NCBI GenBank assembly: GCA_041662205.1
Contig: JBAZSZ010000002.1
Location: 103,266-167,265, forward strand
From: Minisyncoccota bacterium
GTDB taxonomy: Bacteria; Patescibacteriota; Minisyncoccia; Phycocordibacterales; UBA9973
Direction: 5' to 3'
Length of the DNA stretch: 64,000 nt
In this document: piece after piece, positions 1-64,000 of the stretch
Layout: each line of letters opens with the position of its first letter
Numbering within the stretch: position 1 is the first letter of the stretch
Translations under genes and position numbers: made by a program
Notes under the pieces: model-generated
The model's database searches: none
What the model saw: the letters and a program-made list of their open reading frames with translations, nothing else
What the model was told of the DNA's origin: nothing

Positions 1-2060
1 CAAATTTTTGGCTTCAGATTGTTAGTGTTAAATGTTACTGTTTCTCCTATCCCAGCATTTTCCATATTTGCGAATGCGACAGGGGCGTTTGTTGGCCATG
101 CAGCATTCCCCCCCCATACATTGAGTCTTTCATACTCATTTTTTAATTCCGCATACCACTGATCGATATTATTGGGGTCTGTGGTCACTATCATATTACT
201 GTTAGCAATTTGGTTGATTTGAGCCATACCCATAGATATAAATGATTTTGCTGCCGAAGTGTCAGCCACAAAATATACCGCTTGTCCTGGGTATAATCTT
301 ATATTGAACTCAGTTTGGCCTAGCGCAAGGGGGACGTACTGGTGATTAGTGGGATTCTCAGACTGAGATATTGGAGTAGTAGTACCCACGGTAATATTTA
401 CGACGACATTTTTAACGGGATTAGAAGAATCTTTTATTTTCACAAAGGTGGCGCCATCGGCTATCCCCGATACGATCAAGTTTGCACCAGAGAGGAGAGC
501 TATAGCAACAGCTTCATTAGAATTTGTTTGGATAGAATAAGGTTCTGCCCCTCCGGATATTGCGGTGATAATTTGGCTACCTGTACCAGCAGTAGTTGAA
601 ATATTTGCCGGAGTAGATATTAGGTCTCCAATGTTGTTTACAGTAATATTTACAGTTTTAGTTTTAACTGGGATAGATGTGTCTTGTACTATTATTGAAG
701 TTGTGCCCTTGGTGACACCAACAATTGTGAGTTTTTGAAGAGAGCCAGAAACATCAATAGAGGCAATAGCTATGGCTGTCGATGCTTCTGGTTGAGGTTG
801 GATACTATAAATTCCTGAACCTCCTGATATTACCGTGCTAGCCGTAGCCCCGACAGTTACCGAAGCATTGTCTGGGACGATTAAATCATCAGCGGTGGGA
901 GTACTGCCATCTAAAGTAACACCATCATAACTAAAATTATCTACTGTTGATGGAGTGCCACTTATTGCACCAGAGAGAGCGTTCAAGCCTTTATTTAAAA
1001 AGTGAGTTAAAAGGGCGTCAAAAATACTAGACAAGCTATTCCCTATTGCTCCATCAAGTGCAGTTGTTAGAAATGGAGAGTTGAGTGCAGACATTACTTG
1101 GTTGGCTGCTACCGAACCGGGAGTAGTATTTTTTAAACCACCTGGGCAATCGTTTGTTAATGCCCATGTAGCTTTAGCTGCTGCTTCGTTTGCGTAATAG
1201 TCATGAATATAGTCGTCGTATGCTTGTTGTTGTGCTGGATCTGTTGGAATATTATTGCCTTCAGAATCTAATCCTCCCCCTGTTACTGTGGGAGGATTAA
1301 AGGCAACAGGATTTTGGAAACTTGGTCTGTTAAATTCGTTGGTACCATTGTTGTAACTAGGATTAGATGGACAAGTTTGTGGAGAAAGAAAACCCATGCC
1401 TTGTTGAAGTAGAGATTGATATTTTTGCGCTGGCGCTTGGACTGTGTCTCGAAGTTGTAGGGCAAGGTAATCAGTCATTTGCATTTGGGATCCTATATAA
1501 TTGTTTTGAGGGTACTGGGTGTTTATTAAAAATCCATTCCATCCACCGACGTTAAAATTATTTCTATAACTCTCAGCTTGTGCCCCATTCATTACCTTGC
1601 TCAAGGTGTACCCCATATTATTGGAAAGCTGGCTTTTGTAACTATTTATGGCATTTAGGGCAAATTGTTTTCCGAAAGGATAAAGCAAACTATCATAGCC
1701 AAAAGTATTTACTACATTTTTTAGTTCAGATTTTGCTATATCATTAAAGAAAGAGGTTGGATTTTCTAAAAAAAGTGGTGATCCATGAAAATCAGAATTT
1801 ATCCAATTTATAGTAGATTGGGTCATTTTTGCTAAAAGTTGCTTTGCGATTGTTTTAAGTAATTGTTCACCGATACGTTTAGCCCAATCTTTAAAGGTCC
1901 AAGCCTCAGTTAAATAATCATTAACTGGTACGCCTACTGGTACTACAGCAGCTCTTACTTGTCTTGGTATAGAAAATAAAATAGTGGGAGTAATGATAGA
2001 AATAATTAAAAGAGCAGAGATAAATTTTACTGTTTTATTTTTGGTTGAAATTTTTTCCAT
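1..2060 (-). CDS. Secreted protein with bacterial Ig-like (Big-2-type) domains, truncated by the window edge (start codon near 2058-2060, 3' end outside the window)
   Basis: Open reading frame with no stops on the minus strand from ATG at about 2060 to position 1, found by manual translation and absent from the ORF track because it lacks an in-window stop. It has an N-terminal signal peptide-like segment (MEKISTKNKTVKFISALLIISIITP...) and repeated segments such as GTTSIIVQDTSIPVKTKTVNITV that are typical of Ig-like folds. Confidence 0.6.
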   Translation of the reverse strand, partial: MEKISTKNKTVKFISALLIISIITPTILFSIPRQVRAAVVPVGVPVNDYLTEAWTFKDWAKRIGEQLLKTIAKQLLAKMTQSTINWINSDFHGSPLFLENPTSFFNDIAKSELKNVVNTFGYDSLLYPFGKQFALNAINSYKSQLSNNMGYTLSKVMNGAQAESYRNNFNVGGWNGFLINTQYPQNNYIGSQMQMTDYLALQLRDTVQAPAQKYQSLLQQGMGFLSPQTCPSNPSYNNGTNEFNRPSFQNPVAFNPPTVTGGGLDSEGNNIPTDPAQQQAYDDYIHDYYANEAAAKATWALTNDCPGGLKNTTPGSVAANQVMSALNSPFLTTALDGAIGNSLSSIFDALLTHFLNKGLNALSGAISGTPSTVDNFSYDGVTLDGSTPTADDLIVPDNASVTVGATASTVISGGSGIYSIQPQPEASTAIAIASIDVSGSLQKLTIVGVTKGTTSIIVQDTSIPVKTKTVNITVNNIGDLISTPANISTTAGTGSQIITAISGGAEPYSIQTNSNEAVAIALLSGANLIVSGIADGATFVKIKDSSNPVKNVVVNITVGTTTPISQSENPTNHQYVPLALGQTEFNIRLYPGQAVYFVADTSAAKSFISMGMAQINQIANSNMIVTTDPNNIDQWYAELKNEYERLNVWGGNAAWPTNAPVAFANMENAGIGETVTFNTNNLKPKI

Positions 2061-2098
2061 TTTCTTTTATTTACTTTCTTTATTGTATAATTTTTTAC

Positions 2099-3025
2099 TT
2101 AGTTATTCAATTTTTGTTTAATAGTGTCTGTTAGATTTTTAGCGGAAGATGTTAAGGCAAAGGCATTTTTTTCATATTGGACTATGGCGCCTATTGCTAC
2201 TATCGGATCATTCTCAAAAAGTTTTAGATCGCTTACGGTTTCTTTAATTTTTTGAGAATTATTTATTAAATTTAAATGCAACAAAGAGAGAGATTGTGGT
2301 ACTGGTAGTTTTAATGATTCATTAATAATCTGATTTGTTTGATTAATGACTGAATCAAGTTCTGCTAATTTTGCAGTGTTTGTTTCATCTGCTATAAATT
2401 CTTCCAAGATGGCTGGTACTCCTTTTTTAATGCGGTGTTTTATATAAATATTATTTAAAGAGTCGCTGTATTTTTGGATAACAAGTTTTGTTTCAGTATT
2501 AATGATTTTAATATCAGAAATTCTATAGATTTTTCTTTGGGTAGAATTTTCTATTTTATCGGATAGAGAATTACTTAAGGCATCTATTGTTTCTTGGTCT
2601 ACTTGACCATTTTGACTTAGGGCTGTAACTGTCGCAAAAAGCTCTCTGGAGAATTTGTCCGTTTGAGTTAGGTTTTCTGCACCTGTGGGACCTCCAATAG
2701 TAGCACTAGCACCGGCTTTTTTTTCTTGTTCAGCTCTTAATTTACTTAAGGTAATGCTGTCAGGTGTCCCCAAGGTAGTTTCTTTTTTGTTCGGGTCAAG
2801 ACCATATAAGCTTTCTTGCCAATCCGGTATTCCATCACTGTCGGTATCTTTGTCTACTAGATCTAGTATGGTGGCATTCTCATCATAAGTCAGACCATTT
2901 TTTGTATTATTTTCTTGATTAGATATTTTAGTATTTTTGAATAGAGATGTCTTTTGAAAAATTAAAAGTACCACTAAAAAAAGCACCGCTAAGATGATTA
3001 GAATTATCTTTTTGTGTTTTACCAA
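2099..3025 (-). CDS. Membrane-anchored hypothetical protein with a DxDxDG calcium-binding (thrombospondin type 3-like) motif
   Basis: ORF track, 308 aa, with an N-terminal hydrophobic helix and the motif DKDTDSDGIPDWQE. Confidence 0.55.
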   Translation of the reverse strand: MVKHKKIILIILAVLFLVVLLIFQKTSLFKNTKISNQENNTKNGLTYDENATILDLVDKDTDSDGIPDWQESLYGLDPNKKETTLGTPDSITLSKLRAEQEKKAGASATIGGPTGAENLTQTDKFSRELFATVTALSQNGQVDQETIDALSNSLSDKIENSTQRKIYRISDIKIINTETKLVIQKYSDSLNNIYIKHRIKKGVPAILEEFIADETNTAKLAELDSVINQTNQIINESLKLPVPQSLSLLHLNLINNSQKIKETVSDLKLFENDPIVAIGAIVQYEKNAFALTSSAKNLTDTIKQKLNN

Positions 3026-3127
3026 AAATATTTTAATAACAATCTAATTGTAACATCTCTTTTAAAAGGAAACTAGGTTTTTGGGGATATCTATGTCTTA
3101 TTTTATAATTATAGTATAATTTATTCC

Positions 3128-4126
3128 ATGAGACTGTTTTTTATTTTTTTATTTCTTATTTTCTCTTTACTTTTTTCTTCACAGACAGCTTTTGCAGTTT
3201 CTACAACCTCAGCTTCCTCTGATTGCAGTATTACTCTTAAATTAAAAGTAGGTTCAAAGGGTATCGAAGTAGAATGTCTTCAAAGAAAAATAGGGATTGT
3301 GGCTGATGGAAGCTTTGGACCTTTGACTAAAGCTAAAATTGTAGTTTTTCAATCAAATAATGGTTTAAAGATTGACGGAATAGTCGGTCCGCTCACACGG
3401 ACGGCTCTAAATGGTATAAAAGTAGGTAATATTTACCCAGAAGGTTGTATCTCAAATGTAGGATATAGTCCAACGACTGGCAAAAAATGTGATGGTACTG
3501 TAAAAAGTGTTGTAAATAAAGGCTTTAATCCTACTTCTATTCTTACCCCTACTCTTACTCCAAAACTTACTTCCAATAATGTAAATATGGATCAATTTAT
3601 TAAAACAGTGGTAGAAGTAAGTAGAAAATCTGGTTCCAGTGAAGCAAATCTTAAAATCATAGCGGATACTCTCAGGGAAACAATTCTAAATAGTGATGTT
3701 GATTATAATAAAAAATTTGAAGAATTGTTGACCAATGAAAGTAAATTGAGCACTAATTTAAAAACTAATATTTTTGCTTCTGTGTTTGATAAAGTTCTTA
3801 CAAAGACTTTTTCCTTTTTAGGGATTAAGCCTTCTATGGCTTTTGCTGCAACTGGTATACCGTTTGGTGGAGCTTTACTCTTTCCTTTTTTTTGTGAATA
3901 TAATGCAAGCTGGATGATAACTGTTTCACCTCTTCCCCCAACTTTTGTAACCCTTCTCTCTTATTATCCGGGAACTCAAGGATTTGCGAGTTATAATATA
4001 CCTTTTACTCGTTGGTTGCTCGGTGAATATGTAACACCTGGCGTTTGTTTAATACCAGGTGACCCTGTTATTGTTATTCCCACTACAGGTACTATTACTC
4101 CAAAGGTAGGTTCTTCTCCTATTTAG
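3128..4126 (+). CDS. Secreted protein with two putative peptidoglycan-binding (PG_binding_1-like) repeats
   Basis: Signal peptide MRLFFIFLFLIFSLLFSSQTAFA, followed by two repeats of the form GSKGIEVECLQRKIGIVADGSFGPLTKAKIVVFQSNNGLKIDGIVGPLTRTAL. Confidence 0.6.
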   Translation: MRLFFIFLFLIFSLLFSSQTAFAVSTTSASSDCSITLKLKVGSKGIEVECLQRKIGIVADGSFGPLTKAKIVVFQSNNGLKIDGIVGPLTRTALNGIKVGNIYPEGCISNVGYSPTTGKKCDGTVKSVVNKGFNPTSILTPTLTPKLTSNNVNMDQFIKTVVEVSRKSGSSEANLKIIADTLRETILNSDVDYNKKFEELLTNESKLSTNLKTNIFASVFDKVLTKTFSFLGIKPSMAFAATGIPFGGALLFPFFCEYNASWMITVSPLPPTFVTLLSYYPGTQGFASYNIPFTRWLLGEYVTPGVCLIPGDPVIVIPTTGTITPKVGSSPI

Positions 4127-4961
4127 AAGCAAGAGAAATTAGTATTATCCAATCATTGAGCGATAAATCTTCTGCTCTTTTGTTTTCCAGAGATGCCAAA
4201 TCCTTGTTTTGGCAGACATTCTTTAAATTACCAGAGAGTTTTTTTCTTTTATGGGCGAAGCCTGCTTTTACTATTTCCCAAAATTTTTCTTCGTTTATTT
4301 TGTTTTTTATAAAAGTTTTCCTAGAAATATTTTTTATAGAGATAATAGCTGAATCAACTTTTGGTGCGGGAGAAAAATATCTAGCGGGTACCTTCATTAT
4401 TAATTTTGGATCTCCGTAAGCTTTGACTGAAATGGAAAGGATGCTCTCTTTTTGGTCACGAGCGATGATTCTTTTGGCTACTTCATGCTGGACCATCAGA
4501 ACCATAAGTTCTGGTTGATGCAAACCACCTAAAAATTTTTTTAGAATTGCGCCAGTGATATTGTAAGGAATGTTGGCGATTATCTTATAGCGAAGAGATC
4601 TTAAATTTTTAGAATGGTCTGGCCGGGATAGGGACCCGGAGAACCGAGGACTTGATAAAAATTTGAAAATCTCTTCGCTGATATTAAATTCTAAAATATC
4701 CTCATTTATTAAAATTAATTCCCCCCCAGCAATTTCTTTTTCAAACCTTTCTTTTAAAAATTCAAAAAGTTCTCGGTCTTTTTCTACTGCTATTACAGTT
4801 TCAGATTTTTCTAAAAGTTTTTTTGTGAGAGCTCCTTTCCCCGGCCCTATTTCTAAAATTACATCTCCCTTTTTTATTTCACCCGCTTCAATAATTTTTT
4901 TTAAAGCCAGTTCAGACTTTAAAAAATTTTGCCCTAGTGATTTTTTTGCTTTGTGTTGCAT
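4119..4961 (-). CDS. ksgA: 16S rRNA (adenine1518/1519-N6)-dimethyltransferase KsgA/RsmA, carrying an in-frame palindromic element insertion
   Basis: Motifs LGQNFL and EIGPGKGALT (SAM-binding) plus NIPYNIT. The inserted segment SSPRFSGSLSRPDHS is encoded by repeat copy A. Confidence 0.85.
   Translation of the reverse strand: MQHKAKKSLGQNFLKSELALKKIIEAGEIKKGDVILEIGPGKGALTKKLLEKSETVIAVEKDRELFEFLKERFEKEIAGGELILINEDILEFNISEEIFKFLSSPRFSGSLSRPDHSKNLRSLRYKIIANIPYNITGAILKKFLGGLHQPELMVLMVQHEVAKRIIARDQKESILSISVKAYGDPKLIMKVPARYFSPAPKVDSAIISIKNISRKTFIKNKINEEKFWEIVKAGFAHKRKKLSGNLKNVCQNKDLASLENKRAEDLSLNDWIILISLASK
4606..4660 (+). repeat. GC-rich palindromic element, copy A (core ~4614-4652) inside ksgA
   Basis: agaATGGTCTGGCCGGGATAGGGACCCGGAGAACCGAGGACttgataaaa. 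The central CCGGG-ata-ggga-CCCGG hairpin is flanked by the inverted repeats GGTCTGG/CCGAGGACC and by outer ttttnGA/TnAnAAAA arms. Confidence 0.8.
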
Positions 4962-4965
4962 ATAT

Positions 4966-7047
4966 TTATAAGTAAATTGTTTTTATTCCACTAGCCTCCC
5001 CTTCTTTTTCTAATAAATCTGCTGGAATATCAGAAATAAATTCTGATGGAGCATTGATGTTGCGTGATCCAAAAATAGTGCGGAAATTTGCAAAGGATAA
5101 AAATAATTTTCTTCGGGCGCGGGTGAGCGCTACATAGAAAAGCCTTCTTTCTTCTTCACTATCTTCTCCAGACTGTCTCTCTCCTTGTCTTTGGTGCGGG
5201 AAAAGTCCGTCTTCAAGTCCAGTAATAAAAACGTATTCAAATTCAAGGCCTTTTGAGGCATGTACTGTCATTAATTTTATGGCATTTATTGTTTCTTTTT
5301 TCTCCTGATTTATCATTAAAGAATCCTGATCTGAGGCAAGGGAGGCATCTTCTAGAAGTTTTTCTACCCCTGCTCCATTTGTTAAATTGTCATATTTAAG
5401 AGCAAGGGTGGCGAGTTCTTTAATGTTTTCTAGTCTTTCCATATCTTCTTCAGTACCATTTTGTAATTCTTGTTCTATTCCAGATTTTTTGATTACAAAT
5501 TTTATTAATTCACTTGCTTTCAAGTTCGCTATTTTTTCTTTTATTTCTTCTAGTGTTTCGTAAAATTTGCTGATTTTTAACTGCATTTTTATTGGTAAGG
5601 TTTCTTTTTGGTTGGCAAAAATTTTCATCAAAGTTACTTTGCCGATGCCTCGTGCCGGGAAATTTATTATTCTTTTTATGTCAGATAGGCTGTCAGGATT
5701 TAAAGCTGCGCGCAAATATGCGAGAGTGTCTTTAATTTCTTTTCTTTCAAAAAATTTAACCCCTAAAACTTGGTAAGGGATATTATATCGAAGCATCGCT
5801 TCTTCGAGTGCTCGTGATTGGAAATTTGCGCGATATAAAACTGCGACTTCGCTGGCGATGCTTTTGCTCAGGTTCTCGGTCCCCCGGGTCCCTATCCCGG
5901 CCAGACCATTCTCAAAAGCATCACCAGCCCCGTCTATAATTTCTAAAATTTTTGTCGCGACAAATTCGGCTTCATCAGTTTCATCCAGAGCTTCATAGAG
6001 ACTTATCTTTTCACCTTCCACATTTTTTGTAAATAAATTTTTATCTGGCCGGTATTTATTTTTTTTGATTACTTCATTTGCCGCTTCTAAAATATTTTGA
6101 GTAGATCTATAATTTTGTTCTAATAAAATTATTTTGGCATTTGGGTAATCTTTTTCAAAACTTAAAATGTTTTTCAAATTTGCTCCGCGCCAAGAGTAAA
6201 TATTTTGATCGGCATCACCAACTACACAAATATTTTTATTATTTTCAGAAAGTAGCTTAGACATCAAGTATTGCACTTCATTGGTGTCTTGATATTCATC
6301 CACATGGATATATTCCCATTTTTCTTGATAAATTTTTCTGATTTCTGCATTTTCTTTTAATAATTTTGTCGCTTTAAGGAGCAGATCATCAAAGTCTAAA
6401 GAATTCTCTTTCATTTTTTGCTTCTCATATAAATTCCAAACCTGCGCTACTATTTTTCCGAGAGGACTTGAGCCCCCCTCTTCCCTCTCCGCATAATCTG
6501 CTAAATGTACAAACTTTCCTTTTTCTCGCGAGATTATATTTTTTATTTTTTTTGGATCGTATTGTTTTGGATCTATGCCGAGTTCTTTTAAGATATTTTT
6601 AATAAGGGTAGTCGCATCTCCTTCATCTAAAATAGTGAAATATCTTGTAAGTCCTAATAATCTAGCATTTTCTTTTATTATATAAACTCCTAGAGAGTGA
6701 AAAGTGGATACGAAAGGCGCTTCACTGGGAATACTTTTTTGGATGGTCTGGCCGGGATAGGGACCCGGAGAACCGAGGACCTCCGAAAAAGCATTCCCAG
6801 TGAAGCTGTTTTTTATTGCAACATCAATTCTTTCACGCATTTCCTTGGCAGCTTTATTGGTGAATGTCACTGCCAGAATTTTATCAGGAGACACTCCATT
6901 TTTTATTAAATTTACAATTCGGTGCGTAATGGTTTTTGTTTTTCCAGCTCCAGCTCCAGCAATAATCAAAAGTGGTCCCTTCATATGAAGCGCCGCCTCT
7001 TTTTGTTCAGGATTTAGGCCTTTAAGATGTTTTTCGTCTGTATCCAC
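4966..7047 (-). CDS. uvrD: UvrD/PcrA-family ATP-dependent DNA helicase carrying two in-frame palindromic element insertions
   Basis: Walker A GAGAGKTKT, DEYQDTN, and the VLYRANFQSRALEEA helicase motifs. Two extra loop segments, SEVLGSPGPYPGQTIQ and LAGIGTRGTENLS, are encoded by repeat copies C and B. Confidence 0.85.
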   Translation of the reverse strand: MDTDEKHLKGLNPEQKEAALHMKGPLLIIAGAGAGKTKTITHRIVNLIKNGVSPDKILAVTFTNKAAKEMRERIDVAIKNSFTGNAFSEVLGSPGPYPGQTIQKSIPSEAPFVSTFHSLGVYIIKENARLLGLTRYFTILDEGDATTLIKNILKELGIDPKQYDPKKIKNIISREKGKFVHLADYAEREEGGSSPLGKIVAQVWNLYEKQKMKENSLDFDDLLLKATKLLKENAEIRKIYQEKWEYIHVDEYQDTNEVQYLMSKLLSENNKNICVVGDADQNIYSWRGANLKNILSFEKDYPNAKIILLEQNYRSTQNILEAANEVIKKNKYRPDKNLFTKNVEGEKISLYEALDETDEAEFVATKILEIIDGAGDAFENGLAGIGTRGTENLSKSIASEVAVLYRANFQSRALEEAMLRYNIPYQVLGVKFFERKEIKDTLAYLRAALNPDSLSDIKRIINFPARGIGKVTLMKIFANQKETLPIKMQLKISKFYETLEEIKEKIANLKASELIKFVIKKSGIEQELQNGTEEDMERLENIKELATLALKYDNLTNGAGVEKLLEDASLASDQDSLMINQEKKETINAIKLMTVHASKGLEFEYVFITGLEDGLFPHQRQGERQSGEDSEEERRLFYVALTRARRKLFLSFANFRTIFGSRNINAPSEFISDIPADLLEKEGEASGIKTIYL
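5862..5919 (-). repeat. Palindromic element copy B (reverse orientation) inside uvrD
   Basis: ggttctcggtcccccgggtccctatcccggccagaccat, the reverse complement of the family core with variant termini. Confidence 0.8.
6737..6792 (+). repeat. Palindromic element copy C inside uvrD
   Basis: ggATGGTCTGGCCGGGATAGGGACCCGGAGAACCGAGGACCtccgaaaaag. The 39-nt core is identical to copy A. Confidence 0.8.
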
Positions 7048-7081
7048 GCATTTAATATAGCATGAATTTATTTTCTTAGAC

Positions 7082-9838
7082 TTATTTTCTTAAATTTTCT
7101 TCAAAAATTTCTAGTTTTCCAGTTGCTGTTAATTTTTGTAAGCAACGAGCGATAAAATGCTCACTACTTTCAGCTCCTATTCCAAGGAAACCTGATTTTG
7201 GTTTAAGTTCTGCGTGGTTTTTAAGTATATTTAAATAACCTGATAAGTGGTTTGCTGTCGGATCAGCACTTGGATTTTCTTGATATTCTAGAACTTCATC
7301 CGCTCTTAGTTTAAAACTATTTGATAAGTTATGCCACGTTATTGTTTTTTCCTCTAATAAGAAATCTACGCCATCGTCTTTGGCTTCATAAGCTTGCATT
7401 AATTTTTCCCCAGATAGACCATAAGGATTTTCTGCAAATTCAGGATGTTCTAATAAAATATTATTTTCCTCATGTGAAATATCTAAAAATGGATCATTGA
7501 GATATACATTTCCACCCCCTGTTTGTATTTCATTGCCTGTATGTCTTACTTCGCCGGTTGTTACTTTCATTCCAGTTGTGTATTTCGTGCCTGTGGAATA
7601 TGTTTTATTTCCTAAGGTAGGTTTTTTTATTTCAGTAGTGTCTGTAATGTTTGTTTTGGCTGTTTCAGTATCTATATCATATTGCATTTTTAATCTTGCT
7701 TTTGCTACTTCTATATTTGAATTTAATTCTTTTATTTTAGCATTTGATGCTTCTAATTCTTCAGCCGGGGTAAGTTTTGGAGGTGTTTCAGGTTCAGGCG
7801 TTGTCATGGGTGTAGGTTCAAGTTGTTCCGAGGTTGAAGTTTCGGGAACTTCAGTATCATTTTCATTTTCAAGCATTTCGTTCGCACTTTTTGTTGAAAT
7901 TTTCGCACTTCCATCTGAATCAAACATTTTTTCCGCATAGTATTCGACGTCTTCTCCTGTTTTTGCATCATGAAAAATTAAATTTCCCTGCGCATCAAAT
8001 TTTAAAGTCGAACCTTCTCGAATCAACGCACTTTCTTCAGGACTATTTGGATCATAAAGTCCGAGATTTTTTGCTCCCTCTATCGCATCGGTTTTCATAA
8101 AATCTTGAACACTTTTTGGTGCATTGGAATAATCCTCATTATATTGTTCTGCAATTTGCTTTTTCAAATCTAAAATCCCTTGTATTCCACCTTTTCCATT
8201 TTCAAACTTAATTCCCTCGTTAGTAAATCCTTTAACCGTTTGTGCAAACTTTGGAGTTTCTGGTGTTGGTGTTGCGTCTTGAGGTGCGGGTGCCTTAAAG
8301 GATTCTGTGGGCGCAGGTTTTGTTGCCTGTTCTTCTATCGCTGGAGCTGTACTAGGTGCAGGCTTTGGCGCAGGTGCTGATTTTTCTACCCCTCCCTTTT
8401 TTTCTCCACTAAAGATATTTTTTATAAATTTTCCAGCTCCATCAATTGGGTGAATGCCGTGAGATGTTAAAACCCGTGATATATTCTCAAATATTTTTTC
8501 TGCAGATAGGGCTAGTGTTTCTACCGTTACCACTGCGACGACAGTCTTTCCAGCTGTCTGCGCATAGCGACCAGCCATAGCCAGTCCGTCCACCGTACCG
8601 TATTGTGTAATAATACGATCACAATCTTCCAAATTTTTTCTTTCTTTTGTTAAAAGTTTTTCTATTGCCGTTTCTTTTTGTTCATGTGTAAGTCCCATAT
8701 CTCCTTGTATCTTTGTGATTTTTATATCAAGAAGAGCTAATCCACCCTCGATATCTGTTTTTAATATTTTTTGTATAAAAGAATTTGCAACATCAGGTAT
8801 TTTTAATCTTTCTTGTAAATCTTTAGGCATTTCCATCAAATAAGCTTTTTTTAATGCTTCTGCGGAAACGGAAATATTTCCATCCCACGCTCTATAATAT
8901 ATATTCCAAGCTTCTTCTTCTGCACGTTCCATATCCTCAATTCTGGTTTTTTCTATTACCTTTTCATTTTTTAAACGAGCTTCTTTACCTGCTTCAGCTA
9001 TACGAGTGGTCGCCATGCCTCCCATCATCACATAACGCAAAGGTGAAGCTAGAGATGCACCAGTTAAATCAGTAACCATTCTGCCGTATCTCACAACATT
9101 TCCAAAAAGAAGGCTTGCATTTGAAAGTCTGTGTTTTTCTTTGCCACTAGTAGTATCTTCAGCTTTTTTTACAGCAACTTTTGCGTCCCGTTCAAAACCG
9201 TTTCGCATTTCTGCAAAAAATCTTCCAGCCGTTCCTTTCTTGTCAATTTTCTTTAGTGCTTGATTAAAAGCCCCAGCAAAAAGATCATTTTTCGCCTTTT
9301 CAACTTTAAAACCAATAGTACTCAACCCCCAACCGATTTTTTCTTTATCTTTCGGTGAAAGATTTTTTAATTCTTCTTCTACCTCAACTTCTTCGGGAGT
9401 TTTTGGGGCACTTTCTTTTTTAGGTTCAACTTTGAGTCTGATGGTTTTCAATGCATCTATTATCCTTTTATATTCTTTTATTTCTTCAGTACAAGCATTT
9501 ATATTTTTTTGTTTCGTTGTTTCATTGTATTCTTTATCTTCTAACCAAGAATTTAATAATTCCTCAGCATCGCTTCTTTTTTCACTAAAATATGTTATTG
9601 GATCAGATTCTAATAATTTTACAGATTTTTCACAGTGTTTGATCATATTTTCATCTTGTTGTTCTGTAAAATCTTTCAAGATACTTTTTTCTTTTTTTAA
9701 TTCTTCATCAATAATGTTTTTAACATCTTCAGGTAATTCTGTATTTTCTTTTTTCCCTTCTCTTTTTTTATCTTCCTTAATACCTTTTTCAATTTTTTTA
9801 TTAAGAGCCGTGTTCGGCATTAGATTTATTCTTTTCAT
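7082..9838 (-). CDS. Large hypothetical protein (918 aa) with a Pro/Ala/Thr-rich linker
   Basis: ORF track. I recognise no catalytic motifs. It contains a PAPKPAPSTAP...TPTPETPK low-complexity linker. Confidence 0.5.
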   Translation of the reverse strand: MKRINLMPNTALNKKIEKGIKEDKKREGKKENTELPEDVKNIIDEELKKEKSILKDFTEQQDENMIKHCEKSVKLLESDPITYFSEKRSDAEELLNSWLEDKEYNETTKQKNINACTEEIKEYKRIIDALKTIRLKVEPKKESAPKTPEEVEVEEELKNLSPKDKEKIGWGLSTIGFKVEKAKNDLFAGAFNQALKKIDKKGTAGRFFAEMRNGFERDAKVAVKKAEDTTSGKEKHRLSNASLLFGNVVRYGRMVTDLTGASLASPLRYVMMGGMATTRIAEAGKEARLKNEKVIEKTRIEDMERAEEEAWNIYYRAWDGNISVSAEALKKAYLMEMPKDLQERLKIPDVANSFIQKILKTDIEGGLALLDIKITKIQGDMGLTHEQKETAIEKLLTKERKNLEDCDRIITQYGTVDGLAMAGRYAQTAGKTVVAVVTVETLALSAEKIFENISRVLTSHGIHPIDGAGKFIKNIFSGEKKGGVEKSAPAPKPAPSTAPAIEEQATKPAPTESFKAPAPQDATPTPETPKFAQTVKGFTNEGIKFENGKGGIQGILDLKKQIAEQYNEDYSNAPKSVQDFMKTDAIEGAKNLGLYDPNSPEESALIREGSTLKFDAQGNLIFHDAKTGEDVEYYAEKMFDSDGSAKISTKSANEMLENENDTEVPETSTSEQLEPTPMTTPEPETPPKLTPAEELEASNAKIKELNSNIEVAKARLKMQYDIDTETAKTNITDTTEIKKPTLGNKTYSTGTKYTTGMKVTTGEVRHTGNEIQTGGGNVYLNDPFLDISHEENNILLEHPEFAENPYGLSGEKLMQAYEAKDDGVDFLLEEKTITWHNLSNSFKLRADEVLEYQENPSADPTANHLSGYLNILKNHAELKPKSGFLGIGAESSEHFIARCLQKLTATGKLEIFEENLRK

Positions 9839-9890
9839 AAGTATTTATATTATATATTTTTTAATTTTTAATACCAAATTTAGGTTAAAA

Positions 9891-9903
9891 TAGTTATCCA
9901 CAT
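9891..9903 (+). promoter_or_regulatory. Perfect DnaA-box-like motif TAGTTATCCACA upstream of a -35/-10 pair (LysM-M23 gene leader)
   Basis: TTATCCACA is the canonical DnaA box. The same extended 11-12-mer recurs at 12069-12078, 26966-26976, 42156-42167 and, in reverse orientation, at 37783-37794, each 25-40 nt upstream of a plausible -10 hexamer. Confidence 0.5.
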
Positions 9904-10170
9904 TAATTTACGATTAAATTGACTTTTGACCCTTTTTGAGCTATTTTAGGAGTATAGTTCTGAAGAGAGGTATGGGGCAAATTGACCGAATTCCAGAGAA
10001 GATAGTAACATCGTGAGAATCTTTTTCCACCGGTTGGTGGACACAGTACTGTGGTCGTCCTGTAATTCTAGCCTTATATTTAAAGGCTAGAAAAGGAAAT
10101 CTCGCGACATTTTGTTTGTTTTATAAAACCTAAATTCAAAATTCTAAAATCACTCGTATCCTTTTTCCTG

Positions 10171-11184
10171 TTGTTTGGGGTTCTTTTTGTGCCCTCACTA
10201 CCAGCTCAGGCAGACCTATTCTCTTCCCTCTCTTCTATCTTTGTCGGTGATCAAGCCTATGCGCTTCAGGCCAATGTTTCTTCTATTTCAATTTTAGAGG
10301 ATAAAAATAACAAAGATGGTGCAAAAGACAATATTATCGGTGGCATAAATACAAACACAGACAATATTTCTGACGATGATAAGGCACTTACCCCTAACGT
10401 TGGTTTAATGGGGGTATCAGATGGAAAAGACACTCAAGATTATTCTGAAGAAGATATTAGTGTTTACGTGGTAAGAAATGGTGATTCTATTTCCCAAATA
10501 GCTGATATGTTTGAAGTTTCGACTAATACAATTCTTTGGGCTAATGATATGAAAAAAGGTGATAAATTAGTAGAAGGAGATACTTTGATTATTTTACCAG
10601 TTTCTGGTGTAAAGCATACAGTTCTCAAGGGGCAAACTTTAAAAGGAATTGCTAATAAATACAAAGTAGATATTTCAGACATCGCTAGTTTTAACGGGAT
10701 AGCTATGGATTCAGATCTAGCTCTTGGAGATGAGCTTATTATCCCTGATGCTGAAATGGTTAACGTTGAAGCCCCTAAAAAACCAAAGACTAATTCAGTA
10801 AATAGTATAAAAACAACACTCAAAACTTTAGTAGGATACTTCATCAATCCTGTCCCAGGCTATAAGAGGGTAAGTCAGAAGTTACATGGTAATAATGGTG
10901 TTGATTTAGCTGCTCCAATTGGTACAAAAATTATTGCCGCTGCTTCTGGAACAGTGCTCTTGGCGCGTAATGGATATAATGGAGGTTATGGAAATATGGT
11001 TATTATTAAACACTCAAATGGAACTAAGACTTTATATGCTCACCAATCAAAAATAGCTACCAGTACAGGAGCTAAAGTGTCTCAAGGAGAAATCATTGGC
11101 TATGTAGGGTCCACTGGACGCTCAACCGGCCCTCACCTTCACTATGAAATTCATGGTGCTAGGAATAATACTTTAGATTTGTAA
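10171..11184 (+). CDS. LysM-domain M23-family peptidoglycan endopeptidase
   Basis: LysM segment YVVRNGDSISQIADMFEVSTNTILWAN...GDTLIILP. M23 signature HGNNGVDLAAP...GNMVIIKHSNGTKTLYAHQS...GSTGRSTGPHLHYEIH. The start is a TTG; no in-frame ATG lies upstream. Confidence 0.8.
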   Translation: MFGVLFVPSLPAQADLFSSLSSIFVGDQAYALQANVSSISILEDKNNKDGAKDNIIGGINTNTDNISDDDKALTPNVGLMGVSDGKDTQDYSEEDISVYVVRNGDSISQIADMFEVSTNTILWANDMKKGDKLVEGDTLIILPVSGVKHTVLKGQTLKGIANKYKVDISDIASFNGIAMDSDLALGDELIIPDAEMVNVEAPKKPKTNSVNSIKTTLKTLVGYFINPVPGYKRVSQKLHGNNGVDLAAPIGTKIIAAASGTVLLARNGYNGGYGNMVIIKHSNGTKTLYAHQSKIATSTGAKVSQGEIIGYVGSTGRSTGPHLHYEIHGARNNTLDL

Positions 11185-11218
11185 ATTTGCTCTAAAAAGC
11201 AAAACTACTTATTTGTTG

Positions 11219-11289
11219 TGCGGGATAGGCGAATCGAACGCCTGCCCAGAGTTTGGAAAACTCTTATTCTACCACTAAACTAATCCCGC
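11219..11289 (-). tRNA. tRNA-Gly (anticodon UCC)
   Basis: Manual fold of the reverse complement. Acceptor GCGGGAT/ATCCCGC, anticodon stem AGAGU/ACUCU with loop UUUCCAA, T-arm AGGCG-UUCGAUU-CGCCU. Confidence 0.75.
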
Positions 11290-11334
11290 TTTCGTTAAAG
11301 CTTCGGCGGGCGAGCCCGCTTAGGCTATAACTTG

Positions 11335-11405
11335 TCGGGCTGCTGGGAATCGAACCCAGTCTAAACGCTCCCAAAGCGCTTGTACTACCGGTATACTACA
11401 GCCCG
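11335..11405 (-). tRNA. tRNA-Pro (anticodon UGG)
   Basis: Manual fold. C1:G72 acceptor CGGGCUG/CAGCCCG typical of bacterial tRNA-Pro, anticodon loop UUUGGGA, T-arm CUGGG-UUCGAUU-CCCAG. Confidence 0.75.
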
Positions 11406-11452
11406 TTAAATTATCAAGCTACAAAAACACATAACTACGCTCATATAATATA

Positions 11453-11863
11453 TCACAAGATAATATCACTTACCACTTTTATTTTCGCTTTTTTGTTTTG
11501 TATATCAAGGAATACAATCAATAGATCCACTTGCCATCCTTTTTCATCAGGTATTTTTTCTGATAAAAGATAAGTTTGTATTGTTCGTGATAAACGTTTA
11601 AGTTTCCATGGGTGCATATTGTCTTCAGGCTTATAGTTATCTTTTGTTCCATGTGAAACATTTTTTAAGGTTTTATGTGCGACTGATTTTACTTCAATAA
11701 AGTGTAATTTATTGGTCTTTTCAGCTACAATATCTATTTCACCCCATTTTTTCGTATAATTTCTATTTAATATTAGAAAATTATGTTTCATGAGAAACCT
11801 TACAGCTATATTTTCTCCAATTTCTCCAGTTTTTTGGGTTTTTGAGGTAAATACTTTTGGCAT
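11453..11863 (-). CDS. yraN: YraN-family (UPF0102) predicted endonuclease
   Basis: 136 aa with the GEIDIVA core typical of UPF0102/YraN. Confidence 0.65.
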   Translation of the reverse strand: MPKVFTSKTQKTGEIGENIAVRFLMKHNFLILNRNYTKKWGEIDIVAEKTNKLHFIEVKSVAHKTLKNVSHGTKDNYKPEDNMHPWKLKRLSRTIQTYLLSEKIPDEKGWQVDLLIVFLDIQNKKAKIKVVSDIIL

Positions 11864-12132
11864 TTTATTTATTGTTTTAAAATAAAATCCTTATTTTAAA
11901 AACAAAAAAGCTGTTTCACGTTTAACATGTTTCACATGAAACATAGTAACAAATTTTTAGTAAATTTTATGTCTTTTACTATAATATCCTTATTTTATAA
12001 GATATATACAGAAAAAATGCTAATAAAAGACAGTTTCATATTGTGTCCTTTATGAACAGTACTAACATAGTTATCCACAATTTTATTAAATCTTTAATTT
12101 ATAAGGTATTATTAAGGGACATCATTTTTTTG

Positions 12133-12203
12133 TGCGGCCAGAGAGAATCGGACTCTCGTCTCATCCTTGGCAAGGACGTGTTCTACCACTGAACCATGAC
12201 CGC
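12133..12203 (-). tRNA. tRNA-Gly (anticodon GCC); the T-loop reads UCCGAUU rather than UUCGAUU
   Basis: Manual fold. Acceptor GCGGUCA/UGGCCGC with one U-G pair, D-stem GUUC/GAAC, anticodon loop UUGCCAA, T-stem GAGAG/CUCUC. Confidence 0.65.
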
Positions 12204-12275
12204 AAATTTATCTATGTATAAAGACCACCGAATATGACCGCAAACTACTTATGTATAAAAACCACCGAATATGAC
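12204..12275. repeat. Two tandem ~34-bp direct repeats, each carrying a pseudo-copy of the first ~17 nt of the adjacent tRNA-Gly(GCC)
   Basis: tatgtataaagaccaccgaatatgaccgcaaa occurs twice. On the minus strand it reads gcggtcatattcggtgg, against the tRNA 5' end gcggtcatggttcagtgg. Confidence 0.7.
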
Positions 12276-12418
12276 CGCAAATTATATTTTAAAAAACTAT
12301 AAACAATTATAATATTTAATTAGAACTAATGCAATTATTAAATTAACCAATTAAATAAAGCTTATTTGTGAGTATTTTAAAAATAATGTATAATATGTAG
12401 TATTATTATATTAATTAC

Positions 12419-12490
12419 GCACTCGTAGTGAAATGGATATCACAATAGTCTTCGGAACTATTATTGAGGGTTCGAATCCCCCCGAGTGCA
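12419..12490 (+). tRNA. tRNA-Arg (anticodon UCG)
   Basis: Acceptor GCACUCG/CGAGUGC, D-stem GUGA/UCAC, anticodon stem AUAGU/ACUAU with loop CUUCGGA, T-loop UUCGAAU. A TATAAT-like -10 lies about 30 nt upstream. Confidence 0.7.
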
Positions 12491-14105
12491 CAAAACAAAA
12501 GTGGAACAGGATGTTAAAAATTTAATATCAAAAACACCCAAAGAAGTTTCACATGTAACTAATACGCTCGAAAAAGATGGTTTTGAGGCATATCTAGTTG
12601 GCGGGTGCGTTAGAGATCTTTTGATGTCTAAGGAGCCAAATGACTGGGATATCACAACTAATGCTAAACCAGAGCAAATTATAAGTCTTTTTGAAAAGAC
12701 TGTTTATGAGAATGGCTTTGGTACAGTAGCTGTGGTTGTTCCGCGTGAAACACATCAAGAGGATGTTTCACATGGAACAAACCCTATTCCCTTGTCAGAA
12801 GAGAAAAATATGATTATAGAAGTTACTCCTTATAGAATTGAAGCAAAATATAGCGATTTTAGACATCCAGATGAGGTGAAATTTAGTGATAAGCTGGAGG
12901 ACGATCTTAAAAGACGTGACTTTACGGTTAATGCCATGGCCTTAAACAGTAAAGGACATCTGGTTGATTTTTTTGATGGTATAAAGGACATTAACGAAAA
13001 GACAATAAAGGCAGTAGGGAATCCAGATGATCGTTTTGCTGAAGATGCTCTCAGGATGTTGCGCGCTGTACGTCTTTCCTGCCAGCTTAATTTTTCTGTG
13101 GCTTATGAAACGATGCAAAGTATTTTGAAAAATTCAGAGTTGATAAAAAAAATTTCTGAAGAAAGAATTCGTGATGAGTTTGTAAAAATAATTATGTCGG
13201 AAAATTCCGCGAATGGAATCGTGATGTTACAAAAATTTAATTTGTTAAAAAATATAATTCCTGAACTAGAAGAGGGAATAGGCTGTGAACAATCCGGTGA
13301 GCATATTTACGACGTTTGGAATCATTTACTTCATGCATTAGAACATGCGACAAACAAGAATTGGTCTTTGGAAATAAGGCTCGCAGCGCTTTTCCATGAT
13401 ATTGGGAAGCCCCGAAGTAGGCGTATTGCGGAGCGAATTGATAATTTATCAGGTCCTCGGTCTTTCGGGTCCCTACCCCGGCCAGACCATGACAAATCAT
13501 CAATTCGCTCCGCAAAGAAAAAATTTACTTTTTACGGTCATGAAGTTGTCAGCACGCGGATGGCAAAAAAAATAATGGAGAGATTAAAATTTCCTAAAAA
13601 AGAAATTGAGTTAGTAGAAAAACTTGTTCGCAATCATATGTTTTTTTCTGACACAGAATTAATCACGCTGTCAGCCGTGCGAAGAATTATTGCAAAAGTT
13701 GGAAAAGAAAATATTTGGTTATTGATGAATGTCCGTGAGTGCGACAGGGTAGGGATGAAGAAAAAAGAAACCCCATATCGCCTTCGGAAGTATTTTGCCA
13801 TGATTGAGGAAGCCCTGAGAGATCCTATTTCTGTCGGACAGTTGAAAATCAACGGTGAATTTATGATAAAAGAGCTTGGAATCACTCCCGGACCACGCAT
13901 GGGGTGGATTTTACATGCATTACTCGAAGAAGTGCTAGATGCTCCGGAGAAAAACACGGTAGAACATCTGTCGGAGTTGGTAAAATCTTTAAATATGTTG
14001 GGGGATACAGAACTAAAAACTCTTGGTCTACGTGGAAAAGAAAAAAAAGAAGAATTAGAAGAAGAAGAGGTTGTGAAGCTTCACAAAAAGCATGGAGTGA
14101 AATAA
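12486..14105 (+). CDS. cca: CCA-adding tRNA nucleotidyltransferase with an HD domain, carrying an in-frame palindromic element insertion
   Basis: GGCVRDLL, RRDFTVNA, and the HD motif LFHDIGKP...FYGHE with about 26 extra residues (..NLSGPRSFGSLPRPDHD..) between GKP and FYGHE, encoded by repeat copy D. The start is a GTG at 12486 (overlaps the tRNA-Arg 3' end by 5 nt) or at 12501; there is no early in-frame ATG. Confidence 0.8.
   Translation: MHKTKVEQDVKNLISKTPKEVSHVTNTLEKDGFEAYLVGGCVRDLLMSKEPNDWDITTNAKPEQIISLFEKTVYENGFGTVAVVVPRETHQEDVSHGTNPIPLSEEKNMIIEVTPYRIEAKYSDFRHPDEVKFSDKLEDDLKRRDFTVNAMALNSKGHLVDFFDGIKDINEKTIKAVGNPDDRFAEDALRMLRAVRLSCQLNFSVAYETMQSILKNSELIKKISEERIRDEFVKIIMSENSANGIVMLQKFNLLKNIIPELEEGIGCEQSGEHIYDVWNHLLHALEHATNKNWSLEIRLAALFHDIGKPRSRRIAERIDNLSGPRSFGSLPRPDHDKSSIRSAKKKFTFYGHEVVSTRMAKKIMERLKFPKKEIELVEKLVRNHMFFSDTELITLSAVRRIIAKVGKENIWLLMNVRECDRVGMKKKETPYRLRKYFAMIEEALRDPISVGQLKINGEFMIKELGITPGPRMGWILHALLEEVLDAPEKNTVEHLSELVKSLNMLGDTELKTLGLRGKEKKEELEEEEVVKLHKKHGVK
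13443..13499 (-). repeat. Palindromic element copy D (reverse orientation) inside cca
   Basis: aggtcctcggtctttcgggtccctaccccggccagaccatgac. The variant central hairpin ttcggg/ccccgg contains one G-U-type mismatch. Confidence 0.75.
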
Positions 14106-14153
14106 AAAATAGTGCTTGTGAGTTTGAAAGATTAAAATTATAATAAAACATAT

Positions 14154-15467
14154 ATGAAAGAAGGTATTCCAGTTAGAGAAATATACGAAAATCCAGAAAA
14201 AAAATTTGCTTTGATGGAAGCCGTAATGAATGGATCTTTGAATTCTATTATTGATAAAGAAAAAATACCAACAGCCATTGATTTTCCAGGAATTCCTCCT
14301 AGTTTAACAAAAGAAGGCATGCTTGAATGGATAAAGAAAGAAACAGAAATCGATCCCAAAATTATTTTAGAAAATGGAAAATCTCTAGAATCTCGCGATA
14401 AGTATTTTCTTTTAAACTATGCTTTTCAACAAGCAAAGAATTTTTTGAGAGATACGTTAAAATATTCTGAAAAGGAACTGTTTCTAGGGGTAGATTCTAT
14501 AAAATCCAAAGAAGACATTTTTAATATTTTAGAAAAAACAAAATTGACCGGTGACAAAGAAGGCTTGAGTCAGTCAATAAAATATTGTCGCATAGTAAAA
14601 ACTACGATAGCTACCTATGAAGCATTAAGAAATGATAGTCAGTTATTGAAAAAAATTACTGAAGATTTTGAAGGAGCGCTTGTTTCTACTCCGTCAGAAG
14701 GTGGAATTGTAAAAGATACCCCTTTAGTTTTTTCTGGTGAATATACTCCAGAAGGAAGAGGATTCCGTGCTGTAAGTGATAATAAATTAAAAGGGATTAT
14801 TAATTCTAGGGCAAAGGATTTTGAAAAAATAATACTTCGTTTTCTTACCAGGCCAGAGTCAGACGCAAAAACTGCGTTGAAAGATGGGATAGCTTCTAGA
14901 ATAACTATGGAAAAAGAGCAAGCAGTAAAACTGTTGCCTGAATTGTATGAGTGGCTTGCTAAAACAATGAAGGCAACCGACATAAAAATTGAAAATAAAT
15001 CTTTTTTTTCAACATCACAAATTAAAAAGCTAGTTGGAAAAATAAAAATATCAAATACTAAAGATGAAAAATTTCAAGCATTAGTAATTACTGGTAAATT
15101 GCACAAGGACTCTCATGGTGGACAGTTTGAAATGCAACTTGTAGATCCAAATAATAAAAATGAAGAAGGGGGAATGCATCATGCCATATATGATGTTAAG
15201 AAATTTGTTAATGCTCGCACACGATTAGATGGCGGATGTCCTGAAGATGTATTTGAAGAATTTGTTAAAGATGCTCACATTAAATCAGGGATAAGTGTAA
15301 AAGATATTAAGCATGAATTAATAGAAGAATCTGATGCGCCCATTATTAAGAAAAGAAAAAAGAACGGAAAGTGTATATATGTTACTGATAAGGTATACAA
15401 GCGTTGGTATAATTTTAAATGGGTAGAGGAATCTCTTTTTAAAGATATTCAAGAAGTATGTAAATAA
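14154..15467 (+). CDS. Hypothetical protein (437 aa)
   Basis: ORF track only. No recognisable motif. Confidence 0.5.
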   Translation: MKEGIPVREIYENPEKKFALMEAVMNGSLNSIIDKEKIPTAIDFPGIPPSLTKEGMLEWIKKETEIDPKIILENGKSLESRDKYFLLNYAFQQAKNFLRDTLKYSEKELFLGVDSIKSKEDIFNILEKTKLTGDKEGLSQSIKYCRIVKTTIATYEALRNDSQLLKKITEDFEGALVSTPSEGGIVKDTPLVFSGEYTPEGRGFRAVSDNKLKGIINSRAKDFEKIILRFLTRPESDAKTALKDGIASRITMEKEQAVKLLPELYEWLAKTMKATDIKIENKSFFSTSQIKKLVGKIKISNTKDEKFQALVITGKLHKDSHGGQFEMQLVDPNNKNEEGGMHHAIYDVKKFVNARTRLDGGCPEDVFEEFVKDAHIKSGISVKDIKHELIEESDAPIIKKRKKNGKCIYVTDKVYKRWYNFKWVEESLFKDIQEVCK

Positions 15468-15493
15468 AATTAAAAATATCTCAAATAAAATTT

Positions 15494-17173
15494 TTAATAA
15501 ACTTCTTGTTGGTAACATTTCTCACAATAAACAATCTCTGGTCTGTCTGAAGAATACGTAGTTTCAAATTCTACCTCACATTTTTTTGTGCCATGAGTAT
15601 GATTTTTTAAATCACACATACAAGCACGATGCCAAAGCTGGCGAGGATTTCTTTTTTTCATACGGTCTTTGTGTCGGCACTCAAAATCTTTGTGGGGTAG
15701 TGGAAGGTTCATTCTTTTGTAAAAATCTAATTCACCTTTGGTGATGCGGAAATTCTTTTTACAATCTTTGCAAACTAAAATTTCTTTCAAAATATCTTCT
15801 GTAACTTCAGAAATAGTTTCTGGCACATTTTCTTCTTTTATAGTTTCTTTGTCATAGGTGCCCGTAGTTTGATCTTGCCATTTGAAATCTTTTTCTTTAG
15901 CTTCTTTTTCTGTGATTGGGTAATAATCATACCCGAGAGTTTCATTAAATCCAAAAGGAGCAATTTCTGGCGGGAAAAATTGACCATAAGTGCCTTCGTT
16001 CTTCATTTGCTCATCGATTTGTTCTTTTATTTTATAGTAATCGTCTTTACTGTATTCTTTATTTAGTATCATATATTGACCTTTACGGATACCATTGCAT
16101 CCGATAGCGCTTGAGAGATTATGGCAACTTTCAGAATATTCTACTTCGTTGCAATAAAAAACAAAGGCGCAATTTTTTGATTTACTACTTTGCAATATAC
16201 CCATCATGTTGTAGCAGAGTTCTGATTTGTAATAAAAATTATTGCAGTCCATAGAGTCGATCGGGTCTTCGGCATCTGCCATATAGGAACAGTTTTTTAT
16301 ATTGGAACTATCAAATGCTTTTACTCCATCATGACAATTATATAAATAATCGCCGGTGATATTGTGACATTTTGTTTGGGTAGCGTATTTGACGATCGTT
16401 TTATTTTTTAAATCTAAAAATTCTTTTTTGGCTTGCTCAATGCTTTCATAGCTGGATAAAATTTCTTGTTTCTTTCTTTCGTATTCTTCTTTACTGTATT
16501 TTACATTCAGGATTGAATTAGAAATGTTTCTGCCATTTAGGCAAAAGATACAATTATTTGAATTGCGCACATTGTAGCAAAAGAGAAGATCACTCGAAGC
16601 TTCGCATTGCTCACAATACAGACATTTAAAACATTTATGTGTATCGATACATTCATAACATAGTTCAGAATCATAAATAAAAGCAGAATCAACACAGTTT
16701 TTGGATCTTTGAACTAATCTACCATATAAACAATCCTCATTTCCATCTGCGGCAAAAATTAAATAACAGTCTTTATTATCCGCAGCGCCATTGGTGTACT
16801 CACTCCTGACAGAATTTACTGTCATCAAAGCTATTCTTGGAACTTTTATTTGCAATTCTTTATATTGTTCAAAAAAATTTTTATTTGGATTGTAATCTTG
16901 AGCAAAACTTTTCGGATCCCACTTATCGCTCCACCAACATTCGTGACAGTAGACCGTAAAAGGAGAATTGTTCGCATAGATAGAGATCATGTCTTTTTTG
17001 CAAAGATCACAGGGTCTTTTGTAGAAAGTTCGTTCATTGCGAAAAGCTAAGCGTCTCATCGCACGGCAATCAGGACAGTAGAGCGGGGGAACAGTTTTTA
17101 TTTGTTCGTAAAAAATTAGATCTTCTGGTCTTATTTCAAAATTTTTTTTACAGGTTTGGCAAACTTTCTGCAT
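15494..17173 (-). CDS. Large cysteine-rich protein bracketed by homologous N- and C-terminal zinc-ribbon modules
   Basis: The N-terminus (CQTCKKNFEIRPEDLIFYEQIKTVPPLYCPDCR..RR) and C-terminus (CKDCKKNFRITKGELDFYKRMNLPLPHKDFECRHKDR) are similar. About 50 Cys lie in CxxC pairs throughout. There is no signal peptide. Confidence 0.55.
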   Translation of the reverse strand: MQKVCQTCKKNFEIRPEDLIFYEQIKTVPPLYCPDCRAMRRLAFRNERTFYKRPCDLCKKDMISIYANNSPFTVYCHECWWSDKWDPKSFAQDYNPNKNFFEQYKELQIKVPRIALMTVNSVRSEYTNGAADNKDCYLIFAADGNEDCLYGRLVQRSKNCVDSAFIYDSELCYECIDTHKCFKCLYCEQCEASSDLLFCYNVRNSNNCIFCLNGRNISNSILNVKYSKEEYERKKQEILSSYESIEQAKKEFLDLKNKTIVKYATQTKCHNITGDYLYNCHDGVKAFDSSNIKNCSYMADAEDPIDSMDCNNFYYKSELCYNMMGILQSSKSKNCAFVFYCNEVEYSESCHNLSSAIGCNGIRKGQYMILNKEYSKDDYYKIKEQIDEQMKNEGTYGQFFPPEIAPFGFNETLGYDYYPITEKEAKEKDFKWQDQTTGTYDKETIKEENVPETISEVTEDILKEILVCKDCKKNFRITKGELDFYKRMNLPLPHKDFECRHKDRMKKRNPRQLWHRACMCDLKNHTHGTKKCEVEFETTYSSDRPEIVYCEKCYQQEVY

Positions 17174-17180
17174 ATTAGTT

Positions 17181-17813
17181 TCAGCCCAACATATTTTTTA
17201 AACCCCCGATAAATTTACTAATGAGGTTAGTGCTGATTTGAGAAAAATTAAAAATTACCGCGAGGGTAAATAGAACTAAGGATAAATTATTATTTACAAA
17301 AGAAAGAATAATCGCTAACACGCCAAAAATTACAGGCATAAATATTCTAATAGTGCCACGATGTATTTCTTGTTTGCTGACTTCAATATTTTTAATATGA
17401 TCTGAATTGAATACATAACTTCGGATCATGAAAAGACAAAAACCGATAATAATAGTATGAACCCCGAAAATTATTATTGAAAATTGATTGTTGCTATACT
17501 CCCCGAGTAGGGAAGTGGAAAAAGGAATAAGAGCAAGGAAAAGGAAGAAAATAGCATTGAGATTCGTCAGATTAATATCGATATTTTTCGCATAAACTGA
17601 AACAAAAAAATGATGCGCGCGCCAATAAGTGAAAAGCAAAGAGAAACTCAGAAGATAGCTAAGGAAAATCGGGAGAGTGTGTTTCATTGCTAGGGCAAGT
17701 TCTAATGAATCGTTTGGGTTTACTAAAATGGGTGGTTTGATCTGAAAAACGAGTATCGTCATCACGATGGCAAATATTCCGTCTGCAAGGGTTTCTAATC
17801 TAGCTGCTTTCAT
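17181..17813 (-). CDS. TMEM175/DUF1211-family putative K+ channel (start probably the internal Met; the ORF-track start at 17858 overlaps xth)
   Basis: Signature RLETLADGIFAIVMTILVF (RLExxSDGvfAI) followed by multiple TM helices. Confidence 0.65.
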   Translation of the reverse strand: MKAARLETLADGIFAIVMTILVFQIKPPILVNPNDSLELALAMKHTLPIFLSYLLSFSLLFTYWRAHHFFVSVYAKNIDINLTNLNAIFFLFLALIPFSTSLLGEYSNNQFSIIIFGVHTIIIGFCLFMIRSYVFNSDHIKNIEVSKQEIHRGTIRIFMPVIFGVLAIILSFVNNNLSLVLFTLAVIFNFSQISTNLISKFIGGLKNMLG

Positions 17814-17833
17814 GTTTAGATAATAACATAGAA

Positions 17834-18601
17834 TTAAATTTCTAGCCAAATCGGACAATGATCTGAACCCATATAATCATTTAGCATTCCAGTAGATTTT
17901 ATTTTGGGTATGATTTTTTCATCGGCAAAAAAATAATCCAAGCGCCAGCCGACATTGCGGTCTCGGGCGCGAGTTTTGATATCCCAATAGGTATAGGCCC
18001 CTATTTTTTCTGGATAAAATTTTCTAAATACATCAATAAATTTATTTTTTATCACTTTATCTATCCAAGCGCGCTCTATCGGCAAGAAGCCAGTATTTTC
18101 TTCATTTGCTTTTGGTCGGGCTAGGTCTATCGGAGTGTGAGCGGTGTTTATATCTCCGCAGAAAATTACATTTTCGCCATTTTTACGAAGCTTCAGTATA
18201 AATTTTAAAAAAGCATCATAAAATTCCAATTTGTATTTTAATCTGTGCGGACCTTGGCCACCATTTGGAAAATATCCAGTTATAATTGTGAAATCTTTGA
18301 ACTTAGCGCCAATTAATCTACCTTCATCATCCAATTTTTTTATTCCCATACCATAAAAAACCTCCAGCGGTTCAACCGCTGAATAAATCGCTACGCCACT
18401 ATATCCTTTTTTAATTTTTGGATGCGAAAAATATGAATAATAATTTTTTATATTACGCACCTCTTCTGGAAGTTGGTCTGGTTCGGCTTTGGTTTCTTGC
18501 AAGCACAAAACATCAGGTTTGTATTTCTGAAATAGGGGAGTAAGGAATCCTTGTTTTGCTGTCGCCCGCAGTCCATTTGTGTTCCAGGAAATGATTTTCA
18601 T
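17834..18601 (-). CDS. xth: Exodeoxyribonuclease III (Xth/APE family AP endonuclease)
   Basis: MKIISWNTNGLRA, LCLQETKA, and C-terminal SDHCPI. Confidence 0.85.
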   Translation of the reverse strand: MKIISWNTNGLRATAKQGFLTPLFQKYKPDVLCLQETKAEPDQLPEEVRNIKNYYSYFSHPKIKKGYSGVAIYSAVEPLEVFYGMGIKKLDDEGRLIGAKFKDFTIITGYFPNGGQGPHRLKYKLEFYDAFLKFILKLRKNGENVIFCGDINTAHTPIDLARPKANEENTGFLPIERAWIDKVIKNKFIDVFRKFYPEKIGAYTYWDIKTRARDRNVGWRLDYFFADEKIIPKIKSTGMLNDYMGSDHCPIWLEI

Positions 18602-18603
18602 TT

Positions 18604-19530
18604 TTATTTTTGATTGTGAAACTTTTTGTGGATATCTCGTAAGTGTTTATCAGTGACATGGGTATAAATTTGTGTGGTGTTGATGTTGGCATGGCCGAGC
18701 ATCGCTTGTACAGAACGTAAATCTGCTCCGTTGCTAAGTAAGTCGGTCGCAAACATGTGCCTCATCACGTGCGGAGTAACCTTTTTGGAAATTCCCGCTT
18801 TGGTGGCGTGCTGTTTCACGATTCTTTCAATAGATCTTCTGGTTAATGGTTTTACATCTTTTAATTTTTCATTTTTTTTATTGGTTGTTCCAATTTGGAT
18901 AAATAAAGCATCACTCATATCTTTCCTTGCTGATAGATAATTTTTGACTGCTTTTTTTGCATCATCAGAAATAAAAACCACTCTTACTTTTCCACCTTTA
19001 CCACGAATAGAAAGTTCTTCTGAATGCAAATCAATATCAGCAGTTAGGGAACACAGCTCTGAGACGCGGAGTCCAGTGGAAAATAAAAGTTCTAAAATAG
19101 CCTTATCACGCAAATCTTTCAATTCTGTGCCTTTTGGAGAATCTAAAAGTCTCGAGAGTTCTAGGGGAGTAATCAAATCTAAGGATCTTTCATTTACTTT
19201 GGCTAATTCAATTCGTTCAGATGAAAGTGTTTTCACATCTTGTCGTGCTAAATATTTTAAAAATGCTCTCACTGCAATCAAATAATAATTTTGAGTTTTT
19301 TTCGACAAAGTTTCTCCGGTAGCTCTATTGTTGCCAGTTGATTGGCGGTTCAGCCAAAGACGAAATTCTCTTACCATAGCATCATCTATCTTTTCAGGAT
19401 TGTCATTTTTTATATATTCTAAAAAACGACTTAGGTAATGGTCATAATTTTCTACCGTTTTTAAGGATCGCCCTTTTTCTATCTCTATATATTCCAAAAA
19501 TTGAGTTTTGAGCTGTTTTAAGGAGGACAT
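18604..19530 (-). CDS. xerD: Tyrosine site-specific recombinase XerC/XerD
   Basis: C-terminal HVMRHMFATDLLSNGADLRSVQAMLGHANINTTQIYTHV. The likely start is MSSLKQLK (ATG near 19530) with a GGAGG Shine-Dalgarno sequence upstream. Confidence 0.8.
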   Translation of the reverse strand: MSSLKQLKTQFLEYIEIEKGRSLKTVENYDHYLSRFLEYIKNDNPEKIDDAMVREFRLWLNRQSTGNNRATGETLSKKTQNYYLIAVRAFLKYLARQDVKTLSSERIELAKVNERSLDLITPLELSRLLDSPKGTELKDLRDKAILELLFSTGLRVSELCSLTADIDLHSEELSIRGKGGKVRVVFISDDAKKAVKNYLSARKDMSDALFIQIGTTNKKNEKLKDVKPLTRRSIERIVKQHATKAGISKKVTPHVMRHMFATDLLSNGADLRSVQAMLGHANINTTQIYTHVTDKHLRDIHKKFHNQK

Positions 19531-19567
19531 ATTGCAATTATAACAGTTTTGTGTTAATATTGTGAAT

Positions 19568-19831
19568 ATGTTAAACACCAAGAAAAAGCAAGCAGTAATA
19601 AAGAAAAATCAAATACACGAGAAAGACACAGGCTCTTCAGAGGTGCAGGTGGCTGTTTTGTCTACTCAGATTTCCGAATTGGCAAAACATTTAAAGAAAC
19701 ATAAAAAAGATAATCATTCTCGTCGAGGGTTGATCAAGATGGTCGCTGACAGACGTACTCATTTGAAATATTTGGAACGAAAAAGCAAGCCTCGTTACGC
19801 TGCATTGATGAAGAAAATGGATCTCGCGTAA
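19568..19831 (+). CDS. rpsO: 30S ribosomal protein S15
   Basis: [42 protein letters not shown]. The ATG at 19568 is preceded closely by a TAATAT -10-like hexamer. Confidence 0.9.
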
Positions 19832-19838
19832 AGGAAGG

Positions 19839-19970
19839 TTTTTAAAATTCTTTCTTGGCATACTTTTTATAAAGCAATCTATCTGGCGAAGCTTCGCCAG
19901 CGAACTGCTCGGCTCGTCAGCCTGCGCAAGGCTTTCTAAAAAATACGCCTGCAACAAATTTTAAAAATCT
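19839..19970. repeat. Structured GC-rich intergenic element, family T1, copy 1 (downstream of rpsO)
   Basis: tttttataaagcAATCTATCTGGCGAAGCTTCGCCAGCGAACTGCTCGGCTCGTCAGCCTGCGCAAGgctttctaaaaaa, with outer AT-rich inverted arms. It ends at the TATAAT of the NYN gene. Confidence 0.7.
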
Positions 19971-19984
19971 GCTATAATACACAC

Positions 19985-20494
19985 ATGACAGTTATAAAAC
20001 ATAAAGAACAAAGAGTTGGGGTTTTTATTGATACTCAAAATTTATATCATAGTGCTCGCAATCTATATCAGGCGCGGGTTAATTTCGGTGCAGTTTTGAA
20101 AGATGCAGTAGCGGGGAGGAAGCTCGTGCGGGCAGTGGCTTATGTTATCACCACTGAAGCAGGAGATGAAAAGAATTTTTTTGAAGCGCTTTCGAAGCTT
20201 GGTATAGAAACCAAAACTAAAGACTTACAAATATTTGCTGGGGGTGCAAAAAAAGCGGATTGGGATGTAGGGCTCGCTGTGGATGCGATAAAAATGTCAC
20301 CCCGCCTCGATTCCGTGGTAATAATTTCTGGTGATGGAGACTTCATTCCATTAGTGGAATATTTACAGACGAATGGTGTACAAGTAGAAGTCGTTTCATT
20401 TGGTAAATCAACATCTAGTAAACTCCGTGAAGTGGTAGATGATTTTGTGGACCTATCTGAAAATCCTAGAAAATATTTAATGGGGGTGAAATAA
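19985..20494 (+). CDS. NYN/LabA-like domain protein (PIN-like predicted RNase) sitting between rpsO and pnp
   Basis: VGVFIDTQNLYHSARN and VIISGDGDFIPLVEYLQ, matching the NYN-domain pattern. Confidence 0.7.
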   Translation: MTVIKHKEQRVGVFIDTQNLYHSARNLYQARVNFGAVLKDAVAGRKLVRAVAYVITTEAGDEKNFFEALSKLGIETKTKDLQIFAGGAKKADWDVGLAVDAIKMSPRLDSVVIISGDGDFIPLVEYLQTNGVQVEVVSFGKSTSSKLREVVDDFVDLSENPRKYLMGVK

Positions 20495-20676
20495 TTTCTA
20501 TCTTTTTGCTTTTTGGTTATAAAATGCTAGGATAAATAATAGTTCATTAAAATTATTTATTAGTTAATCAGGTTCGCGTTTAGACACAAAGTAGTGTTTC
20601 CACTTATTATTTAAGTTGTGAAACAACACTGTAGTCTGGATACGAACCCTGCCCGCCTCTGGTGGGTGAAAAAAAG

Positions 20677-22791
20677 ATGCAAAAAAAAGAATATAGTGTA
20701 GAGATCGGAGGGAAAACATTGACTGCTATTTTTACTGATTTAGCAGAACAGGCACAAGGCTCTGTAATATTAAAATATGGAGAGACTATAGTCCTCGCCA
20801 CCGCCTGTATGTCGAAAGATAAACAACAAGGCTTGGGATTTTTTAATTTGACTGTTGACTATGTGGAGAAATTTTATGCAGCTGGAAAAATTTTAGGTTC
20901 TCGTTTTGTTCGCCGAGAAGGCAAGCCATCTGAAGAAGCGATCTTGGCTTGCCGAGTGATAGACCGCACTCTTCGTCCTCTCTTTGATCAAACGATGCGA
21001 CATGCGGTACAGATAATAGTGACAGTACTTTCAGTTGATGATAACGACCCGACTATTTTAGCTGTAAATGCAGCTTCTCTCGCTCTCGCTGTTTCTAATA
21101 TTCCATGGAATGGGCCTATTGGTTGTGTGCGCATTGGCAAGTATGACAACGATGACTTGAGGATTAATCCACCACAAAATTTACGAATAGACGAGGATAC
21201 TCAATATAAATTTGATCTGACTGTTTGCGGAAAAGACGGTAATATAAATATGATAGAAGCTTCTGCGCGCCAAAGTGAAGAGGAGGAATTAGAGTCTGCC
21301 TTGCAAAAAGCAAGTGAGGAAATAAAAAAGTTGGAAGATTTTCAAAAAAATATTATTAAAGAAATTGGCAAAGAAAAAAGAATCATAGAAAAAGAAAAAA
21401 TATCAGAAGAGTCAGTAGCTTTATTCAATGAAAATATTTTACCCAAGATGGAAGATGCTATTTTTGCGGGACCTGGTAAAACTAAAATTGAAGCATTGCA
21501 TAATGTTTGGAATAAAATGGTGAGGGATGGTTTTAAGGATCGTGAAGATTTTAGTTTGGAAGATAATTTATTTGATGATACAGAAAATGAAATTTTGCAT
21601 AAAAAAGCGATAGAAGAAAATAAGCGGGCAGATGGTAGGGGGATGGATGAACTTCGAGATCTATATGCGCAAGCAGGAGGTTTGTCATCACAGCTTCATG
21701 GTTCTGGAATTTTTTATCGTGGAGGCACCCATGTACTTTCGGTTTTAACTTTAGGAGGACCAGAAGATAGAAATTTGGTGGACGGTTTACAATTGAAAGT
21801 AGAAAAAAGATTTATGCATCATTACAATTTTCCGCCATACTCTGCGGGAGAAGTGGGAAGGGCAGGTTTTACTAATCGTCGAGAAGTCGGGCATGGAGCG
21901 CTCGCTCAAAAAGCTCTTGCCATGGTGTTGCCAGCTGTTTCCGAATTTCCATATACGATGCGTTTGGTTTCTGAATCAATGGCTTCAAATGGTTCAACCT
22001 CTCAAGCATCTATTTGTGCTTCCGTTCTTGCCTTGATGGATGGGGGAGTACCGATCTTAGCTCCTGTTGCTGGTATCGCTATGGGACTAATGTATGAGTC
22101 TGATGCAAAATATAAAATCTTAACGGATATTCAAGGCCCTGAAGATCATCATGGAGATATGGATTTTAAAATTGCAGGAACTAGAGAGGGAGTGACGGCT
22201 ATCCAGCTCGATGTAAAAGTGGAAGGTGTACCAATAAAAATATTAGGTGAAGCGATGAGACAATCTAAAGGTGCACGAGTGGCTATCATCGACAGAATTG
22301 AAAAAGAAATTTCAAAACCACGCTCAGATATTTCTCCAAATGCGCCAAAAATTTTGATTATCAAAATTGACCCGAATAAAATTGGTTTAGTAATAGGTGG
22401 TGGAGGAAAAACAATTAAAGAAATTAAAGAAAAATCTGGCGCTGAAATAACTATTGAAGATGATGGAACGGTATATTTGACAGGAAAAGATGGAGCAGCC
22501 GAAAAAGCAAAAGAGATAGTGGAAGAAATGACCCATGAATTTAAAGTTGGCGAAATGTTGAAAGGCGAGGTTGTAAAGATTGCTGACTTTGGAGCTTTTG
22601 TGGCCCTGAATCCTTTTACTGATGGCATGGTGCATATTTCTGAAATAGCACCATTTCGTGTTGAGAGAGTATCGGATATAATAAAAGAAGGTATGATAGT
22701 GCCAGTAAAGGTGATAAAGATAGATAGTGAGAGAGGTAAGATCAGCTTATCTATTAAAGAAGCAGATAAGGATTTCTTCAAAAAGCTTTAA
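20677..22791 (+). CDS. pnp: Polynucleotide phosphorylase
   Basis: Two RNase PH-like domains plus C-terminal KH (IGLVIGGGGKTIKEI) and S1 (GEVVKIADFGAFVAL) domains. An ATG at 20677 follows the GTG at 20662. Confidence 0.9.
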   Translation: MQKKEYSVEIGGKTLTAIFTDLAEQAQGSVILKYGETIVLATACMSKDKQQGLGFFNLTVDYVEKFYAAGKILGSRFVRREGKPSEEAILACRVIDRTLRPLFDQTMRHAVQIIVTVLSVDDNDPTILAVNAASLALAVSNIPWNGPIGCVRIGKYDNDDLRINPPQNLRIDEDTQYKFDLTVCGKDGNINMIEASARQSEEEELESALQKASEEIKKLEDFQKNIIKEIGKEKRIIEKEKISEESVALFNENILPKMEDAIFAGPGKTKIEALHNVWNKMVRDGFKDREDFSLEDNLFDDTENEILHKKAIEENKRADGRGMDELRDLYAQAGGLSSQLHGSGIFYRGGTHVLSVLTLGGPEDRNLVDGLQLKVEKRFMHHYNFPPYSAGEVGRAGFTNRREVGHGALAQKALAMVLPAVSEFPYTMRLVSESMASNGSTSQASICASVLALMDGGVPILAPVAGIAMGLMYESDAKYKILTDIQGPEDHHGDMDFKIAGTREGVTAIQLDVKVEGVPIKILGEAMRQSKGARVAIIDRIEKEISKPRSDISPNAPKILIIKIDPNKIGLVIGGGGKTIKEIKEKSGAEITIEDDGTVYLTGKDGAAEKAKEIVEEMTHEFKVGEMLKGEVVKIADFGAFVALNPFTDGMVHISEIAPFRVERVSDIIKEGMIVPVKVIKIDSERGKISLSIKEADKDFFKKL

Positions 22792-22818
22792 AATTCTTTA
22801 TTTTATAAACTTTTCTTT

Positions 22819-22888
22819 GGTACGGATTTTTTGAAGCTTAAAAAATCCTGAAGTTCTCGGCTCGTCAGCCTCGAAACCCCGCGAAAAG
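22819..22888 (+). repeat. Structured intergenic element, family T2, copy 1 (downstream of pnp)
   Basis: GGTACGGATTTTTTgaagcttAAAAAATCCTGAAGTTCTCGGCTCGTCAGCCTCGAAACCCC. It shares the CTCGGCTCGTCAGCC core with T1. Confidence 0.7.
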
Positions 22889-22913
22889 TTATATAATAAA
22901 GAATTAACGCTAT

Positions 22914-23804
22914 ATGGAAAAAGATAATGAAATATTTCCCCACCCAACGGGTGTAGGCGGGGAACATAAAATAGTGGAGACTTTTGCCGGAGATATGGCA
23001 GAGATACTTGAAAATGACAGAGAGGGTTTGGTAAAAAAAATAATCCATAAGGAGAAAGAATATGAAGAGAAAAAGAAAAACTTTTCTCCAGAATCAAAGG
23101 AAAATAAACTTTTTATGTTTGTTAGTTTTTTATTTTTATTTTTTGCTTTATTAATTTTATTTTTTTTCTTTGTTAAAAAAGAAAATAATGTAGTGCAAGT
23201 TGAAAAAAGATTTACCCCTATTATTTTTAACGACCGGAATACCTTTTTAGAAGTTTCAGAACTTAAAAAAGAAGAAATAGCGCAGACTGTTTTAGGAGAA
23301 ATCAATACTACTAAAGTAAAAGTAGGAGGAGTCGAAGGAATTTATCTAACAGAAAACAAACAAATCATCGGATTCAGAAGATTTCTCACTTTAATTAAGA
23401 GTAATTTTGTTAGCAATATTTCTTTGAGCGACAACACACTTTTTTTTAATGACAATTTCTTATTGGGTGGGGTGATTCTTGAATCTAAGAACTTTTTTAT
23501 CTTACTCAAAGTACGTTCTTTTGCTGATGTTTTTGATGCCCTACATTCATGGGAGGAGAAAATGTTTTTTGATCTGAATGGATTTTTTGGATTGAATCTT
23601 TCAGCTGATACTAATTATCTTTTAACGAAAGAATTTCAAGATGGGATCGTTGAAAATAAAAATGCTCGTATTCTTTATGATAAAGACAATAAAGCAGTTT
23701 TAATGTATGTTTTTGGAGATGATAATTCTGTTGTTATCTCTAACTCACAAAACGCAGTACATGAGATTATGTTGCGTCTCGCTTCTGCTCAAAAAAAGCA
23801 ATAA
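22914..23804 (+). CDS. Hypothetical single-pass membrane protein
   Basis: ORF track. One TM segment, LFMFVSFLFLFFALLILFFFFV. Confidence 0.5.
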   Translation: MEKDNEIFPHPTGVGGEHKIVETFAGDMAEILENDREGLVKKIIHKEKEYEEKKKNFSPESKENKLFMFVSFLFLFFALLILFFFFVKKENNVVQVEKRFTPIIFNDRNTFLEVSELKKEEIAQTVLGEINTTKVKVGGVEGIYLTENKQIIGFRRFLTLIKSNFVSNISLSDNTLFFNDNFLLGGVILESKNFFILLKVRSFADVFDALHSWEEKMFFDLNGFFGLNLSADTNYLLTKEFQDGIVENKNARILYDKDNKAVLMYVFGDDNSVVISNSQNAVHEIMLRLASAQKKQ

Positions 23805-23807
23805 GAT

Positions 23808-24887
23808 TTAATGTTTTATTTTTTTGATTTTTTCCCAAGGAAAATTTTTCTTGCCAAAATGGCCATATATAGCAGTCTGCTCATATATGGGTTTTTGGAG
23901 ACTCAGAGTTTTGATTATAGCGAGTGGTTTAAAGTCAAAATTTTGGCGGACAATTTTTGATAAATCTTCCCCTTTTTCATTTATTGCTTCTATCATCAGA
24001 GGTTCAGCCATACCTATAGCGTAAGCGACAGATACCAATATTTCTTTGCCGTATCCTGATGCTACTAAACTTTTGGCAACAAAACGCGCCATATAAGCAC
24101 CGGAGCGATCCACCTTTGTAGCGTCTTTTCCAGAAAAACATCCGCCTCCGTGGGGAATGAGCGCGCCATAAGTGTCTACTATTATTTTTCTTCCAGTTAA
24201 CCCTGTATCTGCTGCAAAACCACCGGAAGTAAATTTGTCTGTCGGATTTACTAAAATTTTTACTGTTTTTCGCTCTTCGGGAGATAGAAGGGGATTGATT
24301 ATTTTTTTTGTAATTTCTTTTTTTATTTCTTCCAAGGTAACATCTGGTGAATGTTGAGTACTCACTAATACAGTATGCAGTTTTCCATTAGTATAAGTTA
24401 CTTGTGTTTTGCCATCTGGTTGGAGCCATTTTATTTTTTTATTTTTATCAGTACTTTTTCTTGTCTCTTCTAAGCGTCTGGCAAGTTTGTGTGCTAACAC
24501 TACTCCTTTTGGTAAGAATTCCGGTGTTTCATTTGTGGCATATCCATACATAATGCCTTGATCTCCTGCTCCACCAATATCTACTCCTTTCGCTATATCA
24601 GGAGATTGAGTGACTATATGCGCAGAGATATTAAGTTTGTCTGTATAGCCAATTTTTTGATATACATTTTTTGCGATTTTGACATAATCTACCTTTCCTT
24701 TGGAAGTTACTTCTCCGCCGATGACAAGCTTGCCATGGCCACCAAAAATTTCTACGGCTACACGGCTTTTTGGATCTATTTTTAAATACGCATCTAAAAT
24801 AGCGTCTGATATTTGATCACAGATTTTATCTGGATGACCGGAAGTTACACTCTCGACGGTGTAATTGTTGCTGTGTTTGTAAAACAT
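23808..24887 (-). CDS. metK: S-adenosylmethionine synthetase
   Basis: ESVTSGHPDKICDQISDAILD and the GGGAFSGKD-type motif GGGCFSGKDATKVDRSGAY. Confidence 0.9.
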   Translation of the reverse strand: MFYKHSNNYTVESVTSGHPDKICDQISDAILDAYLKIDPKSRVAVEIFGGHGKLVIGGEVTSKGKVDYVKIAKNVYQKIGYTDKLNISAHIVTQSPDIAKGVDIGGAGDQGIMYGYATNETPEFLPKGVVLAHKLARRLEETRKSTDKNKKIKWLQPDGKTQVTYTNGKLHTVLVSTQHSPDVTLEEIKKEITKKIINPLLSPEERKTVKILVNPTDKFTSGGFAADTGLTGRKIIVDTYGALIPHGGGCFSGKDATKVDRSGAYMARFVAKSLVASGYGKEILVSVAYAIGMAEPLMIEAINEKGEDLSKIVRQNFDFKPLAIIKTLSLQKPIYEQTAIYGHFGKKNFPWEKIKKIKH

Positions 24888-24902
24888 GATAGGAGTATAA
24901 CA

Positions 24903-24955
24903 TTTCCCCCACCCCAGGGATAGGGGAAATCCCCTATCCCTGGGGTGGGGGAAAC
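24903..24955. repeat. Perfect 53-bp palindrome (25-bp arms, 3-nt spacer) between divergent metK and the dksA-like gene
   Basis: TTTCCCCCACCCCAGGGATAGGGGA-aat-TCCCCTATCCCTGGGGTGGGGGAAA. GC-rich in an AT-rich genome. Its GGGATAGGG centre resembles the core of the in-frame element family. Confidence 0.85.
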
Positions 24956-24968
24956 TTGCTATGAAAAT

Positions 24969-25346
24969 ATGAAATGTTATGATTGTGGCATGTTAGACAA
25001 GAAAAAAATTAAAGAGAAATTAGAAAAAGAAAGAGATGTTTTGCTTGAGCAGATGAAGGACTGGGGCAAATTAAATGGAGAGACAGGAGAGTGGGAAGCG
25101 ATTCCGGAAGTATTGGAATTTCCGGAAACTGATGAAAATGATAAAGCCGACCGGTTCGAGAATTTTGAAGCTAGAAGTTCTATGATCAGAACCCTAGAGC
25201 CAAGATTAAATATTATTTTAAAATCATTGAAAGGAATAAATAGAGAGTCTTTTGGAAAGTGTGTAGTTTGTGGAAAATTTATTGAAATGGCGCGCTTGGA
25301 AGCAAATCCTGCTGCTCAGACATGTAAGAAACATTTAGAAAGTTAA
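24969..25346 (+). CDS. DksA/TraR-family C4 zinc-finger protein
   Basis: C-terminal CVVCGKFIEMARLEANPAAQTCKKH preceded by a coiled-coil region. The ORF-track start (GTG at 24945) lies inside the palindrome; an ATG at 24969 is more plausible. Confidence 0.65.
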   Translation: MKCYDCGMLDKKKIKEKLEKERDVLLEQMKDWGKLNGETGEWEAIPEVLEFPETDENDKADRFENFEARSSMIRTLEPRLNIILKSLKGINRESFGKCVVCGKFIEMARLEANPAAQTCKKHLES

Positions 25347-25349
25347 TTT

Positions 25350-26966
25350 ATGAGTTTTGCCAAAGTTTATTCAGCGCAAGTTAATTTACTCAAGGGTTCT
25401 ATCGTGACTATTGAAGTAGATCTCTCAAAAGGGCTCCACTCTTTTAGCTTGGTTGGTTTGCCGGACAAAGCGGTGGATGAATCCAAAGATAGAGTAAGCG
25501 GAGCCATAAAAAATTCTGGCTTTAAATCTCCCAAAGCAAAAAATCAAAAGATAATAGTTTCGCTTTCACCGGCTGATTTGAAAAAGGAGGGCCCTTTTTT
25601 TGATTTAGGAATTGCTTTGTCTTATATGCTAGCGGCGGGTGACGTGAAATTTGATTCAGAGAAAAAGATTTTTTTAGGAGAGCTGGGGCTCGATGGAACT
25701 TTGCGGAAAATCCGTGGGGCCTTACCACTTGCGCAAGAAGCTAAAAGACTTGGTTTTGAAGAAATATATTTACCAAAAGAAAATGCAGTCGAGGCGGCGT
25801 TAGTGGAAGGCATAAAAATTTTTGGAGCAAATAGTTTGCAGGAAGTGGTGAGGCATCTAAGCCCCAATGAGGCCAGCAAAATTTTTTCGGGTCCTCGGTC
25901 TGAAGCCAGACCAGCTCAAAAATCTTCTAGCCTCATTGAGGCTGGAGGATTAATTAATATTCAGCCGCAAACAAAAATAAATTATAAAAAAGAAATATCA
26001 CGGATTGATTTTTCAGATATTCGTGGGCAAGAGGGAGCCAAGCGAGGTTTGGAAATTGCGGCAGCTGGCGGACACAATATCGCCATGTATGGCCCACCGG
26101 GCACAGGTAAGACGATGCTTGCTCGGGCATTTTCTCAACTACTACCAGATTTAGATCTTGATGAGGTTTTAGAAATTACAGGCATTCACTCAGTAGCAGG
26201 AAATACAAATGGAGAGTTAGTTTGTTTTCCTCCATTTCGTTCCCCGCATCATACTTCGTCCTATGTTTCTATTATCGGTGGAGGGACATATCCAAAGCCC
26301 GGAGAAGTGACGCTCGCACATCGCGGAGTTTTATTTTTAGATGAATTTCCAGAATTTGAAAAAAGAGTGATCGAATCTCTGCGCCAGCCACTCGAAGACA
26401 ACATTGTTTCAATTTCGCGCGCCAAAGGAAATGCTTGTTTTCCTTCAAATTTTATTTTAGTCGCGGCGATGAATCCTTGTCCTTGTGGGAACGCGACTTC
26501 GAAACAAAAAGCATGCATTTGCAAACCGTCCGACTTAGATAGATATAAAAGAAAATTGTCTGGACCGATTGTGGATCGTATCGATCTCTGGGTTTCTGTC
26601 GGTAACGTTGATTATAAAAAATTAGGAGGCGATGGGGATGGCGAGAAAAGTGAAAAGATAAAAGAAAGAATAATCAAAGCGCGAGAAAACCAAAAAAATA
26701 GATTTAAAAAATTTGAGAAAGATATTAAGAAAAAAATCACAACTAATAGTGAGATGAATGTAAAAGATCTAGGTATGATGGTGCCACTCGGTGGCAAAGT
26801 GAGAGACTTGCTCGATGATAGTGCAGAACGTTTGAGCTTGTCTGCTCGCGCCTATCATCGGATAATTAAAATAGCATGCACGATAGCAGACTTGGAAAAT
26901 TCTCCTGAGGTAGAAGAGCATCATATTTTAGAAGCGATACAATATCGACCGAAAGTTAATAACTAG
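25350..26966 (+). CDS. comM: YifB/ComM-family Mg-chelatase-like AAA+ ATPase, carrying an internally deleted copy of the palindromic element in its linker
   Basis: N-terminal Lon-like domain, Walker A GPPGTGKT, Walker B VLFLDEF, and a C-terminal Mg-chelatase region. The linker SGPRSEARPAQ is encoded by repeat copy E. Confidence 0.8.
   Translation: MSFAKVYSAQVNLLKGSIVTIEVDLSKGLHSFSLVGLPDKAVDESKDRVSGAIKNSGFKSPKAKNQKIIVSLSPADLKKEGPFFDLGIALSYMLAAGDVKFDSEKKIFLGELGLDGTLRKIRGALPLAQEAKRLGFEEIYLPKENAVEAALVEGIKIFGANSLQEVVRHLSPNEASKIFSGPRSEARPAQKSSSLIEAGGLINIQPQTKINYKKEISRIDFSDIRGQEGAKRGLEIAAAGGHNIAMYGPPGTGKTMLARAFSQLLPDLDLDEVLEITGIHSVAGNTNGELVCFPPFRSPHHTSSYVSIIGGGTYPKPGEVTLAHRGVLFLDEFPEFEKRVIESLRQPLEDNIVSISRAKGNACFPSNFILVAAMNPCPCGNATSKQKACICKPSDLDRYKRKLSGPIVDRIDLWVSVGNVDYKKLGGDGDGEKSEKIKERIIKARENQKNRFKKFEKDIKKKITTNSEMNVKDLGMMVPLGGKVRDLLDDSAERLSLSARAYHRIIKIACTIADLENSPEVEEHHILEAIQYRPKVNN
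25884..25913 (-). repeat. Internally deleted palindromic element copy E inside comM
   Basis: ttttcgGGTCCTCGGTCTgaagCCAGACCAgct. Both termini are retained and the central palindrome is replaced by gaag. Confidence 0.6.
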
Positions 26967-26992
26967 TTATCCACAGTACCTTTGTTGACAAG

Positions 26993-27008
26993 TGAACGCT
27001 TGTTCACT
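26993..27008 (+). promoter_or_regulatory. Cheo-type LexA (SOS) box GAAC-N4-GTTC inside a sigma70-like promoter (TTGACA, 18 nt, TATACT)
   Basis: ttgacaAGTGAACGCTTGTTCACttatact. The operator fills the -35/-10 spacer. lexA lies about 260 bp downstream on the same strand. Confidence 0.7.
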
Positions 27009-27065
27009 TATACTATATTTACGACCAAGTCGCGGGTCAAATTAGTAAAAATAATAAATAAACAT

Positions 27066-27272
27066 ATGAGTCAATCACAATATTTAAAAATGCTAGAGAA
27101 GGAAATACAAAAAATCAATAAAAAAATTGATTTGAAAATTCTCCAGGGGCAAGATTATCGAAAGGAAGCAAGAGATCATAAATTGCTTTTAAAAAAAGTT
27201 CGTTATAACTCTAGAGTTAGTTTGACGAACAGATTTGTTACTCTATTCTTCAGAACAAACATCTATGCATAA
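27066..27272 (+). CDS. Small basic protein (68 aa), translationally coupled to lexA
   Basis: MSQSQYLKMLEKEIQKINKK... The stop TAA overlaps the lexA ATG (ATGCATAA). It lies downstream of the SOS-box promoter. The ORF-track TTG-extended version (26982) overlaps the promoter and is probably spurious. Confidence 0.45.
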   Translation: MSQSQYLKMLEKEIQKINKKIDLKILQGQDYRKEARDHKLLLKKVRYNSRVSLTNRFVTLFFRTNIYA

Positions 27273-27843
27273 TTCCTATCAGGAAAAGATTGAATCTTTT
27301 TATAAAGAGAATAAAAGAATGCCAGCATACTCTGAAATGATGAAGTTATTCGGTTTCAAATCAAAGAATGCTGTGTTTCGAGTGGTGGAGAAGTTGATTA
27401 ACATGAATATGGTTGAGAAGGATCATTTGGGTAGATTAATCCCATCTGAAACATTTACAGAAAATATTTCTAGTATTCCCATGCTTGGTTTTGTCACGGC
27501 TGGATTTCCGGCAACGGTGGAAGAAGAGTTGGCAGATAAAGTAAATTTGGATGATCTTTTAATAAAAAATAAGCCGCTAACATATATGCTTGAGGTAGAT
27601 GGAGATTCAATGATCGATGCCCACATAAAACCTGGGGACATGGTACTCGTAGAAAAAACAAATACCGCTCGCGACGGGCAGATAGTTATTGCTGAAGTAG
27701 ATGGAGAATTTACGATGAAATATTTTCGCAAAACTGTTACAAAAGTCTGGCTCGAACCAGCGAATAAAAATTATAAACCGATTTATCCAAAACATTCGCT
27801 AAACATTAATGCAGTAGTTAAGGCGGTTATAAGGAAATATTAA
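27265..27843 (+). CDS. lexA: LexA repressor (S24 peptidase)
   Basis: Winged-helix N-terminus (MPAYSEMMKLFGFKSKNAVFRVVEKL), cleavage region, VDGDSM (Ser nucleophile), GDMVLVE, and the catalytic Lys region MKYFRK. Confidence 0.85.
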   Translation: MHNSYQEKIESFYKENKRMPAYSEMMKLFGFKSKNAVFRVVEKLINMNMVEKDHLGRLIPSETFTENISSIPMLGFVTAGFPATVEEELADKVNLDDLLIKNKPLTYMLEVDGDSMIDAHIKPGDMVLVEKTNTARDGQIVIAEVDGEFTMKYFRKTVTKVWLEPANKNYKPIYPKHSLNINAVVKAVIRKY

Positions 27844-27855
27844 TTTATAGAAAAT

Positions 27856-27882
27856 AAAAAATCCCCATTAAGGGGATTTTTT
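27856..27882. terminator. Bidirectional intrinsic terminator between lexA and hup
   Basis: AAAAAATCCCC-attaa-GGGGATTTTTT, an 11-bp stem flanked by A and T runs. A second perfect palindrome, attttatCTCGAGataaaat, follows. Confidence 0.7.
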
Positions 27883-27902
27883 ATTTTATCTCGAGATAAA
27901 AT

Positions 27903-28178
27903 TTAGGCAACCATGTCTTTCAAACCTTTTGCAGGTCGGAATTTTGGAACTTTCTTTGCAGCTACTTTTACTTGCTCTCCAGTCTTTGGATTGCGAGCCA
28001 TTCTTGCAGCTCTTGCCTTTACGGAAAAGATTCCGAATCCAGCGATTGAAACTTCACCACCCTTTTTCAAGGTCTGGATGATAGCGTCAAACATTGAATC
28101 AACGATTTCCTCAGCTTGTACTTTTGTACCACCGAGCTTTCCATGTACTAATTCGGCTAATGCTTGTTTATTCATATA
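27903..28178 (-). CDS. hup: DNA-binding protein HU
   Basis: MNKQALAELVHGKLGGTKVQAEEIVDSMFDAIIQTLKKGGEVSIAGFGIFSVKARAARMARNPKTGEQVKVAAKKVPKFRPAKGLKD. The ORF-track extension upstream to 28442 is unsupported. Confidence 0.85.
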   Translation of the reverse strand, partial: YMNKQALAELVHGKLGGTKVQAEEIVDSMFDAIIQTLKKGGEVSIAGFGIFSVKARAARMARNPKTGEQVKVAAKKVPKFRPAKGLKDMVA

Positions 28179-28313
28179 TATTTTAAGTTGATATTTATAA
28201 TATTTCGACCAATTAACCCTTATTTTTGATACCTCTACATTATATATCAAGGGTTTTTTAAGGCAAGTCTTTTGAAAAATTAAAAAATCTTTATAAATAC
28301 CAATCTTTTTAGG

Positions 28314-28385
28314 GTACAGATTTTTCAATAAAAGATTAGACTTAAAAAATCCTGAAGTTTGCTCGCCGTCGCTCGCAAAACCCCC
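28314..28385 (+). repeat. Family T2, degenerate copy 3 (downstream of rny, upstream of hup)
   Basis: GGTACAGATTTTTcaataaaagattagacttAAAAAATCCTGAAGTTTGCTCGCCGTCGCTCGCAAAACCCCC. Confidence 0.55.
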
Positions 28386-28410
28386 TAAAAAAATTGTATT
28401 TAAAAGATTT

Positions 28411-29940
28411 TTACCGCGCGTATTCAATAATTCGGGTTTCACGAATCATAGTAACTTTTATTTCTCCTGGATATTTGAGTTCTTGTTCTATTTTTATAGC
28501 TATATCGCGAGCCATAATTTTGGCTTCAGCATCTGATATTTTTTCTGGAGTAACAAAGATACGGATTTCACGCCCAGCTTGGAGAGCATATGATTTTTCA
28601 ACAGCGGGGAAAGCGTTTACTAGTGCTTCGAGTTCTTGAAGTCTTTTTAGGTAATTTTCTACTGAGTCTCGGCGTGCGCCAGGGCGTCCACCCGAAATCG
28701 AGTCTGCTGTTTGCACAATGATGGACTCAATAGTTTCATAAGGGTAATCCTCATGGTGGCTTTTCATGGCAGTGATGATGCGTTCATCTGCTCCGAATTT
28801 TTGTAAAATACGGATACCTATTTCAACATGCGTGCCTTGCACTTCATGATCTAGCGCTTTACCAATATCGTGCACCAAGGCCCCAGCTTTAGCTATCGCT
28901 ACGTCTGCACCTAACTCTTCTGCGAGCATGCCAGCGATATGGGCCATCTCAATAGAATGTTGCAAAACGTTTTGTCCGTAACTTGTGCGGAAATACAATC
29001 GTCCGATGATGGCGATGATACGTGGATCAAAATTAAATATTCCACATTCATAGACTGCTTGTTCTCCTTTTTCTTTTATTATTTTATTTATTTCTTCTTT
29101 GGCTTTTTCCACTAGCTCTTCGATCTTGGCTGGTTGAATACGGCCGTCTAAGATCAGATTTTCTAAAGCTAGTCTGGCGACTTGTCTCCTAATAGGGTCA
29201 AATGAAGAAATCACTATGGAGCCAGGGGTATCATCCACAATGAGTTCCACTCCAGAAGCTCTTTCAAAAGCGCGTATATTTCTGCCTTCTTTCCCGATTA
29301 TTTTACCTTTGATTTCATTGTTTGGAATAGCGACTACGGTGGTCATCAATTCAGAAGCCGTGCTAGAAGATAGGCGCTGAATAGAAGTTGCCAAAATATC
29401 TTTGGCTCTGCGGTCTAGTTTTTCTTCGTTACTGTTTTCTAGTTTTTGGATTCTAACTAAAATATCTTCTTCATATTTTTTTTCAACATCTTTTAAAAGC
29501 TCATCTTTGGCTTCTACTTCAGTTAATTTTGCTACTCTTTCTAATTCTATTATTTTTTCTGCTTCTATTTTAGATACTTTTTCTTGGATTTTTTTTATTT
29601 CTTCTACTTTTACTTTAATATTTTCTACTTCTTTGTTTACTTCGACTTGTCGCGCATCTAAAAACTCGTCTTTTTTAATGAGTCTTTTTTCTGTTTCTTT
29701 AAATTCAATTTCTTTCTTTTTTTCTTCTTCTTTTAGATAAGTGAGTTGTTCTTCAGATTTCTTTTTTGCTTCGTCGGTGATTTTTTGTGCTTCTTCTTTT
29801 GCGCCGACCATCATTTGTTTGATGTCTATTTCAATGGATCTTCTTTTTCCAAGGGCAATAATCAGACGAAGATAATACCCGATGCCAACACCAAAAAAGA
29901 GCGCTATGGCACTTATTAGAATTATTATTGTTATACTCAT
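28411..29940 (-). CDS. rny: Ribonuclease Y
   Basis: N-terminal TM helix, coiled coil, KH domain (GKIIGKEGRNIRAFE), and HD domain (HSIEMAHIAG...LVHDIGKA). Confidence 0.9.
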   Translation of the reverse strand: MSITIIILISAIALFFGVGIGYYLRLIIALGKRRSIEIDIKQMMVGAKEEAQKITDEAKKKSEEQLTYLKEEEKKKEIEFKETEKRLIKKDEFLDARQVEVNKEVENIKVKVEEIKKIQEKVSKIEAEKIIELERVAKLTEVEAKDELLKDVEKKYEEDILVRIQKLENSNEEKLDRRAKDILATSIQRLSSSTASELMTTVVAIPNNEIKGKIIGKEGRNIRAFERASGVELIVDDTPGSIVISSFDPIRRQVARLALENLILDGRIQPAKIEELVEKAKEEINKIIKEKGEQAVYECGIFNFDPRIIAIIGRLYFRTSYGQNVLQHSIEMAHIAGMLAEELGADVAIAKAGALVHDIGKALDHEVQGTHVEIGIRILQKFGADERIITAMKSHHEDYPYETIESIIVQTADSISGGRPGARRDSVENYLKRLQELEALVNAFPAVEKSYALQAGREIRIFVTPEKISDAEAKIMARDIAIKIEQELKYPGEIKVTMIRETRIIEYAR

Positions 29941-30151
29941 AAGCTTTGAGCGAGCTTACAAGAACAAACCACTATATTTTTGGTTTTATTTCCTTGCTGG
30001 AAAAAACTTTAGTAAAGATAGACAAATTTTTCTTTAAAAACTTCATAATATATGGATATTCCTGTGAACCAGCTATAATTAAACAATTAAAAGATTGCGT
30101 TAAATTTTTAAATTTCAACGCTCTAAGTATAACAAACAAATAGAGTTGTGT

Positions 30152-30763
30152 CTAGTTGTCTCTGTTTGGTTTAGAAACAGGGATTTTTGATTTGGTGATT
30201 ATATCGTCTATAATGCCATATTTTTTGGCTTCATTTGCGTCCATAAAGAAATCACGCTCTACATCTTTTTCTATTTCAGGAAGAGATTTACCAGTATTTT
30301 TTGCTAAAAGTTTATTTAAATTATCCCTAGTTTTCAAAATATGTTTGGCTGTAATAGCGATATCTGTTGCTTGGCCTTCTACTCCGCCCATTGGCTGATG
30401 GATCATGACTTCAGCATTTGGCAAAATAAAACGTTTGCCCTTTTTACCAGCTGATAGTACGATGGCTGCGCCTGAAGCGGCGAGTCCGACACAAAAAGTG
30501 GAAATATCTGGACGTACATGATTCATGGTGTCTACGATAGCCATAGTAGAAGTGACGGATCCGCCAGGGGAATTTATATATAGGAAAATATCTTTTTTGG
30601 CATCTTCGGATTCTAGAAAGAGAAGCTGGGCAATGACAATATTTGCCACATTGTCATCAATCGGACCTGCTAAAAAGACAATCCTTTCGCGCAAAAGACG
30701 AGAATAGATATCATAAGCTCTTTCTCCAAATTGTGATTTTTCTATAACTGTAGGTATTAACAT
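30152..30763 (-). CDS. clpP: ATP-dependent Clp protease proteolytic subunit
   Basis: [37 protein letters not shown]...[14 protein letters not shown]...MIHQP. The likely start is the internal Met (the ORF track extends to 30817). Confidence 0.88.
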
Positions 30764-30801
30764 GTTTTGATAATACACCCGTTTTATACTAGAATCAAGA
30801 T

Positions 30802-31884
30802 ATGCTTCTTGAACCATTTTACGATCCTCTAAAATCTTATGAGGAAAATTACGAAAAAGGACCTTTTGGTGCTTTTGCTGATGGAAAAATAGAAAATCCA
30901 GAAAAGGGAGTCTTTGCTGAAAAGTATGATTTTTTGGGTTTCAAAGTAAATTCTCCTTTTGGTATTCCGGCTGGACCGCTTATAAATGGAAAATTTATGA
31001 AAGCAGCGTTCGATAAAGGTTTTGATATTTGTGTGTATAAGACCGTGCGTAGTGAAAAATATCCTTGCCACCCTTGGCCAAATGTTTTGTCGGTAAAGAT
31101 AGACGGTGATTTAACTTTAGAAAAAATGAAAGATGGCGTGGTTGTAGATAAGAATAATAAAGGAATACCAGAACTTATTACTAATTCTTTTGGTGTACCA
31201 TCATCTGAGCCAGAATCCTGGCAAAAAGATTTAACTAATTTATTAAAGAATACCAAATCAGGTCAAATTGTTGTAGGAAGTTTTCAAGGAACAAAAAAAG
31301 AAGGACAAAGTGTAGAAGAATATATAAATGATTATCGCAATGTAGCTAAATTACTTAAAGATACTGGGGTAAAAGTAATGGAAGTTAATTTGAGTTGTCC
31401 AAATGAAGGTTCAAACAATTTACTTTGTTTTGATACAGAACGGAGCGTAAAAGTGGTTGAAGAGATAAAAGAAGTTATTGGAGAAATTCCATTAATTATT
31501 AAAATCGCTTATTTTGAAGATGAAGAAGCGTTAAGAAATTTAGTACAAGAGATTGGTAACATAGTGGAAGGTATTTCTGCGATAAATACTATGCCCACTA
31601 AGGTGTTAGATGAAAATGGAGAACAAGCACTTTCTGGTGAAGGCAGGTTGGTAAGTGGTCTTTGTGGTCATGCCATAAAATGGGCAGGTCTGGATATGGT
31701 AAAAAGATTAAAAAAATTGCGTGACAAAATGAGATATAAATTTACCATTATTGGTGTCGGCGGGGTGACTACACCAGATGATTTTTTTGAATATCAAAAA
31801 GCTGGCGCGGATATTGTGATGTCAGCGACAGGGGCAATGTGGAATCCATATCTTGCAAAAGAGATAAAAGAAAGGTTAAGATAA
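30802..31884 (+). CDS. pyrD: Dihydroorotate dehydrogenase family (class 1 PyrD/DHPD-like)
   Basis: [18 protein letters not shown], and [20 protein letters not shown]. It lies upstream of pyrE and pyrF. Confidence 0.75.
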
Positions 31885-31888
31885 AAAT

Positions 31889-32512
31889 ATGCAAGAGACA
31901 ATTGATATTCTAAAAAGTGTAGGGGCTGTCATTACTGACAGCCATTTTGTTGGTACTTCTAGTAGACATATGAATATATATGTGAATAAAGATAATTTAT
32001 TACCTCACCCAAAAGAAACATTTGAGATAACAAAAAGGTTGGCAGAGTTGTGTAAAGATTTAGATGTGGATGTGGTGGCTGCCCCTGTCGTGGGCGGAGT
32101 AATTTTGGGCCACTTAGTGGCTTATCATTTATCTATATTAAAAGGGAAAGAAATTTTAAGCGCCTATGCAGAAAAAACTGATGAAGGACCAATGGTATTT
32201 AAAAGAGGCTATGACACTTTAATTAAAGATAAAAAAGTTTTGATTATTGATGATACTGTCGCCACTGGTTTTTCTGTACATAAAATGTTGGAAGTTGTTC
32301 GAAACTTTGGAGGAAATATTGTTGCGATGGGAGTTATCGCAAATAGAATTCCAGAAGAAATAAATAGTAAAACTTTAGGTGTACCATTTTTGTGGTTGTG
32401 TGAAATTCCAGCAAAAACTTATGATGAGAAAGATTGTCCATTTTGTAAAGCTGGAATTCCAGTAAATACGAAAGTTGGTCATGGTAAGAAATTTTTAGAA
32501 TCCAAAAAATAA
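31889..32512 (+). CDS. pyrE: Orotate phosphoribosyltransferase-like PRTase
   Basis: PRPP-binding motif VLIIDDTVATGFSV. Confidence 0.7.
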   Translation: MQETIDILKSVGAVITDSHFVGTSSRHMNIYVNKDNLLPHPKETFEITKRLAELCKDLDVDVVAAPVVGGVILGHLVAYHLSILKGKEILSAYAEKTDEGPMVFKRGYDTLIKDKKVLIIDDTVATGFSVHKMLEVVRNFGGNIVAMGVIANRIPEEINSKTLGVPFLWLCEIPAKTYDEKDCPFCKAGIPVNTKVGHGKKFLESKK

Positions 32513-32515
32513 ATA

Positions 32516-33322
32516 ATGATTATCGACAAATACAACAAAAGAGCCAAGAAAATAAATTCACTTTTATGCGTTGGTCTGGATACGGATTTTGCAAAAATTC
32601 CAAAAAGATTTTTGAAAAAGAAATTTCCGCAATTTGAATTTAATAAATGGATTATCGAAGAGACCCACGAATATGCCGCTGCTTATAAACCCAATAGCGC
32701 TTTTTATGAAGCTAGGGGTGATAAAGGAATACGAGAATTAAAAATGACGATGGATTATCTGATAAAAAATCATCCAGATATTTTTACGATTCTTGACGCC
32801 AAGAGGGGGGACATAGGAAATACGAATAATGGTTACGTTGCTTCTATTTTCGATTGGTTTGGCTTTGACGCTTTCACTGTGTATCCATATTTAGGACAGG
32901 AAGCAGTGCAACCGATTTTAGATAGAAAAGATAAAGGAGTGATTTTGCTTTGCCGTACTTCAAATCCTGGAGCAAAAGATTTTCAAGATTTAAAGATTAA
33001 TGGAAAACCACTTTGGCAGATTGTGGCAGAGAAAGTTTCTAAAGAGTGGAATAAGAATAAAAATTGTATGCTCGTCGTCGGGGCGACTTATCCTAAAGAG
33101 ATGAAAAAAATTCGCTCTATTGTGGGGGATATGACTTTTCTAGCTCCAGGCGTGGGTGCTCAAGGTGGGGAATTAAAAGAAATGCTAAAAGCTGGATTAA
33201 ACAGTAAAGGTTTAGGCTTAATAATAAATTCTTCTAGGGGTATAATTTTTTCCAATAATCCAAAAATTGAAGCCAAAAAACTACAAGACGAGATTAGGAA
33301 ACACAAGCAGGAAATTAATTAA
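32516..33322 (+). CDS. pyrF: Orotidine-5'-phosphate decarboxylase (type 2)
   Basis: LCVGLDTD and ILDAKRGDIGNT. Confidence 0.8.
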   Translation: MIIDKYNKRAKKINSLLCVGLDTDFAKIPKRFLKKKFPQFEFNKWIIEETHEYAAAYKPNSAFYEARGDKGIRELKMTMDYLIKNHPDIFTILDAKRGDIGNTNNGYVASIFDWFGFDAFTVYPYLGQEAVQPILDRKDKGVILLCRTSNPGAKDFQDLKINGKPLWQIVAEKVSKEWNKNKNCMLVVGATYPKEMKKIRSIVGDMTFLAPGVGAQGGELKEMLKAGLNSKGLGLIINSSRGIIFSNNPKIEAKKLQDEIRKHKQEIN

Positions 33323-33333
33323 AAAAGAAAATA

Positions 33334-33445
33334 ACTAAAATAGGAAAATATCAAAATTTATAAAGCAATCTATCTGGTGTTGCTACACCAGCGAACTGCT
33401 CGGCCCGTCGGCCTGCGCAAGGCTTTCTAAATTTTTTATTTTCCT
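33334..33445. repeat. Family T1, copy 2 (downstream of pyrF), flanked by a perfect 18-bp inverted repeat
   Basis: aactaaaataggaaaata...ataaagcAATCTATCTGGTGTTGCTACACCAGCGAACTGCTCGGCCCGTCGGCCTGCGCAAGgctttctaaa...tattttcctattttagtt. Compensatory substitutions relative to copy 1 in both internal hairpins. Confidence 0.75.
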
Positions 33446-33631
33446 ATTTTAGTTTTCCACTTTTTCCACTTTTATCTAGGCTTGCTTCTGTGTGTAGAAA
33501 TGTTACTATCATTTTTAATGTATCAACAGAGATTAAAAGAGAAAAAGTCTGGGGAAAAGTTTGCCACTTCTATCTTTTTAAGCTCCATTATCAATATTTT
33601 ATTTTAAAACCCCTTTTGGGGTTATTTTTTT

Positions 33632-34900
33632 ATGAATCAAAAAACATCTTATATAAAGACAGCTTCTTATGAAGCAAAAAATGGAGAAATCGATAAAGTT
33701 TTGCTTTTATATTCTGGTGGGTTAGATACTTCGGTAATGCTGAAATGGATCCAAGATAACTACAATGCAAAAGTAGTGACTTTGACTATGAACCTCGGGC
33801 AACAGCATGATGATCTAAAAGCTATTGAAAAAAAGGCTAAGAAACTCGGGGCATTAAAAACTTATACTTTAGATGTCAGGGAAGAGTTTGCGACTGAATA
33901 TATTGCGAAAGGAATAAAGGCGAATGCTCATTATCAAGGAGAGTATCGTCTTTCGACTCCCATTGGTCGTGCCATTGTGGCTCAAAAAGCGATAGAAATT
34001 GCTCACAAGGAAGGTATCAAGTGTATTGCTCATGGTTGTACTGGTAAAGGAAATGATCAGGTGCGACTCGATGGGTATGTTTTAGCTCTTGATAAAAATA
34101 TGAAAATTATCGCTCCAGTTAGAGAGTGGGGAATGGATCGAGAAGCAGAAATCAGATATGCAGAGGAGAATAAAATTCCTGTTCCAGCGACGATTGATTT
34201 TCCTTATAGTGATGATGACAATATGTGGGGAATCACTTGGGAAGGTGGAGAAATTACAGATCCGAAACTTATAGTGCCAGTAGAAAAATTCTTAACCACC
34301 TATACTCTTCCTAAAAATGCGCCTGATAAAGCTGAATTGGTCAAATTGTCTTTTAATAAAGGAATTCCTACAGCAATCAATGGCAAGAAATTAAAACTTT
34401 CCGAACTCATAATTAATTTAAATAAAATTGCTGGAAAGCATGGAGTGGGAACAGTGCAACTTCTCGAAGACCGTTTGGTAGGTTTAAAAAATAGAGGCAT
34501 CTACGAACATCCTGGAGCGCACACTATTATCGAGGCGCATAGAAATTTGGAGAAATATGTTTCTACTAGACATCTCAATGAATTAAAAGAAATGATGGAT
34601 ATAAAGTGGGGCTATATGTGTTACGGTGCTTTGTGGTTTGATCAAACCATGGATGCTATTAACGCATTTAATGATTCCGTAAATGAGAGGGTTACTGGAG
34701 AGGTGACGGTGAGACTTTACAAAGGAAATCTAGAAGTAGTAGCTCTTACTTCTCCTTATGCGCTTTCTTACACTTCTTTTAACAACAGCGAAGGATATGA
34801 TTTTAATGTAAATAATAGCGCAGGATTTACAGAAGTATATACTTTACAGATGAGACTCGCTAAAGAAATTGATGATAAGAAAAATAAAAAAAATAAATAA
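33632..34900 (+). CDS. argG: Argininosuccinate synthase
   Basis: PP-loop LLYSGGLDTSV and a conserved C-terminal domain. Confidence 0.9.
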   Translation: MNQKTSYIKTASYEAKNGEIDKVLLLYSGGLDTSVMLKWIQDNYNAKVVTLTMNLGQQHDDLKAIEKKAKKLGALKTYTLDVREEFATEYIAKGIKANAHYQGEYRLSTPIGRAIVAQKAIEIAHKEGIKCIAHGCTGKGNDQVRLDGYVLALDKNMKIIAPVREWGMDREAEIRYAEENKIPVPATIDFPYSDDDNMWGITWEGGEITDPKLIVPVEKFLTTYTLPKNAPDKAELVKLSFNKGIPTAINGKKLKLSELIINLNKIAGKHGVGTVQLLEDRLVGLKNRGIYEHPGAHTIIEAHRNLEKYVSTRHLNELKEMMDIKWGYMCYGALWFDQTMDAINAFNDSVNERVTGEVTVRLYKGNLEVVALTSPYALSYTSFNNSEGYDFNVNNSAGFTEVYTLQMRLAKEIDDKKNKKNK

Positions 34901-34906
34901 AAAATC

Positions 34907-36109
34907 ATGACAAAATTGTGGGATAAAAAAGGAGTAAAGAATACTAACAGTAAGATAAGTCAAACCATAGAGGACTATACTGTTGGAGTTGACTATTTGC
35001 TTGACTTAGAACTTTTACCCTATGACATAGAGGGTACTCTCGCTCATGCCAAAATGCTTCATAAAATAAAAATATTAAACAAAAAAGAACTCGATACTTT
35101 ACTTGCTGGCCTCAATAAAATTTTAACGCTTTGGAAAAAAGGAGAGTTTAAAATAGATAAGTCTCAAGAAGATGGGCATACAGCCATAGAAGCATATCTG
35201 ACAGAGCATTATGGAGAAGTCGGCAAGAAAGTGCATACGGGGCGTTCTAGAAATGATCAATCTTTAGTGATGACTCGTCTTTTTAGCAAGGAAAAACTTC
35301 TAGAAATTAAAAAGAATGTTGAGATTTTAATTAAAGAATTAGAACAACAAATTAAAAAACAGGGAAAAATAAAAATGCCTGGCTATACTCACACGCAAAG
35401 AGCGATGCCTAGCTCGGTCGGCATGTGGCTCGGTTCTTTCTGTGATAGTTTGAAAGATGATCTGATTTTGATAGAAGCAGCGATGAAAGTCATCGATCAA
35501 AACCCACTCGGATCGGCAGCTGGTTATGGAGAAAATATTTTAGGATTGGATAAAAAATTTACCACAAAAGAATTAAATTTTAAAAAGGTGCAAGAGAATC
35601 CGATGTATTGCGCTATGTCTCGCGGGAAATTTGAAAATATGGTCTTGCAAGCTATTGGAGAAGTAATGTTTGATCTCGGTAAGATTTCAAATGACCTCAT
35701 TCTTTTCACCACTAAAGAATTTAATTTCTTTACTCTGCCAGATGCATTTAAAACAGGTTCTAGTATTATGCCTCAAAAGAAAAATTATGATGTGTTGGAA
35801 TTAATCAGAGGCAATGTCGCTATTTTTAATGGTTATCAATATCAAATAGAAAATATTATTAAGAATTTATTTTCTGGATACAATAGAGATTTTCAATTAA
35901 CAAAAGAACCGTATCTAAAAGGGATGAAACTCGCCATGAATACCATAGAAATGATGATCCTTGTTATAGAAAATCTTGAAGCAAAAAAAGTAAATTTAGA
36001 AAATGCTTGCAGTACTGAACTTTATGCTACTGATGAAGCCTTGAAATTAGTGAAAGCAGGGAAAAGTTTTAGAGAGGCTTATCAAGAAGTAAAAGAAAAA
36101 TATCAATAA
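34907..36109 (+). CDS. argH: Argininosuccinate lyase (fumarate-lyase family)
   Basis: HTGRSRNDQ and the signature GSSIMPQKKN. Confidence 0.88.
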   Translation: MTKLWDKKGVKNTNSKISQTIEDYTVGVDYLLDLELLPYDIEGTLAHAKMLHKIKILNKKELDTLLAGLNKILTLWKKGEFKIDKSQEDGHTAIEAYLTEHYGEVGKKVHTGRSRNDQSLVMTRLFSKEKLLEIKKNVEILIKELEQQIKKQGKIKMPGYTHTQRAMPSSVGMWLGSFCDSLKDDLILIEAAMKVIDQNPLGSAAGYGENILGLDKKFTTKELNFKKVQENPMYCAMSRGKFENMVLQAIGEVMFDLGKISNDLILFTTKEFNFFTLPDAFKTGSSIMPQKKNYDVLELIRGNVAIFNGYQYQIENIIKNLFSGYNRDFQLTKEPYLKGMKLAMNTIEMMILVIENLEAKKVNLENACSTELYATDEALKLVKAGKSFREAYQEVKEKYQ

Positions 36110-36112
36110 AGT

Positions 36113-37093
36113 ATGGAAAACATAAATCCTTGGAATTTAAAAAAACAAATGCTGAGAGATATCAAAACTAATGGTGGTTTTTCAAATTGCCATGCGCATT
36201 TTGATAAAGCATATTTTATAACTCGAGAAGGATTAGACAAAGCCATGATTGATATGGAGGTAAAGTGGTTTATGAGTGATGGTATGAAACGAAATAGTAC
36301 AGTGGAAGATATAAAGGAAAGAATCAGACGAGCCCTGGATTTTTTAATTGAGCAAGGGTGCGAAATAACTTGTACTTTCGTAGATGCTTATGATGCTGTT
36401 GGGCATAAGGCTATTGATGCGGCTGTAGCCGTGAAAGAAGAATACAAAAACAAAATAACTTTATTGATAGCGACTCAGCCACTCGGTGGACTCATTGACG
36501 ATAAGGCTCGCGCTCTTTATGAAGAAATTACTGCCAAGGCAGATATCGCCGGCGGATTGCCTTCGAAAGATCGCCCAGATGATGAAAAAAGTTTAGATTA
36601 TCTTTTTGAAATTGCGAAGAGATTAAACAAGCCGGTGCATGTGCACATCGATCAGGAAAATAATCCAAACGAACGTGATATGGAGAAATTGATTGCTGCA
36701 GTCAAGCGACATAATTACGAGGGGAGGACTGTGGCTATTCATGCTATCTCTGTTTCGGCGCAACCAAAAGAATATCGGATGAAAATCTATAAAGAAATGG
36801 CGGAGCTCGGTATCGCTGTGGTGGTATGTCCTTCGGCGGCGCTTTCTATGCGACAGCTAGATCAATACAATGCTCCAGTGCATAACTCTATTGCCAATGT
36901 ACCTGAAATGCTCGAAGCTGGAGTGCTGGTAGGCCTCGGTGTAGATAACATCGCAGACTTCTATGAACCTTTTGTGGATGGAGATATGTGGGTAGAGCTT
37001 CGCTTGATGCAAGAAGCTTGCAGGTATTACAATCTCGACGAATTAGTCAAAGTCGCTACTACTAACGGAACTAAAATTCTTTGGTATAAATAA
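36113..37093 (+). CDS. Metal-dependent amidohydrolase (cytosine deaminase-like fold)
   Basis: HxH metal-ligand motif NCHAHFD, later HVHIDQ, and a C-terminal D in GVDNIADF. The substrate is not assignable. Confidence 0.6.
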   Translation: MENINPWNLKKQMLRDIKTNGGFSNCHAHFDKAYFITREGLDKAMIDMEVKWFMSDGMKRNSTVEDIKERIRRALDFLIEQGCEITCTFVDAYDAVGHKAIDAAVAVKEEYKNKITLLIATQPLGGLIDDKARALYEEITAKADIAGGLPSKDRPDDEKSLDYLFEIAKRLNKPVHVHIDQENNPNERDMEKLIAAVKRHNYEGRTVAIHAISVSAQPKEYRMKIYKEMAELGIAVVVCPSAALSMRQLDQYNAPVHNSIANVPEMLEAGVLVGLGVDNIADFYEPFVDGDMWVELRLMQEACRYYNLDELVKVATTNGTKILWYK

Positions 37094-37121
37094 AAAAATA
37101 CCTTATTCAGGTAAAAGTGAG

Positions 37122-37158
37122 ACAGGCAGAGCTGGGTATAAGACCCTGCTCTGCCTGT
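37122..37158. terminator. Long GC-rich hairpin (11-bp stem) between convergent genes; with T-runs on the minus-strand side it probably terminates the 37249-37602 gene
   Basis: ACAGGCAGAGC-tgggtataagaccct-GCTCTGCCTGT. A second hairpin, ccggctgttttatgccgg, lies near 37205-37225. Confidence 0.55.
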
Positions 37159-37248
37159 TGTGATACTAAACGATAAAAAAAACAAAAAACTTTTTGCTTA
37201 AGCCGGCTGTTTTATGCCGGATCTCTTCCTTTTGTTTCCCTTAAGATC

Positions 37249-37602
37249 TTAAGCGGATGTTACCTGTCGGAGTCCTGTTCCATCGTCGCTTGTTTTCCTT
37301 ATTGCCGCTACAGGCTGTAATCCCTTGCCGTCATCCTGGCCCATTGCCTTTGTAGTTGCGATAGTCCAGCCGTCTTCTTTTGCGAGGTCCTGCTGCCCTG
37401 TTGCCTTCATAAGAATACCCTGATCCACGGTAACGGCGTCGGTGATAGTTGCGCCTTCTTCTTTTGCGAGGTCCTGCTGCCCTGTTGCCTTCATAAGAAT
37501 ACCCTGATCCACGGTAACGGCGTCGGTGGCTGCGAACGCGATAGCGGCGCACAGTACTGTAAAACAACAGCATAGCACTACCAATAAAAGTTTCTTCTTC
37601 AT
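37249..37602 (-). CDS. Small secreted protein with two 28-aa tandem repeats and atypically high GC
   Basis: Signal peptide MKKKLLLVVLCCCFTVLCAAIAFA, a strong AGGAGGG Shine-Dalgarno sequence, repeats (A)TDAVTVDQGILMKATGQQDLAKE(E/D)G, and local GC of about 55-59% against about 35% nearby. Confidence 0.6.
   Translation of the reverse strand: MKKKLLLVVLCCCFTVLCAAIAFAATDAVTVDQGILMKATGQQDLAKEEGATITDAVTVDQGILMKATGQQDLAKEDGWTIATTKAMGQDDGKGLQPVAAIRKTSDDGTGLRQVTSA
37374..37541. repeat. 84-bp tandem direct repeat x2 inside the 37249-37602 gene
   Basis: cttcttttgcgaggtcctgctgccctgttgccttcataagaataccctgatccacggtaacggcgtcggtg occurs twice with a period of 84 bp. Confidence 0.8.
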
Positions 37603-37816
37603 ATTTTCCCTCCTAACAGAAAATTTATGAAAAAAATCTTACTCTAAATTTTATCAACAAGCTTCCTAACTTGTCGATACGGGTCTCGAGCGTCCCCGTT
37701 GTTTTTTTATTGTTTCAACGTACCTCCTTCAATTAGATACTATCAAATAACGATTTTTCGTCAATTTAGAAAAAGCGTGATTGTGGATAACTCGCCAGAG
37801 GCGAGCAAGTTCTTTT

Positions 37817-38869
37817 TTATTGGTTTTCTAAAAACTGAAAAATTTTTTCGTTGGTGAGGACATTTTCGGCGTGCATGCGGGCGCGTTCAGGGTCGGCGTC
37901 TTTGTAGTGTTCTAGGATTGCGGCGACTTCGTTGGCTACTTGTTCGTCGTCGGCGACTATTTTTTCCGCTTTAGCTATCTCATTTAAGATCAGAGCGAGT
38001 TTGGCTTTTTTTTCAGCATCAATTCTAAATTCTTTTCGCAAATCTTCTTTTGTTTTGTTTAAATGTTTTAAATAATCTTCAAATTTTAATCCCATTTGGG
38101 TGATGTCGGACTCCATGCGGTATAAGATTTTGTCTAATTCAACTTCCACTAAAATTTCAGGCAGATCCATAATACTACCTTCTACTATTTCTTCTATGAT
38201 TTTTAGACGAGTTTTTTCTTTTTGCCCGTTTTCTTTTTCTAATTTTATATTTTCTCTTAGTTTGGTTTTAAAATCTTCAACATCTTTGAAGGGGCCAAGC
38301 GCTTGCACAAAAGCATCATCGAATGTGGGGAGTTCTGGTTCTGGGTGTACATGTTCCTCACCTTCTTTGTGTTCATGCTCTGCCATATGCACCTTGGGTG
38401 CGCGAGATTTACGGATATCCATGATGGTATTTTCTAAATCTTCATCAGAGACAACGATATTTTTCTCAGCATCGGTAACACCTCCTATTTTTTTTGCAGC
38501 GTCTTTGTAGTCAGGAAGTTTTATTTCCGGTAAGATAGCAGTTTTTATTTTAAATCCTAGAGGATTATTACGCGCTAATTTTATGATAGAAATTTCTGGT
38601 CTACTTATGACGTCTAGTTTTTCATCGGTAATTATTTTGGGGTAATGTTCACCCAAAGCCATCTCTGCCATTTCTTCTAGGATGCTAATCTCTGGGATAT
38701 TAGAAAGCAAAACATTTTCAGGAACTTTGCCCTTTCTAAAACCATCTAATTTAACATTTTCACCAAGCTTTTTTAATGCTTTCGAATAATAAGACTCAAA
38801 AATTTCGGCTTCTAGTTCACCTTCAATTTCTACTTCACTTTTTGGAAGTTTGTTTACTGTTATTTTCAT
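37817..38869 (-). CDS. tig: Trigger factor (compact form)
   Basis: N-terminal ribosome-binding signature GFRKGKVP. Total length about 350 aa. The likely start is MKITVNKLPK. Confidence 0.75.
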   Translation of the reverse strand: MKITVNKLPKSEVEIEGELEAEIFESYYSKALKKLGENVKLDGFRKGKVPENVLLSNIPEISILEEMAEMALGEHYPKIITDEKLDVISRPEISIIKLARNNPLGFKIKTAILPEIKLPDYKDAAKKIGGVTDAEKNIVVSDEDLENTIMDIRKSRAPKVHMAEHEHKEGEEHVHPEPELPTFDDAFVQALGPFKDVEDFKTKLRENIKLEKENGQKEKTRLKIIEEIVEGSIMDLPEILVEVELDKILYRMESDITQMGLKFEDYLKHLNKTKEDLRKEFRIDAEKKAKLALILNEIAKAEKIVADDEQVANEVAAILEHYKDADPERARMHAENVLTNEKIFQFLENQ

Positions 38870-38903
38870 AATTTTTAGTCTATATTTATTTATGTTTTTT
38901 GTC

Positions 38904-38944
38904 AAAAAAATAACCCCGTCGCTCGTGAGCGACGGGGTTATTTT
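38904..38944. terminator. Intrinsic terminator (for the minus-strand gene 38957-39184) just upstream of the tig promoter
   Basis: aaaaaaaTAACCCCGTCGCTC-gtga-GCGACGGGGTTAtttt. Confidence 0.7.
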
Positions 38945-38956
38945 AATTCTTAATTC

Positions 38957-39184
38957 CTAATTTACACTATTCACATCCACGCCAGTGTTAACATCTGTCG
39001 TTTGTATATCTGCTTCTAGGGTATTTAGATCAGCAGAATCTTGAGTAGTGACAGTCTCGGGTGTGACAGAACTTTTATTTGATTTCCACATAAATATTCC
39101 AGCGATAATAATAAGAATAATTATTACTATCCCAATTATCATTCCGTTTGATTTTTTTTCTGTTTCCATAGTTTTCCCCGACAT
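38957..39184 (-). CDS. Small single-pass membrane protein
   Basis: IIGIVIIILIIIAGIFMW TM segment followed by an acidic/Thr-rich tail. Confidence 0.5.
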   Translation of the reverse strand: MSGKTMETEKKSNGMIIGIVIIILIIIAGIFMWKSNKSSVTPETVTTQDSADLNTLEADIQTTDVNTGVDVNSVN

Positions 39185-39212
39185 AGCGAGGTAAGTTAAA
39201 TTTAATAATAAT

Positions 39213-40079
39213 TTATTGACTGTCGCTTCCTGAATTATTAGAATTATCTAATTTCAATTTATCTAATTCTATTTTTACTTCGTCTTTTAAAGATTTAACT
39301 GCATCTCTAAGTGCTTGATGAGCATCTTTAATAAGATTTTGAGTATCTTGTGCAAGAGTTACTAATTTAGCTTTTTCTGTTGCAGAAAGTTTATTAACTG
39401 AGGTTGCTAGAATTGTGTTTATTTCTGTAATTTTTACATTAGCAGTATTTAGTTTTGTTTCAGCTGTTGTTACAAAAGCTTTAGCGTTCGTAACATTTAC
39501 TCCCTTCAATGCTAGTTTGGCTATTTGATTGTTAATTCTATCTTTTAAATTATTCATTCTTGCAACTGCCGCATCAAATCTCTGTAATGCATTTTCTCTT
39601 CCAGAAATTCTTGTCTCGCCATCTAATTTTTTGGCTAAATTTTTTTCTCCTTTAAGGATAGATTTTAAATCCTCTAGTTTATTTTTTGCTACTTCACGTA
39701 GTGCCCTGTTTGCATCATCACCACTATCAGATGAATTGTCGATACGCACTCCAGCTGCATTAAAATCTCCTCTACCTTGGTCTGGGGTCCCATCATCATC
39801 ACCAGGAGTATTGTCTATGCGTACTCCAGCTGCATTAAAATCTCCTCTACCTTGGTCTGGGGTCCCATCATCACCAGGAGTATTATCTACACGTACTCCG
39901 GCAGCGTTGAAATCACCAGAACCTTGGTCAGGAGTTCCATCATCACTACCACCTCCACTACTACTAACGCCACTGGAAGAATTACCAGAACTTCCATCTT
40001 TTGCTTGAGAGTTATTTGCATTCATCATAAACACTAGCATTAAAACAATCACAAACAAACCTATATTTTTTTTCATCAT
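39213..40079 (-). CDS. Secreted protein with three tandem 22-23-aa RGD-containing repeats and a C-terminal coiled coil
   Basis: Signal peptide MMKKNIGLFVIVLMLVFMMNANNSQA. Repeats GDDGTPDQG(R/S)GDFNAAGVR(I/V)DNTP x3. The DNA repeat period is 66-69 bp over about 39740-39950. Confidence 0.6.
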   Translation of the reverse strand: MMKKNIGLFVIVLMLVFMMNANNSQAKDGSSGNSSSGVSSSGGGSDDGTPDQGSGDFNAAGVRVDNTPGDDGTPDQGRGDFNAAGVRIDNTPGDDDGTPDQGRGDFNAAGVRIDNSSDSGDDANRALREVAKNKLEDLKSILKGEKNLAKKLDGETRISGRENALQRFDAAVARMNNLKDRINNQIAKLALKGVNVTNAKAFVTTAETKLNTANVKITEINTILATSVNKLSATEKAKLVTLAQDTQNLIKDAHQALRDAVKSLKDEVKIELDKLKLDNSNNSGSDSQ

Positions 40080-40220
40080 AAATTTTTTAGATATTAATTA
40101 ATAATAATATTATTCTATTCTCAAACATCATCATTAATTTAACATTAATTTGATAATTGTTGATAAATAGAACCTCCTTTTTATATTTTATCAATAAAAC
40201 AACTAAAAACAATAGCAACT

Positions 40221-40805
40221 TTATTCGAAGTTTTTCGAGTAAATATCCGTATATCTTTGTTCACACTCCTTTAATACTTTCAAGGCTTCATTTTTATCAA
40301 AAAACCCTTTTATTATGGTAGTTCCAGGGTTTTTTAGGTGTTTATAGTATTCCCAAAAATGCGTAGTTTCTTTTTTAAATTGCTCTCCTAGATCATCGAT
40401 TGATTTGATGTGGTCGCTTCTTCGGTCATCAGATAAAACTGCGATGATCTTATCATCAATTTCTCCTCCATCTTCAAATTTCATTACACCGATAACACGA
40501 GCTTCAACCAAACATCCAGGGATGAGTGGTTCGGTAACATTGGCGATACAAATATCCAAAGGATCATTGTCATAGTCCCAAGTTTGCGGTATCGCTCCAT
40601 AGGAAAAAGGATAAGCAAGAGATGAGTAGCCGACTCGATCTAGCTTGAGTTGCCCAGATTCGGTAATTATTTCATATTTACTAATAGCGCCAGAATTTAT
40701 TTCAACAATAGTATTAACAACATCACTTTTTTCTTCTACAAATGTAGGAAGAACATGCAACAAATTGAGCATAAATTTTGAAGGTTTGTGATTTATGTTT
40801 GCCAT
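40221..40805 (-). CDS. ppa: Inorganic pyrophosphatase (family I)
   Basis: DNDPLDICI and EARVIGVMKFEDGGEIDDKIIAV. Confidence 0.8.
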   Translation of the reverse strand: MANINHKPSKFMLNLLHVLPTFVEEKSDVVNTIVEINSGAISKYEIITESGQLKLDRVGYSSLAYPFSYGAIPQTWDYDNDPLDICIANVTEPLIPGCLVEARVIGVMKFEDGGEIDDKIIAVLSDDRRSDHIKSIDDLGEQFKKETTHFWEYYKHLKNPGTTIIKGFFDKNEALKVLKECEQRYTDIYSKNFE

Positions 40806-40893
40806 AATTTTTATTATATCAACAAGAGAGGATCAAAGCAAAGCTTGCTTTTGTTTTGTCCGAGCGCCGTTGATATATGGTAATCCATATATT

Positions 40894-42057
40894 TTATTCC
40901 TCAATTTTTTCAACTGTAGAAGAAGTTTGAGCTTCGATGGGGGTAGTTGCTTCATCACCCTTGATATCTATCCTCCAGCCGGTGAGCTTGGCAGCGAGAC
41001 GTACGTTTTGTCCACCTTTACCGATAGCGAGGGACAGCTGATCATTGGCTACTTCTACAATGGCTTTGTGCTCCTTTTCATCTATCACAATTGAAATAAC
41101 TTTTGCTGGGGAAAGGGAATTAGAAACAAATTGGATGGGATTTTCGGACCAAGGAATGATATCAATTTTTTCTCCAGAAAGCTCTGTGGTAATAGTATTT
41201 ACTCGAGTTCCTTTTTGTCCGACACAAGAACCGACTGGGTCAATATGTTCATCGTTTGAAAAAACTGCAATTTTTGTACGGGCGCCTGCTTCACGGGCAA
41301 CAGATTTTATTTCCACTATACCGTTTTCTATTTCTGGTGCTTCGATGGAAAAAAGTTTTTCTACAAATTTAGGATGAGTGCGTGAAAGACGCAAGTTGAT
41401 ACCTCGATGAGTGTCTTCTACGCTATAAAGGTAAGCTCTTATTCTTTGTCCTCGAGTCCAATATTCTCCAGGAATTTGTTCTTCGGCTGGCAAGATTCCT
41501 GTCGCTCTATTGAAATCTACATAGACATTTCCTCTTTCTACTTTTTGAACTATACCAGAGATGACTTCTCCTTCTTTGGTGCCGTATTCGTCAATAATAG
41601 AAGTACGTTCCGCTTCGCGGATTTTCTGGATGATGACTTGCTTGGCAGTTTGTGCGGCGATACGTCCATAATCATCTTTTTGTTCTAGTGGGAAAATGAT
41701 TTCATCATTGAGTTCTGCCCCTTTTTTTATTTTTTTTGCGTCTTCGAGAAGAATGTGATGTTCGGAATTAAAATGTACTCGTTCATCCATGTCATCTTTT
41801 ATGGAATATTCCCCACTTTCTTTTTCGTCATCCATGATAGCGATACTTTCATCAACCACGATTTTTACTTGGAAGAAATCTGTTTTACCAGTTTCCATAT
41901 CAAATTTGGCTCGGATGATTTGTCCTTTTTTACCGTAATCTTTTTTATAAGCAGCAGCCATGGCCTGTTCTATTGCTTCTAATATTTTTGCTTTTGGAAT
42001 TTTCCTTTCTTCTTCCAATTGTTCTAACGCTGATTTGAATGTTTTTATGTCTAACAT
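40894..42057 (-). CDS. nusA: Transcription termination/antitermination factor NusA
   Basis: N-terminal domain, S1 domain, and two KH domains (GSCVGQKGTRV and IGKGGQNVRLA). Confidence 0.9.
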   Translation of the reverse strand: MLDIKTFKSALEQLEEERKIPKAKILEAIEQAMAAAYKKDYGKKGQIIRAKFDMETGKTDFFQVKIVVDESIAIMDDEKESGEYSIKDDMDERVHFNSEHHILLEDAKKIKKGAELNDEIIFPLEQKDDYGRIAAQTAKQVIIQKIREAERTSIIDEYGTKEGEVISGIVQKVERGNVYVDFNRATGILPAEEQIPGEYWTRGQRIRAYLYSVEDTHRGINLRLSRTHPKFVEKLFSIEAPEIENGIVEIKSVAREAGARTKIAVFSNDEHIDPVGSCVGQKGTRVNTITTELSGEKIDIIPWSENPIQFVSNSLSPAKVISIVIDEKEHKAIVEVANDQLSLAIGKGGQNVRLAAKLTGWRIDIKGDEATTPIEAQTSSTVEKIEE

Positions 42058-42086
42058 ATTATTATTTTATTAAGTTTTATTAAAAA

Positions 42087-42110
42087 AAGCCCTGTGGCTA
42101 CAGGACTCAT
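42087..42110 (-). terminator. Candidate leader terminator/attenuator in the nusA 5' region (minus strand)
   Basis: On the minus strand: GUCCUGU-agcc-ACAGGGC followed by UUUUUUU, about 30 nt upstream of the nusA ATG. No co-directional upstream gene exists for it to terminate. Confidence 0.45.
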
Positions 42111-42214
42111 ACCAGAAAATAGTACCATAAGAGTGATTTTTATGCAAACACAATAGAGTTATCCACACCTCTGATTCACCCTTTTTCTTTTTTGTTCTAT
42201 ACTTATCTTAACTT

Positions 42215-42505
42215 ATGAATAAAAATCAAAAGGTCGCAATAATTATTTTGATTGTCATCTTTTTAGGTTTGTTTATCTTTTATTTTATCTTCCGTTCAAA
42301 ATCTCCTCCACCACCACTTACCGAAGCAGAAGTAAGACAAGCTCTCATTGATTCCACAACTGCTCCCATCACCTCAATTCCAATGAACCCAAAAGAAATA
42401 AAGCAACTCATAGATTCCACTACTGCCCCAACACAAAAACAAACACCAGCATTAAAAACAAAACAACCATTAACAGCAAATAAATATAAATATAATGAAA
42501 ACTAA
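42215..42505 (+). CDS. Small membrane protein with a Pro/Thr-rich tail
   Basis: TM segment VAIIILIVIFLGLFIFYFIF. First gene of the pilus-associated cluster. Confidence 0.5.
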   Translation: MNKNQKVAIIILIVIFLGLFIFYFIFRSKSPPPPLTEAEVRQALIDSTTAPITSIPMNPKEIKQLIDSTTAPTQKQTPALKTKQPLTANKYKYNEN

Positions 42506-43370
42506 AATAATCCAAAATATAAAATCAATCATCTTAGCCTTAATTTTAGTACTTGGTGTAAGTTATGTTTCTGCTTTTAGTACTTGGGTTAATCCAACTT
42601 CAACTCCACCTAATAATAATGCTGATACACCACTTAATGTAGGTAATACTGGTCAAATAAAGGTTGGAGGTTTGACGCTGAACACAGGTGGGGCTCCTAA
42701 TGGTCTTATTGTACAAAGTGGTAAGGTGGGTATCGGGGTAGCGAGTCCAGCTCAAAAATTGGATGTAGCTGGAACAATTCAAGCTACTGGATTAAAGATT
42801 ACAACTGGTGCAACTGCGGGAAAAGTTCTGACTTCTGACGCATTAGGTGTAGCGACTTGGCAGGCAGCAGCAGCGGGAAGCGGAGATAATCTAGGTAATC
42901 ATGTAGCGACCCAAGCATTAAATATGAATAATAATGTTATCACTAGGCAGGCCTCGGGTGATTTCAATACTGTTGAACTTCAAAGTGGTTCCGATCGAAT
43001 TAGCTTTGATAATGGTTCTTATAATGGAGAAACAGTTTTTGCAGCGCTTATTAACGAAGGACCTTACCCAATACAGAGAAGAGGGAGTTTGAATTGTCCA
43101 GCTGGGCAGGCTATTCGTACAATTGGTGTAAATGGAAGTGCGACGTGTGTTGATGTGGGAGCAACTACAACAAGTGTTACTTTGACAAATTGTGAGTGGA
43201 CTGCATGGGAATACAATGCTACTGGCGCCAATGTTAAAGGTGCTGGCTTGGGCCCAACATATTGTCCAGCTGGAAAAATTGCAAGTGGGTTTGATCTGGA
43301 TGGTTCTTCAAACAATGATAACGAATCTGTTTTTCAAAGAATGTATTGTTGTTCAATGAGTTTCCAATAA
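42495..43370 (+). CDS. Secreted protein with a phage-tail-fibre-like repeat domain and a Cys-rich C-terminus
   Basis: Signal peptide, then VGIGVASPAQKLDVAGTIQATGLKITTGATAGKVLTSDALGVATWQ (a motif widespread in tail-fibre-like proteins), and a C-terminus with 8 Cys. Confidence 0.55.
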   Translation: MKTKIIQNIKSIILALILVLGVSYVSAFSTWVNPTSTPPNNNADTPLNVGNTGQIKVGGLTLNTGGAPNGLIVQSGKVGIGVASPAQKLDVAGTIQATGLKITTGATAGKVLTSDALGVATWQAAAAGSGDNLGNHVATQALNMNNNVITRQASGDFNTVELQSGSDRISFDNGSYNGETVFAALINEGPYPIQRRGSLNCPAGQAIRTIGVNGSATCVDVGATTTSVTLTNCEWTAWEYNATGANVKGAGLGPTYCPAGKIASGFDLDGSSNNDNESVFQRMYCCSMSFQ

Positions 43371-43389
43371 TCTTTGGTTTAATAAAATA

Positions 43390-44763
43390 ATGAAAATTTC
43401 TTTTTTAAAAATTATTTTTGTTTTAGCATTTATTTTTTGTTTTTCTCCTTTTCTGGCTTCGGCAAGTGTTACAGACAATATGTCAGGTTATGCTTGGTCC
43501 TCAAATATCGGTTGGATTAGTTTTAATTGTACGAACAATAATAGCTGTGCGACTTCAAATTATGGTGTTAATAAAGATGCAAGTGGTAATCTTGTAGGAT
43601 ATGCTTGGTCACCAAATATCGGTTGGATCCAATTTGGTGGGCTTTCTAGTTTTCCAATTGGATCTGGAACGCAATCAATAAATGCAAAGATAAATGGTAA
43701 CAATTTACAAGGTTGGGCAAAAGCACCTTCTGCTAGTGACGGTAGTAGTGGCTGGGATGGCTGGATTTCTTTATCTGGCGCAGGTCCAAATTATGGGGTA
43801 ATTTTGACTGGTAATGATTTTTCTGGTTATGCATGGGGGAGTGAGGTAATAGGTTGGATCAACTTTGTTAGCGTTGCGGTTGATGCTGGACCTATTATGT
43901 CAGGTACTCTAACCCCAGCCACTTCTTCCTGCGTCATTGCTTCGGGGGCAAGTACTTGTACGGTAAACCTAAGTTGGTCTATCGTAAATCCAGTAGGAAC
44001 TCCCACCGCTATTACCGCTAATGGTATGACTAATGTGAATGTGACCAATACCCTAGTAACCCCTCAGTCAGGAGGCCCTCTAGCCTTAACTGTTCCTTGG
44101 GGAGGTAGGATATTTTATCTTTACAACAACAATGTTCTTTTAGCTCAAAGTACAGTTAATTCAACTTCTGTAACTTGCGTAGCAGGAACTAGTTGGGATG
44201 AAACGAAGTGTGCTCCATCTATTTGCACCCCAACTCCTCCAGGCTTTACTGGAAGCGTAAGTCCATCTTCGGTTGCTGTTGGAGGGGCATACACATTATC
44301 TTGTGACTATGGAGTTAATTCTTGGTACATTTTCCCTACTGTTGGTTCTGGTTCGTGTGAATGGGTTAATACTGAAGGAACAAAAGGGAATTTCAATTGT
44401 ACTGCCGGTTCGAGTACTGGAACTTTTAGTAATAATTGTGTCATTTATAATACCCCAACAGACACAGACCCATCCCATGGTGGTCAGTATTGTACAAGCA
44501 CTAATGCTATAAATAGTCTTACGGTTACCGCTGATGGTAGTGGTAATTGTACTGATGGTATTCAAAATGGAAATGAAACTGGTATTGACACTGGTGGTCG
44601 TTGTACTGGTAGCAGTAATACCTGTTCTGATCCTAGTGAGCACTATTTATGTGGTGATGGCAACCCTGGCACAAATCAAACAAGTAGTCCTACTAAATGG
44701 TCTTGGAGGTGTGGTTCAACCCTTTGTTCAGAAAAGAAAATTCCAGGGTTTATAGAGAATTAA
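43390..44763 (+). CDS. Secreted protein with four GYAWSxNIGWIxF repeats and a Cys-rich C-terminal half
   Basis: Signal peptide MKISFLKIIFVLAFIFCFSPFLASA. Repeats SGYAWSSNIGWISF, VGYAWSPNIGWIQF, DGWISLSG, SGYAWGSEVIGWINF. Confidence 0.55.
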   Translation: MKISFLKIIFVLAFIFCFSPFLASASVTDNMSGYAWSSNIGWISFNCTNNNSCATSNYGVNKDASGNLVGYAWSPNIGWIQFGGLSSFPIGSGTQSINAKINGNNLQGWAKAPSASDGSSGWDGWISLSGAGPNYGVILTGNDFSGYAWGSEVIGWINFVSVAVDAGPIMSGTLTPATSSCVIASGASTCTVNLSWSIVNPVGTPTAITANGMTNVNVTNTLVTPQSGGPLALTVPWGGRIFYLYNNNVLLAQSTVNSTSVTCVAGTSWDETKCAPSICTPTPPGFTGSVSPSSVAVGGAYTLSCDYGVNSWYIFPTVGSGSCEWVNTEGTKGNFNCTAGSSTGTFSNNCVIYNTPTDTDPSHGGQYCTSTNAINSLTVTADGSGNCTDGIQNGNETGIDTGGRCTGSSNTCSDPSEHYLCGDGNPGTNQTSSPTKWSWRCGSTLCSEKKIPGFIEN

Positions 44764-44782
44764 GAAAGATTTACTTATAGCA

Positions 44783-44809
44783 AAAAATTCCCCTAGCAGG
44801 GAATTTTTT
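44783..44809 (+). terminator. Intrinsic terminator after the 43390-44763 gene, followed by the pilB promoter (TATACT)
   Basis: aaaaAATTCCC-ctagca-GGGAATTtttttg. Confidence 0.65.
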
Positions 44810-44824
44810 GCTATACTAGTAACA

Positions 44825-46597
44825 ATGCAAATTAACGAAGAACAATTAAAGAAATTTATTTTAGATGAAGGGTTGGTATCTGAAACAGATCTCAAGGATG
44901 CATTTAAAAAAGCTGAAATTAAAAAACAAAAAATTGGGGACGTTTTATTTTCAGATGGGAAAATATCTGAAACTGATTTAAAGCGAATAGAGGCTTATGT
45001 TTTAGGAATACCATTCGTTAGTTTGAATGATAAAAAAATAGATTTTTCTGTTCTTTCTTTTGTGCCTGAACCAATTGCGCGCAATTATAATATTGTCGCT
45101 TATAAAAAAAGTGAAAACAGCTTAGAGGTGGCGATGCTTGATGTTGATGACCTGCCGGTGATTGATTTTATTAAAAAACGTTCCGGCTTAAAAATTTTAC
45201 CTAGGTTAACAGATACAGCTTCTATCAGATCTGTCTTGGTTCAGTATCGACAAAGTTTAGAATCTGAATTTCGAGATATTATTCAAAAAGAAAATGCTAC
45301 TTTAAATAATTCTTTAGGAGAAGACAGTGAAGGTTCTGCAGAAAAAACTGGTGAAAAGTCTGAATTGGAATTAAAACAAATGGCAGAGGATCTGCCAGTG
45401 GTAAAAATAGTAGATTCTTTAATTTTTCATGCAATTTTACAAAATGCGTCCGACATTCATATTGAGCCTGGAGAACATGAGCTCACTGTGCGTTACCGAA
45501 TAGATGGAATCTTGCATGACGCCATGGTCCTTGAGAAAAATGCTGGTTCAGGGATAACTGCGCGTATCAAAGTATTAGCCAATTTAAAATTGGATGAAAA
45601 AAGATTGCCCCAAGACGGCAGATTTAAAATAGAACAAAATGGAGAAAAAATTTCTTTTCGTGTTTCTACTCTACCTACTTTTTTTGGAGAGAAGACAGTG
45701 ATCAGAATTTTAAAAGAAAACACCCATGGTTTTTCTTTAGAAGCGCTTGGTTTTCATGGTGAAGGATTAGAGCGAATACATAACTCATTGAAACAAAAAA
45801 CTGGGATGGTGCTCGCTACTGGTCCGACCGGAAGTGGAAAGACGACTACGCTTTATACTTTGCTTGATATTTTAAATAGACCAGAAGTTAATATTTCAAC
45901 AGTAGAAGATCCTGTCGAATATCAAATGCCTAGAGTCAATCAAACACAGGTTAAACCAGAGATTGGTTTAACTTTTGCCAACGGGCTTCGTTCATTATTG
46001 CGTCAAGATCCGGACATTGTAATGGTGGGAGAAATTCGTGATGGAGAAACAGCTGGATTGGCTATCAATGCTTCGCTTACAGGTCACTTAGTTCTTTCTA
46101 CTATTCATACCAACTCAGCTTCTGGTGCAATTCCAAGACTTATAGATATGGGAGTGGAGCCTTTTTTGATAACCGCCACTGTGAAAACAATTCTAGCTCA
46201 AAGACTAGTGCGTCGACTTACAGCTAATAAAGAAAAATATTTCCTGTCTGATGTAGAGATAAAAAATCTTGCAAAGGTTGTCGATTTAGATAGAGTGTTA
46301 GATTTTTTAAAAATTGAAAAAATTGTGAGTGAAAAAGATGATTGGGAAAAAATTCCTTTTTATAAAGCGATAAAAAATGCTGAATTTGAAGATGGATATT
46401 CGGGTCGGGTTGGGATGCATGAAGTATTAAAAGTTACACCCACTATCAAAGAAATGATTATTAAGGGAAGTTCTCAGGATGATATAGAGGCGCAAGCAAA
46501 AAAAGAAGGAATGATGACTATGATTGAGGATGGAGTTTTCCAAGCAGTATTGGGTTTAACTACCCTTGAAGAAGTGTTCCGAGTTGTTTCAGAATAG
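44825..46597 (+). CDS. pilB: Type IV pilus assembly ATPase PilB (GspE family)
   Basis: N-terminal GSPII-type domain, Walker A GPTGSGKTTTLY, Asp box, Walker B IVMVGEIRD, His box. Confidence 0.9.
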   Translation: MQINEEQLKKFILDEGLVSETDLKDAFKKAEIKKQKIGDVLFSDGKISETDLKRIEAYVLGIPFVSLNDKKIDFSVLSFVPEPIARNYNIVAYKKSENSLEVAMLDVDDLPVIDFIKKRSGLKILPRLTDTASIRSVLVQYRQSLESEFRDIIQKENATLNNSLGEDSEGSAEKTGEKSELELKQMAEDLPVVKIVDSLIFHAILQNASDIHIEPGEHELTVRYRIDGILHDAMVLEKNAGSGITARIKVLANLKLDEKRLPQDGRFKIEQNGEKISFRVSTLPTFFGEKTVIRILKENTHGFSLEALGFHGEGLERIHNSLKQKTGMVLATGPTGSGKTTTLYTLLDILNRPEVNISTVEDPVEYQMPRVNQTQVKPEIGLTFANGLRSLLRQDPDIVMVGEIRDGETAGLAINASLTGHLVLSTIHTNSASGAIPRLIDMGVEPFLITATVKTILAQRLVRRLTANKEKYFLSDVEIKNLAKVVDLDRVLDFLKIEKIVSEKDDWEKIPFYKAIKNAEFEDGYSGRVGMHEVLKVTPTIKEMIIKGSSQDDIEAQAKKEGMMTMIEDGVFQAVLGLTTLEEVFRVVSE

Positions 46598-46605
46598 TTA
46601 GTTGC

Positions 46606-46683
46606 GCTTCTTCCAATTTTTCTTCGGCTCATCCTTCTCGGAGTACCGAGCGGGACCCTACCGAAAGAAAAATTGGAAGAAGC
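46606..46683. repeat. Compound GC-containing palindrome between pilB and pilC
   Basis: cttcttccaatttttcttCGG...CTCGGagtaCCGAG...CCGaagaaaaattggaagaag. An 18-bp outer inverted repeat encloses an inner palindrome. The right arm overlaps the possible TTG start of pilC. Confidence 0.6.
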
Positions 46684-47911
46684 TTTACAAAAAATGTTAT
46701 TTTTATACAGCGCAAAATCAAAAACAGGGGAAATTTTGGAAAGTGTCTTGGACGCCACTGATCGTTATACTCTTGCTCGAGAGTTGCGTTCTCGGGGTTA
46801 TGCTCCATTGTCGATTACAAAAAAAAATAAATATTTTAGTGATAAATTTTTAGCCCTGTCTGATATTTTTTCAAAAATAAAAGTTGCAGAGCAGATCATA
46901 TTGACTAAAAATTTAAGTGGAATGATCAAAGCAGGACTCTCCCTTTCCAGAGCATTATCGGTTTTAAAAAAGCAAACAAAAAATCCTAAACTAATTAAAA
47001 TTTTAACTTCTTTAATAAATGATATAAATTCTGGAGAAACTTTTTCTTTTGCTCTTTCAAAATTTCCAAATGTTTTTTCTAAACTTTTTACCTCGATGGC
47101 TCGTGCTGGGGAAGAATCAGGAAATCTGTCTGGAGCTCTTTCTGATATTGGATTAAATCTGGAAAAGTCTTATTCTTTGAATAAGAAAATTAAAGGCGCG
47201 CTTATTTACCCAGGAGTGATCATGTCAGCGATGGTCGTTATTGGTGTTTTGATGTTTGCTTTTGTGGTGCCAACTTTGGCAGGTACATTCAAAGAACTTG
47301 GAGTGGTATTACCTTTTTCTACTCAGGTCCTTATATTTTTTGGTAATTTTTTCTCGCATAATTTAATCCTAACTTTTCTAATAATTTTCAGTACAGCTCT
47401 CGGTATCATTTCTCTTTTTCAAGCTAAATTCATGGCGCCGTATATTGATTTTATTATTTTAAAAATTCCAGTTGTGAATAATTTAACTAAAGAATTAAAT
47501 ACTGCCCGCACGGCTCGCACTATTTCTTCGCTTTTAATTTCTGGTGTTTCTTTAACTCGAACTATTGAAATAACTGAAGATGTAGTGCAAAATATTTATT
47601 ATAAAAAAGTTTTAAATGAAGCAAAATTAGCGATAGAAAAAGGAGAGCCATTTTCAAAGGCATTCGAAGCTCATCTTGATTTATATCCTGTAATGATGTC
47701 CGAAATGATTGAGGTCGGAGAGGAAACAGGAAAACTATCTGATATGTTGCTTGAAATTGCTTTATTTTATGAAGGAGAGGTAGAAAATAAAACTAAAAAT
47801 CTTTCCACTATTATCGAGCCTTTACTCATGATTGTTATCGGATCGGGGGTTGGGTTTTTTGCTATTTCAATGATTTCCCCATTGTATTCAATTTTAGGAA
47901 GTATAAATTAA
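46673..47911 (+). CDS. pilC: Type IV pilus platform protein PilC (T2SS F-domain x2)
   Basis: Two GspF-like repeats with TM helices. The ORF-track start is a TTG at 46673; an ATG at 46694 is an alternative. Confidence 0.85.
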   Translation: MEEALQKMLFLYSAKSKTGEILESVLDATDRYTLARELRSRGYAPLSITKKNKYFSDKFLALSDIFSKIKVAEQIILTKNLSGMIKAGLSLSRALSVLKKQTKNPKLIKILTSLINDINSGETFSFALSKFPNVFSKLFTSMARAGEESGNLSGALSDIGLNLEKSYSLNKKIKGALIYPGVIMSAMVVIGVLMFAFVVPTLAGTFKELGVVLPFSTQVLIFFGNFFSHNLILTFLIIFSTALGIISLFQAKFMAPYIDFIILKIPVVNNLTKELNTARTARTISSLLISGVSLTRTIEITEDVVQNIYYKKVLNEAKLAIEKGEPFSKAFEAHLDLYPVMMSEMIEVGEETGKLSDMLLEIALFYEGEVENKTKNLSTIIEPLLMIVIGSGVGFFAISMISPLYSILGSIN

Positions 47912-47915
47912 CAAC

Positions 47916-48401
47916 ATGATTAATTTATTAAAAATTAAGAAAGATTTTTTACTAAAGACGCGGGGGATATCTGTAATAGAGATATTGATTATAATTGCAG
48001 TCCTTGGTATTATTTTTTTGATTTTTATTCCTCAATTTTCTAAATTAAGAGAAATGCAAGTACTCAAAAGCGGAGTTGGAGATATCTTGTCTTCCATAGA
48101 CAAAGCACGTAGTGAAACGCTAGCATCTGTTGACTCTTCTTCTTATGGGGTGCATTTTCAATCTGATAAAATTATAATTTTTAAAGGTACAGTTTTTTCT
48201 GATTCTGATGTAAATAATAAAACAATAAACATTACAACACCCGCAACTATTTCTGATATTACTCTCGGGGGTGGGGGGAGTGATCTTTATTTTAATCGTC
48301 TTTCAGGTGCACCAAACACTACCGGAACTGTAATAGTTTCCACCACTTCTTATTCAAAGACGATCACAATTTCTGCTACTGGAGTTGCTAGCGTTAATTA
48401 A
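47916..48401 (+). CDS. Type IV pilin/pseudopilin (class III prepilin signal)
   Basis: KTRG/ISVIEILIIIAVLGIIF: Gly at -1, Glu at +5, then a hydrophobic helix. Confidence 0.75.
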   Translation: MINLLKIKKDFLLKTRGISVIEILIIIAVLGIIFLIFIPQFSKLREMQVLKSGVGDILSSIDKARSETLASVDSSSYGVHFQSDKIIIFKGTVFSDSDVNNKTINITTPATISDITLGGGGSDLYFNRLSGAPNTTGTVIVSTTSYSKTITISATGVASVN

Positions 48402-48402
48402 G

Positions 48403-48828
48403 ATGAAAAATATTTTTTTTAAAAAAGGTTTCATGGTTGTGGAAGTATTAATAGCTGCTTCTATTATTACTGTTTCTGTTTTAGCTGCGATGACGGTTGC
48501 TCAAAAATCTATTTTTGTTTCTCGCCAAGCTTTGCATGTGACACAAGCGTCATTTTTATTAGAAGAAGGAGCCGAGAACGCGCGAATTGCTAGAGATAAT
48601 GCTTGGAGTAATGTAGCGAGTATTAATTCTTCGGAACAAATAGGAATTTTTACTAGAACGGTTGTTGCTTCAAATACGAATCGTGACAATACTACTAAAG
48701 ATATTGTTAGTGTCGGAGGCGTTCTTGATCCTGGAACAAAATTAATAACTGTTACTGTTTTTTGGCAAGAAGGCGGGCAAACAATAACCAAATCATTACA
48801 ATTTTTCATATCTGATATTTTTTTATGA
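48403..48828 (+). CDS. Pseudopilin
   Basis: KKG/FMVVEVLIAASIITVSVLA prepilin signal with Glu at +5. Confidence 0.7.
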   Translation: MKNIFFKKGFMVVEVLIAASIITVSVLAAMTVAQKSIFVSRQALHVTQASFLLEEGAENARIARDNAWSNVASINSSEQIGIFTRTVVASNTNRDNTTKDIVSVGGVLDPGTKLITVTVFWQEGGQTITKSLQFFISDIFL

Positions 48829-49310
48829 TAAAAATTAATCGACAAAAAAATGGTTACGCTATCTTAGAACTTCTTTTTTATGTCGCTTTTTTTTCTATTC
48901 TTTCTTTGGTGGTGATCAATGCGATGATTACAATGGCTAGAGCATTAAAGGAAACTACCATACACGCGGAATTAATTCAGAGTGGAAATATCATGGAAAG
49001 AATGTCGAGAGAAATTAGACAAGCTAGTGATATTATATCAATCAGCGCAAATGATTTAGTGCTTGATGCTGGGTCAGGCAAAACAATAGAATTTAAGTTA
49101 GTTGGTTCAGATGTTCAACTTTGGGATACTAGCACTAATATTGGAAATTTAAATTCACCCAATATTATAGTTACCGCTCTTACTTTTACTCAAATAATTA
49201 CAACAAAAGGAAAAGCGGTTAAAATAGTTTTAACTATAAGGCCTATTAATGATGCATCAGGTAATATCCAAGATTTTTACAATACGATTGTGTTAAGAGG
49301 GAGTTATTAA
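48825..49310 (+). CDS. Pseudopilin
   Basis: KNG/YAILELLFYVAFFSILSLVV prepilin-like N-terminus. Confidence 0.7.
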   Translation: MIKINRQKNGYAILELLFYVAFFSILSLVVINAMITMARALKETTIHAELIQSGNIMERMSREIRQASDIISISANDLVLDAGSGKTIEFKLVGSDVQLWDTSTNIGNLNSPNIIVTALTFTQIITTKGKAVKIVLTIRPINDASGNIQDFYNTIVLRGSY

Positions 49311-49314
49311 TAAA

Positions 49315-50610
49315 ATGAAAAAAACAAGAAGAAAAGTTAATAATCAATCAGGTGCAGCGATGCTTATATCTGTTTTATTTTTCCTTTTCATTTCTTTGGC
49401 AATAATTGCTGGGCTTGTAGGGCCGACTGTGCGGGAATTTAGGAATGCCAGAGTGAATTTGAATTCTAAGCTAGTATATTTTTTAGCGGAATCTGGAACA
49501 GAAGATGCGGCGTATAGGATATTAAACAATATGACGATAGGAAATAGTGAAACAATAACTCTGAATTCTAATTCAGTGACCACTACAATTTCTACTCTTT
49601 TGGGAAATATTAAGGAAGTTGATTCTCTGGGTGACGTTGAAAGTTCACAGCGGAAAACTAGTCTGACTCTTAAAACTGGAGAGGGTACTGTGTTCAAATA
49701 TGGATCACAAGCAGGAGAAGGCGGTTTCGTTTTTCAAAACAATTCTTATGTAAGTGGCAGTTTGTATTCAAATGGTGATATTCTTGGTTCAAATGGTGCT
49801 TATGTCACAGGCGATGCATTTGTGGCTGGGAATACTGGATTAATTTCAAATATGCGTATTGGTTACGGTGGTACTGGGAATGCGCATTCCCATAATGTAA
49901 CTGGTTCAACAGTAACTGGTACAATTTATTGCCAAGTTGGTTCTGGAAACAATAAAAATTGTGATACTTCACAGGCTGATCCTGAGATTAAGGAAATGCC
50001 AATATCTGATGAAAAAATTACTCAATGGAAAACTGATGCAACTAATGGTGGAGTGACGGAAAACAATGTAATAATTTCTACACCAACTTTTCTTGGTCCC
50101 CAAAAGATAATAGGTAATTTGACAATAAATGATATTTTGACCATTACAGATACTATTTATGTAACAGGTAATATTATAATTAATGCTATTCCAGGACAAC
50201 CAACACCACCATCTTTAAAGCTGACTTCTTCTTATGGAGCAACCTCAGGTATTATAATTGCTGATGGTTATATTATAATAAATAATGGTGTTGCTTTTGA
50301 AGACTCCGGAACTACTGGAAGTTATATATTACTTTTATCAAATAGTACTTGTGATGCAAGTATGTCTGGAAGTCCTTGTAATGGACATAATGCGATTGAT
50401 GTCAGCAATAACTCAGCTATTTCAATATTAAATGCTCAAAAGGGCACAATTTATTTTAGTAATAATGCAAGTGTAAAAGAGGCAGCAGGAAAAAAAATAG
50501 AATTAAAAAACAACACGCATTTTGATTATGGAAGTGGGTTGATAAATGTTGATTTCACAAGTGGCCCTTCGGGTTCTTGGGTTATTGATAGTTGGGAGGA
50601 AAGTATTTAA
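49315..50610 (+). CDS. Large minor pilin-like protein (431 aa, PilX/tip-adhesin-like)
   Basis: N-terminus QSGAAMLISVLFFLFISLAIIAGL (prepilin-like but lacking Glu at +5), followed by a Gly/Asn/Thr-rich beta-rich region. Confidence 0.55.
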   Translation: MKKTRRKVNNQSGAAMLISVLFFLFISLAIIAGLVGPTVREFRNARVNLNSKLVYFLAESGTEDAAYRILNNMTIGNSETITLNSNSVTTTISTLLGNIKEVDSLGDVESSQRKTSLTLKTGEGTVFKYGSQAGEGGFVFQNNSYVSGSLYSNGDILGSNGAYVTGDAFVAGNTGLISNMRIGYGGTGNAHSHNVTGSTVTGTIYCQVGSGNNKNCDTSQADPEIKEMPISDEKITQWKTDATNGGVTENNVIISTPTFLGPQKIIGNLTINDILTITDTIYVTGNIIINAIPGQPTPPSLKLTSSYGATSGIIIADGYIIINNGVAFEDSGTTGSYILLLSNSTCDASMSGSPCNGHNAIDVSNNSAISILNAQKGTIYFSNNASVKEAAGKKIELKNNTHFDYGSGLINVDFTSGPSGSWVIDSWEESI

Positions 50611-50629
50611 AATATGTTAGAATAATTCT

Positions 50630-51421
50630 ATGTCTAAAAAAATTATTATTGGTAATTGGAAAATGAACCCGCTTACTTCAAAGGAGGCGGAAAAGCTTTT
50701 TTTTGACGTGGTAAAAGGAATTTCTGAAATTAAAAAAACTGTAAAAAAGACTGAAGTCGTAATTTGTCCGCCCAGTATTTATTTAGAAAAATTAAAAAAA
50801 ATTAGAACTAGTAAAATACTGCTAGGCGCGCAGAATGCTTTTTCTGGAGATGTCGGTGCTTTTACCGGAGAAGTTTCAGGAGAAATGCTTTATGAAATAG
50901 GAGTTAGATATGTGATTTTAGGACATTCAGAAAGACGTAATCCATCAGCCATAGGAGGGGAAACAAATGAAATGATAAATAAAAAAATAAAATCTTCACT
51001 TGTTGCAGGACTTTATCCTATATTATGTGTTGGAGAAAACACTCGTGATCTTAGCCATGGTTATTTTAATTTAGTTAAAACACAAATAGAAGAATGTCTG
51101 GCTGGAATTTCTAAAAACTCAATTTCAAAAATTATCATTGCTTATGAGCCAGTCTGGGCGCTTTCTAGTACAATTGATCGCAAGGATGCCACGGCTCTTG
51201 ATTCTAGAGAAATGGCTATTTTTATTCGTAAAATTCTTTCTGATAAATTTGGCCGAGAAGCAGGGAGCACTAGGATTATTTATGGTGGTTCCGCTAATGA
51301 AAAAGATGCGGAAGATTTTCTAAAAAATGGAGGAGTAGATGGTTTGCTCGCTGGTCGTGCTAGTTTAAATGCAAAAAAGTTTGTAGAAATTGTAAAAATA
51401 TGCGAAGCATTAAATCAATAA
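50630..51421 (+). CDS. tpiA: Triosephosphate isomerase
   Basis: IIGNWKMN, ILGHSERR, and AYEPVWA. Confidence 0.9.
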   Translation: MSKKIIIGNWKMNPLTSKEAEKLFFDVVKGISEIKKTVKKTEVVICPPSIYLEKLKKIRTSKILLGAQNAFSGDVGAFTGEVSGEMLYEIGVRYVILGHSERRNPSAIGGETNEMINKKIKSSLVAGLYPILCVGENTRDLSHGYFNLVKTQIEECLAGISKNSISKIIIAYEPVWALSSTIDRKDATALDSREMAIFIRKILSDKFGREAGSTRIIYGGSANEKDAEDFLKNGGVDGLLAGRASLNAKKFVEIVKICEALNQ

Positions 51422-52419
51422 AAAATATACAAGGGAAAACGGTGCTGGTGCGGGTGGATTTTAATGTGCCTATTAAAAATGGGAAAGTGGAAGATGATTT
51501 TCGCATAAAAAGAGCTTTGCCAACAATTAATTTTTTACTTAAAAAAGGTGCGAAATTAATTTTAATTACTCATCTTGGTAAAGACGGAACAGCAAGTCTG
51601 AAACCAGTGATAAAACATTTTTTTGCAATTTCAAAAATACCTGAAAACAAAATAACTTTTTTTGACAATATCAGAAAATTTCCTGGTGAAATGAAAAATG
51701 ATAAAAATTTTGCCAAAAAACTCTCAACCATGGGGGATATTTATGTGAATGACGCTTTTTCGGTTTCACATAGAAAACATGCTTCATTAGTAACGTTACC
51801 AAAATACTTGCAAAGTTTTGCCGGATTGGAATTTGAAAAAGAAATAGAAAATTTGTCTCACGCTATTTTAAAACCTAAACATCCATTTTTATTTATTTTA
51901 GGCGGGGCTAAATTTTCCACTAAAATGCCTCTCATAAAAAAATACTTAAAATTAGCAGACTACGTTTTTGTCGGTGGAGCTTTAGCCCATGATTTTTTAA
52001 AAGTGAAAGGATGTGAAATCGGTGAGTCTTTGGTCAGTAATGATAATTATGGGATTGAAGAATTATTGAAAAATAAAAAATTGATTATACCTACTGATTT
52101 TATAATGAAAGACGGGGCTATTATAGATATAGGAGAAGAGGCAGTGAAAGATTTAGCTTCTCTAATAAAGAAGTCGAAACTTATACTCTGGAATGGTCCG
52201 CTTGGCAAATATGAAGACGGCGGAGCGAAAGCCACAAAAAAAGCATTGAGGCTGGTTGCAGCTTCTAGAGCTGAAAGTATTATTGGCGGAGGAGATACTG
52301 CGGATTTAATAGATAAAATGAATATAGAAAATAAATTTTCTTTTGTGTCGACCGGAGGTGGCGCCATGCTAGATTTCTTGGCAAATGGAACCCTACCAGG
52401 AATCAAAGCGCTTCGATAA
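51400..52419 (+). CDS. pgk: Phosphoglycerate kinase (compact, 339 aa)
   Basis: VLVRVDFNVP and C-terminal STGGGAMLDFL. Overlaps tpiA by 22 nt. Confidence 0.8.
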   Translation: MRSIKSIKNIQGKTVLVRVDFNVPIKNGKVEDDFRIKRALPTINFLLKKGAKLILITHLGKDGTASLKPVIKHFFAISKIPENKITFFDNIRKFPGEMKNDKNFAKKLSTMGDIYVNDAFSVSHRKHASLVTLPKYLQSFAGLEFEKEIENLSHAILKPKHPFLFILGGAKFSTKMPLIKKYLKLADYVFVGGALAHDFLKVKGCEIGESLVSNDNYGIEELLKNKKLIIPTDFIMKDGAIIDIGEEAVKDLASLIKKSKLILWNGPLGKYEDGGAKATKKALRLVAASRAESIIGGGDTADLIDKMNIENKFSFVSTGGGAMLDFLANGTLPGIKALR

Positions 52420-52795
52420 TTTTTTTGGCAGCTTCTACTGATTCATTATCTTTATATGTTTTTATTGGAAACATAGGTAGAGCATCTTTTAAATATCTTG
52501 GAATTAGGTGAACGTGGAAATGCGGGACGTCTTTGCCTACGACTGATAACTGTACATAATCGCACCCAATTCCTTTTTTAACGGCTAGTATTAATTTTTT
52601 TGCTAATGTAAAAATTTCTGAAATGATTCCATCATCTGCGTCTTGTATCCAGACAATATGCTTTTTAGGAATTATTAAAAGGTGTCCATCGGAAACTGGC
52701 TGGATGTCTAAAAACACCAAAAAATCTTGGTTTTCATGGATTTTTGTGCAAGGGATTTCTCCTTTGACTATTTTACAAAAAATGCAGTTTTCCAT
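52403..52795 (-). CDS. HIT-family (histidine triad) hydrolase
   Basis: CIFCKI zinc-binding region and HFHVHLIP histidine triad. Confidence 0.75.
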   Translation of the reverse strand: MENCIFCKIVKGEIPCTKIHENQDFLVFLDIQPVSDGHLLIIPKKHIVWIQDADDGIISEIFTLAKKLILAVKKGIGCDYVQLSVVGKDVPHFHVHLIPRYLKDALPMFPIKTYKDNESVEAAKKIIEAL

Positions 52796-52812
52796 AGAAA
52801 GTTTTATAAAAT

Positions 52813-52875
52813 AAAGTTTTGGAATGGTCTGGCTGGGATAGGGACCCAGAGAACCGAGGACCTGAGAAAACTTTG
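52813..52875 (+). repeat. Palindromic element copy F, intergenic (HIT gene / recJ), with compensatory stem changes
   Basis: aaagttttggaATGGTCTGGCTGGGATAGGGACCCAGAGAACCGAGGACCtgagaaaacttt. The stem CTGGG/CCCAG replaces CCGGG/CCCGG, a double compensatory change. The outer arms aaagtttt/aaaacttt extend the palindrome to about 63 bp. Confidence 0.8.
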
Positions 52876-52895
52876 ATTTTATAAAACTTTCTATA

Positions 52896-54578
52896 TTGTA
52901 TGCTAAAATTCAATTTATGCAAAGATACGGAGAATTATTGCGAACACTTTTGGAAAAAAGGGGAATTGTTGATGAAAAACAAGCGGAAATTTTTCTAAAT
53001 CCAAATTATGAACGTGATTTTCATGACCCATTTTTAATGCGAGATATGGAAAAAGCTTGTGTGCGTTTATATGAAGCAATAGAAAATAAAGAAAAAATAA
53101 TTATTTACGCAGATTATGATTGCGATGGGATACCTGGGGCAGTTATCTTGACTGATTTGTTTCTATTATTGGGATATAAAAATTTTGAAATTTATATTCC
53201 TCAAAGAAATTCGGAGGGCTACGGACTAAATCTTGAAGCGATAAAACAATTTTCAAAATCTAATGTGAAACTTTTAATTACGGTGGATCTTGGCATTACT
53301 GCAATAAAGGAAGTAGCGCAAGCAGAAGTCGATGGTATAGACGTAATAATAATGGATCACCATTTGCCAAAAGAAACTCTACCTCGTGCTTATGCAATTT
53401 TAAATCCAAAGGTGGATGAATATCCGGAAAAAATGCTTTGTGGGGCGGGAGTTGTTTTTAAATTTGTGCAGGGGTTTATTCAAAAATATAGTAAATATTT
53501 TGACATTAAAGATGGTAGTGAGAAATGGATGCTAGATATGGCGGGATTAGCGACGCTTTCTGATATGGTTCAGCTTACGGGTGAGAATAGAGCTATGGCA
53601 TATTTTGGAATGAAAGTGCTAAAGAAGACTCCTCGTCCAGGATTACAAAAACTTTTAGCAAAAATGAAGATTGAACAGAAATATTTATCTTCTGACGATG
53701 TTGGTTTTATGGTAACACCTAGATTAAATGCCGCCTCAAGGATGGACGATCCGATGCGAGCTTATGAACTTCTTGCCACGAGAGATGAGTCGGAAGCGGA
53801 TGTACTTTCAAATCACTTATCAAAAATAAATGATGAAAGAAAAAATATCGTGAAGGGTATTATGCGTGATGTAAATAAACATATAGATAAAAAATTAGAA
53901 AGTGGAAAAGGGTCTGACGTGATAGTGATAGGTAATCCAGAATGGAAGGTAGGAGTACTGGGACTTATCGCGGGGAAAATATCAGATAAATATAAAAAAT
54001 CTGTTTTTGTATGGGCGAAAGATGAAAATGATTGTATTAAGGGTTCTTGTCGGAGCGATGGATCTGTTTCTGTGGTGGAGCTGATGAGTGAAAACAGTGA
54101 ATCATTTGTGGATTTTGGCGGGCACGAGCTGGCAGGAGGGTTTACTGTTTACGATGATAAAATTCATTTTTTAGAAGAAGCGCTTTCTCTTTCTTTTCAC
54201 AAAGTAAAAAGAGAAAAAAAAGAATATATTGTAGATTATGATATTAAATCTGATTTAGGCATCGTGAATATTAAAAATTGGAAGGAAATAGAAAAAATGA
54301 CACCTTTTGGAATAGGAAATCCTAAACCAGTTTTTTTCTTTTCTGACGTTAAGATAGAAAAAATAAAAAAATTTGGCAAAAATGGATCCGGAGAACATCT
54401 AGAAATTATTTTTTCTGATTCTTCTGGTAAAGTTACAGCAATTTCTTTTTTTTCTGATTGTGATTCTTTTGACGTACCTCTTGTAGAAGATAAAACAGTC
54501 AATCTATTGGCTACATTTGATCTATCTAGATTTAGAGGGAGAGTTGAGTTAAGATTGAGAATAGAGAATATATTATAA
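52896..54578 (+). CDS. recJ: Single-stranded-DNA-specific exonuclease RecJ
   Basis: DHH motifs IIYADYDCDGIPGA and IIMDHH, and the DHHA1 region GGHELAGG. Confidence 0.85.
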   Translation: MYAKIQFMQRYGELLRTLLEKRGIVDEKQAEIFLNPNYERDFHDPFLMRDMEKACVRLYEAIENKEKIIIYADYDCDGIPGAVILTDLFLLLGYKNFEIYIPQRNSEGYGLNLEAIKQFSKSNVKLLITVDLGITAIKEVAQAEVDGIDVIIMDHHLPKETLPRAYAILNPKVDEYPEKMLCGAGVVFKFVQGFIQKYSKYFDIKDGSEKWMLDMAGLATLSDMVQLTGENRAMAYFGMKVLKKTPRPGLQKLLAKMKIEQKYLSSDDVGFMVTPRLNAASRMDDPMRAYELLATRDESEADVLSNHLSKINDERKNIVKGIMRDVNKHIDKKLESGKGSDVIVIGNPEWKVGVLGLIAGKISDKYKKSVFVWAKDENDCIKGSCRSDGSVSVVELMSENSESFVDFGGHELAGGFTVYDDKIHFLEEALSLSFHKVKREKKEYIVDYDIKSDLGIVNIKNWKEIEKMTPFGIGNPKPVFFFSDVKIEKIKKFGKNGSGEHLEIIFSDSSGKVTAISFFSDCDSFDVPLVEDKTVNLLATFDLSRFRGRVELRLRIENIL

Positions 54579-54599
54579 GAGATGCAAAAAGAATATAGC

Positions 54600-55073
54600 A
54601 TGAAAATTTATACAGATGGAGCAGCCAAGGGGAACCCAGGCAGGTCCGGATGGGGGGCGGTTTTTATCGTAATGGATAAGGTTTTTGAAATTGGTGGAGG
54701 GGTAGACCATGCCACAAATAATCAAATGGAGTTAACAGCGCCCATTGAAGCTTTGAAGTTTCTAGCTAGGCAAGGTCTAGTCGGAGATGATGTGGAAATT
54801 GTTTCTGATTCTAAGTATGTGATCTTGGGAATTACAGAATGGATTTTTAATTGGCAAAAAAATAATTGGCGCAATGCTAAAAAGGAGCCTGTTTTAAATC
54901 AGGTTCTTTGGGAAGAATTATATTCTCTTACACAAGAATTTGCTTGTTTACCAAATAGGGAAAAAATTAAATGGACTTATGTAAAAGGACATAATGGAGA
55001 TAAATATAATGAAAGGGCGGACGAAATAGCTACCAGTTTTGCGGAAGGCAAGCCGGTAAAATTGAAAAAATAG
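54600..55073 (+). CDS. rnhA: Ribonuclease HI
   Basis: MKIYTDGAAKGNPGRSGWGAV, SDSKYV, HNGDKYNERADEIA. Confidence 0.85.
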   Translation: MKIYTDGAAKGNPGRSGWGAVFIVMDKVFEIGGGVDHATNNQMELTAPIEALKFLARQGLVGDDVEIVSDSKYVILGITEWIFNWQKNNWRNAKKEPVLNQVLWEELYSLTQEFACLPNREKIKWTYVKGHNGDKYNERADEIATSFAEGKPVKLKK

Positions 55074-55082
55074 TTATCCTAA

Positions 55083-56591
55083 ATGCGAGATAGAATTTTT
55101 TATACAATTTGTTTTGGTTTTTTATTTGGAGTGCTGACGCGCTCTTTTATTTTGGTAGATTTATATTTGGTTATTTTGTTTAGTGTGATTGCTGGTGCAT
55201 TGTTTATATTTTTTACATTAGTCTCAAAAAGTGATTGGACCTGTCTGCGCAGGCAGGGAATTATAGTTTCTATTTTTATTTTGGCTTTTAGTTTAGGTGT
55301 TTACAGATTTAATATGGTGGATGTGCCGAATTCTCTTGTTTTTGAAAATCAAGTGGGACAAGAAGTAACTTTTTCTGGAGAAATTACAGACGAGCCTAGT
55401 ATAAAAGAGAATAACCAGCAATTGATAGTAAAAATAAAAAAAGAAAAAGATAAAACACATATTTTATTAACCACTAATTTAGATATAGATTATAAATATG
55501 GAGATGAGATAAATTTTTTTGGCGAATTAGAAAAGCCGGGAAATTTTATTACTGATCAGGGAAAAGAATTTGACTATATAAATTATTTACGGAAAGATGG
55601 GATTTTGTATGTGATGAGTTATCCAACAATTTCCATTGTTTCGCGCGGGAATGGTAACTCAATTCAAAGCATCTTATTTTCTATTAAAGATAAGTTTTTG
55701 GAGAAAATAAATTTTGCTATTAATGCCCCTGAGAATCTTCTTATGGGCGGGCTTATTTTGGGCGAAAAATCTTCTTTTAGCCAGGAGCTGAGACAGAATT
55801 TTGTGGATACTGGTACGATACACATCGTTGCTCTTTCTGGATACAATGTGACAATTGTGGCTGAATGGATTATGAAATTATTCTCTTATGTAAATTTTGG
55901 CTTGCCTGCACAGGCAGGTATTGGAATGGGAATATTAACAATAATTTTATTCATTATAATGACTGGTGGAATTTCGACCGCTATTCGGGCGGGGATAATG
56001 GCGACTTTGGCATTAGTGGCCCGCGCGACTGGGCGCAACTATGATGTCGCGCGAGCTTTATTATTGGCTGGGTTGTTTATGATAATTCTTAATCCTTTTC
56101 TTCTTGTTTTTGATGCTTCTTTTCAACTTTCTTTTTTGGCGACAGCCGCTGTGATATTTATTGCTCCTAGAATTGAAAAATATTTTCTATGGGTACCGAA
56201 AACTTTTGAGTTACGAGATATAGTATCAGTCACTTGCGCTGCTTATATTTTTGTTTTTCCTTTTATTCTTTATAAAATGGGTAATTTTTCACTCGTAGCC
56301 TTACCAGCTAATATTTTAATTTTGCCCTTTATTCCTCTTACGATGATGTTTGGGTTTGTTACTGGTTTTCTTGGACTTGTTTATTATGTATTGGCAGTGC
56401 CTGTGGGTTATCTTTCTTATTTATTTTTACATTATGAGCTCGGAGTAATAAGTTTTTTTGCTGATCTACCTTTTGCGTCTTTTACTTTTCCAGATTTTCC
56501 ACTTTTGCTAACAGTTTTAATATACATCTATTTTATTTATAAACTTTTTGGCAGAAATATAATAAGTTTTTTTAGAGAAAATCAAGAATAA
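55083..56591 (+). CDS. comEC: ComEC/Rec2-family competence channel protein (DUF4131 + Competence domain only; no MBL domain)
   Basis: Polytopic membrane protein with the Competence-domain motif GTIHIVALSGYNVTIVA. Confidence 0.7.
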   Translation: MRDRIFYTICFGFLFGVLTRSFILVDLYLVILFSVIAGALFIFFTLVSKSDWTCLRRQGIIVSIFILAFSLGVYRFNMVDVPNSLVFENQVGQEVTFSGEITDEPSIKENNQQLIVKIKKEKDKTHILLTTNLDIDYKYGDEINFFGELEKPGNFITDQGKEFDYINYLRKDGILYVMSYPTISIVSRGNGNSIQSILFSIKDKFLEKINFAINAPENLLMGGLILGEKSSFSQELRQNFVDTGTIHIVALSGYNVTIVAEWIMKLFSYVNFGLPAQAGIGMGILTIILFIIMTGGISTAIRAGIMATLALVARATGRNYDVARALLLAGLFMIILNPFLLVFDASFQLSFLATAAVIFIAPRIEKYFLWVPKTFELRDIVSVTCAAYIFVFPFILYKMGNFSLVALPANILILPFIPLTMMFGFVTGFLGLVYYVLAVPVGYLSYLFLHYELGVISFFADLPFASFTFPDFPLLLTVLIYIYFIYKLFGRNIISFFRENQE

Positions 56592-56600
56592 TGTTTTTAA

Positions 56601-56662
56601 GGGGTTTCGAGGCTGTCGAGCCGAGAATTTCAGGATTTTTCAAGCTTCGAAAAATTTGTACC
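56601..56662 (-). repeat. Family T2, copy 2 (reverse orientation) between the convergent comEC and sodA genes
   Basis: The reverse complement reads GGTACAAATTTTTCGAAGCTTGAAAAATCCTGAAATTCTCGGCTCGACAGCCTCGAAACCCC. Confidence 0.7.
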
Positions 56663-56688
56663 GGCAAAAATATTACTCTTGATTTTCT

Positions 56689-57300
56689 CTACTGAGAATT
56701 TTTGAAATTTTCCTCTACCATTTCCCAATTTAGATTTGCGAAAAAGTCTTCAACATATTGTTTTTTACCACTAGGTTGATAGTCTGTCACAAAAGCGTGT
56801 TCCCACATATCAATACCCAAAATCCAATTAAGACCATTTAATTGTCCTAAATGATGCTCATCTATCCAAGCATCTATAAATTGATTTGTTTCTTTGTCCC
56901 AATATAATACGGCCCAGCCGATCCCGCGAGTCATGGCTAGAGATTTAAACTTAGTAAGCCAAGCATCAAAAAATAATCCTTGTTTTTCTATAGCATTTTT
57001 AAATGTAGAATTTGTTGGTAGTGGCCTTGCTCCTCCTTCAAGAGATTTGAAATAATATTCATGATTACGCATGCCGTTGAATTCAAAACCAAATCTTCTA
57101 TGTAATTCTCCTATCAAATAAATAACACCCGGTGTTAATTCTCTTATTTCAGACATTTTGTCATATTCTTCAAGCTTTTCCAAAATTAGGTTTGTGTTTT
57201 TTACATAGCCAGCATAAAGCTTCAAATGTTCTTCAATATTTTTTGAAGAGATACCTTTTAAAGTTCCAATATTAAATTTTTTTTCTTCAAACTTCTTCAT
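56689..57300 (-). CDS. sodA: Fe/Mn superoxide dismutase
   Basis: LHRRFGFEFNGMRNHEYYF and GIDMWEHAFVTDYQ (D-x-W-E-H). Confidence 0.85.
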   Translation of the reverse strand: MKKFEEKKFNIGTLKGISSKNIEEHLKLYAGYVKNTNLILEKLEEYDKMSEIRELTPGVIYLIGELHRRFGFEFNGMRNHEYYFKSLEGGARPLPTNSTFKNAIEKQGLFFDAWLTKFKSLAMTRGIGWAVLYWDKETNQFIDAWIDEHHLGQLNGLNWILGIDMWEHAFVTDYQPSGKKQYVEDFFANLNWEMVEENFKNSQ

Positions 57301-57314
57301 GCTAATATTGTAGC

Positions 57315-58184
57315 ATGTCTAAAGATATCAAACAGTACAGGCTGTTTATTCTTACATTTTTTCTTTTATTTACAACGGTTTTTCTGGCTCATTTAGATTG
57401 GCAAAATTCTCACCGTAGCTTTACTTTTGCTATGCTGGACGTCGGTCAGGGTGATGCGCTTTTTGTAGAATCTCCGACAGGTACGCAAGTAATGTTTGAT
57501 GGTGGACCGGCGCGCAAAGTTTTAGGTCCACTTACAAGAGTGATGTCTCCATTTGATAAAACTATTGATGCATTAGTTATCACTAATCCAGACGCTGATC
57601 ACATTGGCGGGTTTTTAGATATTTTAAAAAATTATAAAGTGGGTGTTGTGTTGGAGTCGGGTACTTTGACTGATTCCAAAACTTATCAAAATCTTAGGGA
57701 AGAAATGAAAAAGCAAAACATTCCGGATATTTTAGCTAAAAGAGGAATGAGATTGGATTTAGGTGGTGGAGTTGTGATTGATATTTTATTTCCTGATAGA
57801 GATGTCTCCGAGTGGGCTACTAATGATGGAGGAGTAGTGGCGCGAATGACTTATGGAGAGACGTCAATCATGCTTACTGGTGATATAGGAGCAAAAACAG
57901 AACAAATAATTCTTGAGGAAAATTCTCAGATACAACTAAAGAGCACTATTTTAAAAGTCGGACATCATGGTTCGCATACTTCTTCGTCTTCGGGTTTTGT
58001 AAAAGCTGTTTCTCCGATGTATGCGCTCATTTCAGATGGTAAAGATAATAACTATGGCCACCCACATAAAGAAACACTCGATACTTTAGCTAAATTTGGA
58101 GCAAATATTTTCCGAACTGACTTATTGGGCACAATGGTTATGAAATCCGACGGTCAGAATGTCAATTTTTTATTCCACAAGTAG
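57315..58184 (+). CDS. Metallo-beta-lactamase-fold protein resembling the ComEC C-terminal domain, encoded separately
   Basis: N-terminal TM helix, then MLDVGQGDALFVESPTGTQVMFDGGP and HxHxDH (DADHIGG). Confidence 0.65.
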   Translation: MSKDIKQYRLFILTFFLLFTTVFLAHLDWQNSHRSFTFAMLDVGQGDALFVESPTGTQVMFDGGPARKVLGPLTRVMSPFDKTIDALVITNPDADHIGGFLDILKNYKVGVVLESGTLTDSKTYQNLREEMKKQNIPDILAKRGMRLDLGGGVVIDILFPDRDVSEWATNDGGVVARMTYGETSIMLTGDIGAKTEQIILEENSQIQLKSTILKVGHHGSHTSSSSGFVKAVSPMYALISDGKDNNYGHPHKETLDTLAKFGANIFRTDLLGTMVMKSDGQNVNFLFHK

Positions 58185-58215
58185 ACAGGAAAATAAATAT
58201 GATATACTTCATTTC

Positions 58216-59406
58216 ATGAAAGATAAAAAAATTGAGAGTCTTATTAAAAATGAGACAAAGAGGCAAAAAAGTATTATTAATCTTATTCCTTCCGAGAATT
58301 ATGTTTCTAAAGATGTTTTAACAGCGCTCGGTTCTATTTTTGACAATAAATATGCTGAAGGATATCCCTATGCTCGATATTATGGAGGGCAAAGATACAC
58401 AGATGAGCTAGAGACTCTTTGCCAAGATAGAGCTCGAAAACTTTTCAAATTAAAAAAAGATTTATGGCATGTAAATGTTCAGCCACTTTCAGGGTCACCA
58501 GCAAATTTAGCTGTATATTTAGCACTTGTGCCACAAGGGGGCAAGATCATGGGGCTACCTCTTTCTTCTGGTGGACATTTGACTCATGGTCAAAAAGTTT
58601 CAATCACTGGTAAAGTTTGGGAACAAGTACCTATCGGGATAGATTTGAAAACTGAACTTATTGATTATAAAAAAATGAAAGAGGATGCTGTTAGAGAAAA
58701 ACCAAAACTAATTGTTGTAGGATTTACTGCCTATCCAAGAATAGTTGATTTCAAAAAATGTCGTGAAGTGGCTGATGCTTGCGGAGCATACTTAATGGTA
58801 GATATGTCTCATTTTGCTGGATTAGTAGCGGGTGAAGCTTATCCATCACCCTTTCAATATGCAGATGTCGTTACAACCACTACCCATAAAACTCTTCGTG
58901 GCCCTCGAGGTGCCATGATTTTTTCTAGAAAAGATAAAAAAATTGGAGATAAAAATATTTCAGTTTTGATTGATAAAGCTATTTTCCCAGGCATACAAGG
59001 AGGTCCGCATATGGGGCAGATAGCAGCTATCGCTGTCGCTCTCAAAGAAGATGATTCACCTGCGTTTAAAAAATATGCAAAACAAATTCTCAAGAATGCA
59101 AAAGCATTAGCAGACGAACTTAGTCGCTTGGGTTGGAGAATCGTTTCTGGGGGGACAGAGTCGCATCTTATTTTGGTGGATACTTGGATGGATGGAAAAG
59201 GTATTTCAGGAAAAGAAGCCGAGGCCAAGCTTGAAAAAGCTGGAATCATTTGCAACAAAAACACGATTCCAGGTGAAACTCGTTCACCATTTGATCCTTC
59301 TGGTATTCGGATAGGTACACCAGCAGAAACTACTTTAGGTAAAAAAGAGAAAGATATGATCTTGATCGCTAGAAAAATAGATAAGACTTTAAAGGGGAAG
59401 AAATAA
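58216..59406 (+). CDS. glyA: Serine hydroxymethyltransferase
   Basis: LIPSENYVS, AEGYP, and the PLP site TTTTHKTLRGPRG. Confidence 0.9.
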   Translation: MKDKKIESLIKNETKRQKSIINLIPSENYVSKDVLTALGSIFDNKYAEGYPYARYYGGQRYTDELETLCQDRARKLFKLKKDLWHVNVQPLSGSPANLAVYLALVPQGGKIMGLPLSSGGHLTHGQKVSITGKVWEQVPIGIDLKTELIDYKKMKEDAVREKPKLIVVGFTAYPRIVDFKKCREVADACGAYLMVDMSHFAGLVAGEAYPSPFQYADVVTTTTHKTLRGPRGAMIFSRKDKKIGDKNISVLIDKAIFPGIQGGPHMGQIAAIAVALKEDDSPAFKKYAKQILKNAKALADELSRLGWRIVSGGTESHLILVDTWMDGKGISGKEAEAKLEKAGIICNKNTIPGETRSPFDPSGIRIGTPAETTLGKKEKDMILIARKIDKTLKGKK

Positions 59407-59455
59407 AAGTTTAAAATAGTTTTTAATTTAGCTCTTTTTCTGCTATATTTTCTAT

Positions 59456-60160
59456 ATGGCCAAGAAGAAACAAAGAGGGAAACTCATCGTTATAGATGGC
59501 ACTGATGGCAGCGGGAAGGCGACGCAGGTTAAATTTTTGTCGGAGAGGCTAAAAAAAGAAGGGAAGATAGTAAAGATTGTTGATTTTCCTGAGTATTATA
59601 AGAATTTTTTTGGAGCATTTCTTGGTCACTGCCTTTCTGAGCAATATTATAATTTTTTAAATGTTCATCCAAAGATTGCTTCGGTGCTGTATGCGGCGGA
59701 TCGTTTTGAATCGAGCGAGGAAATGAGAAGTTGGCTCCAAAAAGGATATATCGTTATTGCGAACCGCTATGTTTCTGCTAATCAAATTCACCAAGGCGGG
59801 AAAATCAAGGACACAAAAAAACGTAATAATTTTATAAAATGGCTGGATGAAATGGAATACGGAGTTTTTAAAATTCCTCGTCCCGACGTTACTCTGTATT
59901 TGAGTTTGCCGATCGATATTGTTTCACAACTTTTAAAACATCGTGATAGTAGTAAAATGAAGAGAGCTTATTTAAAAAAGAAAAAAGATGTGCATGAGGA
60001 AGATGTAAATTTTCTTAAAAATTCTATAAAAAGTGCTTTAAAATTAGAAAAAGAAGTTCCTCATTTTATTAAAATTGACTGTGCTCCTAAGGGAGAAATT
60101 TTATCTCGTGAAATAATCCACGAAAAAATTTATGAAAAGATTAAAAAAGTTTTGAAATAA
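59456..60160 (+). CDS. tmk: Thymidylate kinase-like P-loop kinase
   Basis: P-loop IVIDGTDGSGKAT and the DRY-like motif ADRFESS. Confidence 0.7.
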   Translation: MAKKKQRGKLIVIDGTDGSGKATQVKFLSERLKKEGKIVKIVDFPEYYKNFFGAFLGHCLSEQYYNFLNVHPKIASVLYAADRFESSEEMRSWLQKGYIVIANRYVSANQIHQGGKIKDTKKRNNFIKWLDEMEYGVFKIPRPDVTLYLSLPIDIVSQLLKHRDSSKMKRAYLKKKKDVHEEDVNFLKNSIKSALKLEKEVPHFIKIDCAPKGEILSREIIHEKIYEKIKKVLK

Positions 60161-60167
60161 TAAATAA

Positions 60168-60593
60168 ATGCAAATTAAAGTTAAAAAACTCATAGAAGAT
60201 GCAAAATTGCCAACCCATGGGCACCCCGGGGATGCGGGGATGGATTTTTATTGTGTGGAAGATGTTCTTTTTCCACCTGGTAAACAGGAGAGAGTCCGCA
60301 CTGGCATAGCCATTGAAATTCCAGAAGGACATGTAGGTCTTATCTGGGACAAATCAAGCATATCTTTTAATCTTGGATTGAAGATCATGGGCGGGGTTAT
60401 TGATTCTGGTTTTCGGGGTGAGATCACTATGAATCTTTTGAATGTTTCTAATAAAGAAGTATTGATGACCAAAGATCATAAGATTGCTCAAATGGTAATT
60501 CAAAAATTTGAACATTGTGATATTGTAGAGGTTGATGAGCTTTCAGAGACTGTGCGTGGAGAAGGCCGAGAAGGGAGTACTGGTAAAAAATGA
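60168..60593 (+). CDS. dut: dUTP diphosphatase
   Basis: GDAGMDF, GVIDSGFRGEI, and C-terminal GEGREGSTG. Confidence 0.85.
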   Translation: MQIKVKKLIEDAKLPTHGHPGDAGMDFYCVEDVLFPPGKQERVRTGIAIEIPEGHVGLIWDKSSISFNLGLKIMGGVIDSGFRGEITMNLLNVSNKEVLMTKDHKIAQMVIQKFEHCDIVEVDELSETVRGEGREGSTGKK

Positions 60594-60623
60594 TATAAAA
60601 TTTTTACAAAAACATTCTAAATT

Positions 60624-62363
60624 ATGGAACAAGAAATAAAAAATTTAATAAAAGATGCACTAAATAATCTAAGCATAGAAGTTAGCAATATTGTTCTAGA
60701 ACATCCAGAAAATTCATCCAACGGAGATTATTCTACGAATGTGGCTTTAGCTATATCAAAAAGTGTTGAAAGAAACCCTAAAGAATTAGCAGAAAAAATA
60801 ATTACTGAAATAATTAGGTTAAATATTGATAAAAATATTGAAAAAATAGAAGTTGCTGGTAATGGTTTTATTAATTTCTATTTATCGAGAGAGTTTTTTA
60901 GAAAAAGTATCGAAGAAATTTTAAATAATCCAGAAAACTTTGGGAAAAATAATTCGTTAGAAGGGAAAAAAATAATGGTGGAATATACGGACCCAAACCC
61001 TTTTAAGCCTTTTCATATTGGACATTTGATGAGTAATGCTATAGGAGAATCAATCTCGCGTCTTGTAGAATTTTCTGGAGCAAAAACTACGCGTGCAAAT
61101 TATCAGGGAGATGTCGGGTTGCATGTAGCGAAAGCCATTTACGGACTTTTAGAAAATGAAAAATTACAAAATAAAATAGGATCAAATGCGCTACAAGCAT
61201 CAAATATAGGGCGAGCTTATGCGCGGGGCGCAGAGCTTTATGAAATTGATGAGAAAATAAAAAAAGAAATAGATGAAATAAATAAAAAACTTTATATTAA
61301 AGATAATGATAAAAAAGACAAAAAAATAAATGAAATATATGAGTGGGGTTTCAAGGTGACGATGGAAGCTTTTGAAGATTTGTATAAAATACTCGGTACA
61401 AAATTTGATTTTTATTTTTTGGAAAGCATGATGGCGGATATCGGGCGAGAAATTGTAAATGATAATATGGGAAAAATTTTTGAAGAATCTGAAGGAGCTA
61501 TTGTGTTTAAAGCAGAGAAGTACAATATAGAAGGTCAGCCTAAATTTCACACTCGAGTTTTTATTACTTCCCAAAGTTTACCTACATATGAAACTAAAGA
61601 ACTTGGCTTAACAGCTGAAAAATTTAAAACTTATCCGGAGATGGATTTATCTATTGTGGTTACTGCTAATGAACAAATGGATTATATGCGGGTTGTGGCA
61701 AAAGCTATTTCTCTTATTCATCCTGAATATGAGAAAAAAATGTTTCATATTACTCACGGGATGATGCGTTTGACTACTGGCAAGATGGGGTCCAGAAAGG
61801 GAAATGTCATTACCGGGGAATTTCTCTTAAATGATGCTCGAGATGCTATTTTAGAGAAAATGACTGATAGAGATTTTTCTCCTGAAGAAGAAGAAAAAGT
61901 GGCAAACGAAGTTAGCGTTTCTGCCTTAAAATATTCTATATTAAAACAATCAATTGGTGGAGATATTGTTTTTGATTTTGAAAAATCTATTTCTTTTGAG
62001 GGAGATTCAGGGCCATATTTGCAATATTCTTATGCTAGAGCGAATTCAATTTTAGAAAAAGCACAAAAAGAAAATATCTTGCCAGATCCACATGCTTTCC
62101 TGCCAGAAATTTTTGAAGTAGAAAAATTATTATATAAATTTCCGGAAGTTGTATTACGTTCAGCAAAGGAATATGAACCGCATTATATTGTAAATTATTT
62201 AATAGAAGTTGCTCGTTCTTTTAATAGCTTTTATGGCAACAATATTATTGTAAATAAAGAAGACAAAACTTCTTCTTATAAAATAGCTCTGACTTACGCT
62301 TTTTCTTTTGTAATGAAAAATGGTTTGCGCCTTCTCGGCATCGTGGCTCCGAAGAAAATGTAG
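60624..62363 (+). CDS. argS: Arginyl-tRNA synthetase
   Basis: N-terminal Arg-tRNA-synthetase add-on domain, class I HIGH (PFHIGHL), and a C-terminal DALR anticodon-binding domain (VARSFNSFYGNNIIV). Confidence 0.8.
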   Translation: MEQEIKNLIKDALNNLSIEVSNIVLEHPENSSNGDYSTNVALAISKSVERNPKELAEKIITEIIRLNIDKNIEKIEVAGNGFINFYLSREFFRKSIEEILNNPENFGKNNSLEGKKIMVEYTDPNPFKPFHIGHLMSNAIGESISRLVEFSGAKTTRANYQGDVGLHVAKAIYGLLENEKLQNKIGSNALQASNIGRAYARGAELYEIDEKIKKEIDEINKKLYIKDNDKKDKKINEIYEWGFKVTMEAFEDLYKILGTKFDFYFLESMMADIGREIVNDNMGKIFEESEGAIVFKAEKYNIEGQPKFHTRVFITSQSLPTYETKELGLTAEKFKTYPEMDLSIVVTANEQMDYMRVVAKAISLIHPEYEKKMFHITHGMMRLTTGKMGSRKGNVITGEFLLNDARDAILEKMTDRDFSPEEEEKVANEVSVSALKYSILKQSIGGDIVFDFEKSISFEGDSGPYLQYSYARANSILEKAQKENILPDPHAFLPEIFEVEKLLYKFPEVVLRSAKEYEPHYIVNYLIEVARSFNSFYGNNIIVNKEDKTSSYKIALTYAFSFVMKNGLRLLGIVAPKKM

Positions 62364-62374
62364 TAGAATAGGAC

Positions 62375-63979
62375 GTGACTCAAAGTGAAGCTTTAAATAT
62401 TTTAAAAACTGGCGCCAATGTTTTTTTAACGGGGGAGCCAGGGGCGGGGAAAACGCACACTATAAATAATTTTGTGAATTATTTGCGTGCCTGTGAAGTA
62501 GAACCTGCGATTACTGCTTCTACAGGTATTGCTGCGACGCATATCGGCGGGATGACTATCCATTCTTGGAGCGGAATCGGTATCAGAACTAAATTAGATA
62601 AATATGATTTAGATAAAATTGCGAGCAGTGAATATGTTTGCAAGCGTGTTCGTCGGACCCATGTTTTGATAATTGATGAGATTTCTATGCTCTCTACAAA
62701 GATGCTTGATATGGTGGATCTGGTTTGTCGGGAAATAAAACAAAATGATGAACCATTTGGCGGCATTCAAGTTATTTTGGTAGGTGATTTTTTTCAATTA
62801 CCGCCGATTGTAGGAATGCACGATAATAATAAAAATAAACAAAGTTCACTTATCTCAGAGGTCGGACCTATGGGGATTTTTGCTTATAATAGTGGAGCGT
62901 GGGAGAGAGCTGGGTTAGTTGTTTGTTATCTGACTGAACAGCATCGACAGGATGATAAAGATTTTCTTTCCGTTCTTTCCGGCATACGTGAGAATAATTT
63001 TTCCCAAACACATAAAAAATTTATAACTGCTCGACAGATTGATCTTGATGATATAGGAGAAGAGACCATGAATATTACCAAACTTTTTTCGCATAATATA
63101 GACGTAGATCGGGTAAACAATATTGAACTTGGAAAATTAGAGGAAGAAGTAAAATTATTCAAAATGTCTGGAAATGGAAATGATAAGATGATAGAGACAC
63201 TTAAGAAAGGATGTTTGTCGCCAGAAAATTTAGAGCTTAAAATCGGAGCGGTGGTGATGTGCACCAAGAATAATCAAAAAGAAAGATTTGTAAATGGCAC
63301 ACTCGGCGTGGTGACAGGGTTTGAAGAATTTAGCGGACATCCAATTATCAAAACTAGAAACGGACGAAGTATTATTGTTCCACCCTCGGATTGGATGGTA
63401 GAAGAAAATGGAAAAATCCGCGCACAAATAACCCAGATACCGCTCCGACTGGCTTGGGCTATTACGGTGCACAAGAGCCAGGGGATGAGCATGGATGCAG
63501 CGGTAATGGATTTGTCGCAAGTGTTTGAATTCGGGCAGGGTTATGTGGCGCTTTCTCGTGTGCGCAGGCTCTCGGGTCTTTATCTCCTTGGAATCAACGA
63601 GCACGCTTTTAAGGTGCATCCAGAAGTTTTAGAAAAAGATATTTCTTTTAAGAAAAAGTCTAGAGAAGCAGTAAAAGTCTTTGGAGAACTTTCAGAAAAT
63701 GATCTAAAAAAAATGCACAATGATTTTGTAATTGCTTGCGGTGGAAAGATAGGGAAAGAGAAGATGAAAGGCGCATCGAGTACCGCGCGCCTTGACGCAT
63801 TTTCCGAAATCAGAGAAAAACATCCCAATGCGTATCGTCCATGGAGTAAAGAACAAGATGAAGAATTGAAAAAGTTATTTACTTCAGGCGCTAAAATAAT
63901 TGATCTAATGAAAAGTTTTGGTAGGAAAAGGGGTGGGATTACAGCTAGGCTCGAAAAGCTCGGGTTGGTAGAGAAATAA
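62375..63979 (+). CDS. PIF1/RecD-like (AAA_30 + UvrD_C_2) DNA helicase with a C-terminal extension
   Basis: Walker A GEPGAGKTHT, Walker B LIIDEISM, and motifs VGDFFQLPP and TVHKSQGMS. Confidence 0.75.
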   Translation: MTQSEALNILKTGANVFLTGEPGAGKTHTINNFVNYLRACEVEPAITASTGIAATHIGGMTIHSWSGIGIRTKLDKYDLDKIASSEYVCKRVRRTHVLIIDEISMLSTKMLDMVDLVCREIKQNDEPFGGIQVILVGDFFQLPPIVGMHDNNKNKQSSLISEVGPMGIFAYNSGAWERAGLVVCYLTEQHRQDDKDFLSVLSGIRENNFSQTHKKFITARQIDLDDIGEETMNITKLFSHNIDVDRVNNIELGKLEEEVKLFKMSGNGNDKMIETLKKGCLSPENLELKIGAVVMCTKNNQKERFVNGTLGVVTGFEEFSGHPIIKTRNGRSIIVPPSDWMVEENGKIRAQITQIPLRLAWAITVHKSQGMSMDAAVMDLSQVFEFGQGYVALSRVRRLSGLYLLGINEHAFKVHPEVLEKDISFKKKSREAVKVFGELSENDLKKMHNDFVIACGGKIGKEKMKGASSTARLDAFSEIREKHPNAYRPWSKEQDEELKKLFTSGAKIIDLMKSFGRKRGGITARLEKLGLVEK

Positions 63980-64000
63980 AGCATCTTATGTTAAAATCAG

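Follow-up and report, generated by a model that had tools for sequence, protein, structure and literature searches.

The window analysed here (by which we mean the whole 64-kb stretch of DNA) encodes a 16S rRNA dimethyltransferase of the RsmA/KsgA (RrnaAD) type (4119..4961, − strand), a UvrD/PcrA-type helicase (4966..7047, −), a CCA-adding enzyme with an HD domain (12486..14105, +) and a ComM/Mg-chelatase-like ATPase (25350..26966, +), all of which host a short palindromic repeat, UvrD at two sites. The 37-nt core of this repeat, GGTCTGGCYGGGATAGGGACCCRGAGAACCGAGGACC, is present in the window as 5 intact copies and 1 internally deleted copy. A search with a 39-mer at ≤3 mismatches returned four matches, at 4614-4652 (+), 5871-5909 (−), 6743-6781 (+) and 52824-52862 (+), compared to 0.00 expected from shuffled sequences, and an nhmmer scan with a profile made from the window copies yielded two more, namely a fifth strong copy at 13436-13506 (−; E = 6e-20) and a sixth, weak one at 25877-25925 (−; E = 7e-4). 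One of the six copies is intergenic and the other five lie in frame within KsgA, UvrD (twice), the CCA-adding enzyme and ComM. A preliminary description, made from the sequence alone, had claimed six copies, five of them inside these same ORFs. Both the count and the host identities held, except that the sixth copy proved to be internally deleted; the peptides it quoted were all reproduced exactly, and a copy number above chance was likewise upheld.

The KsgA copy is a full hairpin at 4589..4679 (+; core 4616-4652, arms 4589-4610 and 4658-4679), which adds 23 codons to the gene, SEEIFKFLSSPRFSGSLSRPDHS. Within UvrD, the hairpin at site A (6719..6806, +; core 6745-6781, 25-nt arms) is translated as GNAFSEVLGSPGPYPGQTIQKSIP, and that at site B (5847..5927, −; core 5871-5907), where gene and element are co-oriented, as GDAFENGLAGIGTRGTENLSKSIA. 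The copy in the CCA-adding enzyme (13426..13515, −; core 13452-13488, 26-nt arms) contributes 24 extra codons; its N-terminal arm (AERID) is native, and its C-terminal arm (KSSIRSA) is an inverted copy of the AERID arm. The intergenic hairpin (52794..52894, +; core 52826-52862, 27-nt arms) separates the divergent genes for a HIT protein (−) and RecJ (+), and has orthologous copies at five of the other loci examined (L039, L044, L118, L128 and L131). Finally, the deleted copy, in the interdomain linker of ComM (25860..25943, −), has lost the inner hairpin and retains the core termini (GGTCCTCGG...CCAGACC), the T/A runs and 26-nt arms; its core remnant at 25890-25912 reads GGTCCTCGG-TCTGAAG-CCAGACC, and a deletion of the same kind was found in L009 and L084.

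Each core in the window is bracketed by TTTT/AAAA runs and caps a near-perfect hairpin of 75-100 nt. The cap itself, of ~47-55 nt, consists of TTTT-n-GAAT, GGTCTGG-CCGGG-ATAGGGA-CCCGG-AGAA-CCGAGGACC and TGA-n-AAAA, and folds into an irregular GC-rich hairpin atop a 20-30-bp stem. Outside the TTTT/AAAA runs, the arms are copy-specific and complementary to each other, with lengths of 11-34 nt (typically 20-30 nt). The cap termini, GGTCTGG and CCGAGGACC, form an imperfect inverted repeat which remains the most conserved part even where the interior has been swapped or deleted, and which is internal to the longer, copy-specific palindrome. The unit had been described as a nested palindrome of 55-63 bp, and this part of the preliminary description failed; also absent from it were the partly host-derived, copy-specific arms, the sister families, the hotspots and the intergenic location of half of the copies.

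When cap stems and arms were tested together as one structure, 86% of cells were paired; the inner stem covaries (CG 47, UA 24) and both sides had changed in 22/28 pairs of the outer helix. The covariation score was 0.49, versus 0.14 in shuffles (0/500) and 0.11-0.23 in slid controls. Folding of the element as single-stranded DNA gave z-scores of −3 to −6, and a very stable hairpin formed in either orientation. Arm mismatches on the strand designated "+" were biased toward G·T (83) over A·C (37), with the same direction in all contexts, and this excess follows the orientation of the element, not the transcription of the host gene. In ~70-75% of copies, the "+" strand runs antisense to the host gene or a neighbouring one. 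A prediction of intrastrand template switching, that G-C and U-A pairs be enriched, was not met, and a purine-rich 5' arm was seen instead; this feature is strand-symmetric and uninformative.

Genic copies account for 38 of the 75 overall. All lie deep inside intact ORFs, in frame and without stops, the stop-free state extending to the AT-rich arms, and about half of the copies in relatives are intergenic. Five frames are used among the 38 genic copies, and the stop-containing frame not once, where 6 would be expected if frame were irrelevant. This avoidance has a probability of (5/6)^38 = 0.001 under indifference to frame, but of only ~0.11 when the ~12 sites are counted once each. In KsgA, a 1-nt bulge in the arm restores the frame. 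That five of six frames are open might be taken as a sign of adaptation, a reading we rejected, as base composition predicts it (core, P = 0.73; 55-nt unit, P = 0.05); the claim that ORFs read through every copy held for the five genic copies in the window, with the qualification that open frames are what composition would give. The KsgA insert is the sole internal low-confidence (low-pLDDT) segment in an otherwise confident AlphaFold model and the ComM copy sits between the ChlI and AAA domains, which supports the earlier placement of the insertions in variable surface loops. As every genic copy keeps the frame, has no stop and occupies a permissive loop or linker, we infer that these copies are read through into protein, although translation was not observed; predicted tryptic peptides of the translated inserts are FSGSLSRPDHSK and those of the VLGSPGPYPGQTIQK type.

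Across relatives, the hosts of the element include KsgA, UvrD, UvrC, SMC, CCA, TsaD, TGT and MnmA. Many hosts are DNA-repair or competence genes (UvrD, UvrC, SMC and ComM, with RecJ adjoining); this observation is uncorrected for the small gene sets of these genomes, in which housekeeping functions dominate.

Comparison with orthologs revealed alleles that lack the element altogether. The KsgA site is empty in 23/120 homologues, and the protein of one such empty allele (L057) has the length of the window protein minus 23 residues. The CCA site is empty in ~22/120 homologues, which read RR[LIF][AS]Exxx-KKK, and UvrD site A is empty in L009, L019, L037 and L051. Given these empty alleles, the segments at KsgA, CCA and UvrD-A are lineage-specific insertions; ancestral loops would have refuted the preliminary description, and are not what was found. 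The same three sites are hotspots, in which the element is found either way round, as deleted remnants, or replaced by at least 4 other cap families. Turnover is fast: the state of the KsgA site differs in 44/66 nearest-neighbour pairs (≥80% identity) and often does so between genes ~90% identical, with empty and filled alleles paired at 93% and 89% identity, and a pair 91% identical in which the copy is flipped or re-framed and the arms are completely different. Over short evolutionary times, elements thus come and go, change orientation, suffer internal deletions and give way to sister families. This fast turnover among close relatives supports mobility, and with it the proposal of a mobile element tolerated where the encoded peptide is harmless. 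Many KsgA copies share the same total length and the frame-restoring bulge, however, which points to common ancestry with later conversion of the arms, and not to repeated insertion.

The empty alleles also allowed the arms to be dissected. In KsgA, the K-N-L-E codons present natively in the empty allele (L057) align with the right arm, of which the left arm is an inverted copy that tracks species-specific codons; in the CCA-adding enzyme, it is the left arm that corresponds to native sequence (RR-IAERID). At these two sites, one arm is therefore host sequence, and the same may hold at MnmA. Neither junction, compared to its empty allele, shows a direct target-site duplication; the flank is duplicated in inverted form. 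A fixed polarity of the native arm with respect to the cap can be discarded, as the native arm is C-terminal in KsgA and N-terminal in CCA with the cap in identical orientation. The inner arms can travel with the element, as judged from an intergenic hairpin in the window, I12, and the hairpin in UvrD site B of the closest relative (L139), which share their arms (~93% identity over 78 nt, with one compensated change), and from the arms of UvrD-A and UvrD-B, which have 26/32 positions in common. Accordingly, neither simple rule survives: that arms are always local is rejected by whole hairpins common to unrelated sites, and that they are always part of the element is contradicted by what the KsgA and CCA sites revealed and by the unrelated arms of the 91%-identical pair.

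The element is not alone in the window, which contains ~13 hairpin-capped elements of at least 5 families, with unrelated cap sequences and the same architecture. Family I12 (46606..46683, +) has 19-nt arms, a T-run, a 40-nt GC core, CGGCTCATCCTTCTCGGAGTACCGAGCGGGACCCTACCG, and an A-run, and is intergenic in the window; its 78-nt hairpin, arms included, is the one found in frame in UvrD site B of the closest relative. Family D8 is represented by two intergenic copies, at 19836..19970 (+; conserved GC core 19866-19940, locus-specific 40-nt arms) and 33322..33465 (+; core 33357-33431, different 37-nt arms). Family D13 has intergenic copies at 22792..22905 (+; core ~22837-22887, locus-specific arms) and 56573..56691 (−; 26-nt arms, GAGAAAATCAAGA...), and a third, partial copy at 28341-28395.

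Beyond the window, the core is nearly invariant in ~47 species-level Paceibacteria/Nomurabacteria genomes and >120 metagenome contigs. The core halves excluded from each scan were also conserved (CCGAGGACCT in 73/74 and GGTCTGGCYGGGR in 110/120), and copy number is low, with 3-7 exact cores per species representative. Loci L069-L188 derive from groundwater data sets such as the Hainich and Ga0172379-type samples. Three apparent outliers were discarded: two (L006, assigned to WS1, and L035, to Chromatiaceae) are chance 22-mer matches in high-GC DNA with the rest of the element absent, and one (L020, 'Solibacter') is a chimeric contig. No copies were detected in the viral contigs scanned, so that nothing points to a phage as vector or parent. 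Annotation of the window, which covered ~2-32 kb plus the host genes, turned up no transposase, reverse transcriptase or HUH gene, the ~2-32 kb holding only housekeeping genes and a XerC/D-like recombinase, and no longer element with the same ends was noticed in ~190 fetched short loci, although no systematic search was made. In Rfam 15, no family matched the element at the gathering threshold, at which the window gave only 4 tRNAs, and a permissive scan returned only sub-threshold matches to miRNA-precursor-like hairpins. An intrinsic terminator was considered and rejected as a general explanation, because the T-run lies inside the hairpin, between stem and cap and not after the stem-loop, half of the copies are inside ORFs, and the intergenic copy beside RecJ is flanked by the starts of two divergent genes. 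Transcription could still be terminated by some intergenic copies that combine an A-run, hairpin and T-run.

Our preferred explanation, which we consider slightly more likely than not, is that these are non-autonomous foldback insertion elements whose stems are made and kept by template-switch or snap-back copying. Under this scenario, the outer stem would be an inverted copy of the adjoining host sequence, built and held complementary by intramolecular template switching, in which a nascent strand snaps back and copies itself, as in quasipalindrome-templated mutation; the inner stem may move with the element when a copy is made at a new site. Interstrand switching would flip the cap in place, and new copies would arise by copying an existing hairpin, probably via microhomology at the A/T runs, without a dedicated cut-and-paste transposase. 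The "+" strand would be the one that folds during these events. The component processes have precedents: hairpins arise, persist and have their loops inverted through template switching (PMC8794818), foldback inverted insertions of 5-34 bp occur at breaks (PMC11724301), and repeat conversion has been proposed for coding palindromes (PMC6649704). The elements themselves are most likely selfish or neutral passengers. Yet no insertion event was caught in the act, which leaves polarity and enzymology unresolved, and with the native arm on opposite sides of the cap in KsgA and CCA, no fixed polarity emerges. Arm conversion alone also fails to explain why the cap varies so little, even in its unpaired loop and bulges; active copies would have to replace it frequently, or selection would have to act on it. 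A trans-acting enzyme encoded elsewhere is not excluded, as the inspection covered just 64 kb of the source genome and, for the others, pieces of 8-14 kb.

The most serious rival, possible and not excluded, is that of a functional cis-element, in which the cap serves the cell by binding a protein that recognises hairpins or cruciforms, by signalling DNA uptake or recombination, or by yielding a small "+"-strand RNA antisense to most host genes; selection would then keep cap and stem pairing, with coding copies occurring where they are tolerated. This reading draws support from a cap that is nearly invariant over dozens of species while the arms diverge, from the G·T excess tied to element orientation, from the predominantly antisense placement of the "+" strand, from the low copy number per genome, from several sites filled in many species, and from the many repair or competence hosts (UvrD, UvrC, SMC, ComM and, alongside, RecJ). 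A similar gene bias has been reported for neisserial uptake sequences. Against it, any one site is dispensable, being empty, deleted or occupied by an unrelated cap family in close relatives; no Rfam family matches; and the existence of at least 5 unrelated caps with one architecture is better accommodated by a shared mechanism of origin than by a shared ligand.

We consider it unlikely that the whole hairpin is instead a MITE- or REP-like unit mobilised in trans by a transposase encoded elsewhere, with arm differences reflecting many low-copy subfamilies and compensatory drift. The highly conserved inverted repeat of the termini and the sharing of whole hairpins, arms included, between unrelated sites speak for this possibility, but the KsgA and CCA junctions show a host arm and its inverted copy in place of a direct target-site duplication, the arms differ wholly between 91%-identical KsgA genes, neither a transposase (annotated window part) nor a longer same-ended element (~190 loci, unsystematically viewed) came to light, and the scanned viral contigs held no copies. 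It is less likely still, and by a wide margin, that the hairpin is dealt with at the RNA level, be it intron-like excision from the mRNA by an endonuclease plus ligase or skipping by the ribosome as for the byp elements of Magnusiomyces mitochondria, leaving proteins without the extra peptide. The hairpin is indeed very stable in either orientation, and bypassed GC-rich palindromic inserts are known from a yeast mitochondrion (cited in PMC6649704). However, 38/38 genic copies are in frame and stop-free with the stop frame unused, the KsgA bulge restores the frame, and, because one arm is native, excision of the whole hairpin would take native codons too. Ancestral variable loops, or chance similarity of low-complexity GC-rich codons, are all but ruled out: nothing more than the location in variable regions favours them, whereas the same DNA occurs in four reading frames or orientations as well as between genes, close relatives have empty alleles, and shuffles predict 0.00 copies.

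Among known systems, the Rickettsia palindromic elements (RPEs) invite the closest comparison, being likewise repeated palindromic DNA found in frame in housekeeping genes of a reduced-genome bacterium. RPEs are roughly 100-150 bp long, are read into surface-exposed peptide segments, occur between genes as well, and have no transposase of their own. By analogy, our element looks like an undescribed relative of theirs in ultra-small Paceibacteria. Its hosts, Paceibacteria/Nomurabacteria of the CPR, nevertheless belong to another phylum than Rickettsia; its conserved unit of ~47-55 nt comprises only the cap, with a copy-specific and partly host-derived stem; and its turnover at orthologous sites is fast, whereas RPEs have been described as slowly decaying relics (PMC6649704). 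The likeness to RPEs drawn in the preliminary description therefore held only in part, as a functional analogy; we do not place the element in that family, although no sequence comparison with an RPE consensus was made.

The coding palindromes of Nematomorpha mitochondria (PMC6649704) are similar in being long near-perfect inverted repeats in coding genes with both arms translated, dynamically gained and lost, possibly parasitic, and with arms for which upkeep by conversion or template switching has been proposed. They have no conserved multi-copy cap, however, and both of their arms code for conserved regions, whereas the present element, in a bacterial host, has a conserved GC-rich multi-copy cap, one extra arm and a location in hypervariable loops. 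Yeast mitochondrial GC clusters are short mobile GC-rich palindromes of an AT-rich compact genome, sometimes found in coding regions. These clusters and the byp elements (the latter cited in PMC6649704) resemble our element as GC-rich palindromic invaders of such a genome, but they are organellar, byp elements are skipped by the ribosome while our genic copies are always in frame, and neither is known to have a long host-derived stem. MITE- and REP-like repeats (Correia, ERIC/RU, REPIN-RAYT) are also small non-autonomous hairpins that can add peptides within genes (PMC2759123, PMC2229807, PMC3184786). MITEs, however, have conserved terminal inverted repeats and direct target duplications, whereas here the flank duplication is inverted, and REPINs are extragenic with conserved arms and a variable loop, whereas here the apex is conserved, the outer arms vary and half of the copies are intragenic. 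Closest in mechanism are template-switch mutation, in which one event makes a stem from the flank, repairs several stem positions or inverts the loop (PMC8794818), and foldback repair, which leaves 5-34-bp inverted flank copies at breaks (PMC11724301). Both fit the lengths of the arms, the 'compensated' differences of several bases and the flipping of caps, but are generic mutational processes without a conserved propagating cap. In the literature searched, we found no description of a cap family that repeatedly nucleates such events, nor of elements of this kind in CPR bacteria, and Patescibacteria go unmentioned in a 2026 survey of inverted repeats.

A large part of bacterial diversity belongs to the Patescibacteria (CPR), whose proteins are known for odd insertions and whose genomes are regarded as streamlined, with little mobile DNA. 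The main effect of the elements, we infer, is that housekeeping proteins in this group carry lineage-specific loop insertions of 17-30 residues, for which the hairpins are a concrete and abundant source in CPR core enzymes. Such inserts can mislead homology annotation, structure prediction, phylogenetic alignment and assembly or binning of CPR sequences, and the site states could serve as fine-scale strain markers. With a conserved cap, a host-derived stem, hotspots and fast turnover, the elements also offer a natural system for the origin and upkeep of hairpins by template switching in coding DNA, which has so far been studied mainly via ancestral reconstruction and in one animal mitochondrial lineage.

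A bolder reading, toward which we lean less than away, is that of a class of mobile DNA without a transposase, in which a GC-rich cap with its A/T runs spreads by template switching during replication. The cap would then be a replicator exploiting polymerase template switching: it would prime snap-back synthesis, with the stem made from the host's own flank and the "+"-strand G·T signature marking the strand of foldback, and its source might be incoming single-stranded DNA in naturally competent, recombination-poor cells. Several caps would compete for the same permissive loops in essential proteins. If this reading is true, such caps would be a major source of protein-length variation in CPR bacteria.

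A search of the window with a 39-mer of the element at ≤3 mismatches recovered four matches, at 4614-4652(+), 5871-5909(-), 6743-6781(+) and 52824-52862(+), against an expectation of 0.00 in dinucleotide-preserving shuffles. Two more came from repeat detection and a profile of these copies: a fifth at 13436-13506(-) (E=6e-20) and a weak sixth at 25877-25925(-) (E=7e-4). Because the window has only ~35% G+C, the copies stand out as sharp GC islands. Pfam identified the host ORFs as RrnaAD/KsgA (4119-4961, - strand; one copy), UvrD/PcrA (4966-7047, - strand; two copies), a CCA-adding enzyme with an HD domain (12486-14105, + strand; one copy) and a ComM/Mg-chelatase-like protein (25350-26966, + strand; one copy); the 52.8-kb copy is intergenic, flanked by divergent HIT and RecJ genes. 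The ComM copy has lost its inner hairpin and retains both core termini, the T/A runs and the long arms. The preliminary description, made from the sequence alone, had reported six copies, five of them inside ksgA, uvrD (twice), cca and comM. This count, the host identities and the quoted peptides were all confirmed (we obtained the same translations). The repeat unit, however, is larger than described: every copy forms the tip of a hairpin of 75-100 nt.

Read from the outside in, the 5' side of this main repeat, family 1, comprises a copy-specific arm, TTTT, one variable base, GA, AT and the 37-nt core, which is followed by T, GA, one variable base, AAAA and the complementary arm; the conserved part from TTTT to AAAA is the cap, and arms measure 11-34 nt, typically 20-30. 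The core folds through GGTC-GACC and GG-CC pairing, and an inner stem of CCGGG with CCCGG encloses the 7-nt loop ATAGGGA, while AGAA and GAG, both on the 3' side, are unpaired. Folding energies of the six window copies as ssDNA range from -9.6 to -20.7 kcal/mol, and their z-scores against shuffles from -3.0 to -6.2. In an alignment of 73 copies with distinct arms, paired cells amounted to 86% over the whole tested structure (cap stems and arms), both sides had changed in 22 of 28 pairs of the outer helix, and the covariation score was 0.49, vs 0.14 in shuffles (0 of 500 reached the observed value) and 0.11-0.23 in slid controls. Covariation is seen at the second inner-stem pair (C:G 47, T:A 24, T:G 1), and tandem A·G/G·A mismatches are conserved at the junction (44 and 57 of 75 copies). 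An Rfam family search of the window gave no match for the element. Variants of family 1 keep the termini and have the inner hairpin swapped or deleted. At the CCA site of L056, a locus from a related genome, a further small inverted duplication, GTTGAAATCTG-CCCCGGGA-CAGATTTCAAC, takes the place of the core interior in the copy at ~4978-5055, suggesting that foldback events may also occur within caps.

Just over half of the full copies (38 of 75) lie deep within long ORFs, namely KsgA, UvrD (two sites, A and B), CCA, a DUF4147/MOFRL glycerate-kinase-like protein, UvrC, TsaD, TGT, SMC, MnmA and a class-V aminotransferase. These 38 use five orientation/frame combinations and none uses the stop-containing one; such frame-usage statistics are optimistic, since orthologous copies are not independent. 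At the KsgA hotspot, the stretch from DILEF to YKIIANIPYNI, the site is empty (23-32 residues) in 23 of 120 homologues, at least 50 carry family 1 in four orientation/frame versions, ~9 carry internally deleted or decayed versions, and the remainder hold other insert families or nested doubles. The CCA site behaves likewise, with ~22 empty alleles (pattern RR[LIF][AS]Exxx-KKK), family 1 as +24 residues and many other families, and L009, L019, L037 and L051 have no insert at UvrD site A. Turnover is fast: site state differs in 44 of 66 nearest-neighbour KsgA pairs (≥80% identity outside the insert), empty and filled alleles face each other at 93% and 89% identity, and both members of a pair at 91% identity carry family 1 in opposite orientation and frame. 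L139, the closest relative whose DNA was examined (UvrD 83% identical), has another family at UvrD site A and yet a different one at site B. In the AlphaFold model of the window KsgA, a confident one (mean pLDDT 85.6), the insert at ~residues 100-120 is the sole internal low-confidence segment (pLDDT 49-56). Together, the empty alleles, hotspot states, turnover and low-pLDDT loop indicate that the segments are recent, recurrent insertions in permissive loops; that they are ancestral sequence, which would have refuted the preliminary description, is ruled out. All inferences here are comparative and rest on genome fragments only, without transcript, protein or insertion-intermediate data.

In-frame inserts of the 'QPSPxxGEGG / PSPKERE...GG' type, probably additional element families, also lie elsewhere in these proteins of relatives: in the KsgA C-terminal region of L026, L037, L008 and L060 and in the CCA N-terminal region of L054 and L055. 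The L008 UvrD ORF (1116-aa product) carries a ~400-residue insertion (~residues 300-700) directly after the VGDTDQ motif, with C as its first residue; by appearance only, it could be an intein.

Sister families in the window have the same architecture and unrelated caps, which argues for a shared mechanism of origin. The D8 family (19836-19970 and 33322-33465, both intergenic) has a GC-rich core of ~75 nt, 91% identical between copies, and 37-40-nt AT-rich inverted arms that differ in each copy; one copy lies between XerC/D-like and NYN genes. Its core has CTCGGCTCGTCAGCC in common with the D13 family (22792-22905, 28341-28395 and 56573-56691, all intergenic), which combines a GC-rich multi-hairpin core with locus-specific arms and has open frames in only 2 of 6. 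The I12 family (46606-46683; GC-rich core, long arms) is intergenic in the window, and in L139 (~6780-6880) its hairpin sits in frame at UvrD site B, translated as FASSDFSSAHPSRGTERDPTDEKIGRS. Between MetK and DksA-like genes, the intergenic stretch 24877-25000 holds a perfect 25-nt GC-rich palindrome (TTTCCCCCACCCCAGGGATAGGGGA and its complement, 2-nt spacer), nested in 30-nt AT-rich inverted arms and including GGGATAGGGGA, similar to the family-1 loop. Relatives carry other in-frame families at the same hotspots, for example ERTLGRSDGDGQRKFSAENFRGESEN, SLRPSRxTGWDPRExQNRKG and GVSQADxPRGSAPRARGDSDP.

Tandem coding repeats of 3 x 75 nt (39716-39937; 87% and 67% identity; ORF 39213-40079(-)) and 2 x 84 nt (37360-37527; 95%; ORF 37249-37602(-)) are unrelated to the hairpin elements. 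Four tRNA genes cluster at 11219-12490, and the cumulative GC skew reaches its minimum at ~10-12 kb, coinciding with a switch in gene orientation from the - to the + strand; the minimum may mark a replication origin or merely the gene-strand change.

Without 23 codons, window KsgA matches the empty allele L057 exactly in length and pattern (ILEFNI/KNLRSLRYKII in the window, ILEYRI/KNLEIPSYKII in L057). In all species with a filled site, native K-N-L/F-E codons line up with the C-terminal arm, and the N-terminal arm repeats that arm in inverted form over 17-22 nt, tracking species-specific codons (ATCAGGTGATTCAAAAGTTTTT against AAAAACTTTGAATCACCTGAT in L026, GCGAAGAGATTTTCAAATTTTT against AAAAATTTAAGATCTCTTCGC in the window); a 1-nt bulge makes the insert length 69 nt. 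In CCA, native sequence forms the N-terminal arm (RR-IAERID, cf. RR-LAENST-KKK in the empty allele), and its inverted copy is KSSIRSA. The MnmA C-terminal arm KKYFQL may correspond to the G-K-Y-x-L-L segment of other MnmA proteins. In the 91%-identical KsgA pair, arms are wholly unrelated between the genes and complementary within each, and in one gene native residues have been overwritten by the new arm. L192 (P0077 KsgA) lacks the cap at the KsgA hotspot: the codons around DILEFNPSEAFSSFSKTFHYKII form 14-nt inverted arms with a 9-nt loop, matching the P0029 filled allele (another family) minus its 14-codon core, and may be what a lost cap left behind or, alternatively, a palindrome that predates insertion. 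Arms can also travel with the element. The whole 78-nt I12 hairpin of the window is ~93% identical to that in L139 UvrD, with one compensated arm difference; family-1 arms at UvrD sites A and B have 26 of 32 positions in common; and UvrD-type arms occur on some intergenic copies. The simplest synthesis is a layered stem with inner layers from the donor copy and outer layers copied off the current flank.

An exact 22-mer from the core 5' half was found at 68 loci of a species-representative genome collection, or ~47 assemblies once two chance matches in high-GC genomes were excluded; the label is nearly always Candidatus Nomurabacteria, Paceibacterota, Minisyncoccia or Patescibacteria, and in a few cases Saccharibacteria. 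Beyond this search pattern the core is nearly invariant (CCGAGGACCT in 73 of 74), and among the stretches returned by a metagenome scan with the core 3' half (at least 120) the 5' half, not used for selection, was GGTCTGGCYGGGR in 110 of 120. Both collection scan patterns included TAGGGACCC, and loop conservation thus rests on only ~16 unselected copies. Viral contigs scanned for the element gave zero matches. Window KsgA and CCA are 100% identical to a 186-kb NCBI Candidatus Paceibacterota MAG contig. With exact cores at ~3-7 per species-representative genome, family 1 is low-copy, yet it is one among several families. In L045 (CAWJHU010000001.1) the KsgA, UvrD and CCA ORFs are each fragmented, apparently by frameshift errors in assembly; it still carries both family-1 copies, which counts against a platform-specific assembly artefact. 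L020 (JACPNO010000035.1, a 'Candidatus Solibacter usitatus' MAG) drops from ~62% to ~39% G+C near 5900-6000, with a Paceibacteria-like UvrD bearing the element at the low-GC end, and is probably an assembly chimera or mis-binned.

Arm mismatches carry a strand signature. On the strand reading ATGGTCTGG, there are 83 G·T/T·G mismatches to 37 of A·C/C·A (p=3e-5), or 72 to 37 in copy-specific positions only (p=0.001); these statistics, too, are optimistic, orthologous copies not being independent. The direction is equal in copies antisense to the host gene (40:17), intergenic (32:15) and sense (11:5), and so follows the element rather than host transcription; the preserved feature is not host-mRNA folding. 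The '+' strand, defined by core reading direction, is antisense to local genes in 30 of the 40 genic copies of the alignment set, about three quarters, and, by rough estimate, in two thirds of intergenic ones. Either this strand folds during synthesis or maintenance, or its single-stranded form (DNA or RNA) is under selection; both remain possible, and replication and transcription cannot be separated.

The data fit a non-autonomous foldback element, a reading towards which we lean with reserve, its mechanism being inferred from comparative data only. A cap-bearing hairpin would be copied to a new site, A/T-run junctions suggesting microhomology, and the nascent strand would snap back at the cap and copy the adjacent 10-25 nt of its flank. 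Template switches within a strand would later re-synchronise the arms, which would explain multi-base 'compensated' differences among close relatives; interstrand switches would flip the cap, slippage across the stem would delete the apex or the entire insert, and selection would retain those genic insertions that keep the frame, contain no stops and sit where they are tolerated. By analogy, a precedent is on record for every step: template-switch mutation both generates and preserves hairpins and is able to invert their loops (PMC8794818), foldback synthesis at breaks adds 5-34-bp inverted flank copies (PMC11724301), and for nematomorph mitochondria repeat conversion has been proposed as the process that keeps coding palindromes perfect (PMC6649704).

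What the foldback model leaves unexplained is the near-invariance of the unpaired cap parts, which requires either that caps are constantly replaced from active copies or that the cap is under selection. This is the main reason for retaining a rival in which the cap is selected as a used site, although we consider it unlikely. A trans-acting enzyme might also be encoded outside the inspected sequences; apart from an XerC/D-like recombinase, all genes in the stretch that was annotated (2-32 kb of the window) are housekeeping genes.

Among known categories, a MITE was rejected for lack of a direct target duplication at the KsgA and CCA junctions, and a REPIN because conserved and variable parts are swapped and the present copies are intragenic; for an intrinsic terminator, an Rfam family and a bypass or intron-like insert, the defining tests all failed. 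For Patescibacteria, such elements were not described anywhere in the full-text literature searched, and the phylum goes unmentioned in a 2026 inverted-repeat survey. In behaviour, the elements are functionally similar to Rickettsia palindromic elements and to the GC clusters of AT-rich mitochondrial genomes, and their stems behave like nematomorph coding palindromes. Given this likeness, the failed defining tests and the silence of the literature, we place them among intragenic palindromic repeat elements, within which their mode of stem formation would be distinctive and perhaps new.

Follow-up and report, generated by a model that had tools for sequence, protein, structure and literature searches.

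The uvrD gene at 4966..7047 on the minus strand, which encodes a PcrA/UvrD-type helicase of 693 amino acids, holds two copies (B and C) of a short repeat inside its single ORF. The two copies are inverted relative to each other, which raises the question of whether the gene has suffered a recent lesion that leaves it open to rearrangement or carries a structure that it tolerates. We addressed this in a window of 64,000 nucleotides, the whole stretch of DNA that was analysed, and in homologous loci from related genomes.

Two inverted hairpins in uvrD

The initial annotation described the two uvrD segments as homologous copies of one element, lying in opposite orientations within an intact reading frame, and this description holds. 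The 24-mer GGTCTGGCCGGGATAGGGACCCGG matched the window at five places with at most three mismatches, against 0.00 expected from 100 shuffles (A, 4616-4639, plus strand; B, 5884-5907, minus; C, 6745-6768, plus; D, 13465-13488, minus; E, 52826-52849, plus). The uvrD product aligned end to end with PcrA (1PJR, E = 2e-152), so the gene is not a pseudogene, and a protein identical to it carries the annotation UvrD-helicase domain protein in Candidatus Paceibacterota. The spans first assigned to the copies, 5862-5919 and 6737-6792, do contain the conserved cores, but the full hairpins are larger, at 5851..5928 for B and 6719..6806 for C.

Copy C is on the plus strand (arms 6719-6739 and 6786-6806, core ~6740-6785), with its core strand antisense to uvrD. 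Its inverted arms (25 nt, 92%) enclose the core in a hairpin with a folding energy of -54.7/-54.9 kcal/mol (z = -9.3/-11.3), and it scored 100.4 bits with a covariance model of the family. The translation covers residues ~81-110 (SFTGNAF-SEVLGSPGPYPGQTIQ-KSIPSEA) and occupies a loop, UvrD site 1, with TFTNKAA on one side and STFHS on the other; in the comparison with PcrA it falls between two aligned stretches. Copy B, on the minus strand (arms 5851-5866 and 5913-5928, core 5867-5912), is a hairpin of 78 nt or 26 codons with its core strand sense to uvrD (arms 16 nt, 94%; fold -43.4 kcal/mol, z = -6.1; covariance-model score 92.6 bits). It is translated as residues 374-399 (AGDAF-ENGLAGIGTRGTENLS-KSIAS) in loop site 2, immediately ahead of the LYRANFQSR motif, and PcrA has an alignment gap opposite it. 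An AlphaFold model of UvrD was of moderate quality (mean pLDDT 64.8) and was used only for the status of the inserts, which both appeared as low-confidence coil flanked by confidently modelled elements (pLDDT below 50 at residues 84-106 for C and 374-395 for B). Peptides that would span the inserts include NSFTGNAFSEVLGSPGPYPGQTIQK and ILEIIDGAGDAFENGLAGIGTR. The earlier suggestion of a tolerated structure is borne out by inserts that are in frame, stop-free, placed at gaps in PcrA, modelled as coil and housed in hypervariable loops.

Copies B and C pair as inverted repeats over 81 nt with 81% complementarity, 797 nt apart, and their longest uninterrupted identity in alignment is 26 nt. They had been described as differing at their termini, but their cores differ at three positions that lie elsewhere: two in an unpaired linker (AGAA to GGGA) and one in helix P2, where a U.G pair in one copy stands against U-A in the other. 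The statement that C matches copy A exactly is correct for 38 nt (ATGGTCTGGCCGGGATAGGGACCCGGAGAACCGAGGAC), beyond which the two differ.

A hairpin family with one core and many arms

The remaining window copies show the same architecture. Copy A (4589..4679, plus strand) lies antisense and in frame within the rsmA/ksgA ORF at 4119..4961 on the minus strand (Pfam RrnaAD, E = 1.5e-56), is translated as …ISEEIFKFLSSPRFSGSLSRPDHSKNLRSLRY… and scored 98.1 bits with the covariance model. Copy D (13426..13515, minus strand; 84.5 bits) is in frame in a CCA-adding/HD-domain ORF (12486..14105, plus strand), where its translation, …AERIDNLSGPRSFGSLPRPDHDKSSIRSA…, forms a loop bounded by HDIGKP and KKKFTFYGHE. 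Copy E (52794..52894, plus strand; 98.3 bits) is intergenic, with a HIT-family gene (52403..52795, minus strand) on one side and recJ (52896..54578, plus strand) on the other; its inner stem is the compensated variant CTGGG/CCCAG, and its orientation is flipped relative to the orthologues L039 and L044. A parS-like cluster and the GC-skew minimum are found no more than 8 kb from four of the five window copies. Among the proteins encoded by the genome are ComEC, ComM and PilB/PilC.

The core repeat was found at 68 loci in species-representative genomes, nearly all of them Nomurabacteria/Paceibacterota; two matches (L006, L035) were dropped as chance hits on GC-rich contigs that had neither arms nor the remaining core. 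Outside the window, ~70 more core copies occupy ~25 recurrent sites in ~45 Nomurabacteria/Paceibacterota genomes, and a genome scan gave 1-7 exact-match copies per species-representative genome. About two thirds of the copies (~50) are genic and ~21 intergenic. The five window copies all gave full covariance-model scores (84-100 bits) and the next score down was 32 bits, with no decayed copies in the window between 84 and 32 bits. This next match is a truncated relative of the family (25860..25943, minus strand; 32.3 bits, E ~1e-3), which lies in frame in a comM-like ORF (25350..26966, with a Pfam Mg_chelatase/ChlI match); the outer core helix (GGTCTGGC…CCGAGGACC) is retained but the inner hairpin is missing, and the arms are again specific to the locus.

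At the tip of the hairpin sits the core, ~48-60 nt that are GC-rich, internally structured and nearly invariant, in the order T-run, GAAT, GGTCTGG, CCGGG-ATAGGGA-CCCGG, a 4-nt linker, CCGAGGACC and a TGAnA-run. Locus-specific inverted repeats, which the initial annotation did not mention, flank every copy (16-28 bp around the window copies, arms of 13-26 bp for the family), so that each copy is a long hairpin. In an alignment of 74 copies the core was common to all and the arms were not; next to the core, the only sequence that the arms share is a T-run/A-run of 5-6 nt. Pairing is nevertheless kept in these differing arms, with many compensatory pair types in 19 of 19 arm pairs of this alignment. 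Within the core, 48 copies have C-G and 24 have U-A as the inner-stem pair, and the 4-nt unpaired linker varies freely across the family. In nine UvrD orthologues a 9-nt core segment outside the search pattern was 100% identical, compared with 41% identity at flanking four-fold sites. The intergenic copies are located within A-run…T-run hairpins. There were 97 G.U pairs for the core strand against 67 for the opposite one, a count that is noisy because RNAfold pairing runs beyond the true arms, and on this same noisy count the excess does not track the mRNA strand.

All of the ~50 genic copies are in frame, stop-free and keep a long open frame. Antisense copies use three frames (20, 18 and 3 copies) and sense copies two (6 and 3), so five of the six frames are used; the one that holds TAG and TGA is used by none, because genic copies were defined as those spanned by an open frame. 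Inserts within genes add 26-30 residues, and those scored as intergenic are located between distinct genes, with no gene visibly split. From these reading frames, the genic hairpins are predicted to be read through by the ribosome and translated as extra protein loops. An intron was rejected, since every genic copy is in frame and open, with the stop-containing frame left unused, and inserts of 26-30 amino acids are far too short for an intein. A known structured RNA family was likewise rejected: a scan of the window with Rfam 15 at gathering thresholds returned nothing beyond four tRNAs, and in E-value mode copy C matched only generic miRNA-precursor hairpins, far below threshold. A phage or plasmid vector was discarded on the basis of zero exact core matches among IMG/VR viral contigs.

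Turnover of inserts at the loop sites

We compared UvrD across 120 homologues. The element was present at site 1 only, at site 2 only, at both or at neither, in agreement with the proposal that B and C arose by independent events. UvrD sites 1 and 2 and the cca loop each vary among homologues: some lack an insert there, others have the element in either orientation, and still others hold other hairpin families or tandem and nested elements. At least four unrelated core families with the same architecture gather in the same protein loops. Whole hairpins have flipped at their own site across species at uvrD site 2, at cca and at the intergenic site E. Both UvrD copies are in the same orientation in one homologue (P0010) and in opposite orientations in others, so that copy orientation is apparently unconstrained.

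Close UvrD pairs differ almost exclusively at loop sites 1 and 2, identity being 81% overall and 93% outside the loops, and the loop state varies even between near-identical genes. One pair (P0061 and P0113) shows 100% DNA identity outside a ~350-bp tract at 60-85% identity, which is centred on the loop and carries or lacks a hairpin insert. This insert belongs to a hairpin family other than that of B and C, and the pattern of identity indicates that it was gained or lost within a recombination tract.

Orthologous arms at UvrD site 1 differ in sequence and remain paired codon by codon (ACT GGG AAT / ATT CCC AGT; GTT GGT AAT / ATT ACC AAC; GCC GGT AAT / ATT ACC GGC; GTC GGC AAT / CTT GCC GAC). 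The site 1 arm in L062, L034 and L045 is longer than that in L008 by a 9-nt stretch, which is complementary to the opposite arm. At site 2 the left arm holds the AGDAF peptide through synonymous changes and the right arm tracks it by complementarity. We tried an insertion model in which one arm is the native target and the other an inverted copy made at insertion. It is supported at site 2, where the left arm retains AGDAF, including the conserved D codon in L043, but is contradicted at two other sites: at cca both arms are extra (L056 against the empty allele L072), and at rsmA the orthologous arms are unrelated. The empty alleles do not serve as virgin sites from which insert boundaries could be defined. 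The empty UvrD site 1 allele of L069 (GTCGGC-TCC-GCCGAC) looks like a deletion scar, and the empty cca allele of L071 (AGAATTCT) may be another.

Origin of the uvrD copies and relation to known repeats

RPEs insert in frame in Rickettsia genes, and some of these insertions are older than species divergence (PMC1779305, PMC10969869). The present repeats resemble them as short palindromes found between and inside the genes of a reduced, AT-rich genome, in frame and translated within housekeeping genes, with several families per genome (PMC1779305, PMC10969869); here, too, palindromes are both genic and in frame (~50) and intergenic (~21). RPEs (RPE-1 to RPE-10, Rickettsiales) are 100-150 bp long and recognised by a family consensus along their whole length (PMC1779305), and they are reported to lose repeat identity over time (PMC6649704). 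By these descriptions the present family is set apart: there is no such whole-length consensus, only ~48-60 nt are conserved and these are almost invariant, the arms are locus-specific and paired through compensatory change, and the host phylum is Patescibacteria.

The coding palindromes of Nematomorpha are also long, near-perfect inverted repeats in translated genes, with both arms coding, with gain and loss between species, and with arm identity that apparently comes from conversion or template switching and not from function (PMC6649704). For such mitochondrial palindromes, conversion or template switching has been proposed to keep the arms perfect (PMC6649704). Near-perfect coding arms are found in uvrD as well (16-25 nt, 92-94%, in an intact ORF), and orthologues with different yet paired arms and codon-level covariation suggest that arm identity is maintained. 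The Nematomorpha palindromes lack a conserved loop repeated across loci, and each of their arms codes for a conserved part of the protein, whereas here one structured core recurs at every locus and the hairpins come as additional inserts in variable loops.

REPs are extragenic and have a conserved stem sequence. The family shares with REP/BIME-RAYT systems and with IS1397-type insertion into palindrome loops an interspersed distribution, recognition of hairpin structure and terminator-like hairpin sites, but two thirds of its copies are genic, its stems are not conserved and the window ORFs include no Y1/RAYT gene. The hallmarks of MITEs are conserved terminal inverted repeats and direct target-site duplications; here the arms differ at every locus, no direct duplication of fixed length was found and no parent insertion sequence was seen in the window. 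The likeness to bacterial MITEs (Correia, ERIC, BOX) lies in small, non-coding-derived hairpin repeats that are sometimes genic and have no transposase (PMC10969869). The GC clusters and byp elements of yeast mitochondria are likewise GC-rich hairpins that invade the coding regions of an AT-rich genome (PMC6649704), but byps are untranslated because the ribosome hops over them, whereas every genic copy here is open and in frame. No earlier description of such repeats in CPR/Patescibacteria was found in the full-text literature, which does not prove that none exists; the family, coding palindromes with variable paired stems and a near-invariant tip, thus appears to be previously undescribed.

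On balance we favour, with modest confidence, the reading that B and C are independently acquired members of a family of translated, RPE-like coding palindromes that are tolerated in loops; the uvrD copies are best read as tolerated passengers and not as a recent lesion. The loops are probably disordered, permissive surface loops, and copies would persist only there. Arm complementarity, to judge from the sequence patterns, would be kept and extended by intra-hairpin template switching or arm-to-arm conversion, and it would be these processes rather than stepwise selection that keep the arms paired. Spread may be mainly vertical and by short-patch homologous exchange, in genomes that carry competence genes, with rarer moves to new sites through a putative trans-acting activity that recognises the conserved core. 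Pfam searches of the 50 window ORFs returned no transposase, only a XerC/D-like recombinase. There was no consistent target-site duplication, and in 57% of copies the flanks held no direct repeat of at least 3 nt; flanking direct repeats of 5-7 nt were in slight excess (13.5% of copies compared with 4.3% of controls). The apparently low copy number and the location of most copies at ~25 recurrent orthologous sites fit vertical inheritance under constraint better than active transposition. The window holds no trail of decayed copies by the covariance model, which counts against the passenger reading.

Also against the passenger reading is the conservation of the core, which goes far beyond what is expected of a passive passenger (the 9-nt segment at 100%, four-fold sites at 41%). 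As copies lie in either orientation and are read in five frames, selection at the protein level cannot explain this. It may instead be a structured DNA site that works for the host, as the tip of a cruciform or as a duplex site for a dimeric protein, in uptake, recombination, repair or chromosome organisation, with selection keeping it wherever it can be accommodated, genes included. The bimodal covariance-model scores without decayed copies, the reuse of the same orthologous sites across ~45 genomes and the recombination tract centred on a hairpin site would suit such a role, as would the presence of ComEC, ComM and PilB/PilC, the position of four of the five window copies near the parS-like cluster and GC-skew minimum, and an apparent association with DNA-metabolism genes, with copies in or beside uvrD (two), recJ, recA, ftsK and comM. 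We nonetheless consider a host function rather unlikely: the piling of at least four unrelated core families into the same loops, with tandem and nested elements, is typical of selfish DNA, many close relatives have empty sites, position and orientation are not fixed with respect to genes or replication direction, and 1-7 exact copies per species-representative genome are too sparse for a general uptake signal.

The initial annotation also offered a recent insertion, with the inverted arrangement of two mobile-element copies making uvrD prone to inversion or hairpin-mediated rearrangement. B and C are indeed an inverted pair (81 nt, 81% complementarity) and the sites are occupied independently among homologues, but both sites are filled across many diverged species whose synonymous sites are near saturation (41% at four-fold sites), and the site-specific arms covary among orthologues, which is not what recent arrival predicts. 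As for rearrangement, comparison of uvrD across relatives revealed varying occupancy at each site and no inverted segment; all 120 homologues are collinear, uninterrupted identity between B and C is 26 nt at most, and an inversion between them would destroy the gene, which itself counts against it. This account is therefore very unlikely. We regard as extremely improbable that the hairpins are intervening sequences cut from the mRNA, for instance by RNase III-type stem cleavage and ligation, leaving proteins without inserts and stems kept as a processing substrate. Near-perfect stems maintained by covariation, arm peptides that are free to evolve and stable folding on either strand would all be compatible with removal from RNA; however, excision would make it unnecessary for ~50 of ~50 genic copies to be in frame and stop-free, no gene is visibly split by a copy scored as intergenic, G.U pairs in antisense copies are more numerous on the core strand (52) than on the mRNA strand (36) in a noisy test, and there is no Rfam family match.

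A broader proposal, which we put forward tentatively and think doubtful as a whole, is a new kind of element, a loop cassette, in which the conserved cores of several families centre self-maintaining, locus-specific palindromes that are kept perfect and extended by template switching. Cores would flip, be exchanged between families or be lost by deletion, with a palindromic scar left behind. A putative trans-acting DNA enzyme, or an uptake/recombination system, would recognise the invariant core and turn these sites into hot spots where naturally competent CPR bacteria exchange short allelic patches, thereby reshaping surface loops of essential proteins such as UvrD, the CCA-adding enzyme, RsmA and ComM.

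The near-invariance of the core suggests a protein partner, possibly a transposition, uptake or recombination factor, which phylogenetic profiling might identify. If the favoured reading of translated, tolerated palindromes is correct, streamlined CPR genomes, usually thought to be poor in mobile DNA, harbour a whole set of translated hairpin repeats, and these are the main source of length and sequence variation in essential enzymes that are otherwise 93-99% conserved. The same 48 nt read in five frames would offer a natural experiment on protein tolerance to arbitrary insertions in loops, and a DNA palindrome upheld against coding constraint could serve to test template switching or arm conversion in bacterial genes. 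Such inserts inflate the apparent divergence of orthologues and are potential traps for assembly and alignment in CPR metagenomics. The two copies in L030 have recA, ftsK and efp as neighbours, an assignment made by visual reading of the translations, and no transposase.

Repeat copies and their fold

The 24-nt core GGTCTGGCCGGGATAGGGACCCGG occurred five times in the 64-kb window (GC ~35%), where none was expected: in copies A (4616-4639, + strand), B (5884-5907, -), C (6745-6768, +), D (13465-13488, -) and E (52826-52849, +). Copies B and C both lay within the uvrD ORF (4966..7047, - strand), whose product is an intact 693-aa helicase with a full-length alignment to PcrA 1PJR (E = 2e-152) and is identical to a Candidatus Paceibacterota protein with the annotation 'UvrD-helicase domain protein'. 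The two copies formed an inverted pair of 81 nt with 81% complementarity, 797 nt apart, with a longest unbroken identity of 26 nt. The core count, the intact ORF and the inverted pair thus bear out the initial annotation, which had placed two opposed copies of one repeat in a single intact uvrD ORF. Its statement that C matches A exactly held over 38 nt and failed beyond them, and the differences it had reported at the termini of B and C proved to be three in all, located in an unpaired linker and in one helix pair.

Alignment of the copies with their flanks delimited a conserved segment of ~48-60 nt, consisting in order of a T-run, n, GAAT, GGTCTGG, CCGGG-ATAGGGA-CCCGG, a 4-nt linker, CC-GA-GGACC and a TGAnA-run. 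In every window copy this segment lay between inverted repeats unique to that copy, those of B measuring 16 nt, those of C about 20-25 nt and those of A, D and E 22-28 nt, so that each copy is a hairpin of 78-101 nt. The predicted folds of B, C, D and E were far stabler than shuffled controls on both strands (z -4 to -11), the fold of A being weaker (z = -2.0); no Rfam family matched the element. Scanning a single genome per species for the exact pattern gave 68 loci, nearly all in metagenome-assembled genomes of Nomurabacteria/Paceibacterota, and exact core matching against IMG/VR viral contigs found no copy. In a gapless alignment of 74 non-identical copies the core was nearly invariant and the 4-nt linker freely variable, one inner-stem pair was either C-G (48 copies) or U-A (24) in all but two, and all 19 arm pairs showed many compensatory pair types. 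Median values were 19 matched bp for the arms and 89 nt for the whole hairpin.

In the window, the covariance model built from this alignment gave full scores (84-100 bits) to five copies, followed at 32 bits by a truncated relative (25847-25946) and below it by generic hairpins only. The truncated relative, which lacks the inner hairpin (25860-25943), lies in frame in a comM-like ORF (25350..26966). The same short form (peptide LGKNPQT) stands in for the full form at the UvrD sites of some species, as in homologues P0005 and P0056. In the cca locus L056 of another genome (DATHJV010000104.1, ~2953), a small second hairpin (ttgaaatctg-ccccggg-acagatttcaa) is nested in the linker of the core with the frame kept. 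Between divergent metK-like and dksA-like genes, a perfect palindrome (24903-24954; arms of 25 bp, TTTCCCCCACCCCAGGGATAGGGGA and its complement) includes GGGATAGGGG, nearly identical to the apical-loop motif of the uvrD element (GGGATAGGGA). Two scan matches in GC-rich contigs were dismissed as chance, since only the 22-mer was present and the rest of the element absent. Eight loci (L008, L016, L017, L020, L034, L042, L052 and L054) lay on contigs labelled Saccharibacteria or 'Candidatus Solibacter usitatus', probably through mis-binning or mis-labelling; their element context was AT-rich, as in Nomurabacteria, with Nomurabacteria-type uvrD in L008, L020 and L034.

Variable loops of UvrD

Copy C occupies site 1 of UvrD (residues ~81-110, between TFTNKAA and STFHS) and copy B site 2 (residues 374-399, directly ahead of LYRANFQSR). 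Site 1 fell between two stretches aligned to PcrA and site 2 in an internal gap, with no PcrA residues at either. In an AlphaFold model of moderate overall confidence (mean pLDDT 64.8), residues 84-106 and 374-395 were coil with pLDDT <50, flanked by confidently modelled elements. Among the 120 closest homologues, the uvrD-element family occupied site 1 in 20, site 2 in 10 (six in the B orientation, four in the C orientation) and both sites in two. Many had short 'empty' loops such as RERIIAEIQKNAKGQDKIPFV, and others carried unrelated inserts, e.g. LERTLGRSDGDGQRKFSAENFRGES, RGVSQADEPRGSAPRARGDSDP, FSSAHPSRDTEWDPTDKKIE and SLS…ALPLGSSACETPRE, in some cases as tandem sets of two or three. Apart from sites 1 and 2 and a third loop, also variable, around residues 570-600, close homologues were 93-99% identical, indicating that the loops are hot spots in which inserts are tolerated. 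Site occupancy among the homologues shows independent acquisition of the two uvrD copies; the independent insertion events and the tolerated structure proposed initially are both supported.

Differences among close relatives also cluster in the third loop (window ~5250-5340), which may be another insertion hot spot. Homologue P0111 (1073 aa) contains the Pfam intein-splicing domain PF14890; in some lineages, then, the UvrD helicase is an intein host as well. The window contains no fewer than three other hairpin-repeat families, with a conserved GC-rich structured core and long locus-specific arms as in the uvrD element, at intergenic positions 19836-19970, 22792-22905, 33322-33465, 46606-46683 and 56573-56691. 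At least some of the unrelated loop inserts in the UvrD and CCA enzymes of relatives appear to be translated members of such other families.

Translation, age and turnover

About 50 of the 74 copies lay inside long open frames, and the frame stayed open in all of them. Five of the six frames were used, the antisense frames by 20, 18 and 3 genic copies and two sense frames by 6 and 3; the sixth, which bears TAG and TGA, is empty by definition, a genic copy being one spanned by an open frame. The copies scored as intergenic offer a check independent of that definition: they lay between separate genes, often in terminator-like hairpins bordered by an A-run and a T-run, and none was visibly within a split gene, as judged by appearance and not homology. 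Excision of the hairpin from RNA is disfavoured because genic copies are universally in frame and stop-free and intergenic copies sit between genes. G.U asymmetry did not track the mRNA strand, in a test too noisy to carry weight. We read the element as being translated through by the ribosome. The same nucleotides give LGSPGPYPGQT in C, GLAGIGTRGTE in B and SGSLSRPDH in A and D, and core conservation therefore cannot stem from protein-level selection.

In nine UvrD orthologues whose site 1 is occupied by the element, identity at the 4-fold synonymous positions of the flanks was 41%, near saturation, and that of a 9-nt core segment outside the search pattern was 100%. Arms at the orthologous site were related close to the core and diverged outward, with pairing kept by concerted codon changes: ACT GGG AAT / ATT CCC AGT in the window, GTT GGT AAT / ATT ACC AAC in L062 and L034, GCC GGT AAT / ATT ACC GGC in L045, and GTC GGC AAT / CTT GCC GAC in L060. 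At site 2 the AGDAF peptide of the left arm was preserved by synonymous changes and the right arm tracked complementarity (IAS versus ASG), and arms in the cca loop behaved likewise. Flank divergence and concerted arm changes argue against recent insertion as the initial annotation meant it.

Loop states are dynamic despite this age. The uvrD genes of homologues P0061 and P0113 (L073/L074; GCA_043812335.1, GCA_018816985.1) matched at 100% of DNA positions outside a ~350-bp tract around site 2, in which identity dropped to 60-85%. There one gene has a hairpin insert of 26 codons, from another family, that the other lacks, a clean case with the signature of short-patch homologous recombination. 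Flips of the whole hairpin against its flanks were seen at uvrD site 2, in cca (L005, L056), at site E (window versus L039 and L044) and at a further intergenic site. At site 1 of L069 the outer arms alone remain (GTCGGC-TCC-GCCGAC), in what looks like a deletion scar.

Mechanism, alternatives and setting

The element is confined to hypervariable loops, and exchange by a recombination tract was observed in a single case, involving another hairpin family. Template switching or arm-to-arm conversion inside the hairpin would keep and extend the arms, a mechanism also proposed for perfect coding palindromes in Nematomorpha mitochondria (PMC6649704). This would fit clustered, templated-looking changes such as that at UvrD site 1, where the right arm of L062, L034 and L045 is 9 nt longer than that of L008 and the extra 9 nt complement the left arm. 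UvrD site 2 suggests that an arm derives from target sequence; cca (L056 versus the empty allele L072) and rsmA suggest that both arms are extra sequence.

The strongest alternative reads the core as a host-functional DNA signal. Its strong conservation, recurrence at some 25 orthologous sites and the lack of decayed copies point that way, as do the location of copies in or beside uvrD, recJ, recA, ftsK and comM and a nearby parS-like cluster, but the same loops collect unrelated hairpin families and the sites are empty in many close relatives. On the sequence evidence, we favour the uvrD copies being long-standing, translated, tolerated members of an undescribed coding hairpin repeat family, which we class as RPE-like coding palindromes. 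For inversion between B and C, raised initially, we found no evidence, and the interest of these copies lies instead in an invariant core with self-maintaining, locus-specific stems.

The closest known system is the Rickettsia palindromic elements (RPEs), translated in-frame palindromic repeats of a reduced genome, in several families, some ancient (PMC1779305, PMC10969869), features that the present element shares. Identity with RPEs is ruled out by the conserved length (~48-60 nt versus 100-150 bp), by the maintenance of locus-specific arms, in contrast to the decay of RPEs (PMC6649704), and by the host phylum. The Nematomorpha palindromes are likewise maintained and coding, but the element here adds a conserved structured loop common to all loci. 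A MITE was rejected on conserved terminal repeats and target-site duplication, none of the latter being consistent across copies; Pfam searches of 50 window ORFs found no transposase, and our literature search found no description of such an element in CPR bacteria.

Five parS-like sites (TGTTNCACGTGAAACA, <=2 mismatches) cluster at 11645-11660, 11912-11943 and 12737-12779 (16 strand-hits versus 2.1 expected), two of them inside cca. The cluster adjoins a tRNA cluster (11219-12490) at the cumulative GC skew minimum (~10-12 kb), and the origin-proximal centromere region is probably included in the window. The window also encodes a natural-transformation toolkit comprising ComM (25350-26966), PilB/PilC (44825-47911), RecJ (52896-54578) and ComEC (55083-56591). 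Copy E lies immediately upstream of recJ, and at L030 recA and ftsK are flanked by copies.

Follow-up and report, generated by a model that had tools for sequence, protein, structure and literature searches.

Perfect DnaA boxes as putative promoter-proximal operators in a Paceibacteria (Patescibacteria) lineage

DnaA is well known as a transcription factor (PMC8203912). In E. coli the promoters under its control include those of dnaA, nrdAB, polA, purH, rpoH and uvrB/DARS1, and the DnaA regulon mapped by ChIP-seq is compact, with intergenic sites upstream of genes (PMC11317965). One of these promoters, that of the SOS gene uvrB, is controlled jointly by DnaA and LexA (PMC6015884). Most of the DnaA binding seen in vivo in E. 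coli depends on a second box, and many consensus boxes that stand alone are not occupied (PMC11317965). By our tally of Table 1 of the same paper, the commonest base on either side of the ChIP-bound consensus boxes (−1 and +1) is G, as in gagTTATCCACAg at oriC and datA (PMC11317965). In B. subtilis the DnaA regulon (dnaA-dnaN, sda, ywlC, yydA, trmE and others) ties replication status to a few operons, and its targets carry clusters of several boxes (PMC8203912).

The DNA described here comes from a tiny-genome groundwater bacterium, and the conserved boxes that we found in it suggest that the replication initiator also regulates genes. Loci collected by way of NusA assign the window to a Paceibacteria/Nomurabacteria-like lineage of the Patescibacteria, and two proteins identical (100%) to products of the window carry the label Candidatus Paceibacterota; close relatives came from groundwater assemblies such as Ga0172379 and Hainich H41/H43/H51. 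A large part of bacterial diversity falls within the Patescibacteria; they are mostly uncultured and have few regulators, and their control of transcription is almost uncharted. DnaA-box-controlled promoters as such are known, but where they occur in Patescibacteria, how they are built and what they control appears not to have been described in the literature that we searched; a search on DnaA boxes in Patescibacteria and the candidate phyla radiation gave nothing relevant beyond notes on origins.

The sites resemble those of E. coli in several respects. The 9-mer consensus is identical and the G flanks are similar, the sites are again intergenic, upstream of genes and part of a putatively compact regulon (PMC11317965), the box next to the SOS box at lexA recalls the joint control of uvrB (PMC6015884), and the E. 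coli double box with a 3-bp spacer has its counterpart in the geometry of one site (site 2). In contrast to E. coli, all sites here but site 2 are single boxes without a recognisable partner, held at a fixed helical phase 5' of the −35 element, and the putative targets are lexA itself, a pilus cluster, an M23 hydrolase and secreted proteins. The likeness to B. subtilis, whose DnaA recognises the same box, lies in the low-GC, Gram-positive-type setting, in an SOS box of the GAAC-N4-GTTC type, and in the proposed coupling of a few operons to replication status through DnaA. However, promoters here usually have one perfect box each, whereas B. subtilis has clusters of several, and we saw no target gene in common with the B. 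subtilis DnaA regulon. The G+C content of the lineage is about 35%.

To count the motif, we searched the window, that is, the whole 64-kb stretch of DNA that was analysed, for exact copies of TTATCCACA and found five (Table 1), against a chance expectation of 0.53 per window; none of 100 dinucleotide-preserving shuffles of the window reached five copies. The earlier note on this DNA had reported five perfect 9-mers where fewer than one was expected, all of them intergenic. Both claims held, with coordinates off by 0–1 nt, and our crude gene calls, which take up about 95% of the window, placed all five sites in spacers outside plausible genes. All five read AGTTATCCACA, which is the 9-mer with an AG prefix. 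The shared prefix that had been described is thus real at the five sites, but an obligatory 11-mer is not borne out, because the prefix varies at the orthologous pilus-gene promoters while the 9-mer there is invariant, and so we read the AG prefix as a preference. The core is a canonical DnaA box, 9 bp long, asymmetric and unrepeated, as expected for the binding of a monomer, and the 9-mer is invariant at orthologous sites. One-mismatch variants of TTATCCACA were near chance in the window (26 against 18.7 expected). A near-match at 55071, which had been listed together with the five sites, turned out to be TTATCCTAA, with two mismatches in the critical CACA half and a position straddling a stop codon, and we dropped it.

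Table 1 Features around the five boxes; positions are those of the window, and box-to-element distances and spacers are in nt
Feature	Position	Strand	Box to −35	−35	Spacer	−10	Box to −10	Basis or remark
Site 1, AGTTATCCACA box	9892..9902	+						exact match; between two divergent promoters; 9-mer at 9894
Promoter-like site of LysM-M23 peptidase gene	9919..9947	+	16	TTGACT	17	TATTTT	39	promoter scan
Divergent promoter-like site, towards 918-aa gene	9849..9877	-	16	TTGGTA	17	TATAAT		promoter scan
Six parS-like sites flanking site 2	11645..12779	.						motif scan; TGTTTCACGTGAAACA, at most 3 mismatches
Site 2, array TTATGAACA-GTACTAACA-TAG-TTATCCACA	12050..12079	+						three head-to-tail boxes, perfect box last; 9-mer at 12071
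Site 3, AGTTATCCACA box of lexA operon promoter	26965..26975	+						exact match; 9-mer at 26967
lexA operon promoter	26985..27014	+	9	TTGACA (26985-26990)	18, including SOS box	TATACT (27009-27014)	33	SOS box GAACGCTTGTTC at 26994-27005
lexA operon	27066..27843	+						conserved 68-aa ORF (27066-27272), then lexA (27265-27843)
117-aa secreted repeat protein gene	37249-37602	-						signal peptide and internal repeats
Promoter-like site of 117-aa secreted repeat protein	37737..37764	-	17	TTGACG	16	TAGTAT	39	read from sequence
Site 4, AGTTATCCACA box	37782..37792	-						exact match; 9-mer at 37782
nusA promoter	42112..42147	-		TTGCAT	17	TACTAT		adjoins box, independent of box
Site 5, AGTTATCCACA box	42157..42167	+						exact match; between nusA and pilus-cluster promoters; 9-mer at 42159
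Promoter-like site of 96-aa membrane-protein gene	42175..42203	+	7	TTCACC (weak)	17	TATACT	30	read from sequence

A chance cluster, or fragments of a dispersed repeat or mobile element, was one rival explanation of the copies. Nothing speaks for it save the shared AG prefix, and with the result of the shuffles, the unrelated flanks and the conservation of orthologous positions in dozens of relatives its probability is close to nil. The sequence common to the five sites is only 11–12 nt long and beyond about 12 nt the flanks are unlike each other, so the sites are not part of a longer dispersed repeat, which the earlier note had named as a finding that would overturn its reading; a MITE or REP element does not fit for the same reason. 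We also considered a DNA uptake sequence, but the copies occur at a density of about 1 per 13–30 kb, almost exclusively between genes and in phase with promoters. The suggestion of an UP-like element was given up as well, since the 9-mer contains three C, is invariant and is carried by few promoters only, whereas UP elements are A/T-rich and degenerate.

The same word stood out in relatives. In the window and 21 related loci, TTATCCACA was the top intergenic 9-mer that was not of low complexity, and it occurred 23 times between genes (36.9 kb) but only 6 times in coding DNA (368 kb); simulation gave an intergenic expectation of 0.24–0.46 copies. The other top intergenic words were terminator stems, and non-Patescibacteria loci from the same search had almost no TTATCCACA. 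Four of the five sites are kept at the same position in relatives; the fifth, site 4, precedes an orphan gene.

The site that is best documented is site 3. It lies directly 5' of the SOS-box promoter of lexA, as had been stated at first (at about 26968), with comM preceding the operon. The lexA product was assigned to Peptidase_S24 by Pfam, and the translations of the operon are conserved in loci L003 and L006. To follow the promoter, we collected 80 metagenome loci (LexA identity 76–91%) in addition to the window and L003/L006; 73 of these contained the promoter, and 64 promoters were distinct. All 64 had the same architecture, in the order box, 8–10 nt, TTGACA, SOS box and TATACT. Of the 64 boxes, 61 were perfect and the other three had one mismatch each. 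The distance from the box to the −35 element was 9 nt in 49 promoters, 8 nt in 14 and 10 nt in 1, and little conservation was seen in the spacer and in the 5' flank. Close to the box, however, conservation went beyond the 9-mer, with G at −1 in 59/64, A or G at −2, and G at +1 in 58/64. The lexA promoter is the most conserved member of the putative regulon. Its −35 and −10 elements are already near consensus, which means that an activator is not obviously needed there.

Site 5 had been placed in the divergent region between nusA and the pilus cluster, and this location is right, but the box goes with the pilus side and not with nusA. The 96-aa membrane-protein gene downstream of the box is the first gene of a type IV pilus cluster, with genes for a PilB-type ATPase and for PilC further on. 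In 8 relatives the 9-mer was kept 5' of the equivalent small membrane-protein gene, while the flanks varied freely. In L001 this gene is now 3 kb away from nusA and the box has moved along with it, and in L001, L002 and L006, where another gene lies opposite nusA, nusA has kept its promoter and leader hairpin but has no box there. Because the box follows the pilus gene and the boxless nusA promoters are intact, we assigned the box to the pilus-side promoter.

At site 1 the gene 3' of the box encodes a protein with the Pfam domains LysM and Peptidase_M23, and the box lies at equal distances from the −35 elements of the two divergent promoter-like sites. The box and the 16-nt gap were kept in the syntenic loci L161 and L164 (peptidase identity 83% and 59%), and the whole LysM-M23 promoter was conserved in both. 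A third syntenic locus, L162 (71% identity), had the one-mismatch variant ATATCCACA with unchanged spacing. The minus-strand promoter-like site was not conserved in L164, and its status is doubtful. An Rfam scan of the LysM-M23 leader gave no credible match. Site 4 is found where a gene for trigger factor is followed by the orphan gene for a secreted repeat protein, and the only homologue of this protein was on a 579-bp contig that begins after the −10 element.

A sigma-70-like promoter followed the box on the same strand at sites 1, 3, 4 and 5. The claim of a single box upstream of a promoter therefore stands for these four, but not for site 2, which is an array with no evident promoter on the same strand. 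The gaps between box and −10 element of 39, 33, 39 and 30 nt agree with the distance first given (25–40 nt, about −45 to −55), and the box spans roughly −44 to −61. A box beside a promoter at a conserved position, which is what a DnaA-regulated promoter should have, was found at the lexA, pilus-gene and LysM-M23 promoters. The region from −40 to −62 of a promoter is contacted by the C-terminal domain of the RNA polymerase alpha subunit, as with class I activators and UP elements. The boxes share with class I activator sites and UP elements this promoter zone and two positions about one helical turn apart; unlike the A/T-rich, degenerate UP elements, they are an invariant 9-mer that contains G and C.

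The spacing was then analysed across the window and the relatives, with the lexA promoters set aside, for 21 promoter-like sites. The distance from the box to the best −10 element was 28–33 nt at 10 sites and 38–43 nt at 11 sites, and a gap of 34–37 nt was found at none of the 21; the two gap classes are about one helical turn apart. This gave P of about 0.002 under a uniform model and a Rayleigh p of about 5e-4 at a 10.5-bp period, values to be read with the −10 elements being called by a heuristic, with A/T-rich spacers producing chance −10 matches and with orthologous promoters being not fully independent data points. In the lexA promoters the distance from box to −10 was 31–33 nt. Both gap classes occurred among the orthologous pilus-gene promoters, which indicates that indels shifted the box by about one helical turn and not by half a turn. 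Strict orientation dependence was borne out only in part, because outside lexA the bias was modest, with a good −10 element in the forward direction at 21 of 41 sites and in the reverse direction at 15 of 41.

We take the observed identity, enrichment, position, conservation and spacing of the motif, together with the array geometry at site 2, to suggest that the sites are high-affinity DnaA boxes that act as promoter-proximal operators in this Paceibacteria (Patescibacteria) lineage, and we put the probability of this reading at roughly 0.6. We infer from sequence that DnaA is the binder and that its binding affects transcription, be it by activation or by repression. DnaA would be the most economical binder, with the box preference of the host's DnaA assumed from the canonical consensus, and it is the likeliest one because of the canonical core 9-mer, the RG-box-G flanks as in E. 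coli and the geometry of site 2. One DnaA molecule would bind the perfect 9-mer through its domain IV, preferably in the form RG-TTATCCACA-G, just 5' of the −35 element, with the box centred near −48 or −57 and thus on one face of the helix. The bound DnaA would touch RNA polymerase and modulate a small set of operons, activating or repressing them; a contact of DnaA with the alpha subunit of RNA polymerase was not described in the literature that we searched. Transcription would then follow the level of free DnaA, which in turn would report on replication-initiation status or replication stress. As targets we propose the lexA operon, with control by DnaA added to the autorepression that LexA exerts through the SOS box, the gene at the head of the type IV pilus cluster, the LysM-M23 cell-wall hydrolase and the secreted repeat protein, and in relatives also the genes of Hsp20, a T4SS pilin and surface proteins.

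Several observations speak against DnaA operators. All sites here but site 2 are single, whereas DnaA in E. coli rarely occupies single boxes in vivo, and the targets are not the nucleotide-synthesis and replication genes of a classic DnaA regulon. The near-consensus elements of the lexA promoter and the modest orientation bias outside lexA also count here.

Another lineage-specific monomeric factor, for example a stand-alone DnaA-domain-IV-like protein, might read a longer RGTTATCCACAG, so that the likeness to a DnaA box would be coincidental or derived. We regard this as unlikely. It would account for the conservation at lexA that reaches −2, −1 and +1, for the lack of enrichment of one-mismatch variants, and for targets that are surface, secreted and stress genes instead of replication genes, and it would not suffer from single sites being poor in vivo targets of DnaA in E. 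coli (PMC11317965). However, all 9 core positions are those of the universal DnaA consensus, the flank preferences are like those of the E. coli DnaA-bound sites, and at the pilus promoters the flanks are free to vary while the 9-mer is fixed. Such a factor would also have to compete with DnaA at every site, and the tandem geometry of the DnaA type at site 2 does not fit it.

Site 2 is a class apart from the promoter-linked sites, as it is a box array beside parS sites. On one side the array faces a tRNA-Gly gene on the minus strand, at its 3' end; yraN (UPF0102) begins about 200 nt downstream of the array, which is in reverse orientation to it; tRNA genes and the gene of the CCA-adding enzyme are also close by. 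The three-box block was kept in L011, L021, L161, L162 and L164, even though the neighbouring proteins are only about 50–60% identical. The middle box (box b) had 5–7 of 9 matches, with the 3-bp spacer to the perfect box, and was conserved in 6 lineages. If a double DnaA box of the E. coli type is defined as a second box with at least about 5/9 matches, 2–3 bp from the consensus box and in the same orientation, it was present at site 2 alone. At sites 1, 3, 4 and 5 we did not find a partner box 2–3 bp away, the 9-mers upstream matching at 2–3 of 9 positions only. In L164 the pair reads GTACGCACA-tag-TTATCCACA, which is like TTACGCACA-gag-TTATCCACA at E. coli purH (PMC11317965). There were 7 parS-like matches in the window against 0.36 expected, 6 of them in the cluster around site 2, and parS-like sites near yraN were also found in L011, L017, L021, L161, L162 and L164. 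An array of this kind would bind a DnaA oligomer.

With these neighbours, site 2 may be compared with oriC, datA and DARS, which it resembles in its tandem boxes of graded strength, the A/T-rich DNA next to it and the parS-rich, apparently origin-proximal region. In the extreme case site 2, its A/T-rich flank and the parS sites would be oriC or a part of it, and the other boxes its satellites. This would agree with the conserved three-box array and the extra weak boxes beside it in L011 and L021, with parS sites on both sides, with the minimum of the raw GC skew near 11–12 kb and with the switch of gene strand near 10–12 kb. The fourfold-site GC skew, however, is positive on the plus strand nearly throughout the window and stays so to the left of site 2 (+0.37 and +0.39 at 1–3 kb), with no change of sign in the window or in the syntenic L161, L162 and L164. 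By the criteria of the basal unwinding system (PMC8287927) there were no convincing DnaA-trios; by eye we saw 2–3 NAN triplets at best beside site 2, and at least three in only 2 of 6 orthologues. The array has only three boxes, and dnaA and dnaN were not found nearby, the dnaA signature motifs GKTHL and DH[ST]TV being absent from the window and from 80 loci that were scanned for them. Unlike an oriC, sites 1, 3, 4 and 5 lack any cluster of boxes, since relaxed boxes (at most 2 mismatches) around them did not exceed background, and no stretch with at least three good boxes within 400 nt looked like an origin in any locus scanned. We therefore consider an origin at site 2 very unlikely, in line with the earlier opinion that the boxes are not an origin of replication, which is supported by the lack of a box cluster save site 2, of dnaA and of a sign change in the fourfold skew. 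An Rfam scan of the window gave tRNAs only. A role of site 2 in the biology of DnaA or the chromosome-origin region, or in regulating yraN and the tRNA genes locally, would be more likely.

The promoter-operator reading could be carried further. DnaA at single perfect boxes, in place of the pairs that E. coli requires, might have been recruited as a phase-locked, promoter-proximal regulator in the transcription-factor-poor Patescibacteria, linking lexA, the pilus and surface apparatus and a wall hydrolase to initiation, and site 2 might be a datA/DARS-like control locus or an unconventional origin element. We offer this only tentatively and hold it to be doubtful. The boxes at the lexA promoter, where conservation is deep, and at the pilus and wall-remodelling promoters give a concrete regulatory link that is open to testing, and this link would tie the response to DNA damage, and the cell-surface machinery on which these episymbionts depend, to replication of the chromosome. 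They also give a natural test of DnaA regulation from single boxes with dependence on helical phase, which would refine the picture obtained in E. coli.

Even though site 2 is hardly an origin, the window is probably origin-proximal. In a relative, a T4SS cluster lies directly to the left of the syntenic region (a step made via a 75% homologue), and in Paceibacterota T4SS clusters and ksgA are reported near dnaA, and dnaA with dnaN near virB4 (bioRxiv 10.1101/2025.01.22.634366). Together with the parS cluster this points to a position near the origin; in the syntenic relative, the region to the left of the window contained no dnaA or dnaN and no further boxes. For this reason we kept as a rival the view that the boxes bind DnaA mainly as titration or reservoir sinks near the origin, comparable to datA and the origin-proximal enrichment of boxes in E. 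coli, without a direct role in transcription. That DnaA in either nucleotide form binds perfect boxes counts in its favour, and so does the fact that boxes are denser in the window, with 1 per 13 kb, than in the lexA-centred loci of relatives. In addition, E. coli selects for boxes near oriC (PMC12371093). But titration has no need of a fixed gap to the −35 and −10 elements or of 10-bp phasing, and it does not explain why a box moves with a specific gene after rearrangement, why the box at lexA persists across about 64 distinct genomic contexts, or why nearly all sites are intergenic though 90–95% of the DNA is coding. We judge titration as the main role to be quite improbable, and return to promoter-proximal operators.

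The size of the putative regulon was estimated from the relatives. In 878 kb of lexA-centred relatives there were about a dozen boxes besides the lexA one, and about half of them were promoter-like. The regulon would thus be compact, and partly lineage-specific; of the proposal that DnaA acts here as a global regulator, DnaA is retained as the most economical binder, but "global" is overstated. Compared with E. coli, which has 32 perfect boxes in 4.6 Mb (PMC11317965), perfect boxes are several-fold denser per Mb here. In NusA-centred relatives, further boxed promoters were found 5' of the genes of Hsp20, a T4SS pilin and a PKD/CARDB surface protein, and of genes of no assigned function.

The copies of the parS-like motif were not spread evenly over the window, which held seven matches against 0.36 expected: six formed a dense cluster, with sites within or close to yraN, the start of the CCA-enzyme gene and the tRNA genes. 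The yraN gene was likewise ringed by parS-like clusters in six of the fetched loci of relatives (L011, L017, L021, L161, L162 and L164). The clusters around yraN, in the window and in these relatives, suggest from their sequence that this is a conserved centromere region and that it would lie near the origin. The neighborhood of tRNA genes and CCA-adding enzyme gene was also kept in relatives, and the tRNA-Gly(gcc) gene had no encoded terminal CCA.

Coordinates of the features described (window coordinates unless a relative's locus is named)
Feature	Position	Strand	Description
LysM-M23 peptidase 5' leader	9956-10021		conserved stretch of ~65 nt
Four tRNA genes	11218-12491		Gly-tcc, Pro-tgg, Gly-gcc, Arg-tcg; adjoining CCA-adding enzyme gene
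parS-like sites	11645, 11784, 11912, 11928, 12737, 12764 (span 11645-12779)		TGTTTCACGTGAAACA with 1-3 mismatches
Conserved 68-aa ORF	27066-27272		MSQSQYLKMLEKEIQKIN...; gene 1 of lexA operon, overlapping lexA start
Orphan 117-aa protein	37249-37602	minus	signal peptide and tandem ~25-aa repeats (ATDAVTVDQGILMKATGQQDLAKE)
Trigger factor gene	37817-38905	minus	product just 362 aa
One-mismatch box	40158-40166	minus	TTATCAACA; in spacer preceding gene 39213-40079
nusA leader hairpin	42082-42110	minus	G+C, then T-run; between nusA promoter (42112-42147) and start codon
Type IV secretion cluster	L167 12154-22103		syntenic to stretch just left of window position 1

Conserved elements lay in the leaders of nusA and of the LysM-M23 peptidase gene. 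The hairpin and T-run of the nusA leader were found in nearly all Nomurabacteria-like relatives; the element resembles a terminator or attenuator placed in a leader, and its role is possibly NusA autoregulation. The leader stretch of the LysM-M23 gene was kept in L161 and L164 even though the peptidases were just 59-83% identical, and an Rfam search with this stretch gave no credible match. The stretch is a candidate for an uncharacterised cis-regulatory RNA. Since homologues of the peptidase measure 360-389 aa, translation of this gene probably begins at a start codon upstream of 10171.

The first ORF of the lexA operon also occurred in two relatives (L003 and L006), a Pfam search with it returned no match, and its product could be an SOS-linked effector. 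The repeat-protein gene had a leader of about 115 nt, and only a single homologue of its product was found among the 5.8 billion proteins searched. In the trigger factor, Trigger_N and Trigger_C were identified, and a PPIase domain was not detected in the domain search.

Besides the perfect boxes, the box with one mismatch was followed 40 nt downstream by a -10-like hexamer (TAGAAT). This spacing fits the second class of boxed promoters, in which 38-43 nt separate box and -10, so this candidate may belong to the regulon as one of its weaker members.

At the left end of the window, the genes at 1-3025 encode large proteins of unknown function and adjoin the region of a type IV secretion cluster, which lies directly past this end as seen in a 75%-identical relative (L167), where it encodes PrgI, a TraC-like protein, a VirB4-like ATPase and a type IV secretion pilin fused to NlpC/P60.
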